Assembly: GCA_024233545.1 (NCBI GenBank) | Contig: JACKPL010000009.1 | Span: 6,578-70,577, forward strand | Length of the DNA stretch: 64,000 bases | Direction of reading: 5' to 3' | Source: a bacterium | GTDB taxonomy: Bacteria > Auribacterota > Auribacteria > Auribacterales > Auribacteraceae | Shown here: positions 1 through 64,000 of the stretch, in pieces | Layout of the letters: every line of letters starts with the position of its first letter | Numbering within the stretch: position 1 is the stretch's first letter | Notes under the pieces: generated by a model | What the model was told of the DNA's origin: nothing | Seen by the model: the letters and a program-made list of their open reading frames with translations, nothing else | The model's database searches: none | Position numbers and translations under genes: made by a program

Positions 1-1287
1 GAATACCGCGGCACATTGACCGAACCGGGCATCCCAAGCCCCTATCGGAACCGCAGTGTAGAAGAAAACCTTGACTTGTTTGAACGGATGAAAGCAGGCG
101 AATTCGAAGAAGGAACACACCTTCTGCGCGCAAAAATCGATATGGCATCGCCGAATCTCAATATGCGCGACCCCGCAATCTACCGCATTAAGAAAGCCGC
201 TCACCACCGCACCGGCGATACGTGGTGCATCTATCCGATGTATGATTTCGCCCACGGTTTCGAAGATTCAATCGAACGCATTACCCACTCCATCTGCACT
301 CTTGAATTTGAAGACCATCGCCCCTTGTACGACTGGTTTCTAGATAAACTCGGCGTGTTTCATCCTCAACAGATAGAATTCGGGCGCCTTAACCTCACGT
401 ATACGGTCATGAGCAAACGAAAACTCCTGCGCCTCGTTGAAGAAGGGTATGTCTCAGGATGGGATGACCCGCGCATGCCGACGATTGCCGGACTGCGCCG
501 CCGAGGATATACCCCTGAATCAATAAGAAAATTCTGCGAGATTATCGGCGTTACCAAAAGTTTTTCTATATCGGAAATATCCCTGCTCGAATATTGCCTG
601 CGCGAAGATTTAAACCTAAGGGCTCAACGGGTTATGGCTGTCCTGCATCCGCTGAAAGTCACTATCACAAACTATCCTGAAGGTACTGTCGAGATGCTTG
701 ACGCGGTTAATAATCCCGAAGACGAATCTGCCGGAACCCGTAAAATTCCTTTCTCGCGAGTCATTTACATCGAACAAGAAGACTTCATGGAAAACCCGCC
801 GAAACAGTTTTTCCGGTTGTCTCCCGGCAAAGAAGTACGCCTTAAACATGCATACTATATCACCTGCCAACAGGTAATTAAGGATGATGACGGCAACGTC
901 ATTGAACTGCTCTGCACCTATGATCCTCAGACCCGTGGAGGGTGGTCAACCGACGGCAGAAACGTGAAGGGAACCTCGCATTGGGTGTCCGCCGCTCATG
1001 CAGTGGATGCGGAAATTCGGTTATACCATCATCTTTTCACCGTACCGAATCCGGAAGAAGCACCTGAAGGCAAAGATTTTACGGCGAATATCAATCCTCA
1101 TTCGCTCGAGGTTCTGGCCGGCTGTAAAGTAGAACCGTCTCTTGTAGAAGCGGCAAATGGCACAGTGTACCAATTCTTGCGGCAAGGTTATTTCTCCAAA
1201 GACCCTGATTCCACTTCAGATAAACTTGTATTTAATAGAGCTGTTTCATTAAGAGATACATGGCAGAAAGTTAAGAAAAATGTATGA
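1..1287 (+). CDS. glnS: glutaminyl-tRNA synthetase, 5'-truncated by window edge
   Basis: The frame is open from base 1 ([10 protein letters not shown]...). GlnRS blocks are present: [44 protein letters not shown] and a VMSKRKL (KMSKS-type) loop. A C-terminal anticodon-binding region follows, with the stop at 1285-1287. Confidence 0.93.
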
Positions 1288-1418
1288 TCGTTTTTGCGTT
1301 ATATTAAGAAACAGGATATTTCCCGACTACTATTCATCAATTTTTGTAAGAACGAAAACGGCACATATCGAAAATTTTTCTTGTCAGACAATAGTTTTAA
1401 TAATAAAACTTTATAAGT

Positions 1419-1447
1419 AGAGCAAAATATTGTGCTCTCGCTTTTTC
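1419..1447 (+). terminator. weak hairpin plus T-run downstream of glnS
   Basis: The stem is agagca/tgctct (1419-1424 with 1433-1438), followed by cgcttttt. The stem is short and 2 nt separate it from the T-run. Confidence 0.35.
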
Positions 1448-1488
1448 TGAATTATCTTTATAATACTTCACTATGAAAGGTTTAAAGC

Positions 1489-2223
1489 ATGAAAAATGTG
1501 CATCTTCTCCGCTATATAAAATTTCTTGGTTTGTGCATTCTTATTTCCGGCTGTAAAGCGGCACCCGGCAAGAACACGGATTTTATTACTTCTTCTCTTA
1601 TGACAAAACACGAAGACCTCCCTTTCCACAGTGCATGGATTCGAGAAGGATTGGATAAGAGCATCTATGATAAAGTCTATATTGCGCCGGTAAATACCTC
1701 ATATGTTCTGATTGATGAAAACGACTGGTGGAAGAATTCATTTAAAAATTACAGCGAATTAAAAAAAGATGTGGAAAAAACAGGCGAATATATGCGTGAA
1801 ACATTCATTGCCGCATTTAAAAAAGACCCTCACAAACGGTTCAAAGTAGTAAATACTCCCGATGAAACTACGTTTATCGTAGAACTTGCATTGACCGAAT
1901 TAACACCCAACAAACCATACCTGAAATTAGCTCGGTTTGCTCCATTCGGCGCCGGCGCGGCAGTGTCGCTCCTAAACCAGACAAATTTAAGTACCGTCGC
2001 ATTCGAATCACGCATACGCGACGGTAAAACAGGAGAGATTGTCGCTATGTTCGCCGACCGCGAACAAGAAAAAAAGTATCTTGCCACAACTAAAAACCTC
2101 ACATGGTACGGACACGCGAACGAAGTCATTCAGGATTGGGCAAACCAGTTTGTCGAGCTAGGCAACAGAGAACCGGGCAGTATAATCAAAGACAGCGCGA
2201 CATTCGGGCTTAAACCATGGTAA
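1489..2223 (+). CDS. putative lipoprotein (DUF3313-like, from memory)
   Basis: A GAAAGG RBS lies upstream. The signal peptide has a lipobox (LCILISGC). The ORF is a clean 244 aa. The family assignment rests only on recollection of size and architecture. Confidence 0.7.
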   Translation: MKNVHLLRYIKFLGLCILISGCKAAPGKNTDFITSSLMTKHEDLPFHSAWIREGLDKSIYDKVYIAPVNTSYVLIDENDWWKNSFKNYSELKKDVEKTGEYMRETFIAAFKKDPHKRFKVVNTPDETTFIVELALTELTPNKPYLKLARFAPFGAGAAVSLLNQTNLSTVAFESRIRDGKTGEIVAMFADREQEKKYLATTKNLTWYGHANEVIQDWANQFVELGNREPGSIIKDSATFGLKPW

Positions 2224-2286
2224 TCTTCCGCTTGCTTATTACATAAAAGCTATTTTTCCATGAAAAGAGCGATTTTCAACATTCAG

Positions 2287-2302
2287 AAAAAAAGGGGGGG
2301 GG
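2287..2302 (+). repeat. A7-G9 homopolymer tract ending 3 nt before the start codon of the next gene
   Basis: Read directly: aaaaaaa (2287-2293), ggggggggg (2294-2302), ttt, then ATG at 2306. Confidence 0.9.
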
Positions 2303-2305
2303 TTT

Positions 2306-3085
2306 ATGCATCGTTTATTTATATATGGATATATAGGTATTTTACTCAGTATTATTCATCAAGCATCAGCGGCAGATTCGTACACACGGTTTTTATTAAA
2401 CGAACTTGATAACTGCGCTCAAAAAATCTCATCGGCGCTTCCAATTACCTTTCAATCTGAAACGTATTTCATGAGCCATTGGATAGATGAGGGTTCTAAC
2501 GTTGCGCCTCATGGATTGAACATACACCAATTTTACCGCGGTTATTTTACCGTTGATGCGTTCTCGGTAGGATATGAATATTTTCAAGCTGATTTTGAAC
2601 ATGCTCACCCACACACGCTCGAGCGAGGGCATACGTTTTTTTCTGAATTCAGCGTTGGAAAAATAACGCTCGTTCCCTTATGGACATACATAGATATCCC
2701 TCATGAATATGGCGACGACTCAGGTGAATTGGGTTTAGCGGTTTCCTTTGATATCCCGCTCAACCCTTCTTTTATGTTTAATTACGATTATGACGAAGTA
2801 AAAGGTTTTTATTTTGAATGGAGCATTTCCCATGAATTCTCAATTGAAAAAAATGGGTGTGCGCTTGTTTACTTAACACCTTCAGCAACAATGGGATTAG
2901 ATGCTGATAAAGCATCTGAAAATGTAACGTTCACGCATATTGATTTCGGCTTGGATGCCACTGTACCTTTCTATCGCTCTATCATGGTTAGCGGGTTTAT
3001 TCACTTCACAAAAGGGTTGCGCCCTTCCGAAGGGTTTGAATCTGTCGTACCATGGGGCGGATTTGCGTTGTCCTTGGAATTGTGA
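2306..3085 (+). CDS. secreted or outer-membrane hypothetical protein
   Basis: The N-terminal signal peptide ends ...IIHQASA/ADS. Aromatic-rich alternating segments are compatible with a small beta-barrel. No family was recognised. Confidence 0.6.
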   Translation: MHRLFIYGYIGILLSIIHQASAADSYTRFLLNELDNCAQKISSALPITFQSETYFMSHWIDEGSNVAPHGLNIHQFYRGYFTVDAFSVGYEYFQADFEHAHPHTLERGHTFFSEFSVGKITLVPLWTYIDIPHEYGDDSGELGLAVSFDIPLNPSFMFNYDYDEVKGFYFEWSISHEFSIEKNGCALVYLTPSATMGLDADKASENVTFTHIDFGLDATVPFYRSIMVSGFIHFTKGLRPSEGFESVVPWGGFALSLEL

Positions 3086-3145
3086 GTTCATATCATTCGG
3101 ATAAAATCTAAGAGTAAATGTATTTTTAGGATGATTTTTTGCCAT

Positions 3146-3883
3146 TCAGTAGGTAGGAATATTTCGTTTTTCAAATATGCGCCTGATTTTTTTCATCACA
3201 TCAGCCGACGGCGTTTCAACACCATGCAGTACGTAGGTATCGCCGACTAACTGCCATTTAAACTCGCCCATGGAATGATAAGGCAGAAGCTCAACTTTCT
3301 CGACATTCGGCATATCGCCGATAAAATCAGCTAACTGCCGAGCCGATGCCGTATCGTCGGTATACCCGGGAAGAATTACATACCGAATCCATGTCGGTTT
3401 ATTGATCTCGCACAGATACCGCGCCATCGCAAGTGTCTTCTGATTCGATGCACCGGTAATCCGTTTGAAAACAGCATCGTTCATACTTTTGATATCAAGC
3501 AATATAAGATCGGTGCAGTCGAGCAATTCCCGAATCGCCGGATCGTCTATTGAAGCAAAGCCGGAAGTATCGAGCGCAGTGTGTATAGAATGTTCTTTGC
3601 ACTTTTTAAATAATTCTGTTAAGAAAACCGCATGAATTGTCGGTTCGCCGCCGGTTGCTGTTACACCGCCGTTCGACGCGGCAAAATAGGGCATATAACT
3701 TTTTATTTCTTGAAAAAGCCCGTCAACAGTAACTTCTCTGCCCGCCTGACTATCCCACGTATCTCTGTTGTGGCAGTATATGCACTTGAGAAGGCATCCT
3801 TGAAAAAAAATTACATAGCGAATACCGGGACCGTCTACTGTTCCAAATGTTTCGATTGAATGAATGCGAGCAACAGCCGCCAT
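3146..3883 (-). CDS. pflA: pyruvate formate-lyase activating enzyme (radical SAM)
   Basis: CLLKCIYCHNRDTW is a CxxxCxxC cluster motif, preceded by GTVDGPGIRYVIFFQGC. The start was chosen at MAAVARIH (ATG 3883). The gene lies directly downstream of pflB. Confidence 0.9.
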   Translation of the reverse strand: MAAVARIHSIETFGTVDGPGIRYVIFFQGCLLKCIYCHNRDTWDSQAGREVTVDGLFQEIKSYMPYFAASNGGVTATGGEPTIHAVFLTELFKKCKEHSIHTALDTSGFASIDDPAIRELLDCTDLILLDIKSMNDAVFKRITGASNQKTLAMARYLCEINKPTWIRYVILPGYTDDTASARQLADFIGDMPNVEKVELLPYHSMGEFKWQLVGDTYVLHGVETPSADVMKKIRRIFEKRNIPTY

Positions 3884-3893
3884 ATTCCGCACT

Positions 3894-6167
3894 CTATATT
3901 CGCGTATGGAACGTTCGGGAAATAACATCCATTTGCTGAGCTTTGGTCAGCTTAATAAAATTGACTGCATACCCCGATACGCGAATCGTCAATTGCGGAT
4001 ATCGTTCGGGATGAGAAATTGCGTCAAGCAGTGTATCACGGTCCAGCACGTTTACATTGATATGATGCCCATTCTGCTGAAAATAAACATCAATCATTGA
4101 TTTTAGGTTGCGTATCTTGCTCGCTTGATCTTTTCCCAGCGTATTCGGGTCAACGGAGAATGTGTACGATATTCCGTCCAGCGCATATTCGTACGGCAGT
4201 TTTGCAAGCGACTCAAGCGATGCAAGAGCTCCTTTGCGGTCTCTGCCGTGCATAGGGTTAGCGCCCGGCGCAAACGGTTCTCCGTACTTTCTTCCATCCG
4301 GTGTATTGCCGGTTTTTTGTCCGTATACGACGTTTGATGTTATGGTAAGAATTGATTGTGTGGGAGTTGCATTGCGGTATGTTTTGTTTTTCGCAACTTT
4401 TTTCATGAACTGTTTTACTAAATCTTTAGCTATTTCATCAACGCGGTCATCGTTATTGCCGAATGTCGGATAATCCCCTTCGGTCTCAAAATCGACAACC
4501 AATCCATGTTCATTTTTGATAGCTTTAACTTTAGCATACTTGATTGCCGACAATGAATCGGCACAGACTGACAATCCGGCAATTCCGCATGCCATGGTAC
4601 GCATGACATTTTGGTCGTGCAGTGCCATCTGAAGGCTTTCATAACAATATTTATCATGCATGTAATGAATAACGTTGAGCGCATTGACATATTGAGTAGT
4701 CAGCCAATCGAGAAACCGGTCGAACTTTTCCATCACTTCTTCATAATCGAGATATTCAGATGTAATCGGCTGGAATTGAGGGCCGACTTGAACGCCTTTC
4801 ACTTCATCCCTACCGCCGTTGATTGCATACAATAACGCTTTGGCAAGATTACAGCGCGCGCCGAAAAACTGCATCTGTTTGCCGATTTTCATAGCGGAAA
4901 CACAACAGGCGATACCGTAATCGTCGCCCCAAAAAGTATGCATTAAATCGTCGTTTTCATATTGGATAGAGCTCGTATCAACCGATACTTTACAACAAAA
5001 TTCTTTAAAATTTTCCGGCAGGTTTTTCGACCATAACACAGTCAAGTTCGGTTCGGGAGACGGACCGAGTGTATATAATGTATTCAAGATACGAAAAGAC
5101 GTTTTCGTAACCATCGTCCTGCCGTCTAACCCCATGCCGCCGATAACTTCCGTAACCCATGTCGGATCGCCGGAAAACAGTTCGTTATAGTCTGGTGTAC
5201 GTAAGAACTTGACCATTCTGAGTTTCATGACAAAATGATCGATCAGTTCCTGTGCCTGCGATTCAGTAAGAAGACCGCTTTTTATATCGCGCTCAATATA
5301 AATATCGAGAAAGGTAGATATCCTTCCGATACTCATTGCCGCACCGTTTTGCTGTTTTACCGCTCCTAAATAGGCGAAATAGAGCCATTGAACCGCTTGG
5401 CGGGCATTCTGCACAGGCCCGGAAATATCGAATCCATAACTCTGCGCCATGATTTTCAGTTCTTCCAATGCTTTAATTTGTTCGCTGATTTCTTCGCGCA
5501 ACTGGATGGTCGGTTCGTCAAGAATCGTATTTTCAAGCGACAATTTCTGGTCGTTTTTATCGGCAATCAACCGGTCAACACCGTACAAAGCAACACGCCG
5601 GTAGTCGCCTATGATGCGCCCGCGCCCGTATGCATCCGGCAAACCGGTAATAATGCCGGCATTGCGCGCTTCGCGAATCTCTTCGGTATAGACGTCAAAT
5701 ACGCCGTCATTGTGCGTTTTACGGTATTTATAAAAAATTTCTTTTACTTTTTCGTCAAGGGTATATCCATACGCCTCGCAGGATTTTTCTACCATTCTGA
5801 TTCCGCCATACGGCATGATAGCGCGTTTCAGCGGCGCATCAGTCTGCAAACCGACAATTTCTTCTAATTCTCTATTGATATATCCCGGGTTATGAGAACA
5901 TACTCCCGATATGGTTTCGGTATCAATATCGAGAGTTCCGCCTTTTTCATGTTCTTTTTTAAACAACTCGCGGACGATGTCCCATAATTTTTCCGTTTTC
6001 TTTGTTGCTCCAGCTAAAAACGAATCATCTCCGGTATACGGTGTATAGTTAAGCTGTATAAATTCCCTGACGTTGATCTCATTATTCCATTTTCCCGTCT
6101 TGAACGGTTCAAGCGCCTTTCGCATATTTTTCGACTTCGCTTTTACTTCTACAGCGGTCTCGTACAT
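3894..6167 (-). CDS. pflB: formate C-acetyltransferase (pyruvate formate-lyase)
   Basis: The glycyl-radical motif RVSGYAVNF is near the C-terminus and the active-site CC is in [10 protein letters not shown]. The start was chosen at MYETAVEV (ATG 6167) behind a GGAGAA RBS; the track ORF extends further upstream. Confidence 0.95.
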
Positions 6168-6375
6168 AGGATTTCTCCTCTTTTTGTGAACATACTTATA
6201 TTTATTATCGGAATATACTGCCAGAAAACGAAATTTTTTTCCATATTTTATTTTCTTTTTTGAGCAAAATATCACATCTGAACCGAAATATTACTGCTAA
6301 TTCCTCATGAAATGGGCAAACAGGCAATAAGCACGTAACTTGTTTAATACCAACACATACGCATTTTATTGAAAC

Positions 6376-6432
6376 AAAAAATAAAAACCGCCGCACCGGC
6401 TTCCCCTTTATAAAGGGCATCCGGTGCGGCGG
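6376..6432 (-). terminator. rho-independent terminator after the large secreted-protein gene
   Basis: A perfect 12-bp GC-rich stem, ccgccgcaccgg/ccggtgcggcgg (6388-6399 with 6421-6432), is followed on the minus strand by tttttatttttt. Confidence 0.8.
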
Positions 6433-6483
6433 TGAGGAAATGAATGTATCCGTTTTCCGAGGGCTTCGGACACAATGCCGGCT

Positions 6484-9400
6484 TTATTCTTCCACGGGCT
6501 TAAACGCTCTGATATTATCGATTTTAACTGCGCCCGACTCGACAAAATTAACTACAGTCTGCAAGAATAAAATGTTTACCTTTTCAACTTTCGAATAATC
6601 CGGCGTTGCCCACCACGACTCATTATAGGTTAAGTCATTGATAGAAAACGAATATTTTACCCATCCCCGGTCAGCTTTCGGTATCGCCACAAGGTGAGCG
6701 TTAGGTACACGAAACGATTTGACGGTGCCGGTTTGATTGCATACAGCAATGATTTCAACCGCAATAACGCTTTGCACATCATTCGCCAACGTGGAAAGAA
6801 TATCGAACTGGATGGTGCCGCCGGCTAAATCCTTGCGCGGGTTCCATGCATAACTTTTCGCCATCCCGAACGACGCCCACGCCGGAGGCACATTGCCGGC
6901 AGGCGAATTGAAATTGATCTGAAGCCATTTATTTGATGCATCACCAAGAATGACCTGCGATGTTTTTTCTAAACCGAACACATAATAGCCGGGCACCAAA
7001 TTGGGATCGGTATTTACCGGATAAGTTTCGAACGTATCTTCGAATACCAGTTCAAGAAGATCGTTAGGATTCGTATTGTATACTAATACTTCATCGTAAT
7101 CGCTAATGCCGTCGCCGTCGGTATCGATTGATGTGGGGTCGGTATAATAGACAAACACTTCTTCGCCATCCTGCAATCCGTCGCCGTCGGTATCGGGATT
7201 GAGTTTGCTGGTGTTGATTGCACCTATTCCGGGGATACCGAGGTCTTCGTCATCATCAACCAGCAAATCGTTATCGGTATCTTTGCCGCGCCGCACTATT
7301 AACCCTTGAGTCACTGAATTATAATACGCATTTATTTGAGATTGCGTAACACCCGCACCGCCGTTCCAAAGCATTTCGACTTCTTCTTCTGTCAAGGCAC
7401 GGTTATAGATTCTGACTTCGTCGAGATATCCGTTGAAGTTATACGCAGTATAAGGAAGCCATGCGCCGACCTGAATATTTTTTCCGAACGCATCACCGAT
7501 CGGTTGTCCGGTTGTCTGGCTGTTCAATCTATTTATGCCGTCGATAAACTCGACCATATAATACCCGTTATAACTGCCGACATAGAGATGCCACTGGCCC
7601 TCGACAAAAAAGTTATTCTCGCCGCGAAGGTTGGAATCGACAAGAATACCACTGTAGTTTTGATCCCACAGCTCGAAGTAATGGGTACCGGTTACCCATC
7701 CCGATGCAGGGCCGCCCCACCATTCAGCGGCATTGATGAATTTGTAATTTCTCAATCCGCCGCCGGTATCGTATAAATCATCGGATTTGAACCACAACGC
7801 CACGGTAAAGTTTTTGAGCCCGGCAACAGGATTGGCAGTGGACTGCAGATATCCCTGCGATGCGCCGGTAAACCGGAATGCGCCGCCGACTTTCCCTCCG
7901 CTTGCCGGATACGCCTGAGAAAGGTTGACAATCGATGCGTCATAAATTTTGCCGCTGTTATCGTAGACTGTAAGCGCTCCTGTATTGTAGTCGCCCTCAT
8001 CAAACGAGTAATACATTACCAGCCCGTCTCGGTTCAGGTTGATTCCGAACGGGTAATTCGAGGAATCTTCAGAAGTTAACGCTTGAGCGCTTACTTCACT
8101 TACCACCGCTCGTATTTTATAGTTTGACGATTCCAGCGCCGATTCATCAAACGTAAGCGTGTGAGTAACTTGCCTATCAGAATTATCTACATTGACAGTG
8201 ATGCCTTGCGCCAATGGCGTCTGAGTGGCGAAATTATCAGCGCTTACATATACATCAAGCAGTAGATTATCGGTATCATTGTCATAGACCGCAATGTCGA
8301 CATTGATCGTCTCATCAAGGATATACAAATTGCCCCCGTTCGGCGTGACGATCTCGCACATCGGCGCTTTTGCCGCCGAACCCGACGGCGTTACTGCCGT
8401 AGGAATAAGATTCTTGTACGATTCTTGCGCATCAAGCTCATAAAAATGCACTGCCGTTCCGATAAATGCGGGGTTTAGCGTATAGTATGAAGCATGAGTA
8501 TTGGCATATGCAATCTCAACTCGTTTGGCCATAATTTCAAGGCGTTTGTTGCCCAATGTCCAAAACGATACCGCCGAGCCTACACTACTGTCTGTCTCGA
8601 GGGCTACGTAGACCGAGTCGTTATAGCCTGACGTTTGTGCATACTGAAGTTCTTCTGCGCAAAGTTGCGGCGTCGCAGGGCCGGTGGAATAATTCATAAC
8701 CACAACGTAATCGGTGAGGTCTTGTACTTTTTGATACCCTTCTTTAGAATCAACCAGCGGAATACCATTTGCCGAATCATACCAGTAAGCAATCGCCGCA
8801 CCGAACTTTAGGCGTTTGGTCAACAGCGCATTTCGGTTATTGACCTCAGCGGCATATGCGGTAAGGTTTTCGATATAGTCATGCCATATTTCTGATTTAT
8901 GGTCTTCCCACAATGGAAGAGGCACCTCTGAAGCATTGATGAACGATTGAGTCAAACCATGGGGTTCTACGTCGAGCAGAATACCATCAAATTGTTCTTC
9001 TGCTCGAGCTTGCTCGTTGTATAAATATGCGGCATTGATATGGTCTTTCGCATCTTGCGGGAACTCGCCGTAATCTGTTCCGCTTGGATAGGTATCGTCT
9101 CCGCCGCCGTTGAGCGCCCATTCCGGCGTGCCGGCAAGGTAGTGTACTTCTATACCGCGGCTGTGAGCATCAGCGATGAAATCCCGTATTTTCGCCACCG
9201 CCGTGGACTGTGTAATCGGCTGAGGCAGAATTTCAGTTCCGTTCGTAAAAGCAATAAATATCGTATCGATTTTGTTTTCCGGTTTGCCGTGCGGAGCGGC
9301 AAGAAAACTGAAAAATTCTTCGCGGGCATTTTCATGGAGGGGATTATTGTCGGCATTAACGATATTGAGCGTTTCGTCCCATACAAATAAAGCACGTTTA

Positions 9401-9942
9401 TTTTGCGCTTGAATTTCTACATTATGATAATAAGGAATGGCAAGCGGATTCATTTGCTCATTATCGCCGCCGCCATAAACCGCGGCCGCGAACTGCGCAT
9501 AATTTGCCGCAGTCAACCACATGTTTGCGTCGCTCAGTTTGAATGTCCATGTTACCCTTAAACCGGTTTGCGGAACGGTGATAGCCTGCGCAGTTGCAGA
9601 ACCGGCAAGAAAATACTGGTACGTTCCCGGATTGAACGTTTCGTTCCAATGAAGGACATACGCGGAATCGCGGCAGAATGATTTAACAACGCCGTCGTTC
9701 CATCGGCGCAACCCGATTTCTGTGCCGTCTGCTCCGTTGACTAACTTCAATTCGACGGAACTGATTGAAGTGCTGTAATAATCTGCCGTCACTGTGTATT
9801 GATAGGCATTTCCAGCCCTCAGTACATCAATTTGATGCACAATCATGTTAGCCGGAGCAGTACCAGCACTTGCACAATTCGGAAGAAACAATACTCGCAA
9901 TGCAAGGAGTATAAAACTTACTTTCCATAGCGAACTGTTCAT
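6484..9942 (-). CDS. 1152-aa secreted multidomain protein with LamG-type and thrombospondin-type-3-like repeats
   Basis: Signal peptide MNSSLWKVSFILLALRVLFLPNCASA. A LamG-type block ends YLDEVRIYNRALTEEEVEMLWNGG. Ca-binding TSP3-like repeats are DTDNDLLVDDDED, DTDGDGLQDGEE and DTDGDGISDYDE. A TIM-barrel glycosidase-like middle region is inference only. Confidence 0.85.
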   Translation of the reverse strand: MNSSLWKVSFILLALRVLFLPNCASAGTAPANMIVHQIDVLRAGNAYQYTVTADYYSTSISSVELKLVNGADGTEIGLRRWNDGVVKSFCRDSAYVLHWNETFNPGTYQYFLAGSATAQAITVPQTGLRVTWTFKLSDANMWLTAANYAQFAAAVYGGGDNEQMNPLAIPYYHNVEIQAQNKRALFVWDETLNIVNADNNPLHENAREEFFSFLAAPHGKPENKIDTIFIAFTNGTEILPQPITQSTAVAKIRDFIADAHSRGIEVHYLAGTPEWALNGGGDDTYPSGTDYGEFPQDAKDHINAAYLYNEQARAEEQFDGILLDVEPHGLTQSFINASEVPLPLWEDHKSEIWHDYIENLTAYAAEVNNRNALLTKRLKFGAAIAYWYDSANGIPLVDSKEGYQKVQDLTDYVVVMNYSTGPATPQLCAEELQYAQTSGYNDSVYVALETDSSVGSAVSFWTLGNKRLEIMAKRVEIAYANTHASYYTLNPAFIGTAVHFYELDAQESYKNLIPTAVTPSGSAAKAPMCEIVTPNGGNLYILDETINVDIAVYDNDTDNLLLDVYVSADNFATQTPLAQGITVNVDNSDRQVTHTLTFDESALESSNYKIRAVVSEVSAQALTSEDSSNYPFGINLNRDGLVMYYSFDEGDYNTGALTVYDNSGKIYDASIVNLSQAYPASGGKVGGAFRFTGASQGYLQSTANPVAGLKNFTVALWFKSDDLYDTGGGLRNYKFINAAEWWGGPASGWVTGTHYFELWDQNYSGILVDSNLRGENNFFVEGQWHLYVGSYNGYYMVEFIDGINRLNSQTTGQPIGDAFGKNIQVGAWLPYTAYNFNGYLDEVRIYNRALTEEEVEMLWNGGAGVTQSQINAYYNSVTQGLIVRRGKDTDNDLLVDDDEDLGIPGIGAINTSKLNPDTDGDGLQDGEEVFVYYTDPTSIDTDGDGISDYDEVLVYNTNPNDLLELVFEDTFETYPVNTDPNLVPGYYVFGLEKTSQVILGDASNKWLQINFNSPAGNVPPAWASFGMAKSYAWNPRKDLAGGTIQFDILSTLANDVQSVIAVEIIAVCNQTGTVKSFRVPNAHLVAIPKADRGWVKYSFSINDLTYNESWWATPDYSKVEKVNILFLQTVVNFVESGAVKIDNIRAFKPVEE

Positions 9943-10290
9943 AAAAGGTCCTTTCTGTATGATTTTGTACTATCTGAAATACAATGTGAGATCAAAGGGA
10001 TGCATTGGGATGATTAAAACACCTGCTCAACGCCTCCAACACGTGCTTTAAAATAAAAATAGTTCTTTTGCCATTGTTTGACAAATGCTAAAAGGGAAAG
10101 TTCCCTAAATAGTGTAAAAAACTTCATATTCAGGATGATAATATCATAAAACCTTCAGTGAAAGCAAAGAGAATAATCCGGAAAGCCGGATTTTGATTTG
10201 ATGATTTGCAAAATTTATGCAAAACTATATACCGATCCCCTTTAAAGTTAAGAGAGCATTTTTTTATATAAATTTGAGAAGGAAGAATAA

Positions 10291-11089
10291 ATGAATCTCA
10301 AAGATTTCAAAGCCGGCATTTATATACAGCAATACAAATATAAAAGTTTTTCTCCTGCAGAAATAAATCATACTTGGGTTTGGACAGAACCTTCCATAAA
10401 TACTCTTTTAGAAAGAGCACCCCAAACACTCGGCGAATTAAACGGCTTATCTTCCATTGTTCCTGATATCGATCTATTTATTCAGATGCATATTATGAAA
10501 GAAACGAATAAATCGAGCAGGATTGAAGGGACAAAAACGAGTATTGACGAAAATCTGATGAAGAAAGAAGAGGTAGCTCCGAAAAAAAAGACGACTGGCA
10601 AGAGGTAATGGCAGAATCGGCAGGCTTTTAATTACCGTATATCTTGTCAGCAATGGATTGTTGAATAAACCTTCATTGTATTTATCCGATTTCTTCGAAA
10701 AAAACAGAGCGTCTTATTACGACGCATTATCGCGAGTACGAGAATCAAACGACCTTATTCACTGGATAAAGTTTTTTCTTAATGCTGTAATTGTCACGGC
10801 ATCAAAAGGAAAAGAAACATTTAACGACATTTTTAAATTAAAAAATATTGTCGATAACAAAATTATTACATTAAACCGGCGTGCTCCAAACGCACAAAAA
10901 TTGATGATATTACTTTATCGAAAACCGGTTGTTAATTGTAATGATGTAGAAAAATGTTTGAATATTTCGAAAACCTCGGCAAACAAGTTAATAAAAGTTT
11001 TTGTTGAACAAGAAATTTTAAAAGAACTGACCGGAAATATCAGGTATAGATATTTTATTTTTAAAGATTATTTTAATCTTTTTATATGA
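10291..11089 (+). pseudogene. Fic-family gene with the catalytic core deleted and a frameshift
   Basis: The N-terminal Fic-associated region (MNLKDFKAGIYIQQYKYKSFSP...SSRIEGT) breaks at an A8 run. KKDDWQEV, read in another frame, abuts GNGRIGRLLITVYLVSNGLL...LYLSDFFEKNR in a third frame. The segment that should carry HPFxxGNG and roughly 100 aa before it is missing. Confidence 0.75.
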
Positions 11090-11360
11090 TAGTAAAGTTG
11101 ACTTAGAAAAAGCTAAGTAAACTTTAGAGCCAAAAAATTTACTTAGGTATCCTTAAGGCAACTTTTGCCCCCGAAAGTTGCCTTAGCGGGTGAGGCAAAC
11201 TGTTAGATTGAGAACTTAATTTTGTAATATCTTGAGATAATGCAAGATATGTCAATTGCTTCCCGTGCTGTAACCCTCCTCGTGCTGTACCATATACAGA
11301 ACTTTTAAAACAGTTTTTCTTATGAAATAATTCAATATACATAGTCACAATATAGTACCT

Positions 11361-12431
11361 TTATAAGGAAGTATCATACCAGACATCATTATTAATATAA
11401 CTATCTAACCTATCAAGTATATCTAAATGAAGTCTTCTCAGAAAAACACTGTAATTAGGCGCAATATCATCAGGAAAGCTTATGATTTTTTCGATTATTT
11501 CTTTAAAATTTTGCATTGCTTCTAATGTATTTTTAATTACAAATGCCATAATAGGTTTGAGTGGAGCAATACATTTATTTTCAAATGTTTCCTCTTTCCA
11601 AACTTCAAACCTAGAAAAATGTTGCAGTTCATGAGAAACGCCAAAACCTTTTGGTGTTATATAAATTGTATGTGAAGGTGTGAATCCTTTATGATGTACA
11701 GCATTTCTAAAATCTTTCATTTTTTTGAAAAAAGATTCTTCATGATAATAAAAGTCTATGATGTTTTGCGGTAAACCAAAATTCTCCCCTTTTTTAAGTT
11801 CAAATAGCATTTTTGAAAAAGAATCTTTAATTAGATTTTTTTTCTGTATTGATTGATCCTTTAAAGTAATATTTTCCCAAATAGAATAAATTATTGACTG
11901 TAATAGATCATATAAACTTTGACATACACTAAATATATATTCTATTTCAGTTACCACAAATCTTTGAATATCATATCCTTTGAGATTATTATTGACCCAG
12001 AAAAATAATTCTAATTTCTTCATTGAAGATGCTAAGTTATGAATATCATTTTCGATTGGTTGAGCATATAAAAAGACTTTTCCCACTGAATAACATTTTT
12101 GATAAATAAAATTAATAAATGGGAAATAAAAATCTTCGTTCCTGTTTTTTATTTTTCCAAAATAACTGCCTGACACAAGATCTAATACTTTTAAATCGAA
12201 AAATTGCTCTTCAAAAGTAGGGTTGAATTGATGAAACACCCCATTATCATCAAGTACAGGAAGATTAGGGATAGTTTCCCTTTGAGAAATGTTCCTGATA
12301 TGAAACACTTTTTTTAATCTTTCAGGACTAATTTTTGTAGAAAATAATTGATTTTTAAACATGCGAATTGACATTTTCCCATGAATTGTGCCAAGTATAA
12401 TTAGCATTTTAATACTAAACAGTATAACCAA
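11361..12431 (-). CDS. hypothetical protein with a HEPN-like R-x4-H motif (FRNAVHH); possible Abi-type protein
   Basis: A 356-aa ORF in visibly AT-rich DNA, with the motif KDFRNAVHHKG. The start is uncertain: TTG at 12431 or internal Met codons. Confidence 0.55.
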   Translation of the reverse strand: MVILFSIKMLIILGTIHGKMSIRMFKNQLFSTKISPERLKKVFHIRNISQRETIPNLPVLDDNGVFHQFNPTFEEQFFDLKVLDLVSGSYFGKIKNRNEDFYFPFINFIYQKCYSVGKVFLYAQPIENDIHNLASSMKKLELFFWVNNNLKGYDIQRFVVTEIEYIFSVCQSLYDLLQSIIYSIWENITLKDQSIQKKNLIKDSFSKMLFELKKGENFGLPQNIIDFYYHEESFFKKMKDFRNAVHHKGFTPSHTIYITPKGFGVSHELQHFSRFEVWKEETFENKCIAPLKPIMAFVIKNTLEAMQNFKEIIEKIISFPDDIAPNYSVFLRRLHLDILDRLDSYINNDVWYDTSL

Positions 12432-12560
12432 TATTACCCACTCTATTCATACACGTTGCCTTTGTCAATTCTCAATACAGAAAATTTTCCACTCAATATT
12501 TTTATTATTTGCAATTTCATTATAAAATGTTACAACATATTTCTATATGGGAAGTATGCA

Positions 12561-14096
12561 ATGAGGCACATTATTTTATTACATCACTATATAATACTGT
12601 CATTATTCTTATCTATACAACTCTTCGGAAACGATCAGGAAGGCTACGAGCAGAAAATCCAAACCGCTTTGGCAGAACACCGGTATTCGGATGCGGTTCC
12701 CCTGCTTACCGATGCCATCGCCGCAACACCCGGCAACCCGCACCTTCACAAAAAACTCGGCACATGCTACGAAGAACTTGAACACTATGATGCGGCGCTG
12801 AAGAGCTATTTTTCGGCACTGCAACAACTGCAGTACGATGCGGAACTCCATACCGCCATCGCGCGCTGTTATTACCATACATACCGTGATACCGACGCCA
12901 TCGCTCATCTCGATACGGCACTTGAGATACAAAACAACTCTGCGGAAACCCACTATTGGCGCGCGCTCTGTTACGTGCATACCGGCAGTCTGCAATCCGC
13001 CCTTAGAGACTTATCGCGCGCTCTGGATATCTCGCCTCATTTCAGCGATGCATACCTTGCTCGATGCAAGCTCCATGAATCCGCCGGCAACCTTCAGGAA
13101 GCGGCCGCCGATTATGCCGCTGTTCTCGCCTATGACCCCATCAGTGAAGAGGCTCTCCTTAACCGGGCACGCATCTATCTGGCACAGAATGATTTTCAAG
13201 CGGCACTAACGGATTTAAACACCCTAATTGCTCATCACCCGAATAACACTTTAGCGTTACTGGAGAGGGCGGCGCTCATGGCAAAAAATTATCAATATAC
13301 GCATGCTTTCGCCGACTATTCGCAGGCGCTTTCGCTCAATCCGTCTCTTGAAGAAGGATTCTTGCGGCGCGGCATGCTTTATCAGCACCGGCGCAATTAT
13401 CAGGCCGCTTGTGCAGATTTCTCGCGCACGCTGGAGCTCAATCCGCAATCCGCCGCCGCGTATCTTAACCGCGCCGACTGCTACCGCCGGATAAAGCAAC
13501 TGGACAAAGCATATGCCGATTATGCCGCATTGACTGTACTGCTTCCTGAAAATACAGCGGATTTTTCTCTTATCCGCGGTGACATAGCCCTCGCGCTAGG
13601 CGACATCAACCGTGCTGTCAGCGATTTCAATACCGCGCTGGAAACCGGTACGCCGTACGGTTCGCTTCATATCAAGCTGGCGCGCGCATACCGGTTCAAG
13701 GATAATTTTCGCGAAGCAGAGCATCATTACGAAAAAGCGTTGATGCTGTCTCCCGCTATTCCCGCTTATTATGTAGAACTTGGAAAACTGTATTTGGATC
13801 AAGGAAACGTATCGAAAGCGCAACAGTGTTTTCTGCAAGCACTCAAACTCGACGTTTGGAATCCCGAAGCAAACACGTATACCGCACTATTGTTAACCCG
13901 TCTCGGTTCGGCTAACCTTGCCGAAGATTATTTTGCTAATGCATTGCGGTTCAACCCTACTTTTTCCGCCGCTTATTTTTATCGAGCAATAGCGTTTATC
14001 GAACAATACGATGCTCAGAAAACATTCGGTGACCTACTCCGTTCATCGTATACTGTCTCACCTTCATATCGGCATGAACAACCATTTTCCCGCTAA
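12561..14096 (+). CDS. TPR-repeat protein with N-terminal signal or anchor
   Basis: Repeated 34-aa A/Y/L-rich units (e.g. AYLNRADCYRRIKQLDKAYADYAAL). The start was chosen at MRHIILLHHYIILSLFL (ATG 12561). Confidence 0.8.
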   Translation: MRHIILLHHYIILSLFLSIQLFGNDQEGYEQKIQTALAEHRYSDAVPLLTDAIAATPGNPHLHKKLGTCYEELEHYDAALKSYFSALQQLQYDAELHTAIARCYYHTYRDTDAIAHLDTALEIQNNSAETHYWRALCYVHTGSLQSALRDLSRALDISPHFSDAYLARCKLHESAGNLQEAAADYAAVLAYDPISEEALLNRARIYLAQNDFQAALTDLNTLIAHHPNNTLALLERAALMAKNYQYTHAFADYSQALSLNPSLEEGFLRRGMLYQHRRNYQAACADFSRTLELNPQSAAAYLNRADCYRRIKQLDKAYADYAALTVLLPENTADFSLIRGDIALALGDINRAVSDFNTALETGTPYGSLHIKLARAYRFKDNFREAEHHYEKALMLSPAIPAYYVELGKLYLDQGNVSKAQQCFLQALKLDVWNPEANTYTALLLTRLGSANLAEDYFANALRFNPTFSAAYFYRAIAFIEQYDAQKTFGDLLRSSYTVSPSYRHEQPFSR

Positions 14097-14413
14097 GTAT
14101 TAAACGAATTCTCTGCCAACAATAAGGATTAGAGGTGCAACACACCATCAAAATTAACCATGGAAAAAACTTCAAATTCCATCATATATACCGCACATAC
14201 TATGTAAAATTTCTTTCTATTTGTAAATAATATTTACAGAATTAAGCCGTTGTATTCTTCATCCCGCAAACATTCCAGATTATTTTATTGTAAAAAAATG
14301 TATTCAAATAAGCACTTTAAATACAGGAATAACATCATAAAAACACGTTTGGCACAAATAATGATTACAATCATTCCAGAAACAAACGACATATAATAAA
14401 GGAGGATTGAGTT

Positions 14414-15023
14414 ATGAAAATGAAACCTACACCGCTCGGAATGATAGTCGGACTCGTTTTACTAGTCCTTTTGGTAATGGCAGTATTCGGAAACGAAATA
14501 GAAGAAAAGCGAGAACAGCTGACCGCCTACGCCGCAGAATTAACCGCCTACATCACTCAAGCGATTGCAGACTATGAGCAGACAAGAACCGTCTTCGAAA
14601 AAGAAAACAGCGAATTTCTTGAAACCGCTCGGTACAACCAGCGCCTTCTGAATCTAAAACAACAACAGATTGATACGATGAAAGAACTGCTGTTATCCGT
14701 TAGGAACAATGATATGAAGTCGATAGAAGCATTAGAAAAACAGCAGATAATCAATGAACACCTTTTCAACATAGCCGCGCTGGAAAAAGACAGGATGATC
14801 GTTATTGGAGACATTAAAAAAACGAGCCCAGATTTATGCTCCGGCCAACAATACGGAACTGAACAGCACTATAAAAAAGCTTGAAACAACCTATGCTGAA
14901 ATCATTGAGCGTGAAGAAAACGTTTTCGCACAAGCACAGTACTTGCGGTCGCTGTACAAAGCAAAGGAAGAAACTCTTGCGGACTGTGAAGAGTGTTTTG
15001 AACAGCTGAATAAAAAGAACTAA
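14414..15023 (+). pseudogene. membrane-anchored coiled-coil protein split by a 1-nt frameshift at an A7 run (may be an assembly artefact)
   Basis: ORFs 14414-14884 and 14805-15023 overlap in different frames. Removing one A from the run at 14816-14822 joins ...IGDIKK to RAQIYAPANNTELNSTIKKLE... Confidence 0.55.
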
Positions 15024-15190
15024 CCACCACCTCAGCTGAACTCAAACCACCTTCACTTTAAATACACCCCGCGTATCGTAATGATGCGCGGGGCTCGCAT
15101 TTAGAACTTGTGTCTAAGAAAATATCAAGATGAAAAGCGTTTCTCCCTTTTCTGTCATTTCGCAGAAAGCCTTTCATGCAGGAAGAACTA

Positions 15191-15694
15191 TTATTGTTTA
15201 TCACGATATTGCTTTGGATAGATAAAAAATGCCAGTTCGCCAGCCGACTCGGCAATTTCTCTCCATGAATTAACCGCAAAAGTAATACATACTATGCCGC
15301 AGGTAGGGAACTTATCGATTGTTCGCGGTATTAAAATGGCGGCAAGATCATAAAAATCAGGGTTATGCCCAAACAGCATAACCGAGTTCAATGAATCGTC
15401 TAAACCGCGGATCATGCCAACAATTCCTTCCGCATCGGAATCGTACAGTGTGGCATCGATTCTAATTTCTTCTGCAGGATATCTTATGTGCTCGGCAATA
15501 CTGTTTGCAGTGTCAAGCGCTCGTTTGGCAGGACTGGAGATGACTGCGTCCGGTTTAATGCCTTTTTTTCTGACTGCTTTACCGATAAGAGACGCATCAT
15601 TTTTACCGCGGTTTTCCAGCGGGCGTTCAATATCAGGCATATCGGTATCTTTAAAACCTGATTTGGCGTGGCGTACCAGCAGTAGTTCCTTCAT
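15191..15694 (-). CDS. sixA: histidine phosphatase family protein (SixA-like)
   Basis: LLLVRHAKSGF carries the RHA(K/G) catalytic motif, and HNPDF lies later in the protein. The start is at MKELLLV (ATG 15694) behind a G-rich RBS. Confidence 0.75.
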   Translation of the reverse strand: MKELLLVRHAKSGFKDTDMPDIERPLENRGKNDASLIGKAVRKKGIKPDAVISSPAKRALDTANSIAEHIRYPAEEIRIDATLYDSDAEGIVGMIRGLDDSLNSVMLFGHNPDFYDLAAILIPRTIDKFPTCGIVCITFAVNSWREIAESAGELAFFIYPKQYRDKQ

Positions 15695-15816
15695 GTCATT
15701 CCCCCCGTTTATTTTCTCTTCACCCCTATTATTTCGAGAAATGACGTTGGATTGCAATAAAATAATTTCCACTGCAAAAACAGAGTTGCCTCACACTCTG
15801 TTCTGCAACAAAAAAA

Positions 15817-17343
15817 CTACACGGATAGTTTAAATTTCGCAACAAGGTTCTTCAGTAACACAACCTGCGTTTTCATTTCTTCTGATGCCGCCGCCATTTC
15901 TTCAGCGCTCGATGCATTTGTTTCTGTGATGGATGTGCTTTCTTCCATGCTTGCGGCTTGTTCTTGGGTAGCGGAAGAAATAGCATGAATCTGGTTCGCC
16001 GCATTCTCGATATCTGCAACAATTTCCTTCAACATCTTTCCAGCTTCCTGAGATAACTGAACACCGGCAGAAACTTGCGTAAGGCTATCTTGAATGACAT
16101 TGGTAATTTCTTCTGCGGATTTTGCACTGCGTTCCGCCAATTTTCGCACTTCGTCCGCAACGACAGCAAACCCTTTTCCATGTTCTCCTGCACGCGATGC
16201 TTCTATAGCGGCATTTAATGCTAAAAGATTCGTCTGGTCAGATAAATCAGTGATAATGCCGACTGCCTCGGCAATTTGTTTTGAACTTTTCTCTATCGTC
16301 TCTATAGCAGTAATAGTACTATCCATTTTCGAACCGATTCCGAGAGCATAGTTCGCCGCTTTTGTCGTTAGTTGCTCTGCCTCTTGCGCATTGACAGCGT
16401 TCGACTGCATCGAACTGGAAAGTTCTTCGAAATGCGCCGACTGCTGTTGAGCACCGTCGGCAATTTGTTGAGCCGCTGAAGAGACTTCGTCACCGCCCTC
16501 AGACAATCGTTGTGCTGAAACATTCACCTCAACCATAATAGCCGCGAGTTTCTCCATGAACACATTTGTCCACCGAGCAAGCTCTCCGATTTCGTCTTTT
16601 GTATGAATCGAAACTCGTTTTGTCAGGTCGCCTTCTCCTTGTGCAATATCTTGAATGGTTGCAACAAGCTGTTTCATAACGGCAACAACGCTTTTTTCCA
16701 TTACGGTCAGCACTATGCCCATCAGCACCGCTACGATACCGCAGATCAGAAACATGCCTTTTTTCATTGTGCTATAGCGTGTTTCTGCATGCGCTCGGTC
16801 ACGCTCTGCCGTTGCCAGAGTAACGTTCTCCAATTCATCGATTGTACTGCGCATGGATTCAAACTGTTCTTTAGCGCCTGCCAACGATAGATCGATGGCA
16901 AGGGCACGCCCTTCACGGGTATCGGCTTTTCTTCCTTCGACAATCTGTTGCGACAGGGTTTTCCATTTGGAAAATTCGTTTTGAAACCGCTCAATTTTAT
17001 CCAGCTCATCCTGTGTATGTTGAAGCGCAACATACGTATCCCACCGCTGTTGCACTTGCCCGATATTTTCATCATATTCCGCTATCAATGCCTTAAAAAT
17101 ATCGGATGACGCGTTGGCAAATATCATTGACCGCTCCGCAACAAGAGCTTGCTGTAAATCTCGGTCGATTTCCAGCAAGAGATTGATCGCAGGTATGGTA
17201 TTGCAAAAGGTTATATTCAACTCATTTTTAATTTCTCCGGCATTATATAGCCCGTTCCACACAAGAATGATCAAACTGGCAAAAAGAAAGCCGAACGCTA
17301 GAAGAAATTTCTGTCTGAACTTTAAATTATTAAACCAACGCAT
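15817..17343 (-). CDS. methyl-accepting chemotaxis protein
   Basis: Two TM segments flank a helical periplasmic region of about 170 aa, followed by a HAMP domain. The signalling hairpin is [34 protein letters not shown]. Confidence 0.92.
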
Positions 17344-17361
17344 GACGGCACCTCCACCCGT

Positions 17362-17916
17362 TTAGTTTCCGAGTAACGCATCAACATCAATGCCGACAGT
17401 GATTGTTCCTATTGTTGTTTCACCGTCCTTAACCGGAACGGATACTTGAACGAGATATCCTTGAGTACTGTCATCGAATTTTACTTCATCGACAAAGATG
17501 CTTCCGGCACCGTTATTGAATGATTTTTGGAATTTCGCCTCATCGCCTTGCCAATAATCAGACGTTTTATCGGTCATGGCGACATTTGCACCTTGATTAT
17601 CCATCACGAAAATTTCTGAAAAGTATGGTTTTGAGTCTCTAAATGATTTTATTCTCTTTGCGCATTCGGTATCCATGAGGGACTGCATAAAATCGGCTAT
17701 GCCGGGCGTTTTTTGCCACTCTTCGTCTTGCGCCTTAATTTGATCAAGGCTTTTTCCCTGTGAATTTGCGGCTTGTACTGCGGCTATAATAACCGGATCC
17801 GCACCAAGTGCCGCTATTTCAGTCTGAGCAAGCCCATATACTTGTTCCGGCGCTTTTTCCGCATATACACTACATACAAACAAAATACTTGCCACACACG
17901 CCATTATGGTTTTCAT
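17362..17916 (-). CDS. periplasmic sensor-like protein (Cache/PDC-like fold suspected)
   Basis: Signal peptide MKTIMACVASILFVCSVYA. The C-terminal half (DKTSDYWQGDEAKF...GYLVQVSVPVKDGETTIGTITVGIDV) resembles extracytoplasmic sensor modules. The gene ends 19 nt upstream of the MCP gene on the same strand. Confidence 0.65.
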   Translation of the reverse strand: MKTIMACVASILFVCSVYAEKAPEQVYGLAQTEIAALGADPVIIAAVQAANSQGKSLDQIKAQDEEWQKTPGIADFMQSLMDTECAKRIKSFRDSKPYFSEIFVMDNQGANVAMTDKTSDYWQGDEAKFQKSFNNGAGSIFVDEVKFDDSTQGYLVQVSVPVKDGETTIGTITVGIDVDALLGN

Positions 17917-18422
17917 CACACAACATTCCTTTTTTAAATTTACGAATCTATCTATAAACGAAGAAATAACTCGCTGTTTTTTTGTATACGGCACATAGAG
18001 TCATAATTATAGATACACACAAGCTTACTTATCTCTTTCGGCTTGTTATAGATTTAATTAATTTTTTATGATCTGCTCTGAAAACTTCTTATCCGAACTA
18101 CATATTCCGATTTGTGCATATATAGAAGAACTCATAGTGTAAACAGTTTGTTATCTTTTTATTTTTACGGTGCTTTACCAGCTTGCCATAACCATTTCTA
18201 TACATAAATATGATTCGTTTCACAAAAGAGGTTGAGTATGTGTAAAAATACTTGTCGGTTTTTGATAACCGCTACTGCTTTGTGTTGTTCGCCCATCGTA
18301 AACGCCGCTACCGATTCCCTGTCCCTCAGTATCAGCGTTAGTTCCCGAACCTTCGGCAACATTGCTTTTTCTTGTTGGTTTACTAACCATATATACGAAA
18401 TAAAATCTCATTGTATAAAAAG

Positions 18423-18454
18423 AAAAACCGGCTCGCTTTATAAGCCGGTTTTTC
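18423..18454. terminator. bidirectional hairpin terminator
   Basis: The stem is aaccggct/agccggtt (18426-18433 with 18443-18450). It is flanked by an A-run on one side and a T-run on the other, so a T-run follows it on both strands. It lies 30 nt after the stop of the minus-strand gene ending at 18487. Confidence 0.7.
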
Positions 18455-18486
18455 TTTTGGAAACGCATTTATATAAACTATGCGCG

Positions 18487-20064
18487 TTAATTGTATGGTT
18501 CAATTACCGCATAGAGTGTTGTAGTTCCGCTAACTTCATTGGAAACAACCAATAACGGAACGCCCGTAGGCGATTGATTCGCTGGAATAAATAAAATACC
18601 TTCTGGAGCAAGGCCGCCGGCGGTCCCCTCTTCAGGGTTGCCGTCAAAATTGCGGTTAGTGACGTAGTCGGAAAAATGCGGCGTAAACGGATTGGTCACA
18701 TCGTAAATCATGATGCCGCCCATCCGCTCAAGCCCGATAAACGCATAGGTATGTCCATTGATTACTCCTAAAACAACGTTTTCCGGTTCCGGCCCTTTAT
18801 CGTCACTGCGGTTATCGAACGAATTGTTTTCTTCGTTGTTTGAATTGAAGTTTGCGGGAAAAAAAGATGCGGTAATTTCTTCAAATTCACTGCCGCTGTC
18901 GTATACAAGCCGGCCGTCCTCCGTCCAAATGGAAAAAGAGCGTGCTCCGAATGAGTAAATATGATGAAACACATCCGTGCCATCGGATGCAGTAGTTTTC
19001 CCGGACGGCGGAAACGCGGTTGTTTTCAAACGACCGAGGTTTTCTTTTTCTTGAATATCCGGATACAAGCTGAGGAAATAAGGATGCAGAGTAATGTCTT
19101 CAACACGTTCTTCTTCACTAAACCCGTCATAATCGCGGGAATCGCCTTCATTTGCGGTAATGAGAAACGTTTTCCCGTATGCAGTATATGACGCTATCCC
19201 ATCGGGCAGATACATGCCTCTCACCTGCCATGGACGAATGTTGATTGTATTATCCCGGTCGCTGGCATCGAACGCGTTACGCCAGAAAAGGTGCTGTTTG
19301 AAACCGAGAGGAATAATATCGGTTACTCTCGCTTGTTTAATATCGACTACGGCAATCGCATTATTTTCCTGAAGAGTAACATACGCGGTTCGAGAATCAT
19401 CGGAAACAGTAATGTATTCCGGTTCAAAGTCTTGAGCGGCTGATGCGTTAGGGCCGAATATACGGACGCCTTTCTCGCGTAATCTGTCCTCTTTGCCGTT
19501 ATACCGTCTGAAATGGGCCGTTTCGACAGATATTCTTCTTAATCCTCGCGATAAGTTAATTATACTTATTGATCCTTCGGGATCGACTGTATAGTCATCG
19601 CTCGGTTCGCCTTCGTTGGCAACGATGATTTTTTTGCCGTTCGGAGTGAACGCCAGCATATCAGGCAAAGCGCCGACAGCGACATGCGTCAAAGGCATGC
19701 CGTCCGCATCAAAAAGCGCAACAGTGCCGGCATCGGTCTTAGCTTCAGCAACAATTGCTACCGCGACCATTCCGTTATACACATCCACGCTGGTCGGGTC
19801 AGCTCCATACGGCGTAACATCTATGGACGCATGGAGCGACGGCGATTCAGGATTGCTGATATCGAGCACATCAATGCGCGCCTGAGCGCCGTTCGCCACA
19901 AAAAGGCGTTGCGTTGCGGGGTCGTATGCCGCAATTTCCGCCGCACTGCCGTTAAAGATTCCTGCAGAATATGTTCCCAATTGCTCCAATGTTATTTCTG
20001 CAGTCACAAACCGCGCAGTAAAAATCAGTACCGCACTTATCATCATTCTTATTGTTCGTTTCAT
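18487..20064 (-). CDS. secreted beta-propeller-type protein (choice-of-anchor I-like, from memory)
   Basis: Signal peptide MKRTIRMMISAVLIFTARFVTA. Further blocks are AAEIAAYDPATQRLFVANG and the C-terminal APEGILFIPANQSPTGVPLLVVSNEVSGTTTLYAV. The start ATG at 20064 follows a GGGAGAA RBS. Confidence 0.65.
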   Translation of the reverse strand: MKRTIRMMISAVLIFTARFVTAEITLEQLGTYSAGIFNGSAAEIAAYDPATQRLFVANGAQARIDVLDISNPESPSLHASIDVTPYGADPTSVDVYNGMVAVAIVAEAKTDAGTVALFDADGMPLTHVAVGALPDMLAFTPNGKKIIVANEGEPSDDYTVDPEGSISIINLSRGLRRISVETAHFRRYNGKEDRLREKGVRIFGPNASAAQDFEPEYITVSDDSRTAYVTLQENNAIAVVDIKQARVTDIIPLGFKQHLFWRNAFDASDRDNTINIRPWQVRGMYLPDGIASYTAYGKTFLITANEGDSRDYDGFSEEERVEDITLHPYFLSLYPDIQEKENLGRLKTTAFPPSGKTTASDGTDVFHHIYSFGARSFSIWTEDGRLVYDSGSEFEEITASFFPANFNSNNEENNSFDNRSDDKGPEPENVVLGVINGHTYAFIGLERMGGIMIYDVTNPFTPHFSDYVTNRNFDGNPEEGTAGGLAPEGILFIPANQSPTGVPLLVVSNEVSGTTTLYAVIEPYN

Positions 20065-20342
20065 ATGATTCTCCCTTTTAAAGACGTGTTGCTGTCCCCC
20101 CACAAAACGCCGTTATTCTTTCATTATATAATTAGCGGAGAATTAAAGCATGTTTAAAAAACTATTAACCAAATACATGATTGCTAATCTTATCCTAAAA
20201 AAGCATTGAATCTATACTTTTATCAGAATAGAATGTATAATAATTGCTTTTCTTTTTCGATACTATGAAAACAACGGAATATAAAGAAGTCTCCGTTATT
20301 CATCATATAGACAATCTGACACACTGCCTAAAAGGATTCACA

Positions 20343-21659
20343 ATGAAAATAACCGATGCCGCAACGAAAAAAAGTTTAAAGGCATCTTTCAAAGACGGGA
20401 TATTTGCCGGCGCAATGACCGGATTCACCCAAGAATATTTTACCCCCTTTTTACTTCTCCTCGGCGGAACCGTTCGGCATGTGGGGTTCTTGAGCGCATT
20501 GCCCAACCTAACCGCATCTTTAGGGCAACTTATAAGCGCTGAAATTGTTACATGGCTCGGCTCACGGAAAAAAACAATAACATTGTTTGTTTTCCTGCAG
20601 GCAGTAATGCTGATTCCTATGATCGGCGTAGCGCTTTATAAACATAGTTCGCCTGCTTTGTTTATCGCCTTCGTGGTACTCTTTACCTGTTTCGGCGCAT
20701 TAGCCAATCCCGCATGGGGAAGCCTTATGTCGGATTTAGTCCCGACAGGCCAGCGCGGGCATTATTTCGGATGGCGAAACAAAACGCTCAGTTTCGTTAC
20801 CATCGGCACAATGTTCGCCGCGGGAATTCTCCTTTTTTTCATGAAAAAAGCTGATGTGTACTGGGGGTTTGCGCTCCTCTTTGCCTGCGCGTTCATCTGG
20901 AGAATTATTTCGTGGTATTTTCTTACAAAAATGCATGAACCGCCGCTCCATTCCCCTAAAGAAAACCATTTTACCCTATTTCAATTCTTAGCCCGCCTCC
21001 ACACAAGCAATTTCGCACAATTTGTGCTTTTTGTTTCGCTGATGAATTTTTCGGTCAATGTTGCCGCACCGTTTTTTAATGTATTCATGCTTAAAGACCT
21101 CAAGTTCAATTATTTGCTCTATACAGTCATCAACCTTACCGCTACGTTTACCACATACTGCACGATTGCCCGCTGGGGACGCCATGCCGATAAAGTGGGA
21201 AACCTGAAAATAATCCAGACTACCGCGCCGTTAATCGCATTTATTCCGGTCTTGTGGATTATTAACCGGAACACTCTGTTTCTTATTGTTGCACAGGTGT
21301 TCTCGGGATTCCTGTGGGCAGGGTTCAACCTCTGCTCGTCCACTTTTATCTACGATGCGGTCAGCCCTGAAAAACGCACTCGGTGCATCGCTTATTTTAA
21401 TACGCTGAACGGCACCGCGCTATGCCTTGGCGCCATAACCGGCGGTTTTTTACTGCCCGTTCTTCCGCCTCTTTTCGGGCATAAAATGTTGACGCTTTTT
21501 CTTATCTCCTCGCTGTTAAGGATATGTGTCGGACTAACATTGCCGCGCAAACTCAAAGAAGTACGGCAAGTTGAACATATCAAAAGCGACGAACTGTTCT
21601 TCAGCATGATCGGCATACGCCCTATGATTGGAATCGAACGAAAAACAATTCGCTATTAG
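20343..21659 (+). CDS. MFS-type transporter
   Basis: About 12 predicted hydrophobic helices, with a GQRGHYFGWRN loop between TM2 and TM3 in the MFS signature position. The start is at MKITDAATKK (ATG 20343). Confidence 0.8.
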   Translation: MKITDAATKKSLKASFKDGIFAGAMTGFTQEYFTPFLLLLGGTVRHVGFLSALPNLTASLGQLISAEIVTWLGSRKKTITLFVFLQAVMLIPMIGVALYKHSSPALFIAFVVLFTCFGALANPAWGSLMSDLVPTGQRGHYFGWRNKTLSFVTIGTMFAAGILLFFMKKADVYWGFALLFACAFIWRIISWYFLTKMHEPPLHSPKENHFTLFQFLARLHTSNFAQFVLFVSLMNFSVNVAAPFFNVFMLKDLKFNYLLYTVINLTATFTTYCTIARWGRHADKVGNLKIIQTTAPLIAFIPVLWIINRNTLFLIVAQVFSGFLWAGFNLCSSTFIYDAVSPEKRTRCIAYFNTLNGTALCLGAITGGFLLPVLPPLFGHKMLTLFLISSLLRICVGLTLPRKLKEVRQVEHIKSDELFFSMIGIRPMIGIERKTIRY

Positions 21660-21759
21660 TAAAATGGCGATACTGCTATACACGAAAAACGAAACATGGT
21701 AAAAAAGGATACTCTGTTTCTTCCTTTCAACATAATTATATGAAAGCGGACAAATACAT

Positions 21760-23094
21760 ATGAAACACTCTTCGAAACTTATTCTGGTATTGTTCTTAGG
21801 GTTTACCCTTAATCTTATCTACGCCTTTTTTATTGCGCCTTTAGGAAAACACGACCTCTTTGTCCTTGAAAAGCGCTATACCGGAATAGAGGCACAAACT
21901 TTTTTTCATCATGACGCTAAAGACTACATATATATTGCCGTTAACCTTCTGCAAGGCAAAGGATATTCGTATCCGCTGGAAAATCCTCATCCGACTGCTC
22001 TGAGACTGCCCGGGTATCCGCTGTTTTTAGCTCTGCTGTTTTCACTTTTCGGTTTCAAGATATCCTGCGCGCTTTTTTTTCAGTGTATTTTGCTGACTGT
22101 GTTGTTCTTTCTCGCATATATCCTTGCGAAACATTTATTTTCAGAGAAAACCGCATTATTCAGCCTGCTGGTAATGATTTTTCTCCCTAACCTGAAATTT
22201 TACGGCTGTGCGTATATCGGCCCGGAAACGTTGGCGGCTGTTTTGTTATTTGCCGGCATAGTATGTTTTTTACAAGCCGATCCGCACAAACGATTCTGGA
22301 TATGGAACAGCGCCGGCATGTGTTCCTGCATAAGCGCCGGTTATTGCCGTCCCGATTTTTTCTTATTTTTCCCTTTTGTATGTTTTTGGATGATGCGTCA
22401 TTACCAACGGCGCTGGTTCATTTCGGTATGTTTATTCACGGCACTCACCGCGTCGTTTCTGCTTCCATGGACACTGCGGAACTTCTCGGTTTTCGATACG
22501 TTTGTTCCCGGTTCCACCATTGTCGGCAGACTGCTTTCCGGATCGTACAACCCGCAAACCATGCAGAACAACCCGGGCGGATGGGATAACCCGAACAGCA
22601 CATTATTCGGCATCGACGAAACCGGTAAGAATGAAGTGGAAATCAATAAACTTCATACCCAGTATGCATGGAATCAGATTCAAAATTTATCCGTCCCACA
22701 GGCCGTCCGGTTGGTTGTGTGGAAAGCCGTCCGGTTATGGTTGCCGGTGCAACGGTTGATTCGCGGGTATGCAGGCGGCATCAACCTCAAAGAATTAGCT
22801 CAGTCGCCTCTGGTTCTTTTTAAGAAACCGGCATTTCTGTTCAATATTGTTCTCTCTGTTCTTTTTCTGCCTGTTTACCTGCTTTTCGGTATAAAACTTA
22901 TTGTAAGCATGCGTTCGTTTCGTAAACATGAGCTGATTTTTTATCTATTCTGCTTAGTCAACCTTGTCGCACTGATTTTTCTCGGTTCCATTCGGTATAG
23001 ATTTGTGTTTGAGCCTATTATCATTATATATGGATGCGCACTGATTCTCGATCTATTCAAGCGGGCACAGCACAAATTTATTCCTTCAGAATAG
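21760..23094 (+). CDS. polytopic membrane glycosyltransferase-like protein (GT39/ArnT-like fold)
   Basis: The protein is multi-TM. Its first loop, DAKDYIYIAVNLLQGKGYSY...LRLPGYPLFLAL, is typical of PMT_2/ArnT-like proteins. Confidence 0.7.
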   Translation: MKHSSKLILVLFLGFTLNLIYAFFIAPLGKHDLFVLEKRYTGIEAQTFFHHDAKDYIYIAVNLLQGKGYSYPLENPHPTALRLPGYPLFLALLFSLFGFKISCALFFQCILLTVLFFLAYILAKHLFSEKTALFSLLVMIFLPNLKFYGCAYIGPETLAAVLLFAGIVCFLQADPHKRFWIWNSAGMCSCISAGYCRPDFFLFFPFVCFWMMRHYQRRWFISVCLFTALTASFLLPWTLRNFSVFDTFVPGSTIVGRLLSGSYNPQTMQNNPGGWDNPNSTLFGIDETGKNEVEINKLHTQYAWNQIQNLSVPQAVRLVVWKAVRLWLPVQRLIRGYAGGINLKELAQSPLVLFKKPAFLFNIVLSVLFLPVYLLFGIKLIVSMRSFRKHELIFYLFCLVNLVALIFLGSIRYRFVFEPIIIIYGCALILDLFKRAQHKFIPSE

Positions 23095-23144
23095 AACATA
23101 AAACCGAAGCACTACAAAAACCAACCGATCAGAAAGCAGATACG

Positions 23145-23633
23145 ATGGATATGGAAAACAGCCTCGCCGGCTGGTTCGACAACGCCGGTGAACGATATAT
23201 GCGCGAAGCACTCAGAGAAGCACGCAAGGCGGCGGATGCCGACGAAGTTCCCGTCGGCGCGGTGGTCGTATATGAAAACCGGATCATTGCGCGGGCACAT
23301 AATCAGGTTGAAATGCTCAATGATGCCACTGCACACGCAGAGATGATTGCGCTTACACAGGCATCGGCGCATCTCAATAATTGGCGCCTGACCGACGCGA
23401 CGCTCGTCGTCACGAAAGAACCGTGCCCGATGTGTTGCGGCGCAATGGTCAACGCGCGGCTCGGCGCGGTCATATACGGTGTGCCGGACGAACGTTACGG
23501 TGCGGCTCGGTCTGGATTAAACATCCTTGAGAATAGCGTGCTGAACCATCGCGTGCAGGTTACTGCCGGAATATTGGCAGACGAATGCAGGGAATTATTG
23601 CAAGTATTTTTCGCGAAAAAGCGAAATAAATAA
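23145..23633 (+). CDS. tadA: tRNA adenosine(34) deaminase
   Basis: The CDA zinc motifs HAEMIAL and PCPMCCGA are present, as is EVPVGAVVV. The start was chosen at MDMENSL (ATG 23145). Confidence 0.9.
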   Translation: MDMENSLAGWFDNAGERYMREALREARKAADADEVPVGAVVVYENRIIARAHNQVEMLNDATAHAEMIALTQASAHLNNWRLTDATLVVTKEPCPMCCGAMVNARLGAVIYGVPDERYGAARSGLNILENSVLNHRVQVTAGILADECRELLQVFFAKKRNK

Positions 23634-23680
23634 TAGCAACCCAATTGAATTTTGTGTAATATAACACCTCATTTATATGC

Positions 23681-23770
23681 GGAGAGATGCCAGAGCGGTT
23701 GAATGGGGCGGTCTCGAAAACCGTTGGCCACGCAAGTGGCCCCAGGGTTCGAATCCCTGTCTCTCCGCCA
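23681..23770 (+). tRNA. tRNA-Ser (anticodon CGA)
   Basis: Acceptor ggagaga/tctctcc, anticodon arm gcggt-CTCGAAA-accgt, long variable arm, T-arm caggg-ttcgaat-ccctg, and an encoded CCA. Confidence 0.9.
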
Positions 23771-23832
23771 TTCTTTTGTAAAGGGACGCTCAGGCGAGAA
23801 CCTGATATTCAAAGTCAATTTGAGATGCAAAT

Positions 23833-24627
23833 ATGAGATTCTTTAAGCAAGTTACATTTTGGCTTTTTCTTTTGTTCATCCCATCGGTTTGTCGAGCACA
23901 AGAAACTCAGGTAGCATTGGCGAAGACTTATGATACCGCTTTGGTTATTTATGATCGTTCTGCGGGAAGGGCAACTCGAATTGATCCGGAACTAAGCGCT
24001 CAACGTAAGCCTCCATGTTCAACATTTAAAATATACAACACCCTTATCGGGCTTGAGCTTGGTTATTTGAAGGGGCCGGATGATCCTTGGTATAAGTGGG
24101 ATGGGGTTCGACGTGATATGGAGGGATGGAATAACGATTTAACCCTTCGCGAGGCGTTTCGTGTTTCAGCTGTTCCGGCTTTTCAAGGTCTGGCTCGGCA
24201 AATTGGCGCGGAACGAATGAAGGAGTATATCGAAAAGATCGGCTACGGATCTCAGGATATTTCTGCGGGCATTGATTCATTTTGGCTTCCAAGGTCGAAC
24301 ACCAAGCCTATGATGATTAGCGCGGATGAACAAGTCGCGCTTTTAAACAAGCTTTTGGACGGTAAACTCCCTTTTTCTGATAAGAATATTTCTGTTTTGC
24401 GAGACATCATGCAGGTAGTTAAGACGGAAAAGGGTGTTCTTTATGGCAAAACTGGTTCTGGGACAAATAGTGAGGGGAAATGGTTTTTAGGCTGGTTTGT
24501 TGGTTTTCTTGAAAGTGGCGGGAAGACCTACGTCTTTGCCTGCAATATTACCGGAGGAGAAAAGCCATCTGGAAAAGTTGCTCGAGAGATCGTGGAAGAA
24601 ACCTTTAAGGCACAAGGGTTGCTTTAG
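23833..24627 (+). CDS. class D (OXA-type) beta-lactamase
   Basis: Signal peptide ...IPSVCRA/QE. All class D boxes are present: STFK (PCSTFKIYN), SxV (RVSAVPAF), YG(S) in place of YGN, KTG (GKTGSG) and WxxG (WFLGWFVG). Confidence 0.88.
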   Translation: MRFFKQVTFWLFLLFIPSVCRAQETQVALAKTYDTALVIYDRSAGRATRIDPELSAQRKPPCSTFKIYNTLIGLELGYLKGPDDPWYKWDGVRRDMEGWNNDLTLREAFRVSAVPAFQGLARQIGAERMKEYIEKIGYGSQDISAGIDSFWLPRSNTKPMMISADEQVALLNKLLDGKLPFSDKNISVLRDIMQVVKTEKGVLYGKTGSGTNSEGKWFLGWFVGFLESGGKTYVFACNITGGEKPSGKVAREIVEETFKAQGLL

Positions 24628-24735
24628 AACAAGGTTTTTGATCTTTGGTAGTGATCGGTTCACCTAAGGATATCTGCCAGCCCATACTTCGTTTGCGGCA
24701 TATTTCCACAAGTATCTAAGCTTCAATAGGTTGAC

Positions 24736-24773
24736 AGGTTCGCATGGCGTCCCCTTCTACCCGCCATTCTTTT
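24736..24773 (+). repeat. decayed direct copy of the tRNA-Ser 3' end (candidate att-type repeat)
   Basis: aggttcgcat...cccgccattctttt matches the tRNA end gggttcgaat...tccgccattctttt. The 13-mer ccgccattctttt is identical at 23765-23777 and 24761-24773. Confidence 0.55.
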
Positions 24774-24818
24774 AATGCTTTTCTGTAATCGAGAACGCCG
24801 GAAAGAAAAACCGTGCCT

Positions 24819-25589
24819 CTAAATTCTCTTCATTCTTTTACGTATTCCAACCAACCCGAGGCCCAGCAACAACAATGAAGACAGTTCTGGAACAAGAATT
24901 TCTTCAACATGATAGATAATATCCAGTTCACCTGAATTGAAAAGAATATCTTCTCCAAGATTGGCATTCAGCGTAAAACCGATCATGTGATTATTCATTA
25001 TATACTCTATCGATGCCTGATCTAAGTTAATCTGCAATTCCGCATTGCCGTCATATCCTGAATTATAGATGAAATCATACCGGTAATAATAGGTGTATTG
25101 GATGTCTTGGTCCTCCCCTGCATACTCAACGCCTTCAATATGTACGCCATTCGAATAATTATTGGTAAAATAATTTGTTGTTGCAACAGATCCATTTTGT
25201 ACATTGAGGGCTACATTGACCGTTTCCTGTATATCCTCGTGGTAGGTGTTTTCGATTCTGTATAGGTACATGGTACTGCCAATAATAGTCGGATTGTCAT
25301 AATACTTGCCGGTAACAGCATAGTAATACGCGGAGGATGCCGGTATATATGTTTGGTGATCGTATGCAAGGTCGCCATCGTCAAAAAACAAAAATGTCGC
25401 TACGGCTGAATCAATGACAACATTTTCGAAAAAAAGGGCTGTCAGATCAAAAGTACCCATGACATTTGTGTCTTCGACCAGTATTTGAGAGGGAATATCA
25501 TCTTCTGCAAAATAATTCAAAGCGTTTGCATCAAACGTTATTCCGCACCATACGAGGGTAGTTAAGAGTATAAGTGGTAGTGGTTTCAT
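24819..25589 (-). CDS. PEP-CTERM sorting-domain protein
   Basis: There is an N-terminal signal peptide. The C-terminal VPELSSLLLLGLGLVGIRKRMKRI gives a PEP-like motif, a TM helix and a basic tail. Confidence 0.85.
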   Translation of the reverse strand: MKPLPLILLTTLVWCGITFDANALNYFAEDDIPSQILVEDTNVMGTFDLTALFFENVVIDSAVATFLFFDDGDLAYDHQTYIPASSAYYYAVTGKYYDNPTIIGSTMYLYRIENTYHEDIQETVNVALNVQNGSVATTNYFTNNYSNGVHIEGVEYAGEDQDIQYTYYYRYDFIYNSGYDGNAELQINLDQASIEYIMNNHMIGFTLNANLGEDILFNSGELDIIYHVEEILVPELSSLLLLGLGLVGIRKRMKRI

Positions 25590-26337
25590 CTGTCAGCTCC
25601 TTATTTTTGTATGCAATGTGCCATAGTTAGGGATAAATGTATTAAGCCAGATACAGCAAGTGTTGTTCCACATATGCATAACAACCATAAGTTGCTTATT
25701 CAAAGAATAATACATCAATATGGCTTTGCGCATTCAAGTCAGGTGACACGGTATACCGTGCTTTTCCCGTAAACGGTGATAGGTGTGGCAGGGATGGGAT
25801 CATGATAGAGTACACGTCTTTTTTGCGCTCATCATAGATCGGTTGAACATAGTTTTCTTTTCTCTATGGTTCGGATCACTGGTTCTTTAAAAAATGCCGG
25901 CACAATACTAAATTGTATTTATGCCACCAATCATTAAGTGGTGTATCTTCTTAATCCTGCTTTAATTTTGATATCAAAGAATTGGTTGCTCATAAGTCGA
26001 AAAAAATGTTAAAAGAATTACATCAGAAATTTGAAAGTGATTATACAAACGATCACCGACTAAAATATATAAATACTGTCATGAGGATAGAATTGATACC
26101 TTGAAAAACGGAATGATTCGTTTTACCCAACCTTTATCATATTATCCTTTTTTCAACATATTACAAAATTATATCTTAAAGAATCCTTGTTCGGCGCCAG
26201 CTTTTTGATGAGCTTACCGACAAAAGCTACCCACGAATGCCTATAGGTAATTTAGATTTGAATAGAAGGGGATTCGAACAATTTTGAGAGAGATAAGTTT
26301 TTTTTAGAGGCTAATCCGCTTAATGGAGACCGTGAAA

Positions 26338-27315
26338 ATGAATAAAAAAAAGATAACCAAAGATGATACGTTTTTTCATCTTTCCATTATTTCGCTATCG
26401 ATACTTTTGCTTTCAAGTTGTGCCGCACATAATCATTCCCAAAGATCAAAAAATATAAGTAATCCGAACAACACTCCGCCTCAATTAAGCGATAAGTCAT
26501 GGGTAAGCATTCATCCCAAAGTTATTATCATTACAGGGTCTGCATCGGGTTTTGGAAAGGCGGCGGCTGAAAAACTTATCGCCAAAGGGCATATCGTTTA
26601 TGGCGGGGACATCAACAAAGAAGGTAATAAATATTTGGATAAAATTGGCGGAACCGCTCTTGTGATGGATGTCAGAAAAGACGCTCAAGTTCGAGCAGGT
26701 ATTCGGAGAATTTTAAAAGAACAAGGAAGAATCGATGTCCTGATCAATAACGCCGGATATGGAGAATACGCTACCATTGAAAATATTGATATTGAAGACC
26801 TTAAAAATCAATTTGATGTTAACGTTTTTGGATACGCTCGACTGCAACAAGAAGTCTTGCCGACTATGCGCAAACAACGTTCAGGGCGGATTATCATCGT
26901 ATCTTCCGGTCTCGGAAAATTCTCTTTGCCGGTGCTGGGCTGGTATGCCGCCACAAAACATGCTACCGAAGGAATGGCAGACGCACTGCGGCTGGAAGTA
27001 AGCCAGTTCGATATTGATGTCGTAAAAATCCAGCCGGGGGCATCTAATACTAATTTTGTTAAAACGGCTTATGCGAGGCTGGATCAATCCTATGTACCGG
27101 AAGACTATAAGCAAATGGTTACGAATGTCAGGGCCGGTTTGGACGCTCTCATGACAAAAGCGGGGGGACCGGAAGAAACAGCGGACGCTATTGTTGAAGC
27201 GGTTGAAGCGGCTGAACCGGAAATCAGTTATATTACGATGGAAGACGCCAAAACTTTTATTGAAAAAAGAAACAGTATGACTGAAAAAGAATTCTATGAC
27301 ATGTTGTCAAAATAG
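26338..27315 (+). CDS. SDR-family oxidoreductase with lipoprotein-type signal peptide
   Basis: Lipobox LLLSSC. Rossmann motif TGSASGFGKAAA, NNAG, and catalytic YAATKHA (YxxxK). The start was chosen at MNKKK (ATG 26338) behind a GGAGA RBS. Confidence 0.85.
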   Translation: MNKKKITKDDTFFHLSIISLSILLLSSCAAHNHSQRSKNISNPNNTPPQLSDKSWVSIHPKVIIITGSASGFGKAAAEKLIAKGHIVYGGDINKEGNKYLDKIGGTALVMDVRKDAQVRAGIRRILKEQGRIDVLINNAGYGEYATIENIDIEDLKNQFDVNVFGYARLQQEVLPTMRKQRSGRIIIVSSGLGKFSLPVLGWYAATKHATEGMADALRLEVSQFDIDVVKIQPGASNTNFVKTAYARLDQSYVPEDYKQMVTNVRAGLDALMTKAGGPEETADAIVEAVEAAEPEISYITMEDAKTFIEKRNSMTEKEFYDMLSK

Positions 27316-27323
27316 TTTCGGAC

Positions 27324-27662
27324 TTGTACTCTGAAATGGTACGTAACACAGGAATCATCAAGAGATATTTGCCTCTCATACTTTCGCTTATTGTTAACCC
27401 AAACTCTACCGACAGGGTGGAACATGAAATCACAAATAACGCGAATTGCGAAGACATAATACTTAATTTTGGGCAGAATATCGAAGCAGATGATGAACTA
27501 TTAAGAAAACATGAAAGAACGGGTAGGCCTCGGGGAAACAATGCTTTTCTCGCAAAATTAGAAAAGATTAGCAGTCGATCATTAAGAAAAAGAAAACCGG
27601 GACCCAAAAAGCATGCATCTCACGAGAATTATGTATTGTGTCCCTTTAATTTTTTACTTTAA
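27324..27662 (+). pseudogene. C-terminal fragment of a RayT/IS200-like Y1 transposase-family gene (low confidence)
   Basis: Only a tail is left: ...NPNSTDRVEH...LRKHERTGRPRGNNAFLAKLEKISSRSLRKRKPGPKK...NYVLCPF. No HUH or catalytic Tyr region is present. A REP-like hairpin follows immediately. Confidence 0.4.
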
Positions 27663-27693
27663 TTGTTGCCAAAACAATGTGAACATACAATGG

Positions 27694-27716
27694 ATTCCTG
27701 CTTTCGCAGGAATGAC
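27694..27716 (-). repeat. solo REP-like hairpin, same family as the units of the 42.1-kb array
   Basis: The plus strand reads attcctgc-tttc-gcaggaat-gac, which is the reverse complement of gtc-attcctgc-gaaa-gcaggaat. Confidence 0.85.
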
Positions 27717-27762
27717 ATATAAAATGGGTATAACTTTTTTTAAATAACGAGTGGGGTTAGAG

Positions 27763-28563
27763 ATGGAAACAAAAAACTTTTCTACTTGGGATGAATTTGA
27801 GGAATACGCACTTAAAAAAATGGACGAGGCAAATACCAAAACGTCAAAAGATTTTTATCGGCCTATATTTCGTGGTCAAGCTAATGCAGATTGGAGTCTC
27901 AAAACCACTTTAGATAGAGTGCGGGAAAGATACGATGCCTTTGATTATATTGAAATAATCTTTTCTATTAAAAATAAGCTTGAAACATTTACGCAACAAA
28001 AGTGGGATGGTTTAAACGATCCCAATAAAATCTTTGATGATTTTCATCCAGACGAGTATCTCGGTAATCCAGAATCATATCCATATATGCTCTACTTGCG
28101 CCATCATGGATTTCCTTCCCCGTTGCTTGACTGGAGTTTGTCGCCTTATATCGCGGCATATTTTGCATTTCGCGAGGGGACCAAGTGTAAGGAGGTAGCT
28201 ATTTATACTCTTTGTCGTATGCCAGCAGAGACGGATGTACCGAGTAGATATCGCATACACGTCACAGAACATAACGTAACAACTACACCGCGTCATGTTC
28301 TCCAACAGGCAATATATACATATTGCTTCGATCACGGAGCTCCACACGAAGCTCCAATGGGTGTTTTCTATGATGACCATGAAAAAGATACAACAAACAC
28401 GTATGAAATCAAAAAATGTATACTGCCATATTCAGAAAGAGAGAAGGTTTTAACAAAATTAGACCGAATGAATATAAACGCGTTTTCTCTGTTCAATTCT
28501 GAAGAAGGATTATGTGAAATGCTGTCGATTGACAGTTTTGTATTGCAAAAATTCACCATCTAA
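27763..28563 (+). CDS. FRG-domain protein
   Basis: YRPIFRGQANADWSLKTTLDR is the eponymous FRG motif context. The start was chosen at METKNF (ATG 27763). Confidence 0.75.
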   Translation: METKNFSTWDEFEEYALKKMDEANTKTSKDFYRPIFRGQANADWSLKTTLDRVRERYDAFDYIEIIFSIKNKLETFTQQKWDGLNDPNKIFDDFHPDEYLGNPESYPYMLYLRHHGFPSPLLDWSLSPYIAAYFAFREGTKCKEVAIYTLCRMPAETDVPSRYRIHVTEHNVTTTPRHVLQQAIYTYCFDHGAPHEAPMGVFYDDHEKDTTNTYEIKKCILPYSEREKVLTKLDRMNINAFSLFNSEEGLCEMLSIDSFVLQKFTI

Positions 28564-28596
28564 AACATCCACAAGAACACACACCACTTCCTTGTT

Positions 28597-28616
28597 ATTC
28601 CTGCGAAAGCAGGAAT
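28597..28616 (+). repeat. solo REP-like hairpin
   Basis: attcctgc-gaaa-gcaggaat, 33 nt after the FRG gene stop. Confidence 0.85.
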
Positions 28617-28819
28617 GACTACAGAAAGGGCAGGAGTGATTATCGAAATGCAGTATTATCACCGCGGGACACAATATGTAATTTCAGCCACCTTTTAACA
28701 CCTTATTCCCAAATACCATTTAGGAATTCATGCTCTTTAATTTTTTCATTTTATTTGGGACAAAGAGAAATAAACAATTGTCTCTTTTCTGTAAACAGAT
28801 TGTATGAGCGGGTTTTACC

Positions 28820-29578
28820 TTATTTCATGACCGCTTTGATATCGCGTTTTGCCTGCCGAATCATGAATAAATAGCGCCAGACAGTACGCAGGATACGCAT
28901 TTTCGACGCGCCACCCTTTAAATCATACCGCAAAACAAGCGGCACTTCCGTTGCGCGCTTTGCCAACGGATACAGTTTGACCAGCAATTCTGCCATACAC
29001 GTAAACCCATCTTCGCGAATCAACGATTCGCCGTACGCCGCAAAGCCTGCCTTGAGCAAACGCCCGGAATATGCGCGGTATCCGCATGAATAATCGCGCA
29101 CCCCTCTGTAACGGAACGCCGCCGCCATCAAGGTGCTCGCGCCGCGGCTGAGAATTTGCCGATACATCCTCAACCCCACTTCGTCTCCGCCGGTACAATA
29201 GCGCGACGCAATGACAATCTCCGCTCCGGCCTGTATTTCATGCTTCATCGACGGCATACATTCCGGCATATGGGTATTGTCGGCATCCATTGTAAATACA
29301 ATATCGGCATCAGCAACCGTCTGCGCAAGATGGTATATTCCGGTACGCATTGCCTGTCCTAACCCGCGGTTGCAGTTATGCGGAATGACGTTTATCGGCA
29401 ATTCAGGATTTTGCCGCGCAAACAATTTGACGTTTTTTACCGAATTATCGCTACTTCCGTCATCGACGATAACCACCCGCAACGGTTCTTTGAGTTCAGG
29501 CAGGCTCTTTTTTACGTTCTCAAGCAAACGGACAATGGCAGTTTCTTCATTATACATCGGCAACATCAAATACAACAT
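28820..29578 (-). CDS. family 2 glycosyltransferase (polyprenol-phosphate sugar synthase-like)
   Basis: PMYNEE, VVIVDDGSSDNS and a DxD motif (FTMDADNTH) are present. Confidence 0.85.
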   Translation of the reverse strand: MLYLMLPMYNEETAIVRLLENVKKSLPELKEPLRVVIVDDGSSDNSVKNVKLFARQNPELPINVIPHNCNRGLGQAMRTGIYHLAQTVADADIVFTMDADNTHMPECMPSMKHEIQAGAEIVIASRYCTGGDEVGLRMYRQILSRGASTLMAAAFRYRGVRDYSCGYRAYSGRLLKAGFAAYGESLIREDGFTCMAELLVKLYPLAKRATEVPLVLRYDLKGGASKMRILRTVWRYLFMIRQAKRDIKAVMK

Positions 29579-29594
29579 GGAATGCTCCTTAGCA

Positions 29595-30296
29595 TTACTC
29601 TTGATTCTTCTCGAATGCGTCTTTCCCTTCGACCACCAGCACGCATTCGCCCTTAAGAGTTATTTTCTTCTGTTTGAGGCGGATGAGCAATGCGTTTATC
29701 GTTCCCCGCTCAACAGATTCGAACATCTTGGTTAATTCTCGGCATACCGCCGCTTTACGGTCGCCGCAGAACGCAAGAGTGTCTTTGAGCAGTGATTCCA
29801 GACGGAGCGGCGACTCGAACAAAATCGCCGTTAAATCGCTGTCTGCAATGTGGCGCAGGCGTTTATTGCGTTTATTCCCTTTGCGCGGTATGAATCCGTA
29901 AAAAGAAAACTGATCCGTACGAAATCCTGCCATCAACAACGACACCAATACAGAACTAGCGCCGGGTATGACCTCAAGAGCATATCCTCGCTCAATAACA
30001 CTGCGTATCACTATTTCTCCGGGATCGGAAATGCCCGGCATGCCCGCATCCGAGACTAACGCAATTGTTTTTCCTTGATCGAGCAGTCCGCAGACCGTAT
30101 CGACCCGTTTCTTTTCATTGTACCGATAACAGCTGAGCAGTTCGGTATGAATGTCATAATGAGAAAAAAGCTTTTTAGTATGGCGGGTATCTTCAGCAAG
30201 GCAGATGTCCGCTTCTTTGAGGATGCGAACTGCCCTGAACGACATATCTTCAAGGTTGCCGATGGGAGTTCCGACAACATAGAGCCTCCCGTGCAT
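29595..30296 (-). CDS. rsmI: 16S rRNA (cytidine1402-2'-O)-methyltransferase
   Basis: GRLYVVGTPIGNLEDMSFRAVRILKEADICLAEDTRHTKKL. The start was chosen at MHGRLYVV (ATG 30296) behind an AAGGAA RBS; alternative starts are at 30317 and 30326. Confidence 0.88.
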   Translation of the reverse strand: MHGRLYVVGTPIGNLEDMSFRAVRILKEADICLAEDTRHTKKLFSHYDIHTELLSCYRYNEKKRVDTVCGLLDQGKTIALVSDAGMPGISDPGEIVIRSVIERGYALEVIPGASSVLVSLLMAGFRTDQFSFYGFIPRKGNKRNKRLRHIADSDLTAILFESPLRLESLLKDTLAFCGDRKAAVCRELTKMFESVERGTINALLIRLKQKKITLKGECVLVVEGKDAFEKNQE

Positions 30297-30309
30297 AATG
30301 AGTTCCTTA

Positions 30310-31461
30310 TCAGGCATGGCGCACACGAAATGCTTCCGCCGCCTTGATTCTACTGCTTATGCTCGGATGGTCATGCAGGAGAAACTCGATAAGGGGATGC
30401 GGTTCTTCATCTGCAAGGTTTAAGTCGGCAAGCTTTTTCATGGTGGATATGAAATGATCGGGCGCATTGGTTTGGCGCAGAGCGAAATTGTCTGCCTGTT
30501 TTTCAAGTATGCGTGTATAAGTCGCATTTATCGGCATGGAAATCAGTGTGAACACAAACATGCACAATAAAAAAACTGGAAACGCGGCGATATCGGTAAT
30601 TCCGGCAAATCCCGAGCTTACCGCAAGGCGGTCGAAAATCAAACTTACTAGATACAGTCCGGCAAACGTAATGGCTCCTCCGAACAAAATCAACTGCCAG
30701 ATATGTTTATAGTAGAAATGTCCGAGTTCATGAGCAAGGACAACTTCAATTTCTTCATCGCAGAAATTCTTCAGGAGAGTATCGCCTAAAAGAATGCGTT
30801 TTGTGTTTCCAAGCCCTGCGAGAGCGGCGTTTGCCTTTTTTGTTTTTGCGCTAAGCTCCATTTCAAAAACGCCAAGTATTGTTACTTTAAGGCGTTCCGC
30901 CATAGCAATTAAACGTGTTTTAAGCGCATCGTTTTCCAACGGTTTGAATTTATAAAACAACGGCATAATCAGAACCGGCGCAATATTGCTTAGGATAATG
31001 CCGAACCCCACCCATAAAACACCAACCCATAACCACCATGATTTTTCAGCCAGCATAAAGAAAAGATATAACCCTTCGGCAACAAACACCATAAACACAA
31101 GGTTAAGAACATACGATTTGCCTTTATCTCCAAGCCATGAGCCAAACGATTGCGTGGACAACGAATATTTATGTTCGAGATAATAACCGCTGTAAAAACT
31201 CAGCGGAAGCAGGCATGCCATATACATAGTGGTAAGGATGCCGCTGTACACCGCAACTTGAATCCAGTAGTTTGCGCAGAATGATTGAATCCATGCAAGG
31301 AGTTGTGCCGAAAATCCGCCTTGTTTTCCGACAAAAACAAAAAGCGCAATGAGGATTACCGTATAGACAATATCAACAAGAAAAAGCCAATTGTGAATCG
31401 CTTCGTATCGTTTTGCAAGCGCTTTTCGGTGAGACGCCGACGATGAATCCGGTTGAGCCAT
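30310..31461 (-). CDS. M48-family zinc metallopeptidase (Ste24/HtpX-like), polytopic
   Basis: HELGH occurs in VLAHELGHFYYKH. Several N-terminal TM helices are present, and the C-terminal region contains HPLIEFLLHDHPS. Confidence 0.85.
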   Translation of the reverse strand: MAQPDSSSASHRKALAKRYEAIHNWLFLVDIVYTVILIALFVFVGKQGGFSAQLLAWIQSFCANYWIQVAVYSGILTTMYMACLLPLSFYSGYYLEHKYSLSTQSFGSWLGDKGKSYVLNLVFMVFVAEGLYLFFMLAEKSWWLWVGVLWVGFGIILSNIAPVLIMPLFYKFKPLENDALKTRLIAMAERLKVTILGVFEMELSAKTKKANAALAGLGNTKRILLGDTLLKNFCDEEIEVVLAHELGHFYYKHIWQLILFGGAITFAGLYLVSLIFDRLAVSSGFAGITDIAAFPVFLLCMFVFTLISMPINATYTRILEKQADNFALRQTNAPDHFISTMKKLADLNLADEEPHPLIEFLLHDHPSISSRIKAAEAFRVRHA

Positions 31462-31883
31462 TATGCCCTCCCTTGAACAATACTCAATCGCGCGGAGGCA
31501 CGTTCCAATGCGGCTAAAGCACGGTCTAAATCCACTTTTTCTTTATCTTCCTGCAGTCGTTTTTCTGCACGCTCTTTGGCTTCAAGAGCACGGGTTGAGT
31601 CGATATCCGCTTCATGTTCGCTGGAACGGGTCAATATTAAAACCTTGTTTTTTTCGACATACAGTATGCCGCCGGCAATAAAAAAGGTAATTTCCTTTTC
31701 CGGCCGTTTACTTTTTCCGATCGGTTCGATGACAATCCGGCTTATGTGCAACGTTGACATAAACCGCGTATGCCGCGGCAATAAGGTAAAATATCCCGCT
31801 TCTCCGTGAGCAATGATTTTTGCGCACTCCTGTTCCAAAACGTCTTTTTCGGGAGTACGTATTATAAGCCTAAGGGAATCCAT
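31461..31883 (-). CDS. atpC: F1 ATP synthase epsilon subunit
   Basis: 140 aa, immediately downstream of atpD, with a beta-sandwich plus helical hairpin pattern (LRLIIRTPEKDV...). Confidence 0.85.
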   Translation of the reverse strand: MDSLRLIIRTPEKDVLEQECAKIIAHGEAGYFTLLPRHTRFMSTLHISRIVIEPIGKSKRPEKEITFFIAGGILYVEKNKVLILTRSSEHEADIDSTRALEAKERAEKRLQEDKEKVDLDRALAALERASARLSIVQGRA

Positions 31884-31894
31884 GGTAAAAATCC

Positions 31895-33331
<1,437 letters not shown>

Positions 33332-34243
33332 TTATTTTTTTAATGCTTCTGCTCCTCCGACGATCTCGAGTATTTCGGTTGTGATAACCGCTTGCCGAGC
33401 ACGGTTATATACTAAAAGCAGATTGTTAATCAGTTCTTCCGCATTAGTCGTGGCGGCATCCATGGCGTTCATGCGGGTTATCTGCTCGGCTAAAAACGAT
33501 TCTTCCATAATATGCTGGATACGAAGATCGATATAATGGTTCGCCAACGTGCTAAACACATGTTCAGGTTCCGGCTCAAGAAGTGCCGATACACGCCGCG
33601 CTTTCGGGGCAGGCTTGCCCGATTCGGTTTCAGGAATATCTCCGGATATTTTGTTTTCTTTGCCGGCATCGCTAAAAATATCAGTCAATGGCAAGAGCTG
33701 TATCAACCGCAACGGTTGTTGTCCCATGCTCTCGAATCCAGTATAAAGAGCTTTGATTGAAGAATAGTTGCCTGAAAGGTAGTGGAATTTGATGGTTTCT
33801 GCAATCTGAGAATATATTTTGAAACCCGGATGGGTAAACACATCCTGCTTTTTCCCGATAATCGAAATATCCGAGCGGCGTTTCAGTATATTGATCCCTT
33901 TCTTTCCGATTACGTATAAATCGGCGTTCTGCAGGTGAGTGTTGCCGAACCGAATCAGGTTGGTATTGAATGCTCCGCAGAGACCGCGGTCGGAAGTAAC
34001 TATAAGAATCAGGTCTTTGCCGGCATTTTGAACCTGATTACACAATGGATTATACCGTAGCACCACTTCTTTCTTGAGCAAACTCATCATTCCCTCAAGT
34101 TCGGATAAGTACTGCTTAGTACGTTCCAGTTTCTTTTGAATTTTTTTGTACTTAGCCGTAGCAACCATTTTCATGGCGCGGGTAATTTTATGTATTTCGC
34201 GGACACTTTTTATCCGGCTTTTGATATCGCGTATATTTTCCAT
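33332..34243 (-). CDS. atpG: F1 ATP synthase gamma subunit
   Basis: N-terminal IKSRIKSVREIHKITRAMKMVATAKY and C-terminal ITTEILEIVGGAEAL. Confidence 0.93.
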   Translation of the reverse strand: MENIRDIKSRIKSVREIHKITRAMKMVATAKYKKIQKKLERTKQYLSELEGMMSLLKKEVVLRYNPLCNQVQNAGKDLILIVTSDRGLCGAFNTNLIRFGNTHLQNADLYVIGKKGINILKRRSDISIIGKKQDVFTHPGFKIYSQIAETIKFHYLSGNYSSIKALYTGFESMGQQPLRLIQLLPLTDIFSDAGKENKISGDIPETESGKPAPKARRVSALLEPEPEHVFSTLANHYIDLRIQHIMEESFLAEQITRMNAMDAATTNAEELINNLLLVYNRARQAVITTEILEIVGGAEALKK

Positions 34244-35767
34244 TTATTTCGCTTGGCTGAAATTTTTTGTAAACGCAGTTAAGACATCTCTCAGTTCTTT
34301 ATCGATTTCGTCGGTAATCTTTTTTTCTGCTTCGAGTTTATCGAGTATTTTTTTATGGCTTTTTTCGATATGTTCGAGCAACTCTTTTTCATACCGCTTG
34401 ACATTCGGAATAGCAATCGTTTTAAGAAAGCCGTTCACACCGGCAAAAATGCTGATTATTTGATGTTCCACTTTCATAGGAGCATACTGCCCTTGCTTGA
34501 GTACTTCTACCAGCCGTTCGCCTTTGCTCAATTGAGATTGAGTTGCTTTATCCAATTCCGTTCCGAATTGCGCAAATGCCGCCATATCACGGTATTGCGC
34601 AAGTTCAAGGCGCAGAGAACCGGCAACCTGTTTCATCGCTTTGATCTGCGCACTGCCGCCGACACGCGATACGGACAACCCTACGTTAATTGCGGGGCGC
34701 ACACCGGAATAGAATAAGTTGCTTTCAAGATATATCTGCCCATCGGTGATGGAAATGACATTAGTCGGGATATAGGCGGAGACGTCTCCTGCCTGCGTCT
34801 CGATAATCGGCAGAGCGGTAAGCGACCCGCCTCCGAGCTCTTTGCTCAACTTTGCGGCTCGTTCAAGCAAACGAGAATGCAGATAAAAAATATCACCCGG
34901 ATACGCTTCGCGTCCCGGCGGGCGGCGGAGAATCAAAGACAATTGGCGGTATGCAACGGCATGTTTCGACAAATCATCGTAAATGATGAGCGCATGTTTT
35001 CCGTTATCGCGGAATTCCTCTCCCATGGCACATCCTGCATACGGCGCAAGGTACTGAAGCGGCGCCGGATCGCTTGCTGTTGCCGACACGATGGTTGTAT
35101 ACTCCATGGCACCGTATTCTTCCAACGCGTTTATGACTTGTGCAACCGTTGACTGCTTCTGCCCGATCGCAACGTAAATACAGTAGACGCCCGCTCCTTT
35201 TTGATTGATGATCGTATCGATCGCTATAGCGGTTTTGCCGGTTTGCCGGTCGCCGATAATGAGTTCGCGCTGTCCGCGCCCTATGGGCACCATGCCGTCG
35301 ATGGCTTTTATGCCGGTTTGAAGGGATTCTTTGACCGGCATACGCTCGACTACGCCGGGCGCTAACCGTTCTATGGGACGGAATTTTTTACTGGTAATCG
35401 GCCCTTTGCCGTCGATGGGTTCGCCCAATGCATCGACGACACGCCCGCACAACTCCTCGCCGACGGGCACTTCAACTTGCCTGCCGGTCAGCTTGACAGT
35501 ATCGCCCTCTTTAATGAGGGAATCGTCGCCGAGCACTACTGCGCCAATAGTAGTTTCTTCAAGGTTCATGACCATCCCCATGACGCCTTTGTTCATTTCA
35601 ATAAGTTCGCCAGCCATGGCGTTATCCAGCCCGTAGATGGTAGCAACGCCGTCGCCGATTTGCACGACTGTACCGACTTCTTCCAATTTCATCTCTTTTT
35701 CAAAGGATGAAATTTTTTTCTTTATAAGGGAACTTATTTCGTCCGCTTTAATTTGCATCGCCGTCAT
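34244..35767 (-). CDS. atpA: F1 ATP synthase alpha subunit
   Basis: Walker A GDRQTGKT, plus [11 protein letters not shown] and [20 protein letters not shown]. Confidence 0.97.
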
Positions 35768-36315
35768 CCTTCTTGTTTGAGAGCTTCTTTTATACGAGTT
35801 AATTCATTTTTCAGTGAAAAGTCCATTACTTGGTTATTCACTCTTATAACCAATCCGCCAAGAATCTCCGGTGCAACACTGCATACCAGTTCCACATCGT
35901 TATGGAATAGCGATTTTAGATGCGCAGATATGGATTTTTTAGCAGTGTCACTGAGTGGTATTACGCTCTGCACATGGGCAGTCACCATACGAAACGATTC
36001 CTGAGCCCGCTGTCTATAAAAGTAGAGTATTTTTTTTACCAAGCCTGTTCGATTGTTTTCTATAAGAACATTCATAAAGCGGATAAAGACGTCATGCACT
36101 TCCGCTTTTTTTAAAATGGCGGTATTGACAGCCTGTTTCTCTTTCTGAGGAATAAGAGGATTGGACACAAATGTTCGGTAATCGCGGTTTTCTTTGAGCA
36201 GAGAAGACATATCTTCAAGCTGTGCCCATATTTCGCGTACAACATTGGATTCGTGTGCCGCATCGAAAAGCGAAGCGGCATACCGCTGTGCGATTTTCCC
36301 AAATAGATTTTCCAT
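35764..36315 (-). CDS. atpH: F1 ATP synthase delta (OSCP) subunit
   Basis: 183 aa, located between atpF and atpA, beginning [13 protein letters not shown]... Confidence 0.85.
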
Positions 36316-36323
36316 TTAGAATT

Positions 36324-36815
36324 CTAATTCCATGATTGAGACTTCATTTTTTTCAAAACATCATCAACGAGACTTGTGTGCTCCTTGGCGGAAATCGATT
36401 TCTCCACTATTTTTTCCGCTACTGCAACAGCCACATCGGCAACATCGCTTCTCAACTGTGCCGCGGCTTTTTTCCGTTCGGTTTCAACGGCCGCTTTGCC
36501 GTCATCGATAATTTTCTGCGATTCCTGTTCTGCACGCGCAAGGATTTGCGTGCGCGCTTCCTCGCCTTCTTTTTTCGAATTTCGAACGATGGACGCCGCT
36601 TGAGTTTTTGCCTGCATAAGTTCTTCTTCGCGCTGTTCCAACAAGGTTTTTGCTTCGTTTTGGAGACGGGACGCCTCATCAAGGTCGACTTTCACCCCTT
36701 CGGCGCGGCGGTCGAGATAATCGAGCAGTTTTTTGTAGAGCAGTTTATTGAGCACCCACATCAAAATACCGAAATTGATGATCTGAAGTATCATGGTGAA
36801 ACTTATATCTATCAC
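36324..36815 (-). CDS. atpF: Fo ATP synthase b subunit
   Basis: A single N-terminal TM helix followed by a long charged coiled coil (...REEELMQAKTQAASIV...). Confidence 0.88.
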   Translation of the reverse strand: MIDISFTMILQIINFGILMWVLNKLLYKKLLDYLDRRAEGVKVDLDEASRLQNEAKTLLEQREEELMQAKTQAASIVRNSKKEGEEARTQILARAEQESQKIIDDGKAAVETERKKAAAQLRSDVADVAVAVAEKIVEKSISAKEHTSLVDDVLKKMKSQSWN

Positions 36816-36858
36816 CGGACTGTACCTCTTTTATTCTTTTTTTGATTAGACAATGCTG

Positions 36859-37110
36859 TTATTTGATTACAAAAAGCATCAACAGCGCAATAACGAGCGA
36901 ATAAATACCGGTTGACTCTGATACCGCTTGCCCGATAAGCATGGTACGGGTAATCAAGTTGGCATTTTCCGGTTCGCGAGCGACGCCCTCACACGCCTTG
37001 CCGGCGGCAAACCCTTCGCCGATGCCGGGGCCGATTGCACCGAACCCCATACAAATCCCAGCGCCGATCATTGCGGCGGCTTTAATTATTTCCGCGCCTG
37101 TCAGTTCCAT
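36859..37110 (-). CDS. atpE: Fo c subunit (single hairpin) with Na+-type two-carboxylate motif
   Basis: 83 aa. It contains [11 protein letters not shown] (E32) and [19 protein letters not shown] (E65, S66, T67, Y70), counted from Met1. Confidence 0.92.
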
Positions 37111-37140
37111 GATATGAACTCCTTCTTGCGTGTTAAAAAG

Positions 37141-37623
37141 TTACACAACATATATTAACATTAAAGCAATAACCAATGCATAAATACTGGTAGACTGCGA
37201 TACTGCCTGCCCAATGAGCATGGTGCGCAACAGTACTGTTTCCGAATCCGGATTACGCCCCACTCCCTCGCATGCCTCTGCGTTAGCAAACCCCGCACCG
37301 ACACCGGGCCCGAATGCCCCGGCTCCCATGCAGATTCCTGCACCAATCAGTGCACATAACGGCGCCAATCCGATAACAGCCGGCGCATTAAATAAAAGTA
37401 TAAACGCAACCAGCAATGCGAAAATCGATGGCGATTCGGTAACCGCTTGCCCAATAAGCATGGTTTTGATTACCTGCCCTTCCGCTTCCGGCTGACGCGC
37501 AATGGCGTTACACCCGCGCGAGCTGGCATACCCCACACCGTACGCCGGTCCGATCGCGCCGACACCCATACAGCATGCGGCGCCGACAAGAGAAGCGATT
37601 TTCATTGCGTATGCATCAATCAT
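37141..37623 (-). CDS. atpE: fused double-hairpin Fo c subunit (four TM helices, one carboxylate lost)
   Basis: 160 aa, made of two c-subunit repeats. Hairpin 1 has ...LIGQAVTESPSIF (E63). Hairpin 2 has ...LIGQAVSQSTSIY (Q143, codon cag, the reverse complement of ctg at 37195-37197). Confidence 0.88.
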   Translation of the reverse strand: MIDAYAMKIASLVGAACCMGVGAIGPAYGVGYASSRGCNAIARQPEAEGQVIKTMLIGQAVTESPSIFALLVAFILLFNAPAVIGLAPLCALIGAGICMGAGAFGPGVGAGFANAEACEGVGRNPDSETVLLRTMLIGQAVSQSTSIYALVIALMLIYVV

Positions 37624-37677
37624 TTAATCATATATCCTTTACTTTTTAGGAGAAACGGGCAAAAACGAAGCACCCGC

Positions 37678-38541
37678 TTATTCATTCACCATCACCGATA
37701 CATAGACAAGCGCCAGCATGGTAAACACAAATGCTTGAACCGCGCCGACAAACAAACCAAAAAAACCGTTAAGGAATACGGGCAGTACTATAAACCGTAT
37801 CAAATTACAAATAACGACCATAATAATCGCTCCGCCTAATATATTGCCGAAAAGACGAAACGAGTGGGATATGGTTTTCCCGATTTCTCCGACGATATTG
37901 AGCAGTCCCATAAACATATTAAATATAAATTTACCGATATTGCCGCCATTGAACCCTTTATCATACGGCATCGTAACGAAATATTCCGCAACATACCCTT
38001 TAAATCCCCGCACATAAATACCGCTGATGTGCGCTACGAAAAAACACATAATGCCGAATCCAAGTGTTGTATTGAGGTCGCGGGTTGGTTCTTCTATGGC
38101 TAGCCAATGGGGAAACACGCCATCTACGACATGCCAGAAACTCGGAATAACTCCTACCCAGTTAGACAACAACACAAAAATAAACAGCGTTGCGACAAAC
38201 GGCAGAAATTTTCTTCCACGTTTTTTGCCAAGCACTTCCGTACACAGCGTATCGAAAGCGGAAACATATGTTTCCGCTATTGCCTGCAGTCTGCCGGGTA
38301 TGGGCGTAAGGCGCCTCGTAAAAAAATAACTTCCTGCAATAACTACTGCCATAATCAGCCATGTATTAAGAACTGTAGAGATATTGATGCCGTTAAAAGG
38401 GATTTTTACGCCGAAAACCGTATGGATTTTTGCAAAAGGAGCCGCTATTTGAGACATATCATATTCGCCGAAAAGAGAAATGATAAACTCAACTGTAAAA
38501 ATAATTCCGATAACCAGAAAGACTTTTTTCTTGTTACTCAT
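37678..38541 (-). CDS. atpB: Fo ATP synthase a subunit
   Basis: The conserved stator Arg lies in SHSFRLFGNILGG. The start was chosen at MSNKKKVFLV (ATG 38541), overlapping the atpI stop by 8 nt. Confidence 0.9.
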   Translation of the reverse strand: MSNKKKVFLVIGIIFTVEFIISLFGEYDMSQIAAPFAKIHTVFGVKIPFNGINISTVLNTWLIMAVVIAGSYFFTRRLTPIPGRLQAIAETYVSAFDTLCTEVLGKKRGRKFLPFVATLFIFVLLSNWVGVIPSFWHVVDGVFPHWLAIEEPTRDLNTTLGFGIMCFFVAHISGIYVRGFKGYVAEYFVTMPYDKGFNGGNIGKFIFNMFMGLLNIVGEIGKTISHSFRLFGNILGGAIIMVVICNLIRFIVLPVFLNGFFGLFVGAVQAFVFTMLALVYVSVMVNE

Positions 38542-38902
38542 GCTGTTTAAATCCCCAGATAAAGTCGATGTAAATCGCAATTTGAACCAAGAAAATGCCA
38601 ATGGCGAAAGAGACAATGTTCACCGTATCATATCGGACGGCAACACAAAACGCCAAAGATAAAATTACAAACCGGAAAAAAAAACCTATTAAGATATTCT
38701 TCGAAGATTTTCGTTTGTTTACGGTTTCTGAAATCCGTTTGCCGATCAAAAAAAAGTTCAGCAATCCAACGCCAGTACCCAACAGCAACCCGTACACCCA
38801 ATCGCCCGCACCGGCGGCAATTGCTACGACACAGGCGGAACACGACAGCTGAACAACTCTTTTTAAAATCTGTTTCCAGACAGCCCGAACAGCTTGATGC
38901 AT
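38534..38902 (-). CDS. atpI: ATP synthase protein I
   Basis: A 122-aa hydrophobic protein directly upstream of atpB. Confidence 0.7.
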   Translation of the reverse strand: MHQAVRAVWKQILKRVVQLSCSACVVAIAAGAGDWVYGLLLGTGVGLLNFFLIGKRISETVNKRKSSKNILIGFFFRFVILSLAFCVAVRYDTVNIVSFAIGIFLVQIAIYIDFIWGFKQHE

Positions 38903-38920
38903 TCGTCAACTCTTGTACAA

Positions 38921-39199
38921 TCAGATATTTAACTCTTTTTTTAGGATTCTGTAACATTGGTAGAAGCCGGCACAAATGCCCGCGATTATGAAGACTATAA
39001 GAAAAATATAGTCTTTTCGGAAAATTTTATCAAGCCAAATTCCAATAAAAAAACCTGTTATTATTGAAAAGAACATTACCAGCCCGATATTTGAAATCAC
39101 TACAAAAACCCGGAATATTTCTCTGCGCTGTCCGGTTTGAGGGATTTCCTTCTCCGGTTCGGGCTTGCGAGACGGTTGGTTATTGGAAATGTTTGGCAA
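38921..39199 (-). CDS. AtpZ/AtpR-type small membrane protein
   Basis: 92 aa with two TM helices (VVISNIGLVMFFSIITGFFIGIWLDK...IFLIVFIIAGICAGFYQCY). It is the first gene of the atp cluster. Confidence 0.65.
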   Translation of the reverse strand: MPNISNNQPSRKPEPEKEIPQTGQRREIFRVFVVISNIGLVMFFSIITGFFIGIWLDKIFRKDYIFLIVFIIAGICAGFYQCYRILKKELNI

Positions 39200-40049
39200 T
39201 GTGTTCGAGTTCCTTTCTTGAATTAAAATGGATAATCAGCCTGCCGGATGTATCGTTCCATTTTATTTCAACCCGAGACTTGAGTTTACTGCGCAGTGTG
39301 CTGGTCACTTCGCCGAACGCCTGTTTGAGGCCCGGGTCGGTCAACGACCGCACAACAGTTTTTTTATCGGGCGATTTGAGTGCCTGAACAAGTTTTTCCG
39401 CATTGCGCACATTAAAACTGTTGCGGACAATCTGGCGGAATACATCCAGCTGTGCATCCTGATCCTCAAGCCCGAGCACCACTTTGGCATGCCCAACCGT
39501 GAACGAACCGTCCTGCAATGCATGCTGAATCTTTGGAGGAAGCTTAAGCAACCGAAGCGCATTCGTAATCGCTGTGCGGCTTTTTCCTACCTGCCGAGCG
39601 ATATCCTCATGGGATAAACTGAACTCTTCCGACAACATAAGGTAACCGCGCGCTTCTTCGATAGGGTTCAGGTCGGCGCGCTGAATATTTTCTATAAGCG
39701 CAAGCTCAAGGGCTTTGAGGTCGTTGACATTTTTCACTATTGCCGGTATTTCGTTCAATCCGGCGCGCTGAGCGGCAATAAACCGCCGTTCGCCGGCTAT
39801 CAGTTCGTATCCTGCCTGCATTTTACGCACGATGATCGGCTGAATGACGCCGTTTTCCTTGATGGACAGTTCTAAATCCTTGAGTTTCTCTTCGATGAAT
39901 TCGGAGCGAGGCTGGTAACGGTTTGCTTTAATATCGCTTAATTTTATACGGTGTACCAGTTCACGGTCAAGCGGCGATACGGGAATTAAGGATTGCAGTC
40001 CTCTTCCCAGCGGCGATTTCTTTTGTTTCGGGTCGGTTCCGGATTCCAT
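39180..40049 (-). CDS. parB: chromosome partitioning protein ParB/Spo0J
   Basis: LGRGLQSLIP, IQPIIVRK...YELIAGERRFIAAQRAGL, and an HTH in SHEDIARQVGKSRTAITNALRLLKL. Confidence 0.93.
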   Translation of the reverse strand: MESGTDPKQKKSPLGRGLQSLIPVSPLDRELVHRIKLSDIKANRYQPRSEFIEEKLKDLELSIKENGVIQPIIVRKMQAGYELIAGERRFIAAQRAGLNEIPAIVKNVNDLKALELALIENIQRADLNPIEEARGYLMLSEEFSLSHEDIARQVGKSRTAITNALRLLKLPPKIQHALQDGSFTVGHAKVVLGLEDQDAQLDVFRQIVRNSFNVRNAEKLVQALKSPDKKTVVRSLTDPGLKQAFGEVTSTLRSKLKSRVEIKWNDTSGRLIIHFNSRKELEHIAKHFQ

Positions 40050-40070
40050 GGTATGTTAAAAAATCCTTTC

Positions 40071-40859
40071 TTATACAGCGGAGAGCAGTTCCGCATTGCG
40101 TTTCAAAAATTCTCGGGCGAGGTCGCGGTATGCTTTCGAACCCACACTCGCCGGATCGTAGTAGAGAGCCGGTTTTCCGTAGCTCGGCGCTTCCGACAAC
40201 TTCACGTTGCGCGGGATGATTGTCGAATACACATATTCCCGTTTACTGAAGAAACTGTTGACTTCGTTGAGCACATGAACGGCAAGTCGCGTGCGCTTAT
40301 CGAACATGGTAAGCACGATCCCTTCTATGTGCAGGTCAGGGTTGAGCCCAAGCTGAATAAGATTGATTGAATTGAGCAGTAAACTGAGCCCTTCAAGCGC
40401 GTAGTACTCGGTTTGAATCGGTATGAGCACGCTGTCGGCGGCGCTAAGCGCGTTCACCGTAAGGAGCGTCAAAGAGGGAGCACAATCCAGAATGATAAAA
40501 TCGTATTCGTCCCGAACGACTTTGAGCGCTTCTTTGAGGCGTGATTCCCTGCTTTGTTTTTCGTACAGCCCTACATCCGCGCCGCTTAAATCGCGGTTTG
40601 ACGGAATAATATGAAAGTTGGTGTAGCCGGTGTCGAGTATGATTTCGGTAAGCGGAAACTCATCGACCAACGCATCATAGAGCCCGACGGTAAGCTGGTG
40701 GGTGTTTATGCCGAGCCCGCTGGTAGCGTTTCCTTGCGGATCAGCATCGATCAGCAGAATTTTCCAGCCGTGTTCCGCCAATCCCGCGCACAGATTGATG
40801 GCAGTGGTCGTTTTGCCTACGCCGCCCTTCTGATTGGTTATACTGATTACTTTGCCCAT
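40071..40859 (-). CDS. parA: chromosome partitioning ATPase ParA/Soj
   Basis: A deviant Walker A, KVISITNQKGGVGKTTTAINL, followed by ILLIDADPQGNAT. Confidence 0.95.
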   Translation of the reverse strand: MGKVISITNQKGGVGKTTTAINLCAGLAEHGWKILLIDADPQGNATSGLGINTHQLTVGLYDALVDEFPLTEIILDTGYTNFHIIPSNRDLSGADVGLYEKQSRESRLKEALKVVRDEYDFIILDCAPSLTLLTVNALSAADSVLIPIQTEYYALEGLSLLLNSINLIQLGLNPDLHIEGIVLTMFDKRTRLAVHVLNEVNSFFSKREYVYSTIIPRNVKLSEAPSYGKPALYYDPASVGSKAYRDLAREFLKRNAELLSAV

Positions 40860-41046
40860 CTGACCTCTCGCGCATTATGAATCTACCCGAATGATACCAA
40901 GCTTTTCTGTCCGTGGCAATTATTTTTGTCGGGAAAAATTTTTTCGGGCGGCGCGTGAACGGATGCGAACAAACAAAGGTTTTTGTGAGAAACAGAATAA
41001 AAAAACGTTCCGATAGAGACAAAAACACTCAACTGCAACAACCTGC

Positions 41047-41075
41047 TTGACGAAAAACAGAAAAATTGATACAGT
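41047..41075 (+). promoter_or_regulatory. candidate sigma70-type promoter for the tRNA-Ser pair
   Basis: TTGACG (41047-41052), 17 nt, then TACAGT (41070-41075), ending 17 nt upstream of the tRNA 5' end. Confidence 0.4.
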
Positions 41076-41092
41076 TCAAAGATATTTCGTCC

Positions 41093-41177
41093 GGAGAGGT
41101 GGCTGAGCGGTTGAAAGCACCGGTCTTGAAAACCGGCGAACCGAAAGGTTCCGTGGGTTCGAATCCCACCCTCTCCG
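41093..41177 (+). tRNA. tRNA-Ser (anticodon TGA)
   Basis: Acceptor ggagagg/cctctcc, anticodon arm ccggt-CTTGAAA-accgg, long variable arm, and T-arm gtggg-ttcgaat-cccac. CCA is not encoded. Confidence 0.9.
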
Positions 41178-41287
41178 TTGAATTCAGCGGAGCAGGGCGG
41201 CGGACGAATCGATGCTTACGTTACTACATACTGCATGCGGGATGCCGGTTAGGTACGGCACCGCGTTGCATATCATACGATCTAAAC

Positions 41288-41377
41288 GGAGAGGTGGCTG
41301 AGAGGCTGAAGGCAACGGATTGCTAATCCGTCGTAGGGGCTCAACCCCTACCGAGGGTTCGAATCCCTCCCTCTCCG
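41288..41377 (+). tRNA. tRNA-Ser (anticodon GCT)
   Basis: Acceptor ggagagg/cctctcc, anticodon arm acgga-TTGCTAA-tccgt, long variable arm (gtaggggctcaaccccta), and T-arm gaggg-ttcgaat-ccctc. Confidence 0.9.
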
Positions 41378-41451
41378 TTTTACTTTTTTCATCGTTTGTT
41401 TGATAAAACACATAGGCTAATCCAAATCAATCGTTACAAAAAGGTTTCCAA

Positions 41452-41958
41452 ATGAAAAAAATAGTCTTCTTTTTATGTTTGGCGATGATAACCGGTTTCA
41501 GCTCCGCAGACGAACCTGCAAAAAACAGACTGCACTTCAAAAACAATAATTTCTCCATAGCACCGCTCGACGAAAAATCAACCGTTCAATCGTATCAATT
41601 GCTTGTGATGTTTCTGCCGGCATCGGATGCGTTTGCTCCCAATGTCAATGTAATACTGCAACAGTATAGCGATACCATGGAGAGTTACGCGGCGTTATCG
41701 CGCCAAGAATTCCAAGACGAGCAATGGACAATTTTGAAAGAGGAAACCGTAGGGAACTCGATTCATTGGGAAACCAGCGGAATGTTTCAAGGCCAAAAAC
41801 TCCATTGGTACATGCGAGCAGATTTTAATAACGGTACGGTATACCTGATTACTGCTACCGCCACGGAAAATCAATGGAAAACAGTCGGCACAAAACTCAC
41901 CGAATGCGTTGACAGTTTCCAGTTAGATGACATTATGCACGATGCTGATAATGAATAA
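41452..41958 (+). CDS. secreted hypothetical protein
   Basis: Signal peptide MKKIVFFLCLAMITGFSSA behind an AAAGG RBS. The ORF is 168 aa and no family was recognised. Confidence 0.65.
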   Translation: MKKIVFFLCLAMITGFSSADEPAKNRLHFKNNNFSIAPLDEKSTVQSYQLLVMFLPASDAFAPNVNVILQQYSDTMESYAALSRQEFQDEQWTILKEETVGNSIHWETSGMFQGQKLHWYMRADFNNGTVYLITATATENQWKTVGTKLTECVDSFQLDDIMHDADNE

Positions 41959-42030
41959 GCAAGGAATTGTCATTATTGTATGCACATAGCCATACCGGTT
42001 CGAGTTATACAAATAACTCTGCCTTCGGTT

Positions 42031-42059
42031 ATTGCGAGGAGCGATAGCGGCGTCGCAAT
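42031..42059. repeat. solo hairpin of a second REP-like family
   Basis: attgcga-ggagcgatagcggcg-tcgcaat, immediately upstream of the tandem array. Confidence 0.5.
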
Positions 42060-42100
42060 CTCCCTATGTTGATTCAGGCATTCAAACGCAACACCGTCAT

Positions 42101-43511
42101 GTCATTCCTACGAAAGCGAGAATCTATTTTGTATTGTTAAATTCATATGCAATACCACTGTACGTGTCATTCCGGCGAAACACACCGAGAGGATAAATAC
42201 CTTGACCGCGGACGTTCAAACCACAACACAACACTATGTCATTCCTGCAAAAGCAGGAATCTATTTTGTATTGTTAAATTCATGTGCAATACCACTGTAC
42301 GTGTCATTCCGGCGAAACATACCATGAGGATAAATACCTCGACTGCGGACGTTCAAACCACAACACAGCACTATGTCATTCCTGCAAAAGCAGGAATCTA
42401 TTTTGTATTGTTAAATTCATGTGCAATACCACTGTACGTGTCATTCCGGCGAAACACACCGAGAGGATAAATACCTCGACTGCGGACGTTCAAACCACAA
42501 CACAACACTATGTCATTCCTGCGGAAGCAGGAATCTATTTTGTATTATTAAATTCATATATGCAATACCACTGCACGTGTCATTCCGGCGAAACATACCA
42601 TGAGGATAAATACCTCGACTGCGGACGTTCAAACCACAACACAGCACTATATCATTCCTGCGAAAGCGAGGAATCTATTTTGTATTATTAAATTCATGCG
42701 CAATACCACTGCACGTGTCATTCCGGCAGAAAACACACCGAGGATAAATACCTCGACTGCGGACGTTCAAACCACAACACAACACTATGTCATTCCTGCG
42801 GAAGCAGGAATCTATTTTGTATTGTTAAATTCATATGCAATACCACTGCACGTGTCATTCCGGCGAAACATACCATGAGGATAAATACCTCGACTGCGGA
42901 CGTTCAAACCACAACACAGCACTATGTCATTCCTGCGAAAGCAGGAATCTATTTTTTATTGTTAAATTCATGTGCAATATCACTGCACGTGTCATTCCGG
43001 CGAAATACCATGAGGATAAATACCTCGACTGCGGACGTTCAAACCACAACACAGCACTATGTCGTTCCTGCGAAAGCAGGAATCCTATTTTGTATTGTTA
43101 AATTCATGTGCAATATCACTGCCGTCTTCTATGTCATTCCGGCGAAACACACCAAGAGGATAAATACCTCGACTGCGGACGTTCAAACCACAACACAACA
43201 CTATGTCATTCCTGCAAAAGCAGGAATCTATTTTGTATTGTTAAATTCATGCGCAATACCACTGCACGTGTCATTCCGGCGAAACACACCGAGAGGATAA
43301 ATACCTCGACTGCGGACGTTCAAACCACAACACAACACTATGTCATTCCTGCGGAAGCAGGAATCTATTTTGTATTGTTAAATTCATATGCAATACCACT
43401 GCACGTGTCATTCCGGCGAAACATACCATGAGGATAAATACCTCGACTGCGGACGTTCAAACCACAACACAGCACTATGTCATTCCTGCGAAAGCAGGAA
43501 TCTATTTTGTA
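42101..43511. repeat. tandem array of about 10.3 units of 137 bp, each containing a REP-like hairpin
   Basis: Unit starts were read at 42101, 42238, 42375, 42512, 42651, 42789, 42926, 43061, 43205, 43342 and 43479. Every unit has gtcattcctgc-(g/a)(a/g)aa-gcaggaatctattttgtattgttaaattcat... Confidence 0.95.
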
Positions 43512-43532
43512 TCCACGGTGTTTCGAGTATGG

Positions 43533-43555
43533 ATTCCTGCTTTCGCAGGAATGAC
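43533..43555 (-). repeat. inverted solo REP-like hairpin capping the array
   Basis: The plus strand reads attcctgc-tttc-gcaggaat-gac, 21 nt after the last partial unit. Confidence 0.85.
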
Positions 43556-43739
43556 ATAGAGGGCGGTTACAGGGTTTCATCTTTACACATCAAATCCATA
43601 TAGTGTAACATATATTTTATCGAGATTATTTGTTGAAAAATTTAAGATACCGATTGCATCTGAGGTTCACGAATCATTAAGAGTCTTACCTTGTGAACTA
43701 TGCCCATTTTGATACTTTTTTAAATATGGAGGTGTCGTC

Positions 43740-44690
43740 ATGATAGTAGAATGCGAAAAATGTTCTTCTAAATTACTTTTCGGAAAATATGATAAAGCAA
43801 TCTCTTGGTGTCCTAATTGTGAAGGTTTGGAAGTAATCCCGAACACGCAAGCCGTACAAATGATTAGGAATGACATAATAAAACTAAATGAAGAAATTAA
43901 TAAATTAATTATAACGTATGACAAGGAAAGCCTCTTAATATCATTGTATGTGACCCGAGAAGGAATGTTGCATGATAATTCTTTAGACTTGGGACTTTTT
44001 ATGACTATTACCGAATTGATACAAACGGTAATAAAAATGACCAATAATGGCAGTCAGAAGTGTATTCCAATGTCGGATGAATTTCAGAATATCTTGCAAT
44101 ATGCTGAAGAATTTAGAGAATCAAAAATTATCATGCGATTATTAAATCAAGGTTGGGGAAAACTTATCAAAATTAAGAAAAATATGATGAGTGAATATTG
44201 TTATAAATTTGATGATGTTATTAAGTTACGAGGACAAAATGCTGTTGTTTTTGATAATAATGATTGGACTAATCAATGGAAGTTTACTTACGAATGGCAT
44301 CAAGTTTTGAATAACTTAGAAGAAAATGGATTATATGCAAGAACTACAAAAATTGATAATTCGATTGACTTTAAAAAGATTAACGAATTTTGGAACTCTA
44401 TTAGAGTTAAAATAGGTTTAGAATTGGCTGTTGGCGATAATAAAATTCTCGAAATAGATACGTTAAAAAAAATACAAGGAAAAGATATTATTAGTTATCT
44501 TAGGAAATTAGATGAATTGATTGAAAAATTTCCGTTTGAAATTACCTTTTCTGAAAAGATGGCTATAAAAATTTACTGCAAACAGCCAGTAGATGTAGTT
44601 ACTTTTCTCTTACCATTGGTAAAAACCAGTTATGTCTCGATAATTTCAAAAATTCTTTTTTTTCATCAATATTTGATTTTAGATGTTTAA
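43740..44690 (+). CDS. hypothetical protein with N-terminal Zn-ribbon (CxxC...CxxC)
   Basis: A strong GGAGGTG RBS precedes the start. The N-terminus reads MIVECEKCSSKLLFGKYDKAISWCPNCEG. The DNA is very AT-rich, and the ORF may be the intact front part of a longer decayed gene. Confidence 0.6.
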   Translation: MIVECEKCSSKLLFGKYDKAISWCPNCEGLEVIPNTQAVQMIRNDIIKLNEEINKLIITYDKESLLISLYVTREGMLHDNSLDLGLFMTITELIQTVIKMTNNGSQKCIPMSDEFQNILQYAEEFRESKIIMRLLNQGWGKLIKIKKNMMSEYCYKFDDVIKLRGQNAVVFDNNDWTNQWKFTYEWHQVLNNLEENGLYARTTKIDNSIDFKKINEFWNSIRVKIGLELAVGDNKILEIDTLKKIQGKDIISYLRKLDELIEKFPFEITFSEKMAIKIYCKQPVDVVTFLLPLVKTSYVSIISKILFFHQYLILDV

Positions 44691-44800
44691 AGGAGGAATT
44701 TTGTTAACTAACAAGGGATTGATTGTCGGAAAACGAACTTTAAGATAATTTCCTCAAACTTAAAAGCAAAATACTATCAAGATTATTTAAATATAAAACC

Positions 44801-45230
44801 ATGATGTGGGATATGAGTTTGAAGAATTGGTTTGCAATAGAACTTAAAAGTTGGGATCAACATTTCTGTACCCAATGATTCCACAAAAAAAATTAATAAA
44901 TATGATGATGATAAAAACATCCAACATTAGAAATTGATATTCTAGGTTATATAGGCGACACTTTATTTGTAATCGACTGTAAAAGCTATTGTTATCTCAA
45001 CAAATTTATAAAGTCATTCACGAGAAAGTACTGTAAGAAAAGATTTAAAAGATGAGCATAGGAAGCAAAGTAAAAGAATTAAGAGTATATACAAAATAAT
45101 ATGCAAAAATTTGGTTTTTTAACTCACAACAGTATCAAAATATTAAGAATATTATTGTCACATATAATAAAGAACCGATTAATCAAATCAATGATATTAA
45201 AATAGTGCGTACGAGGAGTTAAAATCATTA
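44801..45230 (+). pseudogene. wrecked PD-(D/E)xK (Mrr/NERD-like) nuclease gene
   Basis: Fragments across frames read GYEFEELV... and EIDILGYIGDTLFVIDCKS (a D...D/E-x-K pattern at 44930-44988). They are interrupted by many stops and frameshifts. Confidence 0.45.
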
Positions 45231-45852
45231 ATTTCTTTTGACTCATAAAAATAAATACAAGGAAAAATAAATGAATTAAACTATTAGGGGCAGAACATAT
45301 AGAAGAACTAAAGGACGAAATCAAAAATAAGTAGCCAAAATTTATCTGAAGTTTTAGACAAGCTTAAAAAAGCATTGATGATTTAATGCATCGACCAACA
45401 AATTTGCTAATACTCAGAAAAAACTTCAAATTTGGCTATGTATATTTACTTTTGCGCTTGTTATTGTTGGTGCTCTTCAAGTGTTCTTTCGTTAAATCTA
45501 AATTTAAAAGATTTATATTGCAATAAGCCTGACTACTCCGTGTTAACCTTATTTGTGGTGTAAAGCCCAAAGGAAATGCTTTTTTATCTGCCCCCGCCCG
45601 GAAATGGGCAGTAAAAAAGTTTTTCCGACCCCATGAGCCGAGAAGACAAACGAGTTTGTCGCCATTCTGAAAATTCTATCGGTATCCATGACTGTTTGCC
45701 GGCAAAAACGGATCGCATACCGGAAGAAACCTTTCCAGAAAAACATTGACTTTCACCCTCAACCTGCATAATCCTAATGAATATAACAGGATTCATCTGA
45801 ACAACGAATGGAGTCAACTCCATTTCCAAAACCACAGAACAGGAAACAAACC

Positions 45853-47454
45853 ATGGCTAAACATGAAATCATACCGGTTAAAGTACGACGCTGGAAAGAA
45901 TCGGACATTCCCGCAATTGTGGAATGCCAACGGGCTTGTTATCCGGATTTTGCGTTGGCAGACCTTTGCGACGAACGGAATTACCTGCTCCAGCTGAACA
46001 TGTTCCCCGAAGGACAGTTTCTCGCGGAAATTCAAGGGCGCGTAGTAGGTTACACTACAACCCTCATTGTCACACTGGAAGAAGACACCTATTATAGTTA
46101 CGCGGAAATTACCGGAACCGGAACGTTTTCCACACATAATCCGTTTGGCGATACGCTCTATGGAGCGGACATCGCCGTCCTGCCCGAATTGCGCGGAAAA
46201 GGGATAGCCGGAAAACTCTATGCCGCGCGCAAGAAACTGCTTCACCGTCTTAACCTGAGAAGAATGGTGGCTGGCGGACGCATTCCGGGTTACTCGCAGT
46301 ATGCAGGCAGGCTGACTGCCGAAGAATATGTCCGCAGTGTCATTCATTCGGAACTGACCGACCCGACTCTGACGCCTCAAATCCGGTCGGGATATCAGGT
46401 TAAGGGCGTCTATATGGATTACCTTTCCGATGAAAAAAGCCTGAATTACGCCACGTTTCTTGAATACATAAACCCGCATTTCGATGCGCTTCGCCATAAA
46501 ATATCCGCGTCTCCGATCAAAGGGACGGTCAGGAAAATACGGGTCTGTGCAGTTCAATACCAGATGCGTACTTTGAAATCTAAAGATGACTTTGCACGGC
46601 AAGTCGAGTTCTTCGTCAACAGCGCCGACCTGTACGGATGCCACTTTCTGGTGTTTCCCGAACTGTTTACCGCTCAAATGTTCAGTTTGATGGACCCTGA
46701 CATTTCGGGCACGGAAGCAATCAACGCATTATGCGGTTTTTCCTCCGAGTATATTGAAATATTTCGGTATCATGCTCAGAAAACCGGTATGTTCATTATT
46801 GGCGGTTCGCATCCCGTGCGCGATCCTGACAATAAGGTGCGCAACAGGGCGCATCTGTTTACGCCTCAAGGCGATGTTTTCACGCAAGACAAACTGCACG
46901 TCACTCCGGTTGAAGCAGAACATTGGGGAATAACGCCCGGCGATGGACTGCGCATCTTCGACACGGGATTGGCACGCATTGCCATACAGGTGTGCTACGA
47001 TATCGAGTTTCCCGAAGTGTCGCGGCTCCTGACTATGGCGGGGGTCGAGGTCATTTTCGTTCCATTCAGCACCGATGACCGCAAAGCGTACTGCAGGGTA
47101 AGGCATTGCGCTCAAGCACGGTCGGTGGAAAATTATATTTACACGGTGCTCTCCGGCAATATCGGCAACTTGCCGCAGGTCAGAAGTTTTCTGCTGAATT
47201 ACGGGCAAGCGGCAATCTTGACGCCGTGCGATTATCCGTTCCCTAAAGACGGCGTACTGGCTGAAGCATCTCCATCGGACGAGACAGTGGTTATATCCGA
47301 ACTGGATTTAGGGGATTTATCCAAACAGCGGGAAATAGGCAGTGTCCGCCCACTGCGCGACCGGCGGGTAGACATCTATGCGCTCAATTCAAGAATGCCC
47401 ATAGAAACCGTAAAAACCTATGAAAAATTTCCCCTGCAGTCTCGGCACAGATAA
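45853..47454 (+). CDS. bifunctional GNAT acetyltransferase / carbon-nitrogen hydrolase (nitrilase superfamily) fusion
   Basis: The N-terminal GNAT domain contains LPELRGKGIAGKLY. The C-terminal CN-hydrolase domain contains FLVFPELF (Glu) and ARIAIQVCYDIEFPE (Cys). The start is at MAKHEII (ATG 45853) behind an AGGAAA RBS. Confidence 0.85.
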   Translation: MAKHEIIPVKVRRWKESDIPAIVECQRACYPDFALADLCDERNYLLQLNMFPEGQFLAEIQGRVVGYTTTLIVTLEEDTYYSYAEITGTGTFSTHNPFGDTLYGADIAVLPELRGKGIAGKLYAARKKLLHRLNLRRMVAGGRIPGYSQYAGRLTAEEYVRSVIHSELTDPTLTPQIRSGYQVKGVYMDYLSDEKSLNYATFLEYINPHFDALRHKISASPIKGTVRKIRVCAVQYQMRTLKSKDDFARQVEFFVNSADLYGCHFLVFPELFTAQMFSLMDPDISGTEAINALCGFSSEYIEIFRYHAQKTGMFIIGGSHPVRDPDNKVRNRAHLFTPQGDVFTQDKLHVTPVEAEHWGITPGDGLRIFDTGLARIAIQVCYDIEFPEVSRLLTMAGVEVIFVPFSTDDRKAYCRVRHCAQARSVENYIYTVLSGNIGNLPQVRSFLLNYGQAAILTPCDYPFPKDGVLAEASPSDETVVISELDLGDLSKQREIGSVRPLRDRRVDIYALNSRMPIETVKTYEKFPLQSRHR

Positions 47455-47623
47455 CGGATATTAAATATGGGATGTGTCCCTTTATTTTTTTGTGATTTGC
47501 ATTTTGGGATAGGTGTCGATAAATTTTGGAACAGCATAGAAAACGATTGCGGTTTTCATCTTTACACGCTAACCCCTTATACGATATTATTTTCTGTATA
47601 GATAATGCAAAAAGGAAAAAACA

Positions 47624-49054
47624 GTGGCTTCCATCCATAAAACTCATGTGCCGCTTATTATTTTTACCGTCTGTATAATGATCTATGCATTCGGCGGTTT
47701 CTTGCCCGATGCTTATTCGCAAGTTGCCCTGCCGGAGAATGACACAACACGGAACACGGGATTAACCGTGCAACCGCTTGACAACGATTCATCTATCAGG
47801 CAAACGACGGTACTATCAGAAAAGGCACCGCCTCAAAAAGAGTCCGGCACAACCGAATCCGCGGAAAATCAGGAACAATTGCTCTCTGAACTTTCCGCCC
47901 GCCTCCTTAATAAACTTGATAAAGATGTCCTCACTATTGCATATAAAGGGCTGGAACAATCCCAGAAAAATATTGACAGGTCTATCAGTATTTTAAATTA
48001 CGCTACAGGCACACTGGCAGTGACTGCGACGCTTTTAGGGGTGATTGTTGCGCTTTTTGCAGTGTTTATTACAGTCGCCAGTTTATTTTCATACTTTAAA
48101 TATAAAGATACTAGGGAACTTGAAAAACAAATAGAACAGAATGCCAAACAAACAGAACAGAATGTCATAGAAGCTAATAATAAGCTAAAGGAAGCTGAAA
48201 AACTAGTAGGTGAAATAGCAAAGCTTAAAACGCGCGCGGAAGATACTGTAAATTCATTGACAAAACTACCAGTAGAAAAACTTTTACCGGAAGAATCGAA
48301 ACAGATGGCGAAAGAGCTTGAAGACGCTGTAGAACGTTCCGCAATTATGGGAATTGAACAAAGCCCGGCACAGAAGGCATTCATTGAAGCAACAAAGCTC
48401 TATTATCAAGGAAACTATCAGGACTCTCTAAAAGAATTCGAAAAGGTGATTAAGCTTAAACCTGATTTCCCTGATCCATGGCACAGCAAAGGAGTTGTGC
48501 TGGGTAAGCTCGGCAGATGTGAGGATGCGCTTAAAGAGTTCGATAAGGTACTGGAACTCAAACCTTACCTTTATGAGGCGTGGTATAACAAAGGAGTTAC
48601 GCTGGATAGGCTCGGCAGATATGCTGATGCGCTCAATGCGTTCGATAAAGCGATTAGGCTCAAAACTGATTTCTATGAAGCATGGTACAACAAAGGAAAT
48701 GCCTTGGATAAGCTTGGCAGTTATGCGAATGCGCTCAATGCGTTCGATAAAGCGATCGGGCTTAAACCGGATTCCCCTGAGGCGTGGCACAACAAAGGAT
48801 ATGTGTTGAATAAGCTCGGCAAGCCTGATGATGCACTCGAGGCATTCGATAAAGCGATCGAACTTAAACCGGACGATCATGAGGCGTGGTTCAACAAAGC
48901 CTGCTCTTTTGCTTTGAAGAATGATAAGAAGAACATGTTGTCGTGTTTGGCAAAAGCGATTGAGCTCGATCCGATATGTAAACAACATGCACAAGCTGGG
49001 TCTGCCTTCGAAACTTTCCGGGACGATCCCGACTTTAAAAAATTAGTTGAGTGA
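47624..49054 (+). CDS. membrane-anchored coiled-coil plus TPR-repeat protein
   Basis: A GTG start follows an AAGGAAAA RBS. The protein has a signal or anchor, a second TM, and a coiled coil. Six near-identical TPR units follow (AWYNKG..L..LGRY.DAL.AFDKAI.LKPD). Confidence 0.8.
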   Translation: MASIHKTHVPLIIFTVCIMIYAFGGFLPDAYSQVALPENDTTRNTGLTVQPLDNDSSIRQTTVLSEKAPPQKESGTTESAENQEQLLSELSARLLNKLDKDVLTIAYKGLEQSQKNIDRSISILNYATGTLAVTATLLGVIVALFAVFITVASLFSYFKYKDTRELEKQIEQNAKQTEQNVIEANNKLKEAEKLVGEIAKLKTRAEDTVNSLTKLPVEKLLPEESKQMAKELEDAVERSAIMGIEQSPAQKAFIEATKLYYQGNYQDSLKEFEKVIKLKPDFPDPWHSKGVVLGKLGRCEDALKEFDKVLELKPYLYEAWYNKGVTLDRLGRYADALNAFDKAIRLKTDFYEAWYNKGNALDKLGSYANALNAFDKAIGLKPDSPEAWHNKGYVLNKLGKPDDALEAFDKAIELKPDDHEAWFNKACSFALKNDKKNMLSCLAKAIELDPICKQHAQAGSAFETFRDDPDFKKLVE

Positions 49055-49292
49055 TTTGTCTTTAGTACCAATACAAGAAAACCTCTCTCCGCAGAAACCG
49101 GCGCAGAAAAACATCGTCAAAAATTTTCTTCCCTAGTATGGCACGTTTCGGTATAATGCGTTTCATTTCGGATAATTTCCGCTAATTTTACCGATGCGCT
49201 CCGAGTATGTGTGGGGGGACAAACACTACTGAGTTAGGCGGCGGAACAGTGTGTTCAGTAGTGGTTAAATCCCATAAAAAAGGGCGTTTTCT

Positions 49293-50978
49293 ATGTTCAA
49301 TCCCGAAAAAAATGCCGTTGCGGCAGTGTTGGTAATCCTTGTCGTTGCCGGATTTTTCTTTTTTTACAAGCTCGGCGAACGGAGCCTCTACAACCCGGAC
49401 GAAGGGCGTTACGCAGAAGTGGCGCGCGAAATGGTTCTGCGCAACGATTGGGTTGAGCCGCGCCTGTTCAACGTCGATTACCTCGCCAAACCGATTTTGT
49501 TTTATTGGCTGACTATGGTATCGTTCAAACTGTTCGGGTTTACCGAGTTCGCCGCGCGCCTTATGCCGGTGCTGTTCGGGTTGATGGGTATCCTCGCTAC
49601 GTTTTTCTTTGTGAAACGAACTGCCGGTTTGCGCCCTGCGTTTTTTACCGCGCTCATTCTCGCATCGAGTTTCTGGTACATGCAGGTATCGCGGTTTATG
49701 CTGATCGACATTGTCTTTGCGTTTTTCATCTTTTCCGCGTTGTATGCGTATTATATCGCCGTATCACACCGCGGGCACAAGGGATTCTTTTACCTCGTTT
49801 TTTACGTGTGCCTCGGATTCGCGTTTTTGGCAAAAGGTTTTGCGTGTTTTATCTTGACCGGTTTTCCGATCGGACTGTATTTGGTGCTTGGCGCAAAAGT
49901 GAAACATCCGTCGCTGAAACGGTACCATATAGCCGGCATCCTGATTTTTCTTGCGATAATCAGCACATGGCTGGTACGGATTACCATGAGAGAACCGGAG
50001 TTCCTTGAGTCGTTTGTCGTGCACGACCACATCAAACGGTTCACCTCCGATGATTTTGAGCATCAACAGCCGTGGTTCTTTTTTCTGCTTCTCATGCCGG
50101 TATTTTGCATACCGTGGACATTTTTCCTGATACCAATCAAGAATGCATTCAGTTTTCAGCCGAACAACCGGAGGGATTTGAATCTTTTTCTGCTGTGCAC
50201 CGGCTTAGGAATCCTCTTTTTCTTCTCGGTTTCGCAGACAAAACTTGCCACATACTGTATGCCGGCGTTTCCTTTTCTCTGTATTCTGCTGGGATGCGGG
50301 TGGGATACGTTGTGCGCACGGAATCAGCTTGACAAAAAGGCTTATCTCTCAACATTTTACGGAATAGCCTTGACTATGCTCTGCGGTATCGGCGCGGTGG
50401 CGGCGGTTCTGTTTTTCGAGCGGGCATACAGCGAGCATTACCCAATCAGCCGTCAGCTGGCGATCGGAGGGTGCATTATCAGTACCGGTTCCATCGTCTG
50501 TTTCCTGTTGCTGAAACGCCGGCATTTGCGCGGGGTGTTTTACGTGCTGATTTGCGCCATGTTATTGATTTCAATTCAAGTTCATGCCGCATTAACGGTA
50601 ATTGTAGATAAAAACTATTCTTCCGAACAACTTGTGCACGAATTTAAGAAAATGCTCAATGACAATGATATAATTTATATCTACGGTAATCCGAACAAGT
50701 TTTACGATCTGCCGTTTTATCTCGAACGGGAAGTTTCACTCATCGACCTGCTCGGAGAACTTAAACCAACGGACATCATCGATCAGTACGAACAAGATGA
50801 AACGATTTCATATATAACAAAAAAGGAATTCATCGAACACGCCAAAGCACAAGAACCGTTCTACTGCGTCACCCGCACAAAAGAATACCGCAAGTTCACC
50901 CCTGAATTCCAAGCGCTTTTTGCAGTGGTTTACGAAAAGAACGGCAAACTCATTCTCAAATGCGGCAGTCAAATATAA
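49293..50978 (+). CDS. ArnT/PMT-like (GT39/GT83) lipid-linked glycosyltransferase
   Basis: The first periplasmic loop is YNPDEGRYAEVAREMVLRNDWVEPRL...KPILFYWL, followed by about 11 TM helices. Confidence 0.85.
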   Translation: MFNPEKNAVAAVLVILVVAGFFFFYKLGERSLYNPDEGRYAEVAREMVLRNDWVEPRLFNVDYLAKPILFYWLTMVSFKLFGFTEFAARLMPVLFGLMGILATFFFVKRTAGLRPAFFTALILASSFWYMQVSRFMLIDIVFAFFIFSALYAYYIAVSHRGHKGFFYLVFYVCLGFAFLAKGFACFILTGFPIGLYLVLGAKVKHPSLKRYHIAGILIFLAIISTWLVRITMREPEFLESFVVHDHIKRFTSDDFEHQQPWFFFLLLMPVFCIPWTFFLIPIKNAFSFQPNNRRDLNLFLLCTGLGILFFFSVSQTKLATYCMPAFPFLCILLGCGWDTLCARNQLDKKAYLSTFYGIALTMLCGIGAVAAVLFFERAYSEHYPISRQLAIGGCIISTGSIVCFLLLKRRHLRGVFYVLICAMLLISIQVHAALTVIVDKNYSSEQLVHEFKKMLNDNDIIYIYGNPNKFYDLPFYLEREVSLIDLLGELKPTDIIDQYEQDETISYITKKEFIEHAKAQEPFYCVTRTKEYRKFTPEFQALFAVVYEKNGKLILKCGSQI

Positions 50979-51153
50979 GCGTAAAAATTTTTACTGGTAT
51001 AAAGAGAATGCTTGATTTTTAAAACATTTTCTGCGATTATCGTACCGTGTTTTCTCTATTTACGGTTTAAGATCATACTTTCGCTCTGCTGTACATTCAG
51101 TTCATATTCCATAAAAAATACGCAAAAATGCAACTCAAAAAGGAGGAAAAAAT

Positions 51154-51321
51154 ATGAAGGGCATTTTGAGTCTTGTAATTTTAATACTCGATATTTTGGC
51201 AATTATCGATTGTATCAAGAGCAGTTTGAGTACTGGCAAGAAAGTATTATGGATAATTCTTATTCTGATACTGCCGGTAGTCGGGTTGATTCTCTACTAT
51301 CTGGTTGGCAAAAAGTCGTAA
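51154..51321 (+). CDS. small membrane protein, PLDc_N-like (55 aa; below the ORF-track cutoff)
   Basis: A strong AAGGAGG RBS (51140-51146) lies 7 nt before the ATG. The product is MKGILSLVILILDILAIIDCIKSSLSTGKKVLWIILILILPVVGLILYYLVGKKS*. This is the classic two-helix pattern with the LP.(V/I)G.(I/L)LYYL(V/F)G motif. Confidence 0.7.
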   Translation: MKGILSLVILILDILAIIDCIKSSLSTGKKVLWIILILILPVVGLILYYLVGKKS

Positions 51322-51368
51322 TTTTTATATTGCGCTATACATTTTATTTATAATTAAGGAGACGTTCG

Positions 51369-52250
51369 ATGAATAGGCACGTTATTTACTCTCTTGCCAC
51401 AATAGTGATGTGCGGTTGCGTCTTGTCGGGATGCGGAAAAAAAGAAGACGGGCAAGCCAAGCCGGAGACAGCATCTCAAACGGAACAGAAACAACCGAAA
51501 AACCTTTCGGAATCACTGGACACATTCGTTAAGGATGTTGAGAAAGCCGCGGCGGATTTGACACAAACAGCGGTAGACTCTGTCGATACAGAGCGCATCG
51601 GCAAAGCGGTCGGCGAATCCGTCGATTCATTGAAAGAATCGTTGCGCACCGCCGCAGAATCGGTGGATACTCAGAAAGTTGAAGGAACAGTTGCATCTCA
51701 ACTCAATGAAATAACAAAATCAGCCGAAGAAACCGAAGCCGCATTGCTTGCCGCATTGCACAATTCCGTTGAAGACTCCGTTGATTTTCCGGAAATTGTA
51801 ACCGGCAACGTCAATGAATATGGTGTTATTGAACAAGTTGAGCAGGTGGCGCAAGCAGAAAATATCGAGGAACCAGCCCTGCCGGTACAAGCACCTGCAT
51901 TGCCCGCTCTCGAAAATGAAACGGCAGAACAGGCAACCGAAGAAGACGCAACAGACCAGCATGATGCGGACGATTTTGAATTTCTCGACGAACAGGCGGA
52001 ATCGAGCATAGAAGCGATTGAAAACGCACAGCTTCTGCCGTCGGTTGATGATCAAGTTGATTATCTAAACGAACAAGCTGAAATGTTTTACGAAGCTAAA
52101 AAATTCAAAGAAGCCGTTGATATCCTCAATCATATTCTTGCCAACCTTGACCCGGATTCAGAAGAAGCGATCAATATGCTTCAGAAAGCGGCAGTCGGTT
52201 TAGGAAAACCGGCAGAACTCAATAAAGTGATTGGTTCACCGGATAACTAA
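51369..52250 (+). CDS. acidic lipoprotein with repeated SVDT motifs
   Basis: An AAGGAG RBS precedes the start and the lipobox is VLSGC. The protein is very acidic. DSVDT, ESVDS and ESVDT repeats occur, and the C-terminal region is TPR-like. Confidence 0.75.
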   Translation: MNRHVIYSLATIVMCGCVLSGCGKKEDGQAKPETASQTEQKQPKNLSESLDTFVKDVEKAAADLTQTAVDSVDTERIGKAVGESVDSLKESLRTAAESVDTQKVEGTVASQLNEITKSAEETEAALLAALHNSVEDSVDFPEIVTGNVNEYGVIEQVEQVAQAENIEEPALPVQAPALPALENETAEQATEEDATDQHDADDFEFLDEQAESSIEAIENAQLLPSVDDQVDYLNEQAEMFYEAKKFKEAVDILNHILANLDPDSEEAINMLQKAAVGLGKPAELNKVIGSPDN

Positions 52251-52271
52251 AGAGAACTTTTTCTTACTGGA

Positions 52272-52303
52272 AAAGGGCAGTACGATATATACTGCCCTTT
52301 TTG
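52272..52303 (+). terminator. rho-independent terminator
   Basis: The stem is aaagggcagta/tactgcccttt with loop cgatata, followed by ttt(g)tg. Confidence 0.75.
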
Positions 52304-52394
52304 TGTCAATACGCCGATAGAAAATCCAATTGCCAAGCGGGGGCTGATTGTATACAATCAGTCAATACTAACCTAATTCTTCAGGAGAAAAACA

Positions 52395-52727
52395 ATGGGA
52401 TTATGGTCGAAAGGAAATACGCGGCGAATGGAAATTGTATCGATTGAGCCGTTGTCGGTTTTTTCGGTATATACAGCAGTATTTATTGTGCTCTCTATTC
52501 CGGCACTGCTGATCCTTGACGCGCTGGGAAAAATACGTCTTAGCAAATATGTATCTTTTATTCCCGATGAAGGTTTTTTCGCCGCATTCGATAACCCGTT
52601 CACCATTGCACTGCTTGCGGGTATTGCGGCAGGGTTGGTATTGGGAATGTTGGCACTTATTTTTGCTCTGATATACAATTGTTTTGCATCGGTTATGGGC
52701 GGAGTTAAAATAGATATACGCGACTAG
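52395..52727 (+). CDS. small membrane protein (DUF3566-like, from memory)
   Basis: An AGGAGA RBS precedes the start. Two TM helices are present, and the C-terminal LIYNCFASVMGGVKIDI resembles the DUF3566 signature. Confidence 0.55.
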   Translation: MGLWSKGNTRRMEIVSIEPLSVFSVYTAVFIVLSIPALLILDALGKIRLSKYVSFIPDEGFFAAFDNPFTIALLAGIAAGLVLGMLALIFALIYNCFASVMGGVKIDIRD

Positions 52728-52831
52728 CCGGAACGGCATGCACTGCGATGGATTCCTATCGGTGCCAGTACGAATTAAGGAACTGTAAACAGAGCATGAA
52801 AATGTTCTTTATCATATATGGTTTGATCTGG

Positions 52832-52860
52832 TTGACGAATCGGCTATAACCTGTTATAGT
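52832..52860 (+). promoter_or_regulatory. candidate sigma70-type promoter for tRNA-Ser(GGA)
   Basis: TTGACG (52832-52837), 17 nt, then TATAGT (52855-52860). It uses the same -35 hexamer as the promoter candidate at 41047. Confidence 0.5.
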
Positions 52861-52919
52861 ACCATATCTTGTCAATAAATGCCGCGCAAACGGCTTTACG
52901 CGGGGCACACCACTTCTGC

Positions 52920-53011
52920 GGAGAGATGTCCGAGCTGGCCTAAGGAGCACGACTGGAAATCGTGTAAACGTCAAAAGCGTTTCGAGGGTTCGAATCCCTC
53001 TCTCTCCGCCA
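52920..53011 (+). tRNA. tRNA-Ser (anticodon GGA)
   Basis: Acceptor ggagaga/tctctcc, anticodon arm cacga-CTGGAAA-tcgtg, long variable arm, T-arm gaggg-ttcgaat-ccctc, and an encoded CCA. Confidence 0.9.
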
Positions 53012-53128
53012 TTCTTTTTACACCTTTTCTAAATCCCAAATTTACAATATCCTTGTAAATGCACTATGATCTTTAAAATGGTTAGTGCCCAAATTATGCC
53101 CATCTTTTAAATGATGATGTGATGAATT

Positions 53129-53416
53129 ATGGCTAACTTAAGAAAGAAAAACAATATCTACTTTATTGCCCGCCGTGTGAGCGTTAAGCGATATAGAACG
53201 AATGTCGGAAGATCAAAAAAACTAGCCGAACTAGCCTTAAAAGACACTGAAGTCAAGATTACGAAAAACGAGCTTGGACGATCTATTCACCCAATTCACT
53301 TTTTATTCTCAAATCAACCATTACCCCATCATCACAAGGCTATAATACAACATTTCGAAGCATTTTTAGAAAGGCATAGGCATATAACAAATATATATCA
53401 GTTCAAAACATTCTGA
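53129..53416 (+). pseudogene. N-terminal fragment of a tyrosine-recombinase (phage-type integrase) gene
   Basis: MANLRKKNNIYFIARRVSVKRYRTNVGRSKKLAELALKDTEVKITKNELG matches the usual integrase N-terminal arm pattern. No catalytic domain follows, and the ORF stops at 95 aa. Confidence 0.4.
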
Positions 53417-53511
53417 CCTTCCTCCCCAAAACTGTGCCTCTTTGATGTGTTCTGTCGTTTTATCACGTATCCACTCTAATTTCAAGTGGCACAGTTTTGG
53501 GGAGGAAGGTC
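53415..53511. repeat. perfect 24-bp inverted repeat with 49-nt spacer
   Basis: gaccttcctccccaaaactgtgcc (53415-53438) and ggcacagttttggggaggaaggtc (53488-53511). Confidence 0.95.
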
Positions 53512-53677
53512 AAGTGAAAGAATCAGAAAAACTTGCATATTTACCCGATAATAATGATGTACAACTCAAACATCCTTAATGTATTGTATAGAGTATACCT
53601 CCTTATGTCTGAGGATTAAATTTCTACTTCGTTATGTACCTAATACATAAAACATTGAATTTTTTAGAGGATAGGCC

Positions 53678-55813
53678 ATGTCTGATTTTCTCGCTCATTC
53701 GAAGAGTGACGTGACAGGAGATATTGATCCTCTCAATGAACATCTAACGAAAACCGCAACAATTGCAGAATCTTTTGGAAAAACCAACCAAGAAAAAAAA
53801 ATTTTGGAGTTGCTTGGGTATTTCCATGATATCGGCAAATACAGAAAAGAGTTCCAGACATATCTCCGTGAAGGCGGACAAAGGGGAAGTGTTCCCCATT
53901 CTATTTACGGTGCATATTTAGCTTATCAGAAAAAAATAAACATCGCCGCATTTTGTATTGCAGGTCATCATAAGGGCTTACCTGATTCAACAGGGTTAAA
54001 AAATGACTTAAAAAATGAAACGTTATTGAATGAAACCTGCAATTTAGAAAAGGCATTTCAAAATGACATAGAAAAAAATATCTCCGATCTCATCCCATCA
54101 CCACTCAATTTTGGAGATTGCCTTTTATCCGAAACATATACTCGTTTCTTTTTTAGTTGCCTTGTTGATGCTGATTGGCTAGCAACAGAGTCACATTTTT
54201 CTCCCCATGTATATACAAAACGCATTTCAAAAACAATCAATATTAATGAAAAAATAACCATATTGGATCGTTATATTTCAAAATTTCCTGTTGACGGAGA
54301 CATCAATTTTTTAAGAAATACCGCTAGAGAAGATGCAAACAAATTGGCATGTAAGCCTATAGGATTTTATTCTCTGAACCTTCCCACAGGTTTGGGCAAA
54401 ACATTATGTTCTGTTAGTTGGGCATTGCGTCATGCACACCATAACGATTTGAAGAGAATCATTATTGTCCTTCCTTACACCAGCATAATTGACCAATCAG
54501 CAAAATTATTAAAAGAAATTTTTGGCGAAGAAGAAATACTCGAGCATCATTCGACATTTGAATTTAAAGATGGTAGTAACCCCACTTATAAAAAACTGTC
54601 TGCTGAAAATTGGGACTTTCCCTTTATATTAACAACAAATGTCCAGTTTTTTGAATCGATTTTCAGTAATAAACCCTCAAAATGTAGAAAAGTGCACAAT
54701 ATTTCCAACTCGATCGTTATATTCGATGAAGTACAGAGCCTTCCAAAAGATAAGTTTCTACCAACCATAACGATGCTTAAAAACTTGAAAGATATCTTTA
54801 AAACATCATTTTTGTTCTGTACGGCAACTCAACCAGCCTTCGCATCCCGCGAGGGATTTAGCGGTATTGATGGGATTGTCTCCCTCGTTATCAGCCCTGC
54901 AAGATACTATACAAAAACAAAGCGAGTCGATTATTCGCTTTTCAGAAAACTCAGTCAAGTTACACTCGATGATATTGGATATGAAATAGACGAAAATGGT
55001 TCTTCAACACTCGTAGTATTTAATACGAAAAAGGATACGATGGGTTTATATAACCAAGATTTTAAAAGTTTCGATAAAAAATACCATTTAAGCACTGCAA
55101 TGTGTCCAGCACATCGGAAAAGAAAAATCGATGCAATCAAAAATGATTTAGTAAATCATGAGAAGAAAATTATAGTCTGTTCTACCCAGTTAATTGAAGC
55201 AGGAGTTGATCTTGACTTCCCTGTCGTTTTTAGAGCATTATCCCCTCTTGATTCAATTATTCAATCGGCTGGTCGTTGCAATAGGGAAGGGAAACTGTCT
55301 AAGGGAGATGTTTTTATTTTTAAGCTGGCGGAACAAAAATATCCGACAAAGACATATGAGCTGGTTTCCAACTTTACCGAGATGTTTCTTCAACGAGATG
55401 GATTGGATATATTGCATTCTCACGATTCGTACGAAAGGTACTTCATGGAATTGGATAATTTTATTAAATGGGATAAGGGAAAAATCGATGACTTGCGAAA
55501 AAATTTCTTATTTGAACAAGTAGCCGATACATACAAGATTATCGATTCTCCTGCACAAACGGTTGTCGTCCCATATAACAAAGGCGAAAAACTTATTTCA
55601 GAATTGGGGCACAAACCTTTTCTTTCAAGAAGTGATTTTCAAAAACTCCAATTATATTCTGTTCAGATGTACCCAAACCAATTTGAGGAATCCTTAAGTT
55701 CAGGATTGATCCAACAGTCTCCGAACGGACTGTTTTTTATATGGATAGGAAAATATAGTGATGATGTAGGCGTTGTGTTTGATACAACGGAAGCAATAGA
55801 CCTCGTGATCTGA
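53678..55813 (+). CDS. cas3: CRISPR-associated helicase/nuclease Cas3 (HD + SF2 helicase)
   Basis: HD motifs (LGYFHDIGKY, IAGHHKG), Walker A NLPTGLGKT, and DExQ in VIFDEVQSLP. It is the first gene of the type I-C operon. Confidence 0.93.
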   Translation: MSDFLAHSKSDVTGDIDPLNEHLTKTATIAESFGKTNQEKKILELLGYFHDIGKYRKEFQTYLREGGQRGSVPHSIYGAYLAYQKKINIAAFCIAGHHKGLPDSTGLKNDLKNETLLNETCNLEKAFQNDIEKNISDLIPSPLNFGDCLLSETYTRFFFSCLVDADWLATESHFSPHVYTKRISKTININEKITILDRYISKFPVDGDINFLRNTAREDANKLACKPIGFYSLNLPTGLGKTLCSVSWALRHAHHNDLKRIIIVLPYTSIIDQSAKLLKEIFGEEEILEHHSTFEFKDGSNPTYKKLSAENWDFPFILTTNVQFFESIFSNKPSKCRKVHNISNSIVIFDEVQSLPKDKFLPTITMLKNLKDIFKTSFLFCTATQPAFASREGFSGIDGIVSLVISPARYYTKTKRVDYSLFRKLSQVTLDDIGYEIDENGSSTLVVFNTKKDTMGLYNQDFKSFDKKYHLSTAMCPAHRKRKIDAIKNDLVNHEKKIIVCSTQLIEAGVDLDFPVVFRALSPLDSIIQSAGRCNREGKLSKGDVFIFKLAEQKYPTKTYELVSNFTEMFLQRDGLDILHSHDSYERYFMELDNFIKWDKGKIDDLRKNFLFEQVADTYKIIDSPAQTVVVPYNKGEKLISELGHKPFLSRSDFQKLQLYSVQMYPNQFEESLSSGLIQQSPNGLFFIWIGKYSDDVGVVFDTTEAIDLVI

Positions 55814-55824
55814 AAGGAGGAGTT

Positions 55825-56532
55825 ATGCCGGATAAACATGTCGTAAAGGTAAAAGTAACAGGCGATTTTGCGTGTTTCACACGCCCTGAACTCAAAGTTG
55901 AGCGGATGAGTTATCCATGTATGACTCCATCTGCCGCACGCGGCATACTGGATTCGATATTATGGAAACCGGAGTTCAAATGGTTCATACGAAGAATACT
56001 TGTCCTTAATCCGGTAAAGTTTTTCTCTATAAAGAGAAATGAGTTAGACAAGATAATACCTTCAAGGGGATTGTCGCCAATCATTATTGAAGACAACCGA
56101 GCGCAACGTAACAGCCTCATTTTGCGTGATGTTGCTTATGTGATTGAGGCGTCGGTTCATCTTGATGCCCCATCCCAAACGAATCCGCCGGTAAAATATA
56201 TTGAAATGTTTAACCGTAGAGTAAAAAAAGGACAATGCTGGCGCCGTCCATATTTTGGCTGTCGCGAATTCAGCGCTGATTTCATGCCTGCCTTTGACAG
56301 CGATCAACCTATCGCGGAAGACATTCCAATCGGTGGAATGTTGCTCGATATTTTTTATGATAACAAGGGAAATCCTGAACCGCTTTTCTTTAATGCGGCA
56401 ATTAGAAACGGCATTTTATCTTGCGAAAACGATTATGAAAAAATGATGAACAGTTCGCATTTTTCAAAGCAGTTGGATCTCATTACACAATCCTGCCTTT
56501 ACTCCTTAACCCAACAGGAGGAACTATTATGA
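55825..56532 (+). CDS. cas5: Cas5c (Cas5d) pre-crRNA endoribonuclease
   Basis: VKVTGDFACFTRPELKVERMSYPCMTPSAARGILDSILWKPEF. Confidence 0.92.
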   Translation: MPDKHVVKVKVTGDFACFTRPELKVERMSYPCMTPSAARGILDSILWKPEFKWFIRRILVLNPVKFFSIKRNELDKIIPSRGLSPIIIEDNRAQRNSLILRDVAYVIEASVHLDAPSQTNPPVKYIEMFNRRVKKGQCWRRPYFGCREFSADFMPAFDSDQPIAEDIPIGGMLLDIFYDNKGNPEPLFFNAAIRNGILSCENDYEKMMNSSHFSKQLDLITQSCLYSLTQQEELL

Positions 56533-58289
56533 TAAAACAATTATGCGAATTGGCTAAAAAAGAAGATTTGGTTAAACACCCGGCATTAACTAAAATTACG
56601 CCGACGATTATCATCGACCTTGATTCGGAAGGGAATTGTCTCGGCGTAAGAAGCATTGATAAAAAAGAAGCAAGGGGGTTCCTTTGCGAATCAGTCACTA
56701 AAACGAGGAATGTTGTAGCTCGTGTACTTGTGGATAATTCCGAGTATCTCTTAGGCATTACTGCGGATGAAACGAAGAATGCAAAAAACGTTACTCCACA
56801 AGATAAGTTTAATGCTTTTCTAGATAAAAATACTCCCTATTTACGGGAAACTGCTCATTTGAAACCTGTTTATAATTTTTATTTTGATAAAAAAACAACG
56901 GGGCTGGAAAAAGCAAAAGCCCTTTTCTCCGAGTTAGATAAAAAAGCTAAGGTAGGAGTAATCGCTTTTTACCTGCCAACCGGAAAATATGCGCACGGTT
57001 TACCTGAAGTTCTTGAGAAAATTAAATCAGACTACGATACAGCACAGTTAGAAAAAATAGCATCGGGAACCAAAGAGTGTTCTGTATGTGCAAGAAACCA
57101 ATTTCCTATTGAACCTATTCACGAAAAAATAAAAAGAATCCCAAGTGGACAAGCATCTGGAAATGCTTTGGTTTCATATAATTCCGACGCTTTTTGTTCC
57201 TACGGTTTAGAACAGAATGAAAATTCTAAAATATGTTCTGATTGCGCTAAAAACTATGTATCGGCTCTGAATTGGCTTTTATCAGAAGGGAGGCCTGTGC
57301 CGAATGAAAAAGGCAAAGAAAAGTTTGTATTTACTCATCGCAAGAATTTAGGATCAGATACGGCAATACTATTCTGGACACGGGATAAGTCAGGCTTTGA
57401 CCCAATGGATTTTCTTGATGCGCCACAAGACGATGAAGTAGCCAGATTGCTTTCTTCGCCCGATTCCGGACGAGAGGCGGATATCAGGTTAGAAGAAAAC
57501 CAATTCTATTCCATAACGCTCAGCGGTTCAGCCGCCCGAATAGCTCTGCGGGATTGGATTGAAATAAGCCTTTATCAAACAAAATCAAACTTGTGTAACT
57601 GGTTTACGGATATAGAAATAATCGATAATAAAAAGAAGGCTTATACCCCATTATGGAAAATGGCACATGCATGTAAAGGCAGTACTGACAAAGATCCTTT
57701 ATCATCAAGGGTTCAGGGAATTCTTTGGCGGTGCGCAATAAAAAACCAGCTTGTGCCGTTATGGGTTTTGTCGGCAGTTATCAATAGGATTCGTGCTGAT
57801 TCATCAAAATTTAAATGGAGAAAGAAAGAATCCAATGACTTGAGTATATATGAAATTTTTTCTTCCGCGAGGATTGCGCTGATGAAATTAACAATCAACC
57901 GTTTGAATAAAGAGGAGAGACCGATTATGCTTGATTTAGACCGAGAAAATAATAATACCGCATATCTCTGCGGCAGGCTTCTGTCAGTTCTGGCTGATAT
58001 TCAACATGCTTCTCTTGGCGATGTAAATGCAGGGGTAGTTGACAGGTTTTATTCGTCGGCATCTACCACTCCGTCTGTCGCCTTTGGAAGATTAATTAAG
58101 AATGCGCAGTACCATTTATCAAAAATGCGATCGGAAAAACCGGGGTTGACTGTGAAACTTGAAAAGAAACTTACTGAACTTATAGGCAAGATAAACGATT
58201 TCCCGCAAACACTCACATTAGAAGATCAGGGTCGGTTTGCCATAGGCTTTTATCATCAGCAACAATTAAGATTTGAGAGCAACCAATAA
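56529..58289 (+). CDS. cas8c: Cas8c (Csd1) large subunit
   Basis: 586 aa, located between cas5c and cas7c, overlapping the cas5 stop by 4 nt. A Cys cluster CSVC...CSDC is present. Confidence 0.88.
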   Translation: MIKQLCELAKKEDLVKHPALTKITPTIIIDLDSEGNCLGVRSIDKKEARGFLCESVTKTRNVVARVLVDNSEYLLGITADETKNAKNVTPQDKFNAFLDKNTPYLRETAHLKPVYNFYFDKKTTGLEKAKALFSELDKKAKVGVIAFYLPTGKYAHGLPEVLEKIKSDYDTAQLEKIASGTKECSVCARNQFPIEPIHEKIKRIPSGQASGNALVSYNSDAFCSYGLEQNENSKICSDCAKNYVSALNWLLSEGRPVPNEKGKEKFVFTHRKNLGSDTAILFWTRDKSGFDPMDFLDAPQDDEVARLLSSPDSGREADIRLEENQFYSITLSGSAARIALRDWIEISLYQTKSNLCNWFTDIEIIDNKKKAYTPLWKMAHACKGSTDKDPLSSRVQGILWRCAIKNQLVPLWVLSAVINRIRADSSKFKWRKKESNDLSIYEIFSSARIALMKLTINRLNKEERPIMLDLDRENNNTAYLCGRLLSVLADIQHASLGDVNAGVVDRFYSSASTTPSVAFGRLIKNAQYHLSKMRSEKPGLTVKLEKKLTELIGKINDFPQTLTLEDQGRFAIGFYHQQQLRFESNQ

Positions 58290-58319
58290 TATTTCTGCAA
58301 CGAAGAAGGAGAATATGTT

Positions 58320-59162
58320 ATGAACCCTATTCAAAACAGGTATGACTTTGTATTTATTTTCGATGTAAAAGACGGCAATCCCAACGGCGATCCCGATCAG
58401 GCGAATCTACCCCGCGTCGATCCCGAAAATCAGGAGGGGCTTGTTACTGACGTTTGTATAAAACGCAAAGTGCGCAATTACGTACAATTAAACAATCGTC
58501 TGAAAGCTCCGGATAACAATGAATACGGAATCTTTATCCGGCAAGGAAACATACTGGCAAAAGACATAGACGCAACTCCCGGTGAAAAAACCGAAGATCG
58601 CCAGAAAGAATTGTGCAGGAAATATTATGATATTCGGGCATTCGGTGCAGTAATGAGCGTCGGTGACAAAGGAGCGGGTACGGTGAGGGGGCCTGTTCAA
58701 TTTACGTTTGCCCGTTCCGAAGATAGAGTCTTTCAAGCGGAACACTCTATTACCCGATGTTGCGTAACAACAGAAAACGAAGCAAAATCCCAAGAAAACC
58801 GCGAGTTTGCAAGTACCATGGGACGTAAATCGACAGTACCTTACGCATTGTATCGAATGCATGGTTTTGTCTCTGCTGTTGATGCCCAGAAAACCGGTTT
58901 TTCCGAAAATGACATGGAACTTTTATGGGAAGCATTATTGAATGCGTTTGAACATGACCGTTCAGCCGCGCGAGGCGAGATGTCAGCAAGAAAACTTATC
59001 CTATTTAAACACAGCAACCATTTAGGCAATGCACGCGCAACAGATTTGTTTTCTAGAGTGAAAATTGAGAGAAAAAACGATGTGCCGCGCGGATTCACCG
59101 ATTATAATATCATCGTCGAGAAAAATAATCTTCCGGCAGATATACAGGTGATCGAAAAATAA
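58320..59162 (+). CDS. cas7: Cas7c (Csd2) backbone subunit
   Basis: NRYDFVFIFDVKDGNPNGDPD followed by IRAFGAVMS. Confidence 0.93.
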   Translation: MNPIQNRYDFVFIFDVKDGNPNGDPDQANLPRVDPENQEGLVTDVCIKRKVRNYVQLNNRLKAPDNNEYGIFIRQGNILAKDIDATPGEKTEDRQKELCRKYYDIRAFGAVMSVGDKGAGTVRGPVQFTFARSEDRVFQAEHSITRCCVTTENEAKSQENREFASTMGRKSTVPYALYRMHGFVSAVDAQKTGFSENDMELLWEALLNAFEHDRSAARGEMSARKLILFKHSNHLGNARATDLFSRVKIERKNDVPRGFTDYNIIVEKNNLPADIQVIEK

Positions 59163-59797
59163 TGGATTCTTTCAAACTGAGAGATTGGGATGACAGCCAA
59201 ATCATCCCAATCTCTGCTCTTGAACATTATTTATATTGTCCGAGGCAATGTGCTTTAATTCACAATGAAGGCATCTTTAGCGACAATGTACTGACGGTCT
59301 CTGGCAAGTTGGAACATCAAAGAGTTGATGAGGTTCAGTGTCTTTACGAGCATAACGCCAGAAGGGAAACAAGTTTCCCTGTTTTTTCACATGTTCACGG
59401 AATTACCGGCATTGTCGACGTAGTAGAGTTTCTCCATGATGGGACGATATTTCCGGTTGATCATAAACATGGGAAGAAGATCGTATGGCACCAAGCCGCG
59501 GTTCAGCTCTGCGCATATACTTTATGCCTTGAGGAAATGTTTCATGTTTCGATCCATAAAGGAGCCATTTATCATACATCATCAAAAAAACGATCTGAAG
59601 TTTCTATGACCGAACAACTGAGAGCAAAGACCTCAAAAGCTATTATTGAAACTAGAAATCTTATGGCCTCAAAATGCTTGCCTCAACCTCATTACGGTGC
59701 GATCTGTAAAGATTGTTCGCTCATACACGACTGTATGCCCGAACTTGATAATTCCGTTTATTATAAAAACATTTATAAGGTGAATGATAATGACTGA
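59162..59797 (+). CDS. cas4: Cas4 (RecB-like nuclease with 4-Cys cluster)
   Basis: N-terminal YCPRQCAL, C-terminal CKDCSLIHDC, and a D...(D/E)xK-type core (IVDVVEF...VDHKHGK). Confidence 0.9.
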   Translation: MDSFKLRDWDDSQIIPISALEHYLYCPRQCALIHNEGIFSDNVLTVSGKLEHQRVDEVQCLYEHNARRETSFPVFSHVHGITGIVDVVEFLHDGTIFPVDHKHGKKIVWHQAAVQLCAYTLCLEEMFHVSIHKGAIYHTSSKKRSEVSMTEQLRAKTSKAIIETRNLMASKCLPQPHYGAICKDCSLIHDCMPELDNSVYYKNIYKVNDND

Positions 59798-60818
59798 AAT
59801 TCGCCAAAATATTCTTTATATTACCAAACAAAATACATGGATATACCATGAACTGGAGGTTGTAAAAGTTAATTATGAGGGTAAAACAATTTTTCAAGTT
59901 CCAATACACCATTTAGAAGGAATAACATTGTTTGGGGTTGTCTCCATGAGCCCATCTCTGATGAATAAGGCGTTGGAACGGGGTGTATCAGTTTCATGGT
60001 TGACTGAATGGGGAAAATTTCTTGGACGCGTAGAAGGAATTTCATCGGGAAACGTTTTATTGCGTCGAGAACAATTTCGAAAAGCTGATGACCCTGCTTT
60101 TAGACTTGCCTTGTCTAAGAGGTTTGTAGCCGGAAAAATAAGAAATACCCGATTAAATTTATTACGCTCTGCGCGCGAAATTACTGATACCGATAAAAGT
60201 CCTCTGGAGTACGCTTTAAAGGAAATGGCAAAGATATTAGAAAAACTTGAGTTTGCCGATTCAGAAAACAGCGTCCGAGGATTGGAAGGGATTTCCGCAA
60301 AATACTATTATGACAACTTTAATGTCATGATTCGGCAACAAAAGGATGATTTTTATTTTGATGGCAGAAACCGCCGGCCACCGAAGGATAGAGTTAATGC
60401 TTTGCTCTCCTTTTTCTACGCTCTGATGACTAATGAATGCATATCCGCACTACAATCGGTTGGATTAGACCCGTATGTCGGTTATCTCCATTGCGAACGC
60501 CCGGGACGCCCATCTCTTGCATTAGATATTATGGAAGAATTTCGGTCATTTTCTGACAGAGTTACATTAAGTATTATCAATCTCAAACAAATAACCAAAA
60601 ATGATTTTCTGGAAAAACCCGGAAGTATATTTTTTCTAACGGATGAGATGAGAAAAGAAGTATTGAAAATATGGCAGACTAAGAAGCAGGATGAAATACA
60701 TCATGAGCTGTTAAACCGTAAATGCCGTATTGCTGATTTACCCCACATTCAAGCACGGATTTTAGCACGTACCATTCGTGGTGATTTAAAGGAATATCAA
60801 CCGTTTTTGTGGAGATAA
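59784..60818 (+). CDS. cas1: Cas1 integrase
   Basis: 344 aa in the canonical position, with GLDPYVGYLHCERPGRPSLALDIMEEFR. Confidence 0.93.
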   Translation: MIMTEIRQNILYITKQNTWIYHELEVVKVNYEGKTIFQVPIHHLEGITLFGVVSMSPSLMNKALERGVSVSWLTEWGKFLGRVEGISSGNVLLRREQFRKADDPAFRLALSKRFVAGKIRNTRLNLLRSAREITDTDKSPLEYALKEMAKILEKLEFADSENSVRGLEGISAKYYYDNFNVMIRQQKDDFYFDGRNRRPPKDRVNALLSFFYALMTNECISALQSVGLDPYVGYLHCERPGRPSLALDIMEEFRSFSDRVTLSIINLKQITKNDFLEKPGSIFFLTDEMRKEVLKIWQTKKQDEIHHELLNRKCRIADLPHIQARILARTIRGDLKEYQPFLWR

Positions 60819-60821
60819 CTA

Positions 60822-61112
60822 ATGAATTTATTGCTAACGTACGACGTTAATACCGAATCACCGGAAGGCCGGCGGCGGTTACGAAAAGTAGCAAAAAAGT
60901 GCCAATGTTATGGTCAAAGAGTCCAAAAATCAGTTTTTGAATGCAAAGTTGGTGAAAAAGAGTATATAATACTTGAAAATACGCTTAGAAAAATTATTGA
61001 TCCTAATACCGATAGTGTACGTATATATTTTCTTTCTGAAACAGCAATTCAAAAAATTGTGAATATTGGCAATGCACAAGTGATAGATTATGAAGACCCT
61101 CTTATTGTCTAA
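60822..61112 (+). CDS. cas2: Cas2
   Basis: 96 aa, with MNLLLTYDV...RLRKVAKKCQCYGQRVQKSVFEC. Confidence 0.92.
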   Translation: MNLLLTYDVNTESPEGRRRLRKVAKKCQCYGQRVQKSVFECKVGEKEYIILENTLRKIIDPNTDSVRIYFLSETAIQKIVNIGNAQVIDYEDPLIV

Positions 61113-61310
61113 AAAAGAATTTTTTTGTAATCGCCAACATATATTTGCTGTCTGTTTGAACATACAGTGCGCGAATTTCATAAATACCTTATTATCAATT
61201 TTTTATTTAAAAACTCTTCTTTGTTCCCTACCCCTTTTGTGCTCTATTAAAGAAGGTTCGCTTTTTAGGGGGAGTAAGTGGTGCTATATTAAGCAGTTAT
61301 AGAGCATACT
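61113..61310 (+). promoter_or_regulatory. CRISPR leader
   Basis: AT-rich 198 nt between the cas2 stop and the first repeat. The orientation is fixed by the type I-C repeat 3' end ...ATTGAAAC. Confidence 0.7.
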
Positions 61311-64000
61311 GATTCGCCCCTCTTCAATGAGGGGCGTGGATTGAAACGTTATCAATTTCCTCTAATTAACTTCGCAGATCCGATTCGCCCCTCTTCAATG
61401 AGGGGCGTGGATTGAAACGTTTGTGCGCCTCTATCTGGCGTAAAGAGTGGGTTGGATTCGCCCCTCTTCAATGAGGGGCGTGGATTGTCAACCACGACAT
61501 AGCTCGCTTAATCTCTAGTCAGTCAGATTCGCCCTCTTCAATGAGGGCGTGGATTGAACTACCCAAGCACTCCTTATCCTCAAAGAGGAGATGGATTCGC
61601 CCCTCTTCAATGAGGGGCGTGGATTGAAACTTTGAACTGAAAGTGTCTAATTTCTATACATATCGATTCGCCCCTCTTCAATGAGGGGCGTGGATTAAAC
61701 GTGCCTCGCCGAGGGTGGAAACCGGCGAGGAATGATTCTCTTCAATGAGGGGCGTGATTGAAACCCAGACACGTCTAATTTCTATACATATGTCGCATTT
61801 GATTCGCCCCTCTTCAATGAGGGGCGTGGATTGAAACTTTCTCATTATCATCTCAATAATGGGAATAACACTGATTCGCCCCTCTTCAATGAGGGGCGTG
61901 GATTGAACGCGGAAACGACGGTGTGTTTGGAGCGTTCGATTGAGATTCGCCCTCTTCAATGAGGGGCGTGGATTGAAACGTTCCGGAAACATAATCATAT
62001 CCGGAGAATACAAGATTCGCCCCTCTTCAATGAGGGGCGTGGATTGAAACTGAACTCCGCAGGAGATTCGGCAGAGCAAGAGATGATTCGCCCTCTTCAA
62101 TGAGGGGCGTGGATTGAAAACTTAAGAGCATGGAAAAAATCCCATGTTTTTGATCTCGCCCCTCTTCAATGAGGGGCGTGATTGAAACAAAAAATAAAAA
62201 AATGTTGACAATAGGATTCGCCCCTCTTCAATGAGGGGCGTGGATTGAAACAATGAAACGAAAGAACCTTAATAAGAGGTTGAATGGATCGGATCGCCCC
62301 TCTTCAATGAGGGCGTGGATTGAAACAATAGTGTCAACGGAAATAAAGAATATATAGTTTGATTCGCCCCTCTTCAATGAGGGGCGTGGATTGAAACCGT
62401 AGAATAATTTCCAGGTTTGAAGTTTTGATTCGCCCCCTCTTCAATGAGGGGCGTGGATTGAAACCATATAAAATAATCCATAAAATAGCCTGCAGTTCTA
62501 GGATTCGCCCCTCTTCAATGAGGGGCGTGGATTGAAACCCCCGAAAAGCGGGGTGTTTTTTCTGGTTTCAGGATTCGCCCCTCTTCAATGAGGGGCGTGG
62601 ATTGAAACTAAAATGAGTCAAACTGAAATTTTATGAGATTTAGATTCGCCCCTCTTCAATGAGGGGCGTGGATTGAAACACTAATAAAGTTTGTTGATAA
62701 AGCGCGATTACTGGATTCGCCCCCTCTTCAATGAGGGGCGTGGATTGAAACTCCCATACCAAACGAACTGGAACGGCGAAAATTGGATTCGCCCCTCTTC
62801 AATGAGGGGCGTGGATTGAAACATTATGTCGCCGGTTACGGAACCACATTTAAAGGCTGATTCGCCCCTCTTCAATGAGGGCGTGGATTGATAACATAGT
62901 AAAGCGTTATAACCCATCTAGTGATGATTCGCCCCTCTTCAATGAGGGGCGTGGATTGAAACTCGCACAGACGCTCGATCATCATCGCCATAATCAGATT
63001 CGCCCCTCTTCAATGAGGGCGTGGATTGAAACAGTCTATCTTCAAAGCGGCCGGCGGTAAGTGATCGCCCTCTTCAATGAGGGGCGTGGATTGAAACTCG
63101 GGCCTCCCGGCCAATGTTCGCAAGGCTTTCGATTCGCCCCTCTTCAATGAGGGGCGTGGATTGAAACGCCGCCTCTACTGCATTCAATGAGATAAGCCGG
63201 CGGATTCGCCCCTCTTCAATGAGGGGCGTGGATTGAAACACCTTAGGCAGGTTATTAGGTGGTAGTGTTCAGGATTCGCCCCTCTTCAATGAGGGCGTGG
63301 ATTGAAACGAATTGCCACGTCGAGTTTGAACTGCCGGTTCAATGATTCGCCCCTCTTCAATGAGGGGCGTGGATTGAAACATCACTACTTCAGCATATGC
63401 AACTTATATCGACGATTCGCCCTCTTCAATGAGGGGCGTGGATTGAAACCGACTGCGTAATGAATATTATATCCGTGAAGTGATGATTCGCCCTCTTCAA
63501 TGAGGGCGTGGATTGAAACGTTACTTCGGTTAATATAGTAAGAGGAACTATGGATTCGCCCCTCTTCAATGAGGGCGTGGATTGAAACTCCATTACTGGA
63601 GCAAATCGGCGTTAAAGCCTTGATTCGCCCCCTCTTCAATGAGGGGCGTGGATTGAAACGGTATAATGTTTCGGTTTCATTGTTATCACCGATTCGCCTG
63701 CCTTCAATGAGGGCGTGGATTGAAACAGGCAATACTCTTCAACATAAAGCAAGCCGAGAAGGGATTCGCCCCTCTTCAATGAGGGGCGTGGATTGAAACA
63801 ACACGGCAAACCGAAGTTATGTTATGAGAATATAATGATTCGCCCCTCTTCAATGAGGGGCGTGGATTGAAACAACGAGATATTCCCTGATAATCAATGA
63901 TGGCTTGATTCGCCCTCTTCAATGAGGGGCGTGGATTGAAACGCAAGAGATAAACTTCTTCAACTCGTGGATTGGCTTCCCGAAAGAAGATTTCGCCCCT
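61311..64000 (+). CRISPR. type I-C CRISPR array with 38 complete repeats plus one cut by the window end
   Basis: The consensus 37-nt repeat is GATTCGCCCCTCTTCAATGAGGGGCGTGGATTGAAAC, with a 7-bp stem GCCCCTC/GAGGGGC. The period is about 69-73 nt and spacers are mostly 33-36 nt. The first repeats start at 61311, 61382, 61455, 61526 and 61594. Confidence 0.97.

Follow-up and report, generated by a model that had tools for sequence, protein, structure and literature searches.

[quoted passage not shown] The atp operon in the window (the whole stretch of 64,000 nucleotides that was analysed, to which all coordinates refer) raises the question of which rotor is built where one of two c-subunit genes encodes two fused hairpins that carry a single rotor carboxylate between them. 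Here we describe this gene and its operon, together with the relatives of the encoded protein and the ring that may be formed from it.

The gene is located at 37141..37623 on the minus strand and is an uninterrupted ORF for a fused double-hairpin F-type c subunit ('c1-like') of 160 aa with two PF00137 domains. Hairpin 1 comprises residues 1-80 (37384-37623, minus strand) and hairpin 2 residues 81-160 (37144-37383, minus strand); the translation reads GQAVTES from residue 58 and GQAVSQS from residue 138. The Pfam model PF00137 matches the protein twice (E 1.8e-30, 105 bits against a cutoff of 24), as does TIGR01260 from NCBIfam (95.5 bits, cutoff 44), while NF005521 reaches 130.5 against a cutoff of 122 and a custom hairpin HMM delimits two domains with 136 and 127 bits. 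Four long helices are seen in the AlphaFold2 model (mean pLDDT 82.6). The top sequence match in the PDB is 4bem_J, the c1 subunit of Acetobacterium woodii (E 9.4e-29, residues 11-159 aligned to 28-178), and the same chain is the top Foldseek match of the model (TMq 0.84, rmsd 2.6 A). The gene product is a fused four-helix F-type rotor c subunit which keeps the carboxylate in hairpin 1 and has Gln in hairpin 2. Two tandem c hairpins with four TM helices in 160 aa had been proposed in a preliminary description of the locus, and the open reading frame, the double PF00137 and TIGR01260 matches and the structure model all agree with it.

All ion-site codons described in the following are on the minus strand. 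The retained carboxylate of hairpin 1 (TM2) is E63 (GAA, 37435..37437), which is E in 11 and G in 2 of 13 close orthologues; where Gly takes its place, in P0078, P0105 and L005, the remainder of the protein is conserved. The helix-1 Na+ ligand position, which the alignment equates with Q32 in I. tartaricus and E32 in F. nucleatum, is occupied by the hydrophobic V30 (GTG, 37534..37536), with V, L or I in 13/13 orthologues, so that hairpin 1 lacks a complete Na+ motif (Q....E-T/S). The earlier statement that hairpin 1 keeps its ion-binding site thus holds for E63 but not for the Q/E32 position. E63 is followed by S64-P65-S66-I67-F68 (37420..37434), of which P65 and F68 stand in for the T67/Y70-type ligands that would complete the site of the next hairpin. 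In hairpin 2 the Q/E32 equivalent is A110 (GCG, 37294..37296), with loss of the ligand, and the rotor carboxylate of TM4 is replaced by Q143; its codon, CAG, lies at 37195..37197, exactly where this exchange had been placed before. The adjoining S144-T145-S146-I147-Y148 are encoded at 37180..37194. A110, Q143, S144, T145 and Y148 as well as P65 and F68 are invariant in the 13 orthologues (158-163 aa).

The gene order is atpZ-atpI-atpB-c(double)-c(single)-atpF-H-A-G-D-C, in keeping with the two c genes and the order already described for this operon. On the minus strand, atpZ/ATPase_gene1 (38921..39199, PF09527) and atpI (38534..38902, PF03899) are followed by atpB for Fo subunit a (37678..38616), which has an FRLFGN motif with the stator Arg and an uncertain start, the protein being 287 aa long in other assemblies. 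Beyond the two c genes, on the same strand, come atpF (subunit b, 36324..36815), atpH (subunit delta/OSCP, 35764..36315), atpA (alpha, 34244..35767; TIGR00962, 839 bits against a cutoff of 484), atpG (gamma, 33332..34243), atpD (beta, 31895..33298; TIGR01039, 838 bits against 463) and atpC (epsilon, 31461..31883), with atpF, atpH, atpG and atpC assigned by profile matches. The F1Fo operon is complete, comprising a, c, b, delta, alpha, gamma, beta and epsilon. An N-type (alternate) F1Fo ATPase, the hallmarks of which are an operon of the atpDCQRBEFAG type without delta and matches to the 'alt_F1F0' models, was considered and rejected: the presence of atpH (delta) argues against it, TIGR03322, TIGR03306, TIGR03324 and TIGR03305 score below their cutoffs, and the canonical models pass.

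The single-hairpin c subunit (83 aa; 36859..37110, minus strand) is encoded 30 bases downstream of the fused c. It has the full two-carboxylate Na+ motif, defined by E32 and E65 together with S66, T67 and Y70 (PMC3692424), and aligns to the c subunit of F. nucleatum (3zk1, E 9.8e-23) with every ligand conserved. E32, V63, E65, S66, T67 and Y70 are shared at identical numbering with the F. nucleatum c11 ring (PDB 3ZK1/3ZK2; PMC3692424), which differs in being a homomeric ring of single hairpins without a fused subunit. The ribosome-binding sites, GAAGGAG 8 nt before the single c and AAGGA 11 nt before the fused c, hint that the single c may be made in excess.

The host is an Auribacterota-like anaerobe. 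The parB-atpZ-atpI synteny and an AtpA identity of 76-83% tie it to Candidatus Auribacterota-like MAGs and bear out the earlier impression that it is not an acetogenic Firmicute. Auribacterota are described as fermenters (PMC9324843), in a paper that mentions just an 'F-type ATP synthase' and gives no c-subunit detail. A glycyl-radical (PFL-like) enzyme is also encoded in the window.

For the best-matching protein, A. woodii c1, Matthies et al. reportedly described in 2014 an 'F/V-hybrid' ring of the composition c1(1):c2/3(9). In the crystal structure c1 sits in the c-ring (PDB 4BEM), the chain counts of which agree with a rotor of 1 c1 to 9 c2/3; with 10 sites on 11 hairpins, 3.3 Na+ are moved per ATP. 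Like A. woodii c1, the fused c of the window is a four-TM fusion of two F-type hairpins with Glu in TM2 and Gln in TM4, has Phe for Tyr at position 70 in its first hairpin but not in its second, and is encoded between atpB and a single c in an atpI-B-E-E-F-H-A-G-D-C operon. Unlike A. woodii c1 (182 aa), the window protein has 160 aa and no N-terminal extension, and its helix-1 ligand positions are V30 and A110 in place of Q and Q. The window has one single-c gene and A. woodii two; the single c carries the two-carboxylate motif E32/E65 in the window, but Q32/E65 in A. woodii.

A. woodii is not, as had been assumed, the only precedent. C. aceticum likewise has a published pair of a fused c1, with E in the first and Q in the second hairpin, and one single c, termed c2, in its F1Fo operon, and Na+-stimulated ATPase activity was measured in this species (PMC7911925). 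C. aceticum, compared here by description only, belongs, as a Firmicute with Q....ET motifs, to the A. woodii type. In addition, the arrangement of fused and single c is found in at least 80 species-level genomes.

V- and A-type proteolipids (NtpK of E. hirae, 2BL2; eukaryotic subunit c; the A1Ao c of E. callanderi/E. limosum) share with the fused c the four helices, the single carboxylate per two hairpins and a lowered ion/ATP ratio, which for the window would follow from its site count. Their fold likeness to the fused-c model corresponds to a TM of about 0.7 in Foldseek. In these proteolipids the live carboxylate belongs to hairpin 2 (TM4) and the live site is formed within one subunit. In the fused c it is TM2 that has the carboxylate, and the site within the subunit is the dead one; the partner proteins of the fused c are F-type, not V/A-type. 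No V-type chain occurs among the PDB sequence matches of the fused c at E<=1e-3. A true V-type proteolipid was rejected as a candidate, with NF004913 at 42.7 bits against 211, NF011483 at 35 against 188 and NF005124 at 24.7 against 127. The term 'F/V hybrid', as used in the preliminary description, accordingly suits the architecture but not the sequence: both hairpins are F-type, the V-type K models stay far below their cutoffs with 25-43 bits against 101-211, and the carboxylate is in TM2 rather than TM4. Tandem hairpins in one polypeptide are also known from the archaeal multi-hairpin c subunits, with a triple hairpin in M. jannaschii and 13 hairpins in M. kandleri (PMC2359735). Those proteins belong to A-type enzymes, and M. 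kandleri retains all sites (PMC2359735), whereas in the bacterial fused-c family most sites are stripped and the fused gene is paired with a single c (76/80 loci).

This bacterial family, in which a fused c of 2-6 hairpins is followed by a single c, is represented in at least 80 species-level genomes. They belong to no fewer than a dozen phyla, among them Auribacterota, Omnitrophota, Cloacimonadota, Planctomycetota, Hydrogenedentota and Desulfobacterota. The census covers the 80 loci inspected, a further 255 genomes being tblastn-positive; at the four loci where no single c was recorded, the contig ends or the ORF was undetected. Relatives with 3-6 fused hairpins carrying one carboxylate exist among the loci inspected, and five four-hairpin relatives are without any carboxylate. 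Across 81 fused proteins (the window and the 80 loci, the counts not being phylogenetically independent), the first hairpin retains E in 67, with E at position 32 in 47 of these, and the last hairpin has S/T-T-Y in 75. Carboxylate-less hairpins never have E or Q at their own position 32 (138/138), and the hairpin preceding them lacks T67 in 123 of 124 cases and Y70 in 122 of 124. This covariation indicates a stripping rule: for each dead site, one hairpin is deprived of residues 32 and 65, and the hairpin before it of residues 67 and 70. The converse is loose: internal hairpins that keep the carboxylate are preceded by Y70 in only 6 of 37 cases, so a retained carboxylate does not always indicate a complete Na+ site.

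The ion site of c-rings lies between neighbouring hairpins, with E65A/Q32A and S66B/V63B in I. tartaricus and, in the fused NtpK of E. hirae, E139/Q110 from hairpin 2 and T64/L61 from hairpin 1 (PMC2359735). On this model one hairpin gives E65 of helix 2 and Q/E32 of helix 1, and the preceding hairpin the backbone carbonyl of residue 63 together with S66, T67 and Y70. The direction of the split follows the V-type structure and the covariation rather than the coordinates of any fused F-type subunit; for A. woodii, the site geometry is deduced from the descriptions of I. tartaricus, F. nucleatum and E. hirae. The intramolecular site of the fused c (A110, Q143, P65, F68) would then have lost all side-chain ligands, could carry no ion and would pass subunit a empty, like a permanently neutral site. 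The retained S144/T145/Y148 of hairpin 2 would supply their part of the Na+ site in the ring neighbour that follows, so that the site of the next subunit stays intact. E63 of hairpin 1 would borrow S/T/Y from the preceding subunit, with Val in place of the helix-1 ligand, and this site is probably weaker or less Na+-selective. Hairpin 1 may even contribute little or nothing, because V30 removes a ligand and two orthologues have Gly for E63. Each fused subunit would add two hairpins of circumference and at most one transported ion, which would lower the ion/ATP ratio as in A. woodii.

The preferred reading, to which we assign a probability of roughly 0.7, is a canonical F1Fo ATP synthase, probably Na+-coupled, with a rotor built from the 83-aa c and the 160-aa fused subunit. 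A hybrid rotor is a reasonable interpretation of the window operon because the best match of the fused c in both sequence and fold is A. woodii c1 (4BEM chain J). From the analogy we infer that the fused subunit is incorporated into the ring, as well as its copy number and coupling ion; with regard to physiological direction, the enzyme may serve synthesis or pumping.

Rings that are rich in fused subunits or consist only of them, similar to the V-type, or in which their share depends on conditions, represent the best surviving alternative and are considered unlikely. The ion/ATP ratio would then fall much further, up to halving, and the enzyme would mainly be an ATP-driven Na+ pump in a fermentative anaerobe. 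Such rings are conceivable in that the site of E63 in another fused subunit, no less than that of E65 in a single c, could be completed by S144/T145/Y148, and the relatives with 3-6 hairpins and one carboxylate show strong selection for few sites. The PFL-like glycyl-radical enzyme in the window and the fermentative character ascribed to Auribacterota (PMC9324843) are in line with a pump, as is the classical gear-ratio argument for duplicated c subunits, cited in PMC2359735. However, the window also encodes a single c with a perfect motif and the stronger ribosome-binding site, a single c is present in 76/80 loci, A. woodii has 1 c1 to 9 c2/3, and owing to V30 an all-fused ring would rely on a weakened site.

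Slightly less probable still is that the fused c gives no working site, with E63 as a vestige and the protein either a 'spacer' of two hairpins or an element of structure or assembly by which ring symmetry is broken. The hydrophobic residue at position 30 in all 13 orthologues, the Gly for E63 in the three proteins named above and the five four-hairpin relatives without carboxylate would fit such a role. Against it stand the retention of E63 in 11 of 13 close orthologues and of E in 67 of 81 first hairpins. Moreover, many F-type rings have single-carboxylate H+ sites that function although helix 1 offers no polar ligand.

The operon or its c1 gene could also have been acquired from a Firmicute of the Acetobacterium/Clostridium type, or be vertically shared with one, which would make it the A. 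woodii system itself. A. woodii c1 is the best PDB match, the gene order is similar, and the E/Q and F/Y pattern is the same (QVETSF/QVQTTY in A. woodii, VVESPF/AVQSTY in the window). Yet, compared hairpin by hairpin, A. woodii c1 shows identities of 74% and 71% to A. woodii c2 and of just 38-43% to the window hairpins. In a hairpin tree (numpy NJ, distance-based, short sequences, 200 bootstraps) the A. woodii c1 hairpins cluster with A. woodii c2 in 199/200 bootstraps and pair with the window hairpins in <=2/200; the two window hairpins are placed with first and last hairpins from the fused c genes of many phyla outside the Firmicutes. The parB-atpZ-atpI synteny and the AtpA identity to Auribacterota-like MAGs also speak against this origin, and inheritance or transfer from an A. 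woodii-like lineage, which the preliminary description had kept in view, is rejected as very improbable. On the basis of the tree, the fused c and A. woodii c1 would be separate duplications and not orthologous, a picture that could also result from gene conversion between the c1 and c2 genes of Acetobacterium, and the E-to-Q and Y-to-F changes in the two proteins look convergent.

The weakest alternative is an assembly or sequencing artefact, by which a missed stop or frameshift merged two ordinary c genes or a GAG codon was wrongly read as CAG. It is effectively refuted because a protein of 160 aa without any difference is encoded on 7 contigs, which come from 6 independent assemblies/samples (NCBI GCA_020440625.1, three ENA assemblies and two Logan SRA runs), in two alleles 5 nucleotide substitutions apart, all synonymous, and with codon 143 = CAG and an open frame in every copy examined (6 contigs), and because 12 further orthologues (63-87% identity) have the same 158-163 aa architecture with Q143 invariant and fused genes occur in at least 80 genomes. 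Neither a stop or frameshift between the hairpins nor GAG at codon 143, both of which had been thought of at the outset, is seen in the assembled contigs of the six assemblies.

Brandt and Mueller are said to have reviewed the distribution of hybrid rotors in 2015 (Biol Chem 396:1031). In the literature searched, which excludes that catalogue, nothing relevant on multi-hairpin or fused F-type c subunits was found. We tentatively suggest, as a possibility that falls short of an even chance, that the fused F-type c subunits form an apparently undescribed family of many phyla, with 2, 3, 4, 5 or 6 hairpins that mostly share one carboxylate and with a single-hairpin Na+-type c gene next in line in all cases. 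The family would have arisen independently of A. woodii c1, would have converged with it on the stripping rule, and would have a graded, strongly reduced ion/ATP 'gear ratio'. One member of the series, Dethiosulfatarculus sandiegensis SPR, is cultured and has a 5-hairpin fused c in company with a single c, and if the suggestion is true the ion/ATP ratio would be measurable in this organism.

The F-type 'hybrid rotor' previously rested on A. woodii and close Firmicute relatives; it now appears that the same rotor solution had a separate origin here and is widespread in uncultured anaerobes. With the stripping rule, the count of working sites would be predictable directly from sequence. Bioenergetic models that count one ion for every c hairpin would be incorrect for these phyla, and the series of 2-6 hairpins would provide a natural test of the old idea that duplication and site loss turned synthases into pumps.

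The open reading frame at 37141..37623 (reverse strand) is intact and encodes a protein of 160 aa with two tandem c-subunit hairpins. Hairpin 1 (residues 1-80) carries the motif GQAVTES, with E63 encoded by GAA at 37435-37437 (reverse strand), and hairpin 2 (residues 81-160) carries GQAVSQS, with Q143 encoded by CAG at 37195-37197 (reverse strand); translation, codons and paired domain matches thus agree with the preliminary description. The protein gives two matches each to Pfam PF00137 and NCBIfam TIGR01260, all above the cutoffs, and its AlphaFold2 model, predicted from an alignment of 13 orthologues, has four long helices with a mean pLDDT of 82.6. The term F/V hybrid used for it earlier holds as a description of the architecture but not of the ancestry, since V-type K models reach 25-43 bits against cutoffs of 101-211; judged by sequence, both hairpins are F-type. 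The best sequence match in the PDB is chain J of 4BEM, the c1 subunit of Acetobacterium woodii (E 9.4e-29, query 11-159 on 28-178), in which hairpin 1 also carries Glu (AETSGIF) and hairpin 2 Gln (AQTTGIY). The same chain is the best fold match of the predicted model (TMq 0.84, rmsd 2.6 Å), followed by V-type proteolipids with a TM of about 0.7.

An assembly artefact is ruled out by a check of assembled contigs: an identical protein is encoded on 7 contigs that belong to six assemblies or samples (NCBI GCA_020440625.1; ENA ERZ27248703, ERZ27309377 and ERZ28655881; Logan SRR12358675 and SRR12358676), and the six copies compared form two alleles with five nucleotide differences, all five synonymous; codon 143 is CAG and codon 63 is GAA in every copy. 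Twelve further orthologues (158-163 aa, 63-87% identity) have the same architecture and an invariant Q143.

The gene order is atpZ (PF09527)-atpI-atpB-c(fused)-c(single)-atpF-atpH-atpA-atpG-atpD-atpC, and canonical F-type models score well above their cutoffs across the operon. An N-type (alternate) ATPase was rejected, the alternate models scoring under their cutoffs. The single c gene (36859..37110, reverse strand) lies 30 bases downstream of the fused gene and encodes a normal c subunit of 83 aa. Aligned to the c subunit of F. nucleatum (3zk1, E 9.8e-23), it has E32, V63, E65, S66, T67 and Y70 in identical numbering. In F. nucleatum these residues build a Na+ site with two carboxylates, in which S66 and the V63 carbonyl are supplied by the adjacent subunit, T67 holds a water and Y70 is hydrogen-bonded to E65 (PMC3692424). 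Because the single c subunit has these two-carboxylate residues, Na+ coupling of the enzyme is most likely.

When GTDB species were scanned with one genome each, 335 genomes had a tblastn-confirmed relative; 80 of these loci were examined. All 80 contain a fused multi-hairpin c gene, directly followed by a single-hairpin c gene in 76; the remaining four are at contig ends or had no detected single c ORF. Together with the window this makes 81 fused proteins, of which 24 have two hairpins, 41 three, 12 four, one five and three six (three proteins at contig ends are counted by scored hairpins only). With residues at positions 32/63/65/66/67/70 written as one string per hairpin, EVESTY is found in 69 of 79 single-hairpin sequences, namely the 77 single c genes of the window and the examined loci together with two reference sequences, A. 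woodii c2 and I. tartaricus. Record titles name Candidatus Auribacterota including Ca. Tritonobacter lacicola, Omnitrophota, Mcinerneyibacteriota, Cloacimonadota, Planctomycetota/Brocadiaceae/Phycisphaerae, Verrucomicrobiota, Margulisiibacteriota/Termititenax, Hydrogenedentota, Desulfobacteraceae and other 'Deltaproteobacteria', Anaerolineales, Spirochaetota, Latescibacterota, Coatesbacteria, Nitrospirales, one Bacillota MAG and the cultured Dethiosulfatarculus sandiegensis SPR. A large protein search returned 515 matches at E<=1e-10, and the best 120 of these 515 are all fused, with lengths of 158-272 aa. A. woodii is therefore not the only precedent, as had been supposed; a c1/c2 pair is also published for C. 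aceticum, with ATPase activity stimulated by Na+ (PMC7911925).

Among loci L013-L080 of the scan, fused F-type c genes with 3, 4, 5 or 6 hairpins per ORF precede a single-hairpin EVESTY c gene (for example L047, 5935-7191, from D. sandiegensis SPR; L051, 4999-6480; L059, 4969-6696; L077, 5495-6970). At the carboxylate position the six-hairpin proteins have the series E-Q-Q-Q-Q-Q, and five four-hairpin proteins are without any carboxylate. The literature searched contained no paper on this wider family, in which as many as six hairpins are fused with a single carboxylate; it may be covered by a 2015 review of how hybrid rotors are distributed, which is cited for the regular occurrence of several atpE copies in Rnf-dependent anaerobes.

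The per-hairpin phylogeny proposed in the preliminary description favors independent duplication. Over 82 aligned columns, the identity of A. woodii c1 to A. woodii c2 is 74% for hairpin 1 and 71% for hairpin 2; the two c1 hairpins share 60% identity with each other, but only 38-43% with the window hairpins. In neighbor-joining trees of 77 hairpins, which are distance-based and built from short sequences, a clade of the three A. woodii hairpins, with I. tartaricus tolerated as a single additional member, is recovered in 199 of 200 bootstraps, and pairing of an A. woodii hairpin with its window counterpart in no more than 2 of 200. Window hairpin 1 is placed with the first hairpins of other double and triple fused genes, and hairpin 2 with their last hairpins, near single c genes; identity to the window's own single c is 60% for hairpin 2 and 45% for hairpin 1. 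Since the A. woodii hairpins cluster with c2 and the window hairpins with other fused genes, the duplication in the window lineage appears old, common to many phyla and separate from that of Acetobacterium. Gene conversion between Acetobacterium c1 and c2 could mimic such an independent origin; Acetobacterium c2 and c3 are identical proteins. With separate duplications as the preferred reading, the common pattern of E-to-Q in the last and Y-to-F in the first hairpin is best read as convergence.

Neighbours in a c-ring share each ion site. In I. tartaricus, subunit A supplies E65 and Q32, and subunit B supplies S66 and the V63 carbonyl; in the fused NtpK of E. hirae, hairpin 2 contributes E139 and Q110, and hairpin 1 contributes T64 and L61 (PMC2359735). 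By analogy with this split-site geometry, the carboxylate of a hairpin would be completed by the hairpin preceding it in the chain. Residue patterns in the 81 fused proteins, whose counts are not phylogenetically independent, bear out this direction. None of the 138 carboxylate-less hairpins has E or Q at its own position 32, and the hairpin before a carboxylate-less one lacks T67 in 123 and Y70 in 122 of 124 cases; examples are L047 (EVESAF-SIQTPF-SVQTPF-NVQSTY-EVESTY) and L076 (EIESAF-SVQTPF-GVQTTY-EVESTY). At the end of the chain, where the next subunit would adjoin, S/T-T-Y is preserved in the last hairpin of 75 of the 81 proteins, with or without a carboxylate of its own. The rule holds poorly the other way round: of 37 internal hairpins that retain a carboxylate, only 6 follow a hairpin with Y70.

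The window protein reads VVESPF / AVQSTY. Its internal site has apparently lost every side-chain ligand (A110 and Q143 of hairpin 2; P65 and F68 of hairpin 1), while S144, T145 and Y148 of hairpin 2 are invariant in 13 orthologues and would serve the Glu of the following subunit. The ion-binding Glu ascribed to hairpin 1 is present as E63, but its site is incomplete: the Q/E32 position is V30, with V, L or I in 13/13 close orthologues; elsewhere E occupies position 32 in 47 of 67 E-bearing first hairpins. In three close 160-aa relatives (P0078 and P0105 from the protein search, and L005 at 6001-6474; GQAASGTPSIF / GQAAAGTPSIF) Gly replaces E63, leaving no carboxylate in either hairpin. Because of V30 and these Gly replacements, the E63 site may be weaker, less Na+-selective or being lost in the window lineage, and one main rival explanation is that the fused subunit contributes no working site.

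The nearest of the loci examined are L001 and L002 (labelled Ca. Auribacterota), L003, L005 and L008, which share the synteny parB-atpZ-atpI-atpB-c1-c-atpF-atpH-atpA-atpG; their AtpA is 76-83% and their single c, over the aligned part, 89-100% identical to that of the window. A pyruvate formate-lyase-like glycyl-radical enzyme (793 aa) with its radical-SAM activase (3146-6275, reverse strand) indicates an anaerobic lifestyle. On the basis of synteny, these identities and the glycyl-radical enzyme, the organism is assigned to an Auribacterota-like anaerobe and not to a relative of A. woodii, in line with the earlier view that it is no acetogenic Firmicute. The surface proteins mentioned there were also recovered, as a large LamG/TSP3-repeat protein (6484-9942, reverse strand) and a choice-of-anchor I protein (18487-20103, reverse strand); a methyl-accepting chemotaxis protein is encoded at 15817-17343 (reverse strand).

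Immediately upstream of atpZ-atpI lie parA and parB (39180-40859, reverse strand), and at least parB keeps this position in the five closest relatives, so that the operon may be located near the chromosome partition/origin region in this lineage. All four tRNA genes of the window are tRNA-Ser (anticodons CGA, TGA, GCT and GGA; 23681-23770, 41092-41178, 41287-41378 and 52920-53011, forward strand). Two of them stand side by side between the par/atp block and a tandem array just downstream (42099-43512; 137-bp unit, 10.3 copies, 92% matches), every unit of which includes short palindromes of the form TCATTCC-GCGAAAGC-GGAAT. Being without unique spacers, this is not a CRISPR array. Type I-C-like cas genes occur at 53678-60818 (forward strand; Cas3 53678-55813, Csd1/Cas8c 56529-58289, Cas1 59784-60818), followed by a CRISPR array (61311-63239) with a repeat of about 37 nt, GATTCGCCCCTCTTCAATGAGGGGCGTGGATTGAAAC, and a period of about 70 bp.

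The rotor would be a heteromeric, Na+-coupled F-type c-ring of fused and single c subunits, in which each fused subunit takes two hairpin positions and binds at most one ion. The ion/ATP ratio would fall with fused subunits in the ring, which parallels A. woodii, whose 11 hairpins with 10 sites yield 3.3 Na+/ATP. We infer ring incorporation, copy number of the fused subunit, coupling ion and direction of operation. Of the two c genes, the single one has the better putative ribosome-binding site (GAAGGAG at 8 nt upstream; for the fused gene, AAGGA at 11 nt), which hints at single c as the majority ring component; the other main rival explanation is a ring rich in fused subunits that acts chiefly as an ATP-driven pump. 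New are the fused c subunit in an Auribacterota-like lineage and its apparently independent origin, a surviving site with a hydrophobic helix-1 position, the pairing with a two-carboxylate single c and an explicit rule for which residues are stripped. The wider multi-hairpin family, reaching six fused hairpins with a single carboxylate, is a more striking lead than the window gene.

Follow-up and report, generated by a model that had tools for sequence, protein, structure and literature searches.

What kind of repeat is a 1.4-kb stretch in which one unit of 137 bp follows itself head to tail about ten times, each time starting with the same short hairpin, how did it come into being, and does it serve its host? 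The stretch lies in the genome of an uncultured relative of Candidatus Auribacterota, within a window (the whole piece of DNA analysed here) of 64,000 nucleotides. An earlier reading of the letters, here called the preliminary description, had considered an amplified cluster of REP-like palindromes, an array of small structured RNAs, and a recombination or insertion hotspot.

Architecture of the array and its surroundings

The proposed tandem array of about 10.3 units of 137 bp was borne out by Tandem Repeats Finder (TRF; period 137, 10.3 copies, 92% matches, score 2370; Table 1), with a copy number that is the one assembled in a metagenome-assembled genome (MAG). Cutting the array at the hairpin starts gave units of 137, 137, 137, 139, 138, 137, 135, 144, 137 and 137 nt, exactly the ten lengths listed in the preliminary description, whereas the final partial unit, previously put at 33 nt, measured 36 nt. 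The order of two unit haplotypes, A-B-A-B-A-B-B-A-A-B, was likewise reproduced. Besides belonging to type A or B, the units can be told apart by their loops, which come in three variants, by private indels and, in unit 8, by a unique 9-nt tag. Recent duplications show in unit pairs that are almost alike: 6 and 10 do not differ at all, 3 and 9 differ at two sites, and 4 and 10 at three. The hairpins, 24 nt long, are spaced 113 nt apart, and the segments between them are themselves 92% identical and lack unique spacers, in agreement with the earlier statement that this is not a CRISPR. Each unit also contains, once, the half motif TGTCATTCCgGCGAAA, as had been described; the two halves of a unit have only these 16 nt in common, the remainder being similar at chance level. 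TRF also listed a row of period 65, as if the 137-bp unit had arisen by the doubling of some 65 bp; apart from the 16-nt half motif, this idea was rejected.

Table 1. Positions of the array, the hairpins and neighbouring features within the window
Feature	Position	Strand	Remarks
tRNA-Ser pair (tga, gct)	41092..41378	+	
PsbP-like gene (MCP5463040.1)	41452..41958	+	168 aa; signal-peptide-like N-terminus; directly 5' of array
Second hairpin type, GTTATTGCGAGG...GTCGCAATCTCC	42028..42063	+	same orientation; just 5' of array
Tandem array	42099..43512	+	10 full units of 135-144 nt (consensus 137), then 36-nt partial unit
Unit starts	42099, 42236, 42373, 42510, 42649, 42787, 42924, 43059, 43203, 43340, 43477		
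11 forward NTS-like hairpins, GTCATTCCTGC-N4-GCAGGAATC	42238..43502	+	24 nt; one at each unit start
Perfect forward hairpins, starts (8)	42238, 42375, 42512, 42789, 42926, 43205, 43342, 43479		
Damaged forward hairpins, starts (3)	42101, 42651, 43061		
10 half hairpins, GTCATTCCgGCGAAA	42166..43422	+	3' arm absent; mid-unit, one per unit
Half-copy starts	42166, 42303, 42440, 42579, 42717, 42854, 42991, 43133, 43270, 43407		
Convergent doublet	43475..43559		last forward copy, 29-nt spacer, inverted copy
Inverted NTS-like hairpin, GTCATTCCTGCGAAAGCAGGAATC	43532..43555	-	array cap
AT-rich variable segment	43713..45563		27-39% GC; right of array
Solo NTS-like hairpin	27693..27716	-	left of FRG-domain gene
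FRG-domain gene	27751..28563	+	between two hairpin sites
Chimeric single hairpin	28594..28619		right of FRG-domain gene

Stop codons interrupt every reading frame of the array (6-10 per frame on the + strand, 22-28 on the - strand), and its ORFs match no Pfam family above threshold, so that the description of the array as non-coding stands. The array is a real, non-coding tandem repeat of 1.4 kb. The unit interior occurs nowhere else within the 64-kb window, a two-unit query had no match in phage or plasmid collections, and scans of metagenome contigs for the unit interior CTGCGGACGTTCAAACCACAACAC (JGI) and for the doublet spacer CCACGGTGTTTCGAGTATGGATTCC returned nothing.

With up to two mismatches allowed, the window has 12 matches to the palindrome ATTCCTGC-N4-GCAGGAAT, where 0.03 would be expected; ten of them lie in the array and the remainder at 43533-43552, 27694 and 28597. 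The loops GAAA, AAAA and GGAA, all named in the preliminary description, do occur among the hairpins, and the inverted hairpin said to cap the array is present on the - strand. All 11 hairpins of the array stand on the + strand, the inversion being confined to the terminal pair, and GTC immediately precedes the palindrome in 10 of the 11 forward copies as well as in the inverted copy. As a single strand, this terminal doublet could alternatively form a single long hairpin (-33 kcal/mol, z = -11). Two solo hairpins had been noted further to the left. That at 27694 is indeed one, whereas that at 28597 is a collapsed doublet, namely a doublet minus the 51 nt between its two GCAGGAAT arms. Motifs resembling the second hairpin type just 5' of the array were also seen in the flanks of loci L095 and L097.

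The array begins 140 nt past the stop codon of the PsbP-like gene and is followed by the AT-rich segment, in whose place a 91%-identical relative has other genes. Different genes occupy the array position in a relative from another genus that shares the parAB-atp synteny, and the contigs of two relatives from outside the genus, L121 and L127 with about 20 kb apiece, lack such hairpins and do not conserve the locus. The last 19 nt of the second tRNA-Ser gene reappear in L122, a possibly circular contig of 4.26 kb; a repeat of the tRNA-Ser 3' end (attR) was looked for beyond the AT-rich segment and not found.

A stem variant of the dRS3/NTS hairpin

Judged by its sequence, the window hairpin GTC-ATTCCTGC-GAAA-GCAGGAAT-C represents a variant, in the stem, of the dRS3/NTS hairpin of Neisseria, and is an Ssn-related motif (SRM). 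The small GIY-YIG nuclease SsnA binds the NTS in single-stranded DNA and cleaves it (Chenal et al. 2025, Nat Commun 16:2388, PMC11893778). The published NTS is CGTCATTCCCGCGMAVGCGGGAATCYRG; its 5' GTC matters for cleavage, and the C right after the palindrome is the most important base for binding (PMC11893778). In Neisseria and Wolbachia, the small single-domain nuclease Ssn binds a single-stranded hairpin of this family in one orientation and cuts a few bases upstream of it (PMC11893778). The window copy, TGTCATTCCTGCGAAAGCAGGAATCTAT, retains both the 5' GTC and the C after the palindrome, and its sole stem change relative to the NTS is compensatory, from C:G to T:A at the third stem pair. 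Counted against the NTS consensus it has four mismatches, two of which make up this one pair; the NTS search in the paper allowed one mismatch (PMC11893778). Likewise, the window hairpin does not match the dRS3 pattern ATTCCC-N8-GGGAAT, and the published degenerate SRM pattern has no match in the window, though it does match the canonical NTS.

More than 120 loci carry the exact hairpin variant, which sits there beside canonical NTS copies; they come from Bacteroidota, Nitrospirota, Chloroflexota, Planctomycetota, Rickettsiales, Omnitrophota and other groups. The same loci hold 70 further copies of the form GTCATTCC...GGAAT, 49 of which have a 3-bp inner stem formed by nine types of complementary triplets (the canonical CGC/GCG accounting for 21), compared to 9.8 on average and at most 18 paired inner triplets in shuffles. 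The inner-stem pairs covary while the outer stem and the flanks stay fixed, a pattern that, at the level of sequence, marks these hairpins as one family. The C after the palindrome is present in 67 of the 70 further copies. Since 141 of 145 loops begin with G, the hairpin element has an orientation, and for 39 of 116 copies a convergent inverted partner follows within 150 nt downstream, mostly 13-44 nt away.

In the published systems, the motif goes with a small single-domain GIY-YIG gene (cd10448) in the same genome, which it often flanks. Genes resembling the nuclease adjoin some of the hairpins found here. Single-domain GIY-YIG ORFs (PF01541), 91-94 aa in length, begin 10 nt past the hairpin in L083 and 52 nt past it in L092. 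In a third locus (L040), a hairpin array of 4.7 x 301 bp directly adjoins a GIY-YIG-like ORF that is partial because the locus ends within it; this ORF was matched in a GIY-YIG profile search and had no Pfam hit. Within the 64-kb window, no GIY-YIG or Ssn gene was found. By analogy with the published systems, the array hairpins of this organism may be cleaved by an Ssn. The ends of the array do not fall where Ssn would be expected to cut, its right end lying 10 nt 3' of the hairpin, so that no observation links Ssn with the way the array arose.

The dRS3/NTS hairpin was long seen as a peculiarity of Neisseria, and its tie to the Ssn nuclease dates from 2025. The stem variant escapes the published search patterns and builds NIME-like arrays in the Auribacterota-related bacterium studied here, in Bacteroidota and in Omnitrophota. 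Searches for Ssn-related motifs should permit covarying stems.

Strain variation and the origin of the array

Strain contigs were retrieved via cluster members of the window's proteins, including the PsbP-like protein. At the array site, two 91%-identical relatives (L122 and L123) possess the doublet only and 0 units, a 99%-identical strain (L124) about 0.7 unit, a contig from an independent sample (L125) at least 1 unit and the window 10.3, all of these being counts from short-read assemblies in which repeats may have collapsed. L125 has the same left array junction and stops 59 nt into unit 1, and the right junction is reproduced in L124, again an independent sample. The range of 0, about 0.7 and at least 1 units in related strains marks the array as a recent, unstable and strain-specific expansion. 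The second hairpin site is polymorphic as well: the doublet that lost 51 nt in the window is complete in strain contig L126. Both hairpin loci of the window thus differ among related strains. The placement of the array in a variable region holds, and the earlier term recombination hotspot is a fair functional analogy. Among 99%-identical strains, a doublet became ten units at one locus and a single hairpin at the other, and such differences document, in natural populations, the instability that was proposed for repeats of this kind.

As far as the compared sequences tell, the array appears to have grown from the left arm of the hairpin doublet. We consider it likely that it is a strain-specific, non-coding minisatellite, in which a 137-bp segment with an oriented hairpin of the dRS3/NTS type was amplified in tandem. 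The ancestral state would have been a convergent, REPIN-like doublet downstream of the PsbP-like gene, in a variable region near the two tRNA-Ser genes. The left arm of this doublet, together with its upstream flank, would then have been duplicated repeatedly, and later exchanges may have shuffled the units into the irregular A/B pattern. Slipped-strand mispairing or unequal exchange between sister copies could have driven this growth, probably aided by hairpin formation in single-stranded DNA. If the genome encodes an Ssn, the array would amount to a battery of about ten cutting sites on the same strand, and any single-stranded copy of the + strand would fall into fragments of about 137 nt. 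Recombination across the border from the tRNA-Ser/PsbP-like side to the AT-rich segment might be impeded by such cutting. Given the large variation among near-identical strains, the array has, in our view, no indispensable function; most likely it is tolerated as a by-product of a hairpin repeat that is unstable.

The hairpin followed by a T-tract might also act, as a side effect, as an intrinsic terminator on the + strand, as the match to this pattern suggests. It is a different and unlikely matter whether the array is mainly a stack of such terminators insulating the PsbP-like gene from the AT-rich segment. Nine + strand units do look like terminators, with an 8-bp stem containing four G-C pairs and followed by CTATTTTGTA, the 11 terminator-like sites exceed the 3.4 +/- 2.0 found in shuffles, and the array starts soon after the stop of a + strand gene. 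Yet one or two terminators would suffice, the stem is just half G-C, and L122 and L123 (L124 with about 0.7 unit in addition) make do with a single forward hairpin plus the inverted copy. Moreover, CAG or CAT, and no T-run, comes after this hairpin in the majority of other genomes, so that the T-tract is a local feature and not one of the family. Terminator activity would be compatible with the minisatellite explanation as a by-effect of the hairpins.

A more far-reaching and improbable version regards the doublet as a mobile, REPIN-like element with the GIY-YIG nuclease Ssn, in place of a RayT transposase, as its partner, and the same-orientation arrays either as direct products of Ssn or as selected 'fences'. 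In the former case, Ssn acting on single-stranded DNA would make the arrays, for example by cutting and rejoining or by a rolling-circle-like copying of units; in the latter, arrays of cutting sites would stop incoming single-stranded DNA from recombining across island boundaries. If either were true, Ssn and its hairpins would constitute a second, independent system that spreads palindromic repeats and shapes genomes in many phyla.

That the array or its copy number is an artefact of MAG assembly seems quite improbable to us. The window was drawn from a MAG, tandem repeats with a period of 137 bp are difficult for short-read assembly, and other assemblies break at the array (L125) or carry fewer units (L124). 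Nevertheless, the units are individually distinct, which simple expansion or collapse would not yield, and the left and right junctions recur in L125 and L124, respectively, from independent samples. The junction in L124 has just 5 nt in common with the window flank; it is thus no k = 141 shortcut and represents a different haplotype. Arrays of NTS-like hairpins should in general be expected to break or distort short-read assemblies.

REP, REPIN and BIME-2 clusters with RayT transposases have reportedly been described from enterobacteria and pseudomonads by Bachellier and co-workers, by Nunvar and co-workers in 2010 and by Bertels and Rainey in 2011. REPs typically have a GTAG head and a Y1/HUH transposase, RayT, as their partner, and a BIME-2 is a polymorphic tandem cluster in which REPs of alternating orientation are joined by short linkers. 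The anatomy of the window's repeats is broadly REP-like (imperfect palindrome, oriented flank, REPIN-like doublets, a polymorphic cluster resembling BIME-2), and a short ORF at 27324-27662 stops 30 nt before the solo hairpin; the preliminary description had taken it for the tail of a RayT-like transposase. That could not be substantiated: the 112-aa ORF has no Pfam hit, its three homologues are short and lack a Y1 domain, and none was found in the 120 hairpin loci. Tblastn searches for an intact Y1/RayT gene, with an approximate RayT-like consensus and IS200 TnpA as queries and hence of limited sensitivity, yielded nothing credible, either in the window or among the 120 loci. At its conserved 5' end the hairpin reads GTC-A instead of GTAG, and the protein that adjoins the hairpins is a GIY-YIG, matching the published Ssn partner (PMC11893778). 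It is therefore very unlikely that a RayT (Y1/HUH) transposase built and maintains the array as an amplified REP/BIME cluster, the leading idea of the preliminary description. A BIME-like amplified cluster remains a fair functional analogy, whereas the link to REP and RayT is not supported, these searches having found no Y1 gene.

The suggestion that the array encodes small structured RNAs, or else a repeat protein, could draw on the hairpin in each unit and on + strand open stretches of up to 109-202 aa, but hardly stands up. Stops occur in every frame and no Pfam family is matched, as given above. Better folding than in shuffled sequences was confined to the 8-bp hairpin (z = -4.7) and the terminal doublet; the unit as a whole showed none (z = -0.86 on the + and -0.83 on the - strand). 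An Rfam search, which had been proposed for the array, was run and gave no match for it at the gathering score, the tRNAs alone passing in the window, and no promoter-like site recurring per unit was found. Close relatives, finally, live without the array. Matches of the terminal doublet to miRNA precursors, which passed an E-value threshold only, were spurious. Equally remote is a replication element (a cluster of DnaA boxes or iterons) at or near the chromosomal origin: the cumulative GC skew has its minimum at about 43-44 kb, gene orientation flips at 40.9-41.1 kb beside parA-parB and the atp operon, and B-type units carry TTATCCTCA (- strand), one mismatch from a DnaA box, but A-type units have two mismatches, the five DnaA-box-like sites of the array are copies of one, the window as a whole shows no enrichment of such sites (22, where 16.3 +/- 4 are expected), the other-genus relative with the parAB-atp synteny has different genes here, and an array that is missing or minimal in close relatives cannot be essential.

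Comparison with named repeat systems

The preliminary description had recognised no described family with this architecture. With the hairpin identified as a dRS3/NTS stem variant, the closest named architecture is the Neisseria NIME array. NIMEs are arrays of dRS3 hairpins with RS elements of 50-150 bp between them (Bentley et al. 2007, PMC1797815); their repeat number varies by strain in Neisseria, and in 2007 they were stated not to have been seen elsewhere (PMC1797815). Both kinds of array are intergenic, are made up of ATTCC...GGAAT hairpins of 20 bp with AT-richer stretches of about 110 bp between them, adjoin variable genes and differ in repeat number between strains. However, a NIME is a mosaic of many RS families, whereas here one 137-bp unit is repeated head to tail with 92% identity, and dRS3 is treated as an unoriented inverted repeat, whereas here all hairpins point the same way.

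Tandem arrays with the same GTCATTCCTGC...GCAGGAATC hairpin are also found in Flavobacteriaceae bacterium GF1 (locus L040, AP035880.1; 4.7 units of 301 bp, 95% identity) and in Candidatus Omnitrophus magneticus (locus L067; period 186). These differ from the window array in having longer units with a pair of hairpins, and fewer copies. The unit of the former seems, on reading its sequence, to contain a 3' fragment of the adjacent GIY-YIG-like gene.

With the NTS and other SRMs, the array hairpin shares the core (GTC, ATTCC-stem-loop-stem-GGAAT, C), the G-first tetraloop, the fixed orientation, the presence in many phyla and the small single-domain GIY-YIG genes directly adjoining, which in the case of the array variant were found in other genomes. 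It differs in the third stem pair, T:A instead of C:G in the NTS, and in the 3' flank, TAT instead of the YRG of NTS/SRM.

The REP/REPIN/BIME-2 group has in common with our case the short extragenic palindromes, the convergent doublets that can fold into a long hairpin, and the strain-variable clusters amplified in tandem. In BIME-2, though, REPs alternate and linkers are short, whereas here there is one orientation and a linker of 113 nt; and where REPs have their Y1/HUH partner, the window's hairpin family has GIY-YIG neighbours and no GTAG head. Taken together, the array adds a new example to a kind of repeat already known and does not represent a new kind of system.

Anatomy of the 137-bp array and readings set aside

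Tandem Repeats Finder recovered the tandem repeat proposed in the preliminary description as a single array, and splitting it at every hairpin start reproduced the unit lengths read off before (137, 137, 137, 139, 138, 137, 135, 144, 137 and 137 nt), except that the partial unit measures 36 nt rather than 33 nt. Shuffled sequence would give 0.03 copies of the hairpin core ATTCCTGC-N4-GCAGGAAT, and the window contains 12; loops GAAA, AAAA and GGAA are all found in the array hairpins, and the half copy of the motif, GTCATTCCgGCGAAA, lies mid-unit. Beyond this 16-nt half motif the two halves of a unit have nothing in common, the similarity of the remainder being at the level of shuffled sequence. 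Unit comparison bore out two linked haplotypes in the order A-B-A-B-A-B-B-A-A-B. Unit 10 matches unit 6 base for base and departs from unit 4 at 3 sites, and 2 sites separate units 3 and 9; therefore, the array was recently reshuffled in blocks.

The array was described as neither coding nor a CRISPR, and both statements hold: each frame contains 6–10 stops on the + strand and 22–28 on the - strand, array ORFs matched no Pfam family above threshold, and the inter-hairpin segments also repeat from unit to unit. An array of small structured RNAs, also considered at that stage, found no support, as whole units, folded as a single strand, scored z = -0.86 and -0.83, no better than shuffles. Folding beyond the shuffled level was confined to the 8-bp hairpin (z = -4.7) and to the terminal doublet (-33 kcal/mol, z = -11). 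Four tRNA-Ser genes were the only matches passing thresholds in an Rfam scan of the window; a permissive scan added only sub-threshold miRNA-precursor matches in the terminal inverted pair, artefacts that its long hairpin produces. No promoter-like site recurring once per unit was found in the array, and the unit had no match among plasmids, phages and JGI metagenome contigs.

Two further observations concern the array and its edge. The 9-nt tag in unit 8, seen also in the strain contig L124, may be left over from an earlier array boundary or from an exchange between strains. The second hairpin type upstream of the array may represent another Ssn-related motif class; motifs resembling it, GTCATTGCGAGG...GGCAATCTC, lie in the flanks of hairpin loci from other phyla (L095, L097).

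Features of the window and sequences compared with it
Feature	Position or accession	Description
Tandem array	42099-43512	Period 137, 10.3 copies, 92% matches, score 2370
Hairpin core copies inside array		n = 10
Inverted hairpin core copy	43533-43552	
Further hairpin core copies	27694 and 28597	
Terminal convergent doublet	43475-43559	Forward hairpin, 29-nt spacer, inverted hairpin
Tag in unit 8	43120-43135	cgtcttcta where other units have acg
Same tag in L124	L124:1030-1050	Junction of left flank and half-hairpin segment
Second hairpin type	42028-42063	GTTATTGCGAGG...GTCGCAATCTCC, just upstream of array, same orientation
ORF described as RayT-like tail	27324-27662	
FRG-domain gene	27751-28563	Bracketed by two hairpin sites (27693-28619)
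Chimeric hairpin site	28594-28619	51 nt missing between GCAGGAAT arms
Double ATP synthase c subunit	36859-37623	160 aa, two c-subunit repeats; beside ordinary 83-aa c subunit
tRNA-Ser genes	23681-23770, 41092-41378, 52920-53011	n = 4, anticodons cga, tga, gct, gga, within 30 kb
Gene strand switch	40.9-41.1 kb	- strand (atp operon, parB, parA) to + strand
Cumulative GC skew minimum	~43-44 kb	Within window 38000-48000
Homology to L122:1-4284	41360-42134, 43456-43712, 45564-45662	
Possible decayed island	41379-45662	
Array in Flavobacteriaceae bacterium GF1	L040:6469-8000	4.7 x 301 bp, 95% identity between units
Strain contig L125	ERZ28655881	99% to window; left junction and decayed first unit as in window; ends 59 nt into array
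Strain contig L124	ERZ27309377	99% to window; continuous across site, only about 0.7 unit
Strain contigs L122, L123	Two Logan runs	91% to window; doublet only, no array

The hairpin family and its GIY-YIG neighbours

In Neisseria, the NTS (Neisseria Transformation Sequence), defined as CGTCATTCCCGCGMAVGCGGGAATCYRG, contains the classical dRS3 repeat ATTCCC-N8-GGGAAT and is bound and cut by SsnA, a small single-domain GIY-YIG protein; its action is confined to single-stranded DNA and to one of the two strands, and the site lies upstream of the motif by a few bases (Chenal et al. 2025, PMC11893778). The GTC head matters for cleavage and the C after the palindrome matters most for binding; NTS-like Ssn-related motifs (SRM) are widespread, as are ssn genes, and the two are frequently adjacent (PMC11893778). 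The window hairpin TGTCATTCCTGCGAAAGCAGGAATCTAT retains both the GTC head and this C, and its one stem difference from the NTS is a compensatory change of a C:G to a T:A pair. Taken literally, the published patterns miss it: four mismatches separate it from the NTS, and the degenerate SRM pattern matched nowhere in the window.

Exact matches to the pattern GTCATTCCTGC-N4-GCAGGAATC, sought in one genome per species, came to at least 120 loci from Bacteroidota, Nitrospirota, Chloroflexota, Planctomycetota, Rickettsiales, Omnitrophota, Thermodesulfobacteriota and candidate phyla. Among the matches listed, G is the first loop base in 141 of 145 loops (GAAG, GAAA, GGAA, GCAA and others), giving the element an orientation, and its 3′ flank is mostly CAG, CAT or TAT. 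These loci (at least 120) hold 70 other GTCATTCC...GGAAT copies in the matches listed; a complementary triplet extends the stem in 49 of them (shuffled control: mean 9.8, maximum 18), with nine triplet types of which the canonical CGC/GCG accounts for 21 copies, and in 67 of the 70 the base after the palindrome is C. Because of this covariation, the failure of the literal patterns does not prevent placement: judged by sequence, the window hairpin is a member of the dRS3/NTS/SRM family in a broad, covarying sense. The preliminary description, which recognised no described family with this architecture, is superseded as to the hairpin by the covariation and the conserved GTC and C.

GIY-YIG ORFs adjoin several of these hairpins. 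One of 94 aa begins 10 nt past the hairpin in a member of the Pirellulales (L083), one of 91 aa begins 52 nt past it in the Ignavibacteria (L092), and locus L003 has such a gene at greater distance. In Flavobacteriaceae bacterium GF1 (L040), a partial ORF truncated by the locus end adjoins a hairpin array; it matches the GIY-YIG profile built for this analysis and has no Pfam match. A search of the 64-kb window found no GIY-YIG gene. Using tblastn with an approximate RayT-like consensus and IS200 TnpA queries, we found no credible Y1 transposase in the window or the listed loci, and the supposed RayT-like tail had no Pfam match and only three short homologues.

Among the 116 listed hairpins with sufficient flanking sequence, an inverted partner lies downstream of 39, mostly 13–44 nt off, and upstream of only 8; the window array ends in such a convergent doublet. 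Fourteen of the 116 have a same-orientation copy within 400 nt. As far as can be read from the sequence, the L040 unit apparently consists of a 3′ fragment of the adjoining GIY-YIG-like gene and a divergent hairpin pair; this locus is the clearest case of tandem amplification at an ssn-like locus. Candidatus Omnitrophus magneticus (L067) carries another tandem array of hairpin units with a period of 186. Therefore, tandem amplification around the hairpin recurs in distant phyla.

Strain variation and genomic setting

The PsbP-like protein encoded beside the array has the same sequence as MCP5463040.1 of an NCBI MAG, and the best matches of the ATP synthase beta subunit are 82–86% identical, the named ones being Candidatus Auribacterota and Candidatus Auribacter fodinae. 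Strain contigs were taken from other samples carrying the PsbP-like gene at an identity of at least 90%. The break of L125 inside the array is the usual behaviour of short-read assembly at repeats. L124 represents a different haplotype and not a k-mer shortcut, since its junction has just 5 nt in common with the window flank. A hairpin doublet in a variable region seeded the array, which expanded recently and in a strain-specific manner.

Even near-identical strains of this species differ by sequence gained or lost at hairpin sites. A copy is indeed present at 28597, but it is a chimera rather than the ordinary solo hairpin initially reported; the loss between doublet arms explains its odd combination of loop and flank orientation, and the sample that yielded L124 also gave L126, in which the doublet on the right of the FRG-domain gene is complete. 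The bracketing of this gene corresponds to the NTS-gene-NTS layout described in Neisseria. Loops of the doublet arms are GAAA/TTTC in the window and GGAA/TTCC in L124: both arms switched with complementarity kept, which, as a single event, is suggestive at most.

The end of L122 overlaps its own start by exactly 28 nt; this contig may represent either a circle of 4.26 kb or a tandem duplication. Besides the final 19 nt of tRNA-Ser(GCT), it contains the PsbP-like gene, the doublet of hairpins, ORFs of 453, 195 and 119 aa without Pfam match and a 70-aa HTH_17/AlpA-like ORF. Owing to this self-overlap and gene content, the corresponding stretch of the window may be a decayed integrative island at tRNA-Ser; a search for its attR repeat found none. 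The GC skew minimum and the strand switch suggest that the array may lie close to a replication origin. Every B-type unit contains TTATCCTCA, with one mismatch to a DnaA box, and DnaA-box-like sites show no enrichment in the window overall. The arrangement of double and ordinary c subunits is shared with a relative from another genus (L127).

Origin of the array and known counterparts

Growth and shrinkage would proceed by slipped-strand mispairing or unequal exchange between the 137-bp direct repeats, and hairpin extrusion on single-stranded DNA would favour either. The array ends 10 nt 3′ of a hairpin on the right and fades into similar flank sequence on the left; as these boundaries mismatch the expected Ssn cut site, nothing ties Ssn to array formation. 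If the genome encodes Ssn, homology predicts about ten cutting sites at 137-nt spacing on the + strand of the array. In Neisseria, such sites reduce integration of transforming DNA (Chenal et al. 2025, PMC11893778). By pattern match, nine hairpins downstream of the PsbP-like gene, each with CTATTTTGTA behind it, score as intrinsic terminators. That Ssn and doublets form a mobile repeat system generating arrays, or else that arrays are selected as fences of single-strand cuts, appears to us quite improbable. As close relatives lack it, we regard the array as a tolerated by-product and not as a required element.

BIME-2/REPIN clusters are transposase-associated and have an alternating arrangement. 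The window array is alike in behaviour but has neither this arrangement nor, by our search, their transposase. Its closest known counterpart is the NIME array, in which dRS3 hairpins flank 50–150-bp RS elements in strain-variable fashion, and which was unknown outside Neisseria as of 2007 (Bentley et al. 2007, PMC1797815). In contrast to NIME, the window array is a homogeneous head-to-tail repeat with all hairpins in one orientation.
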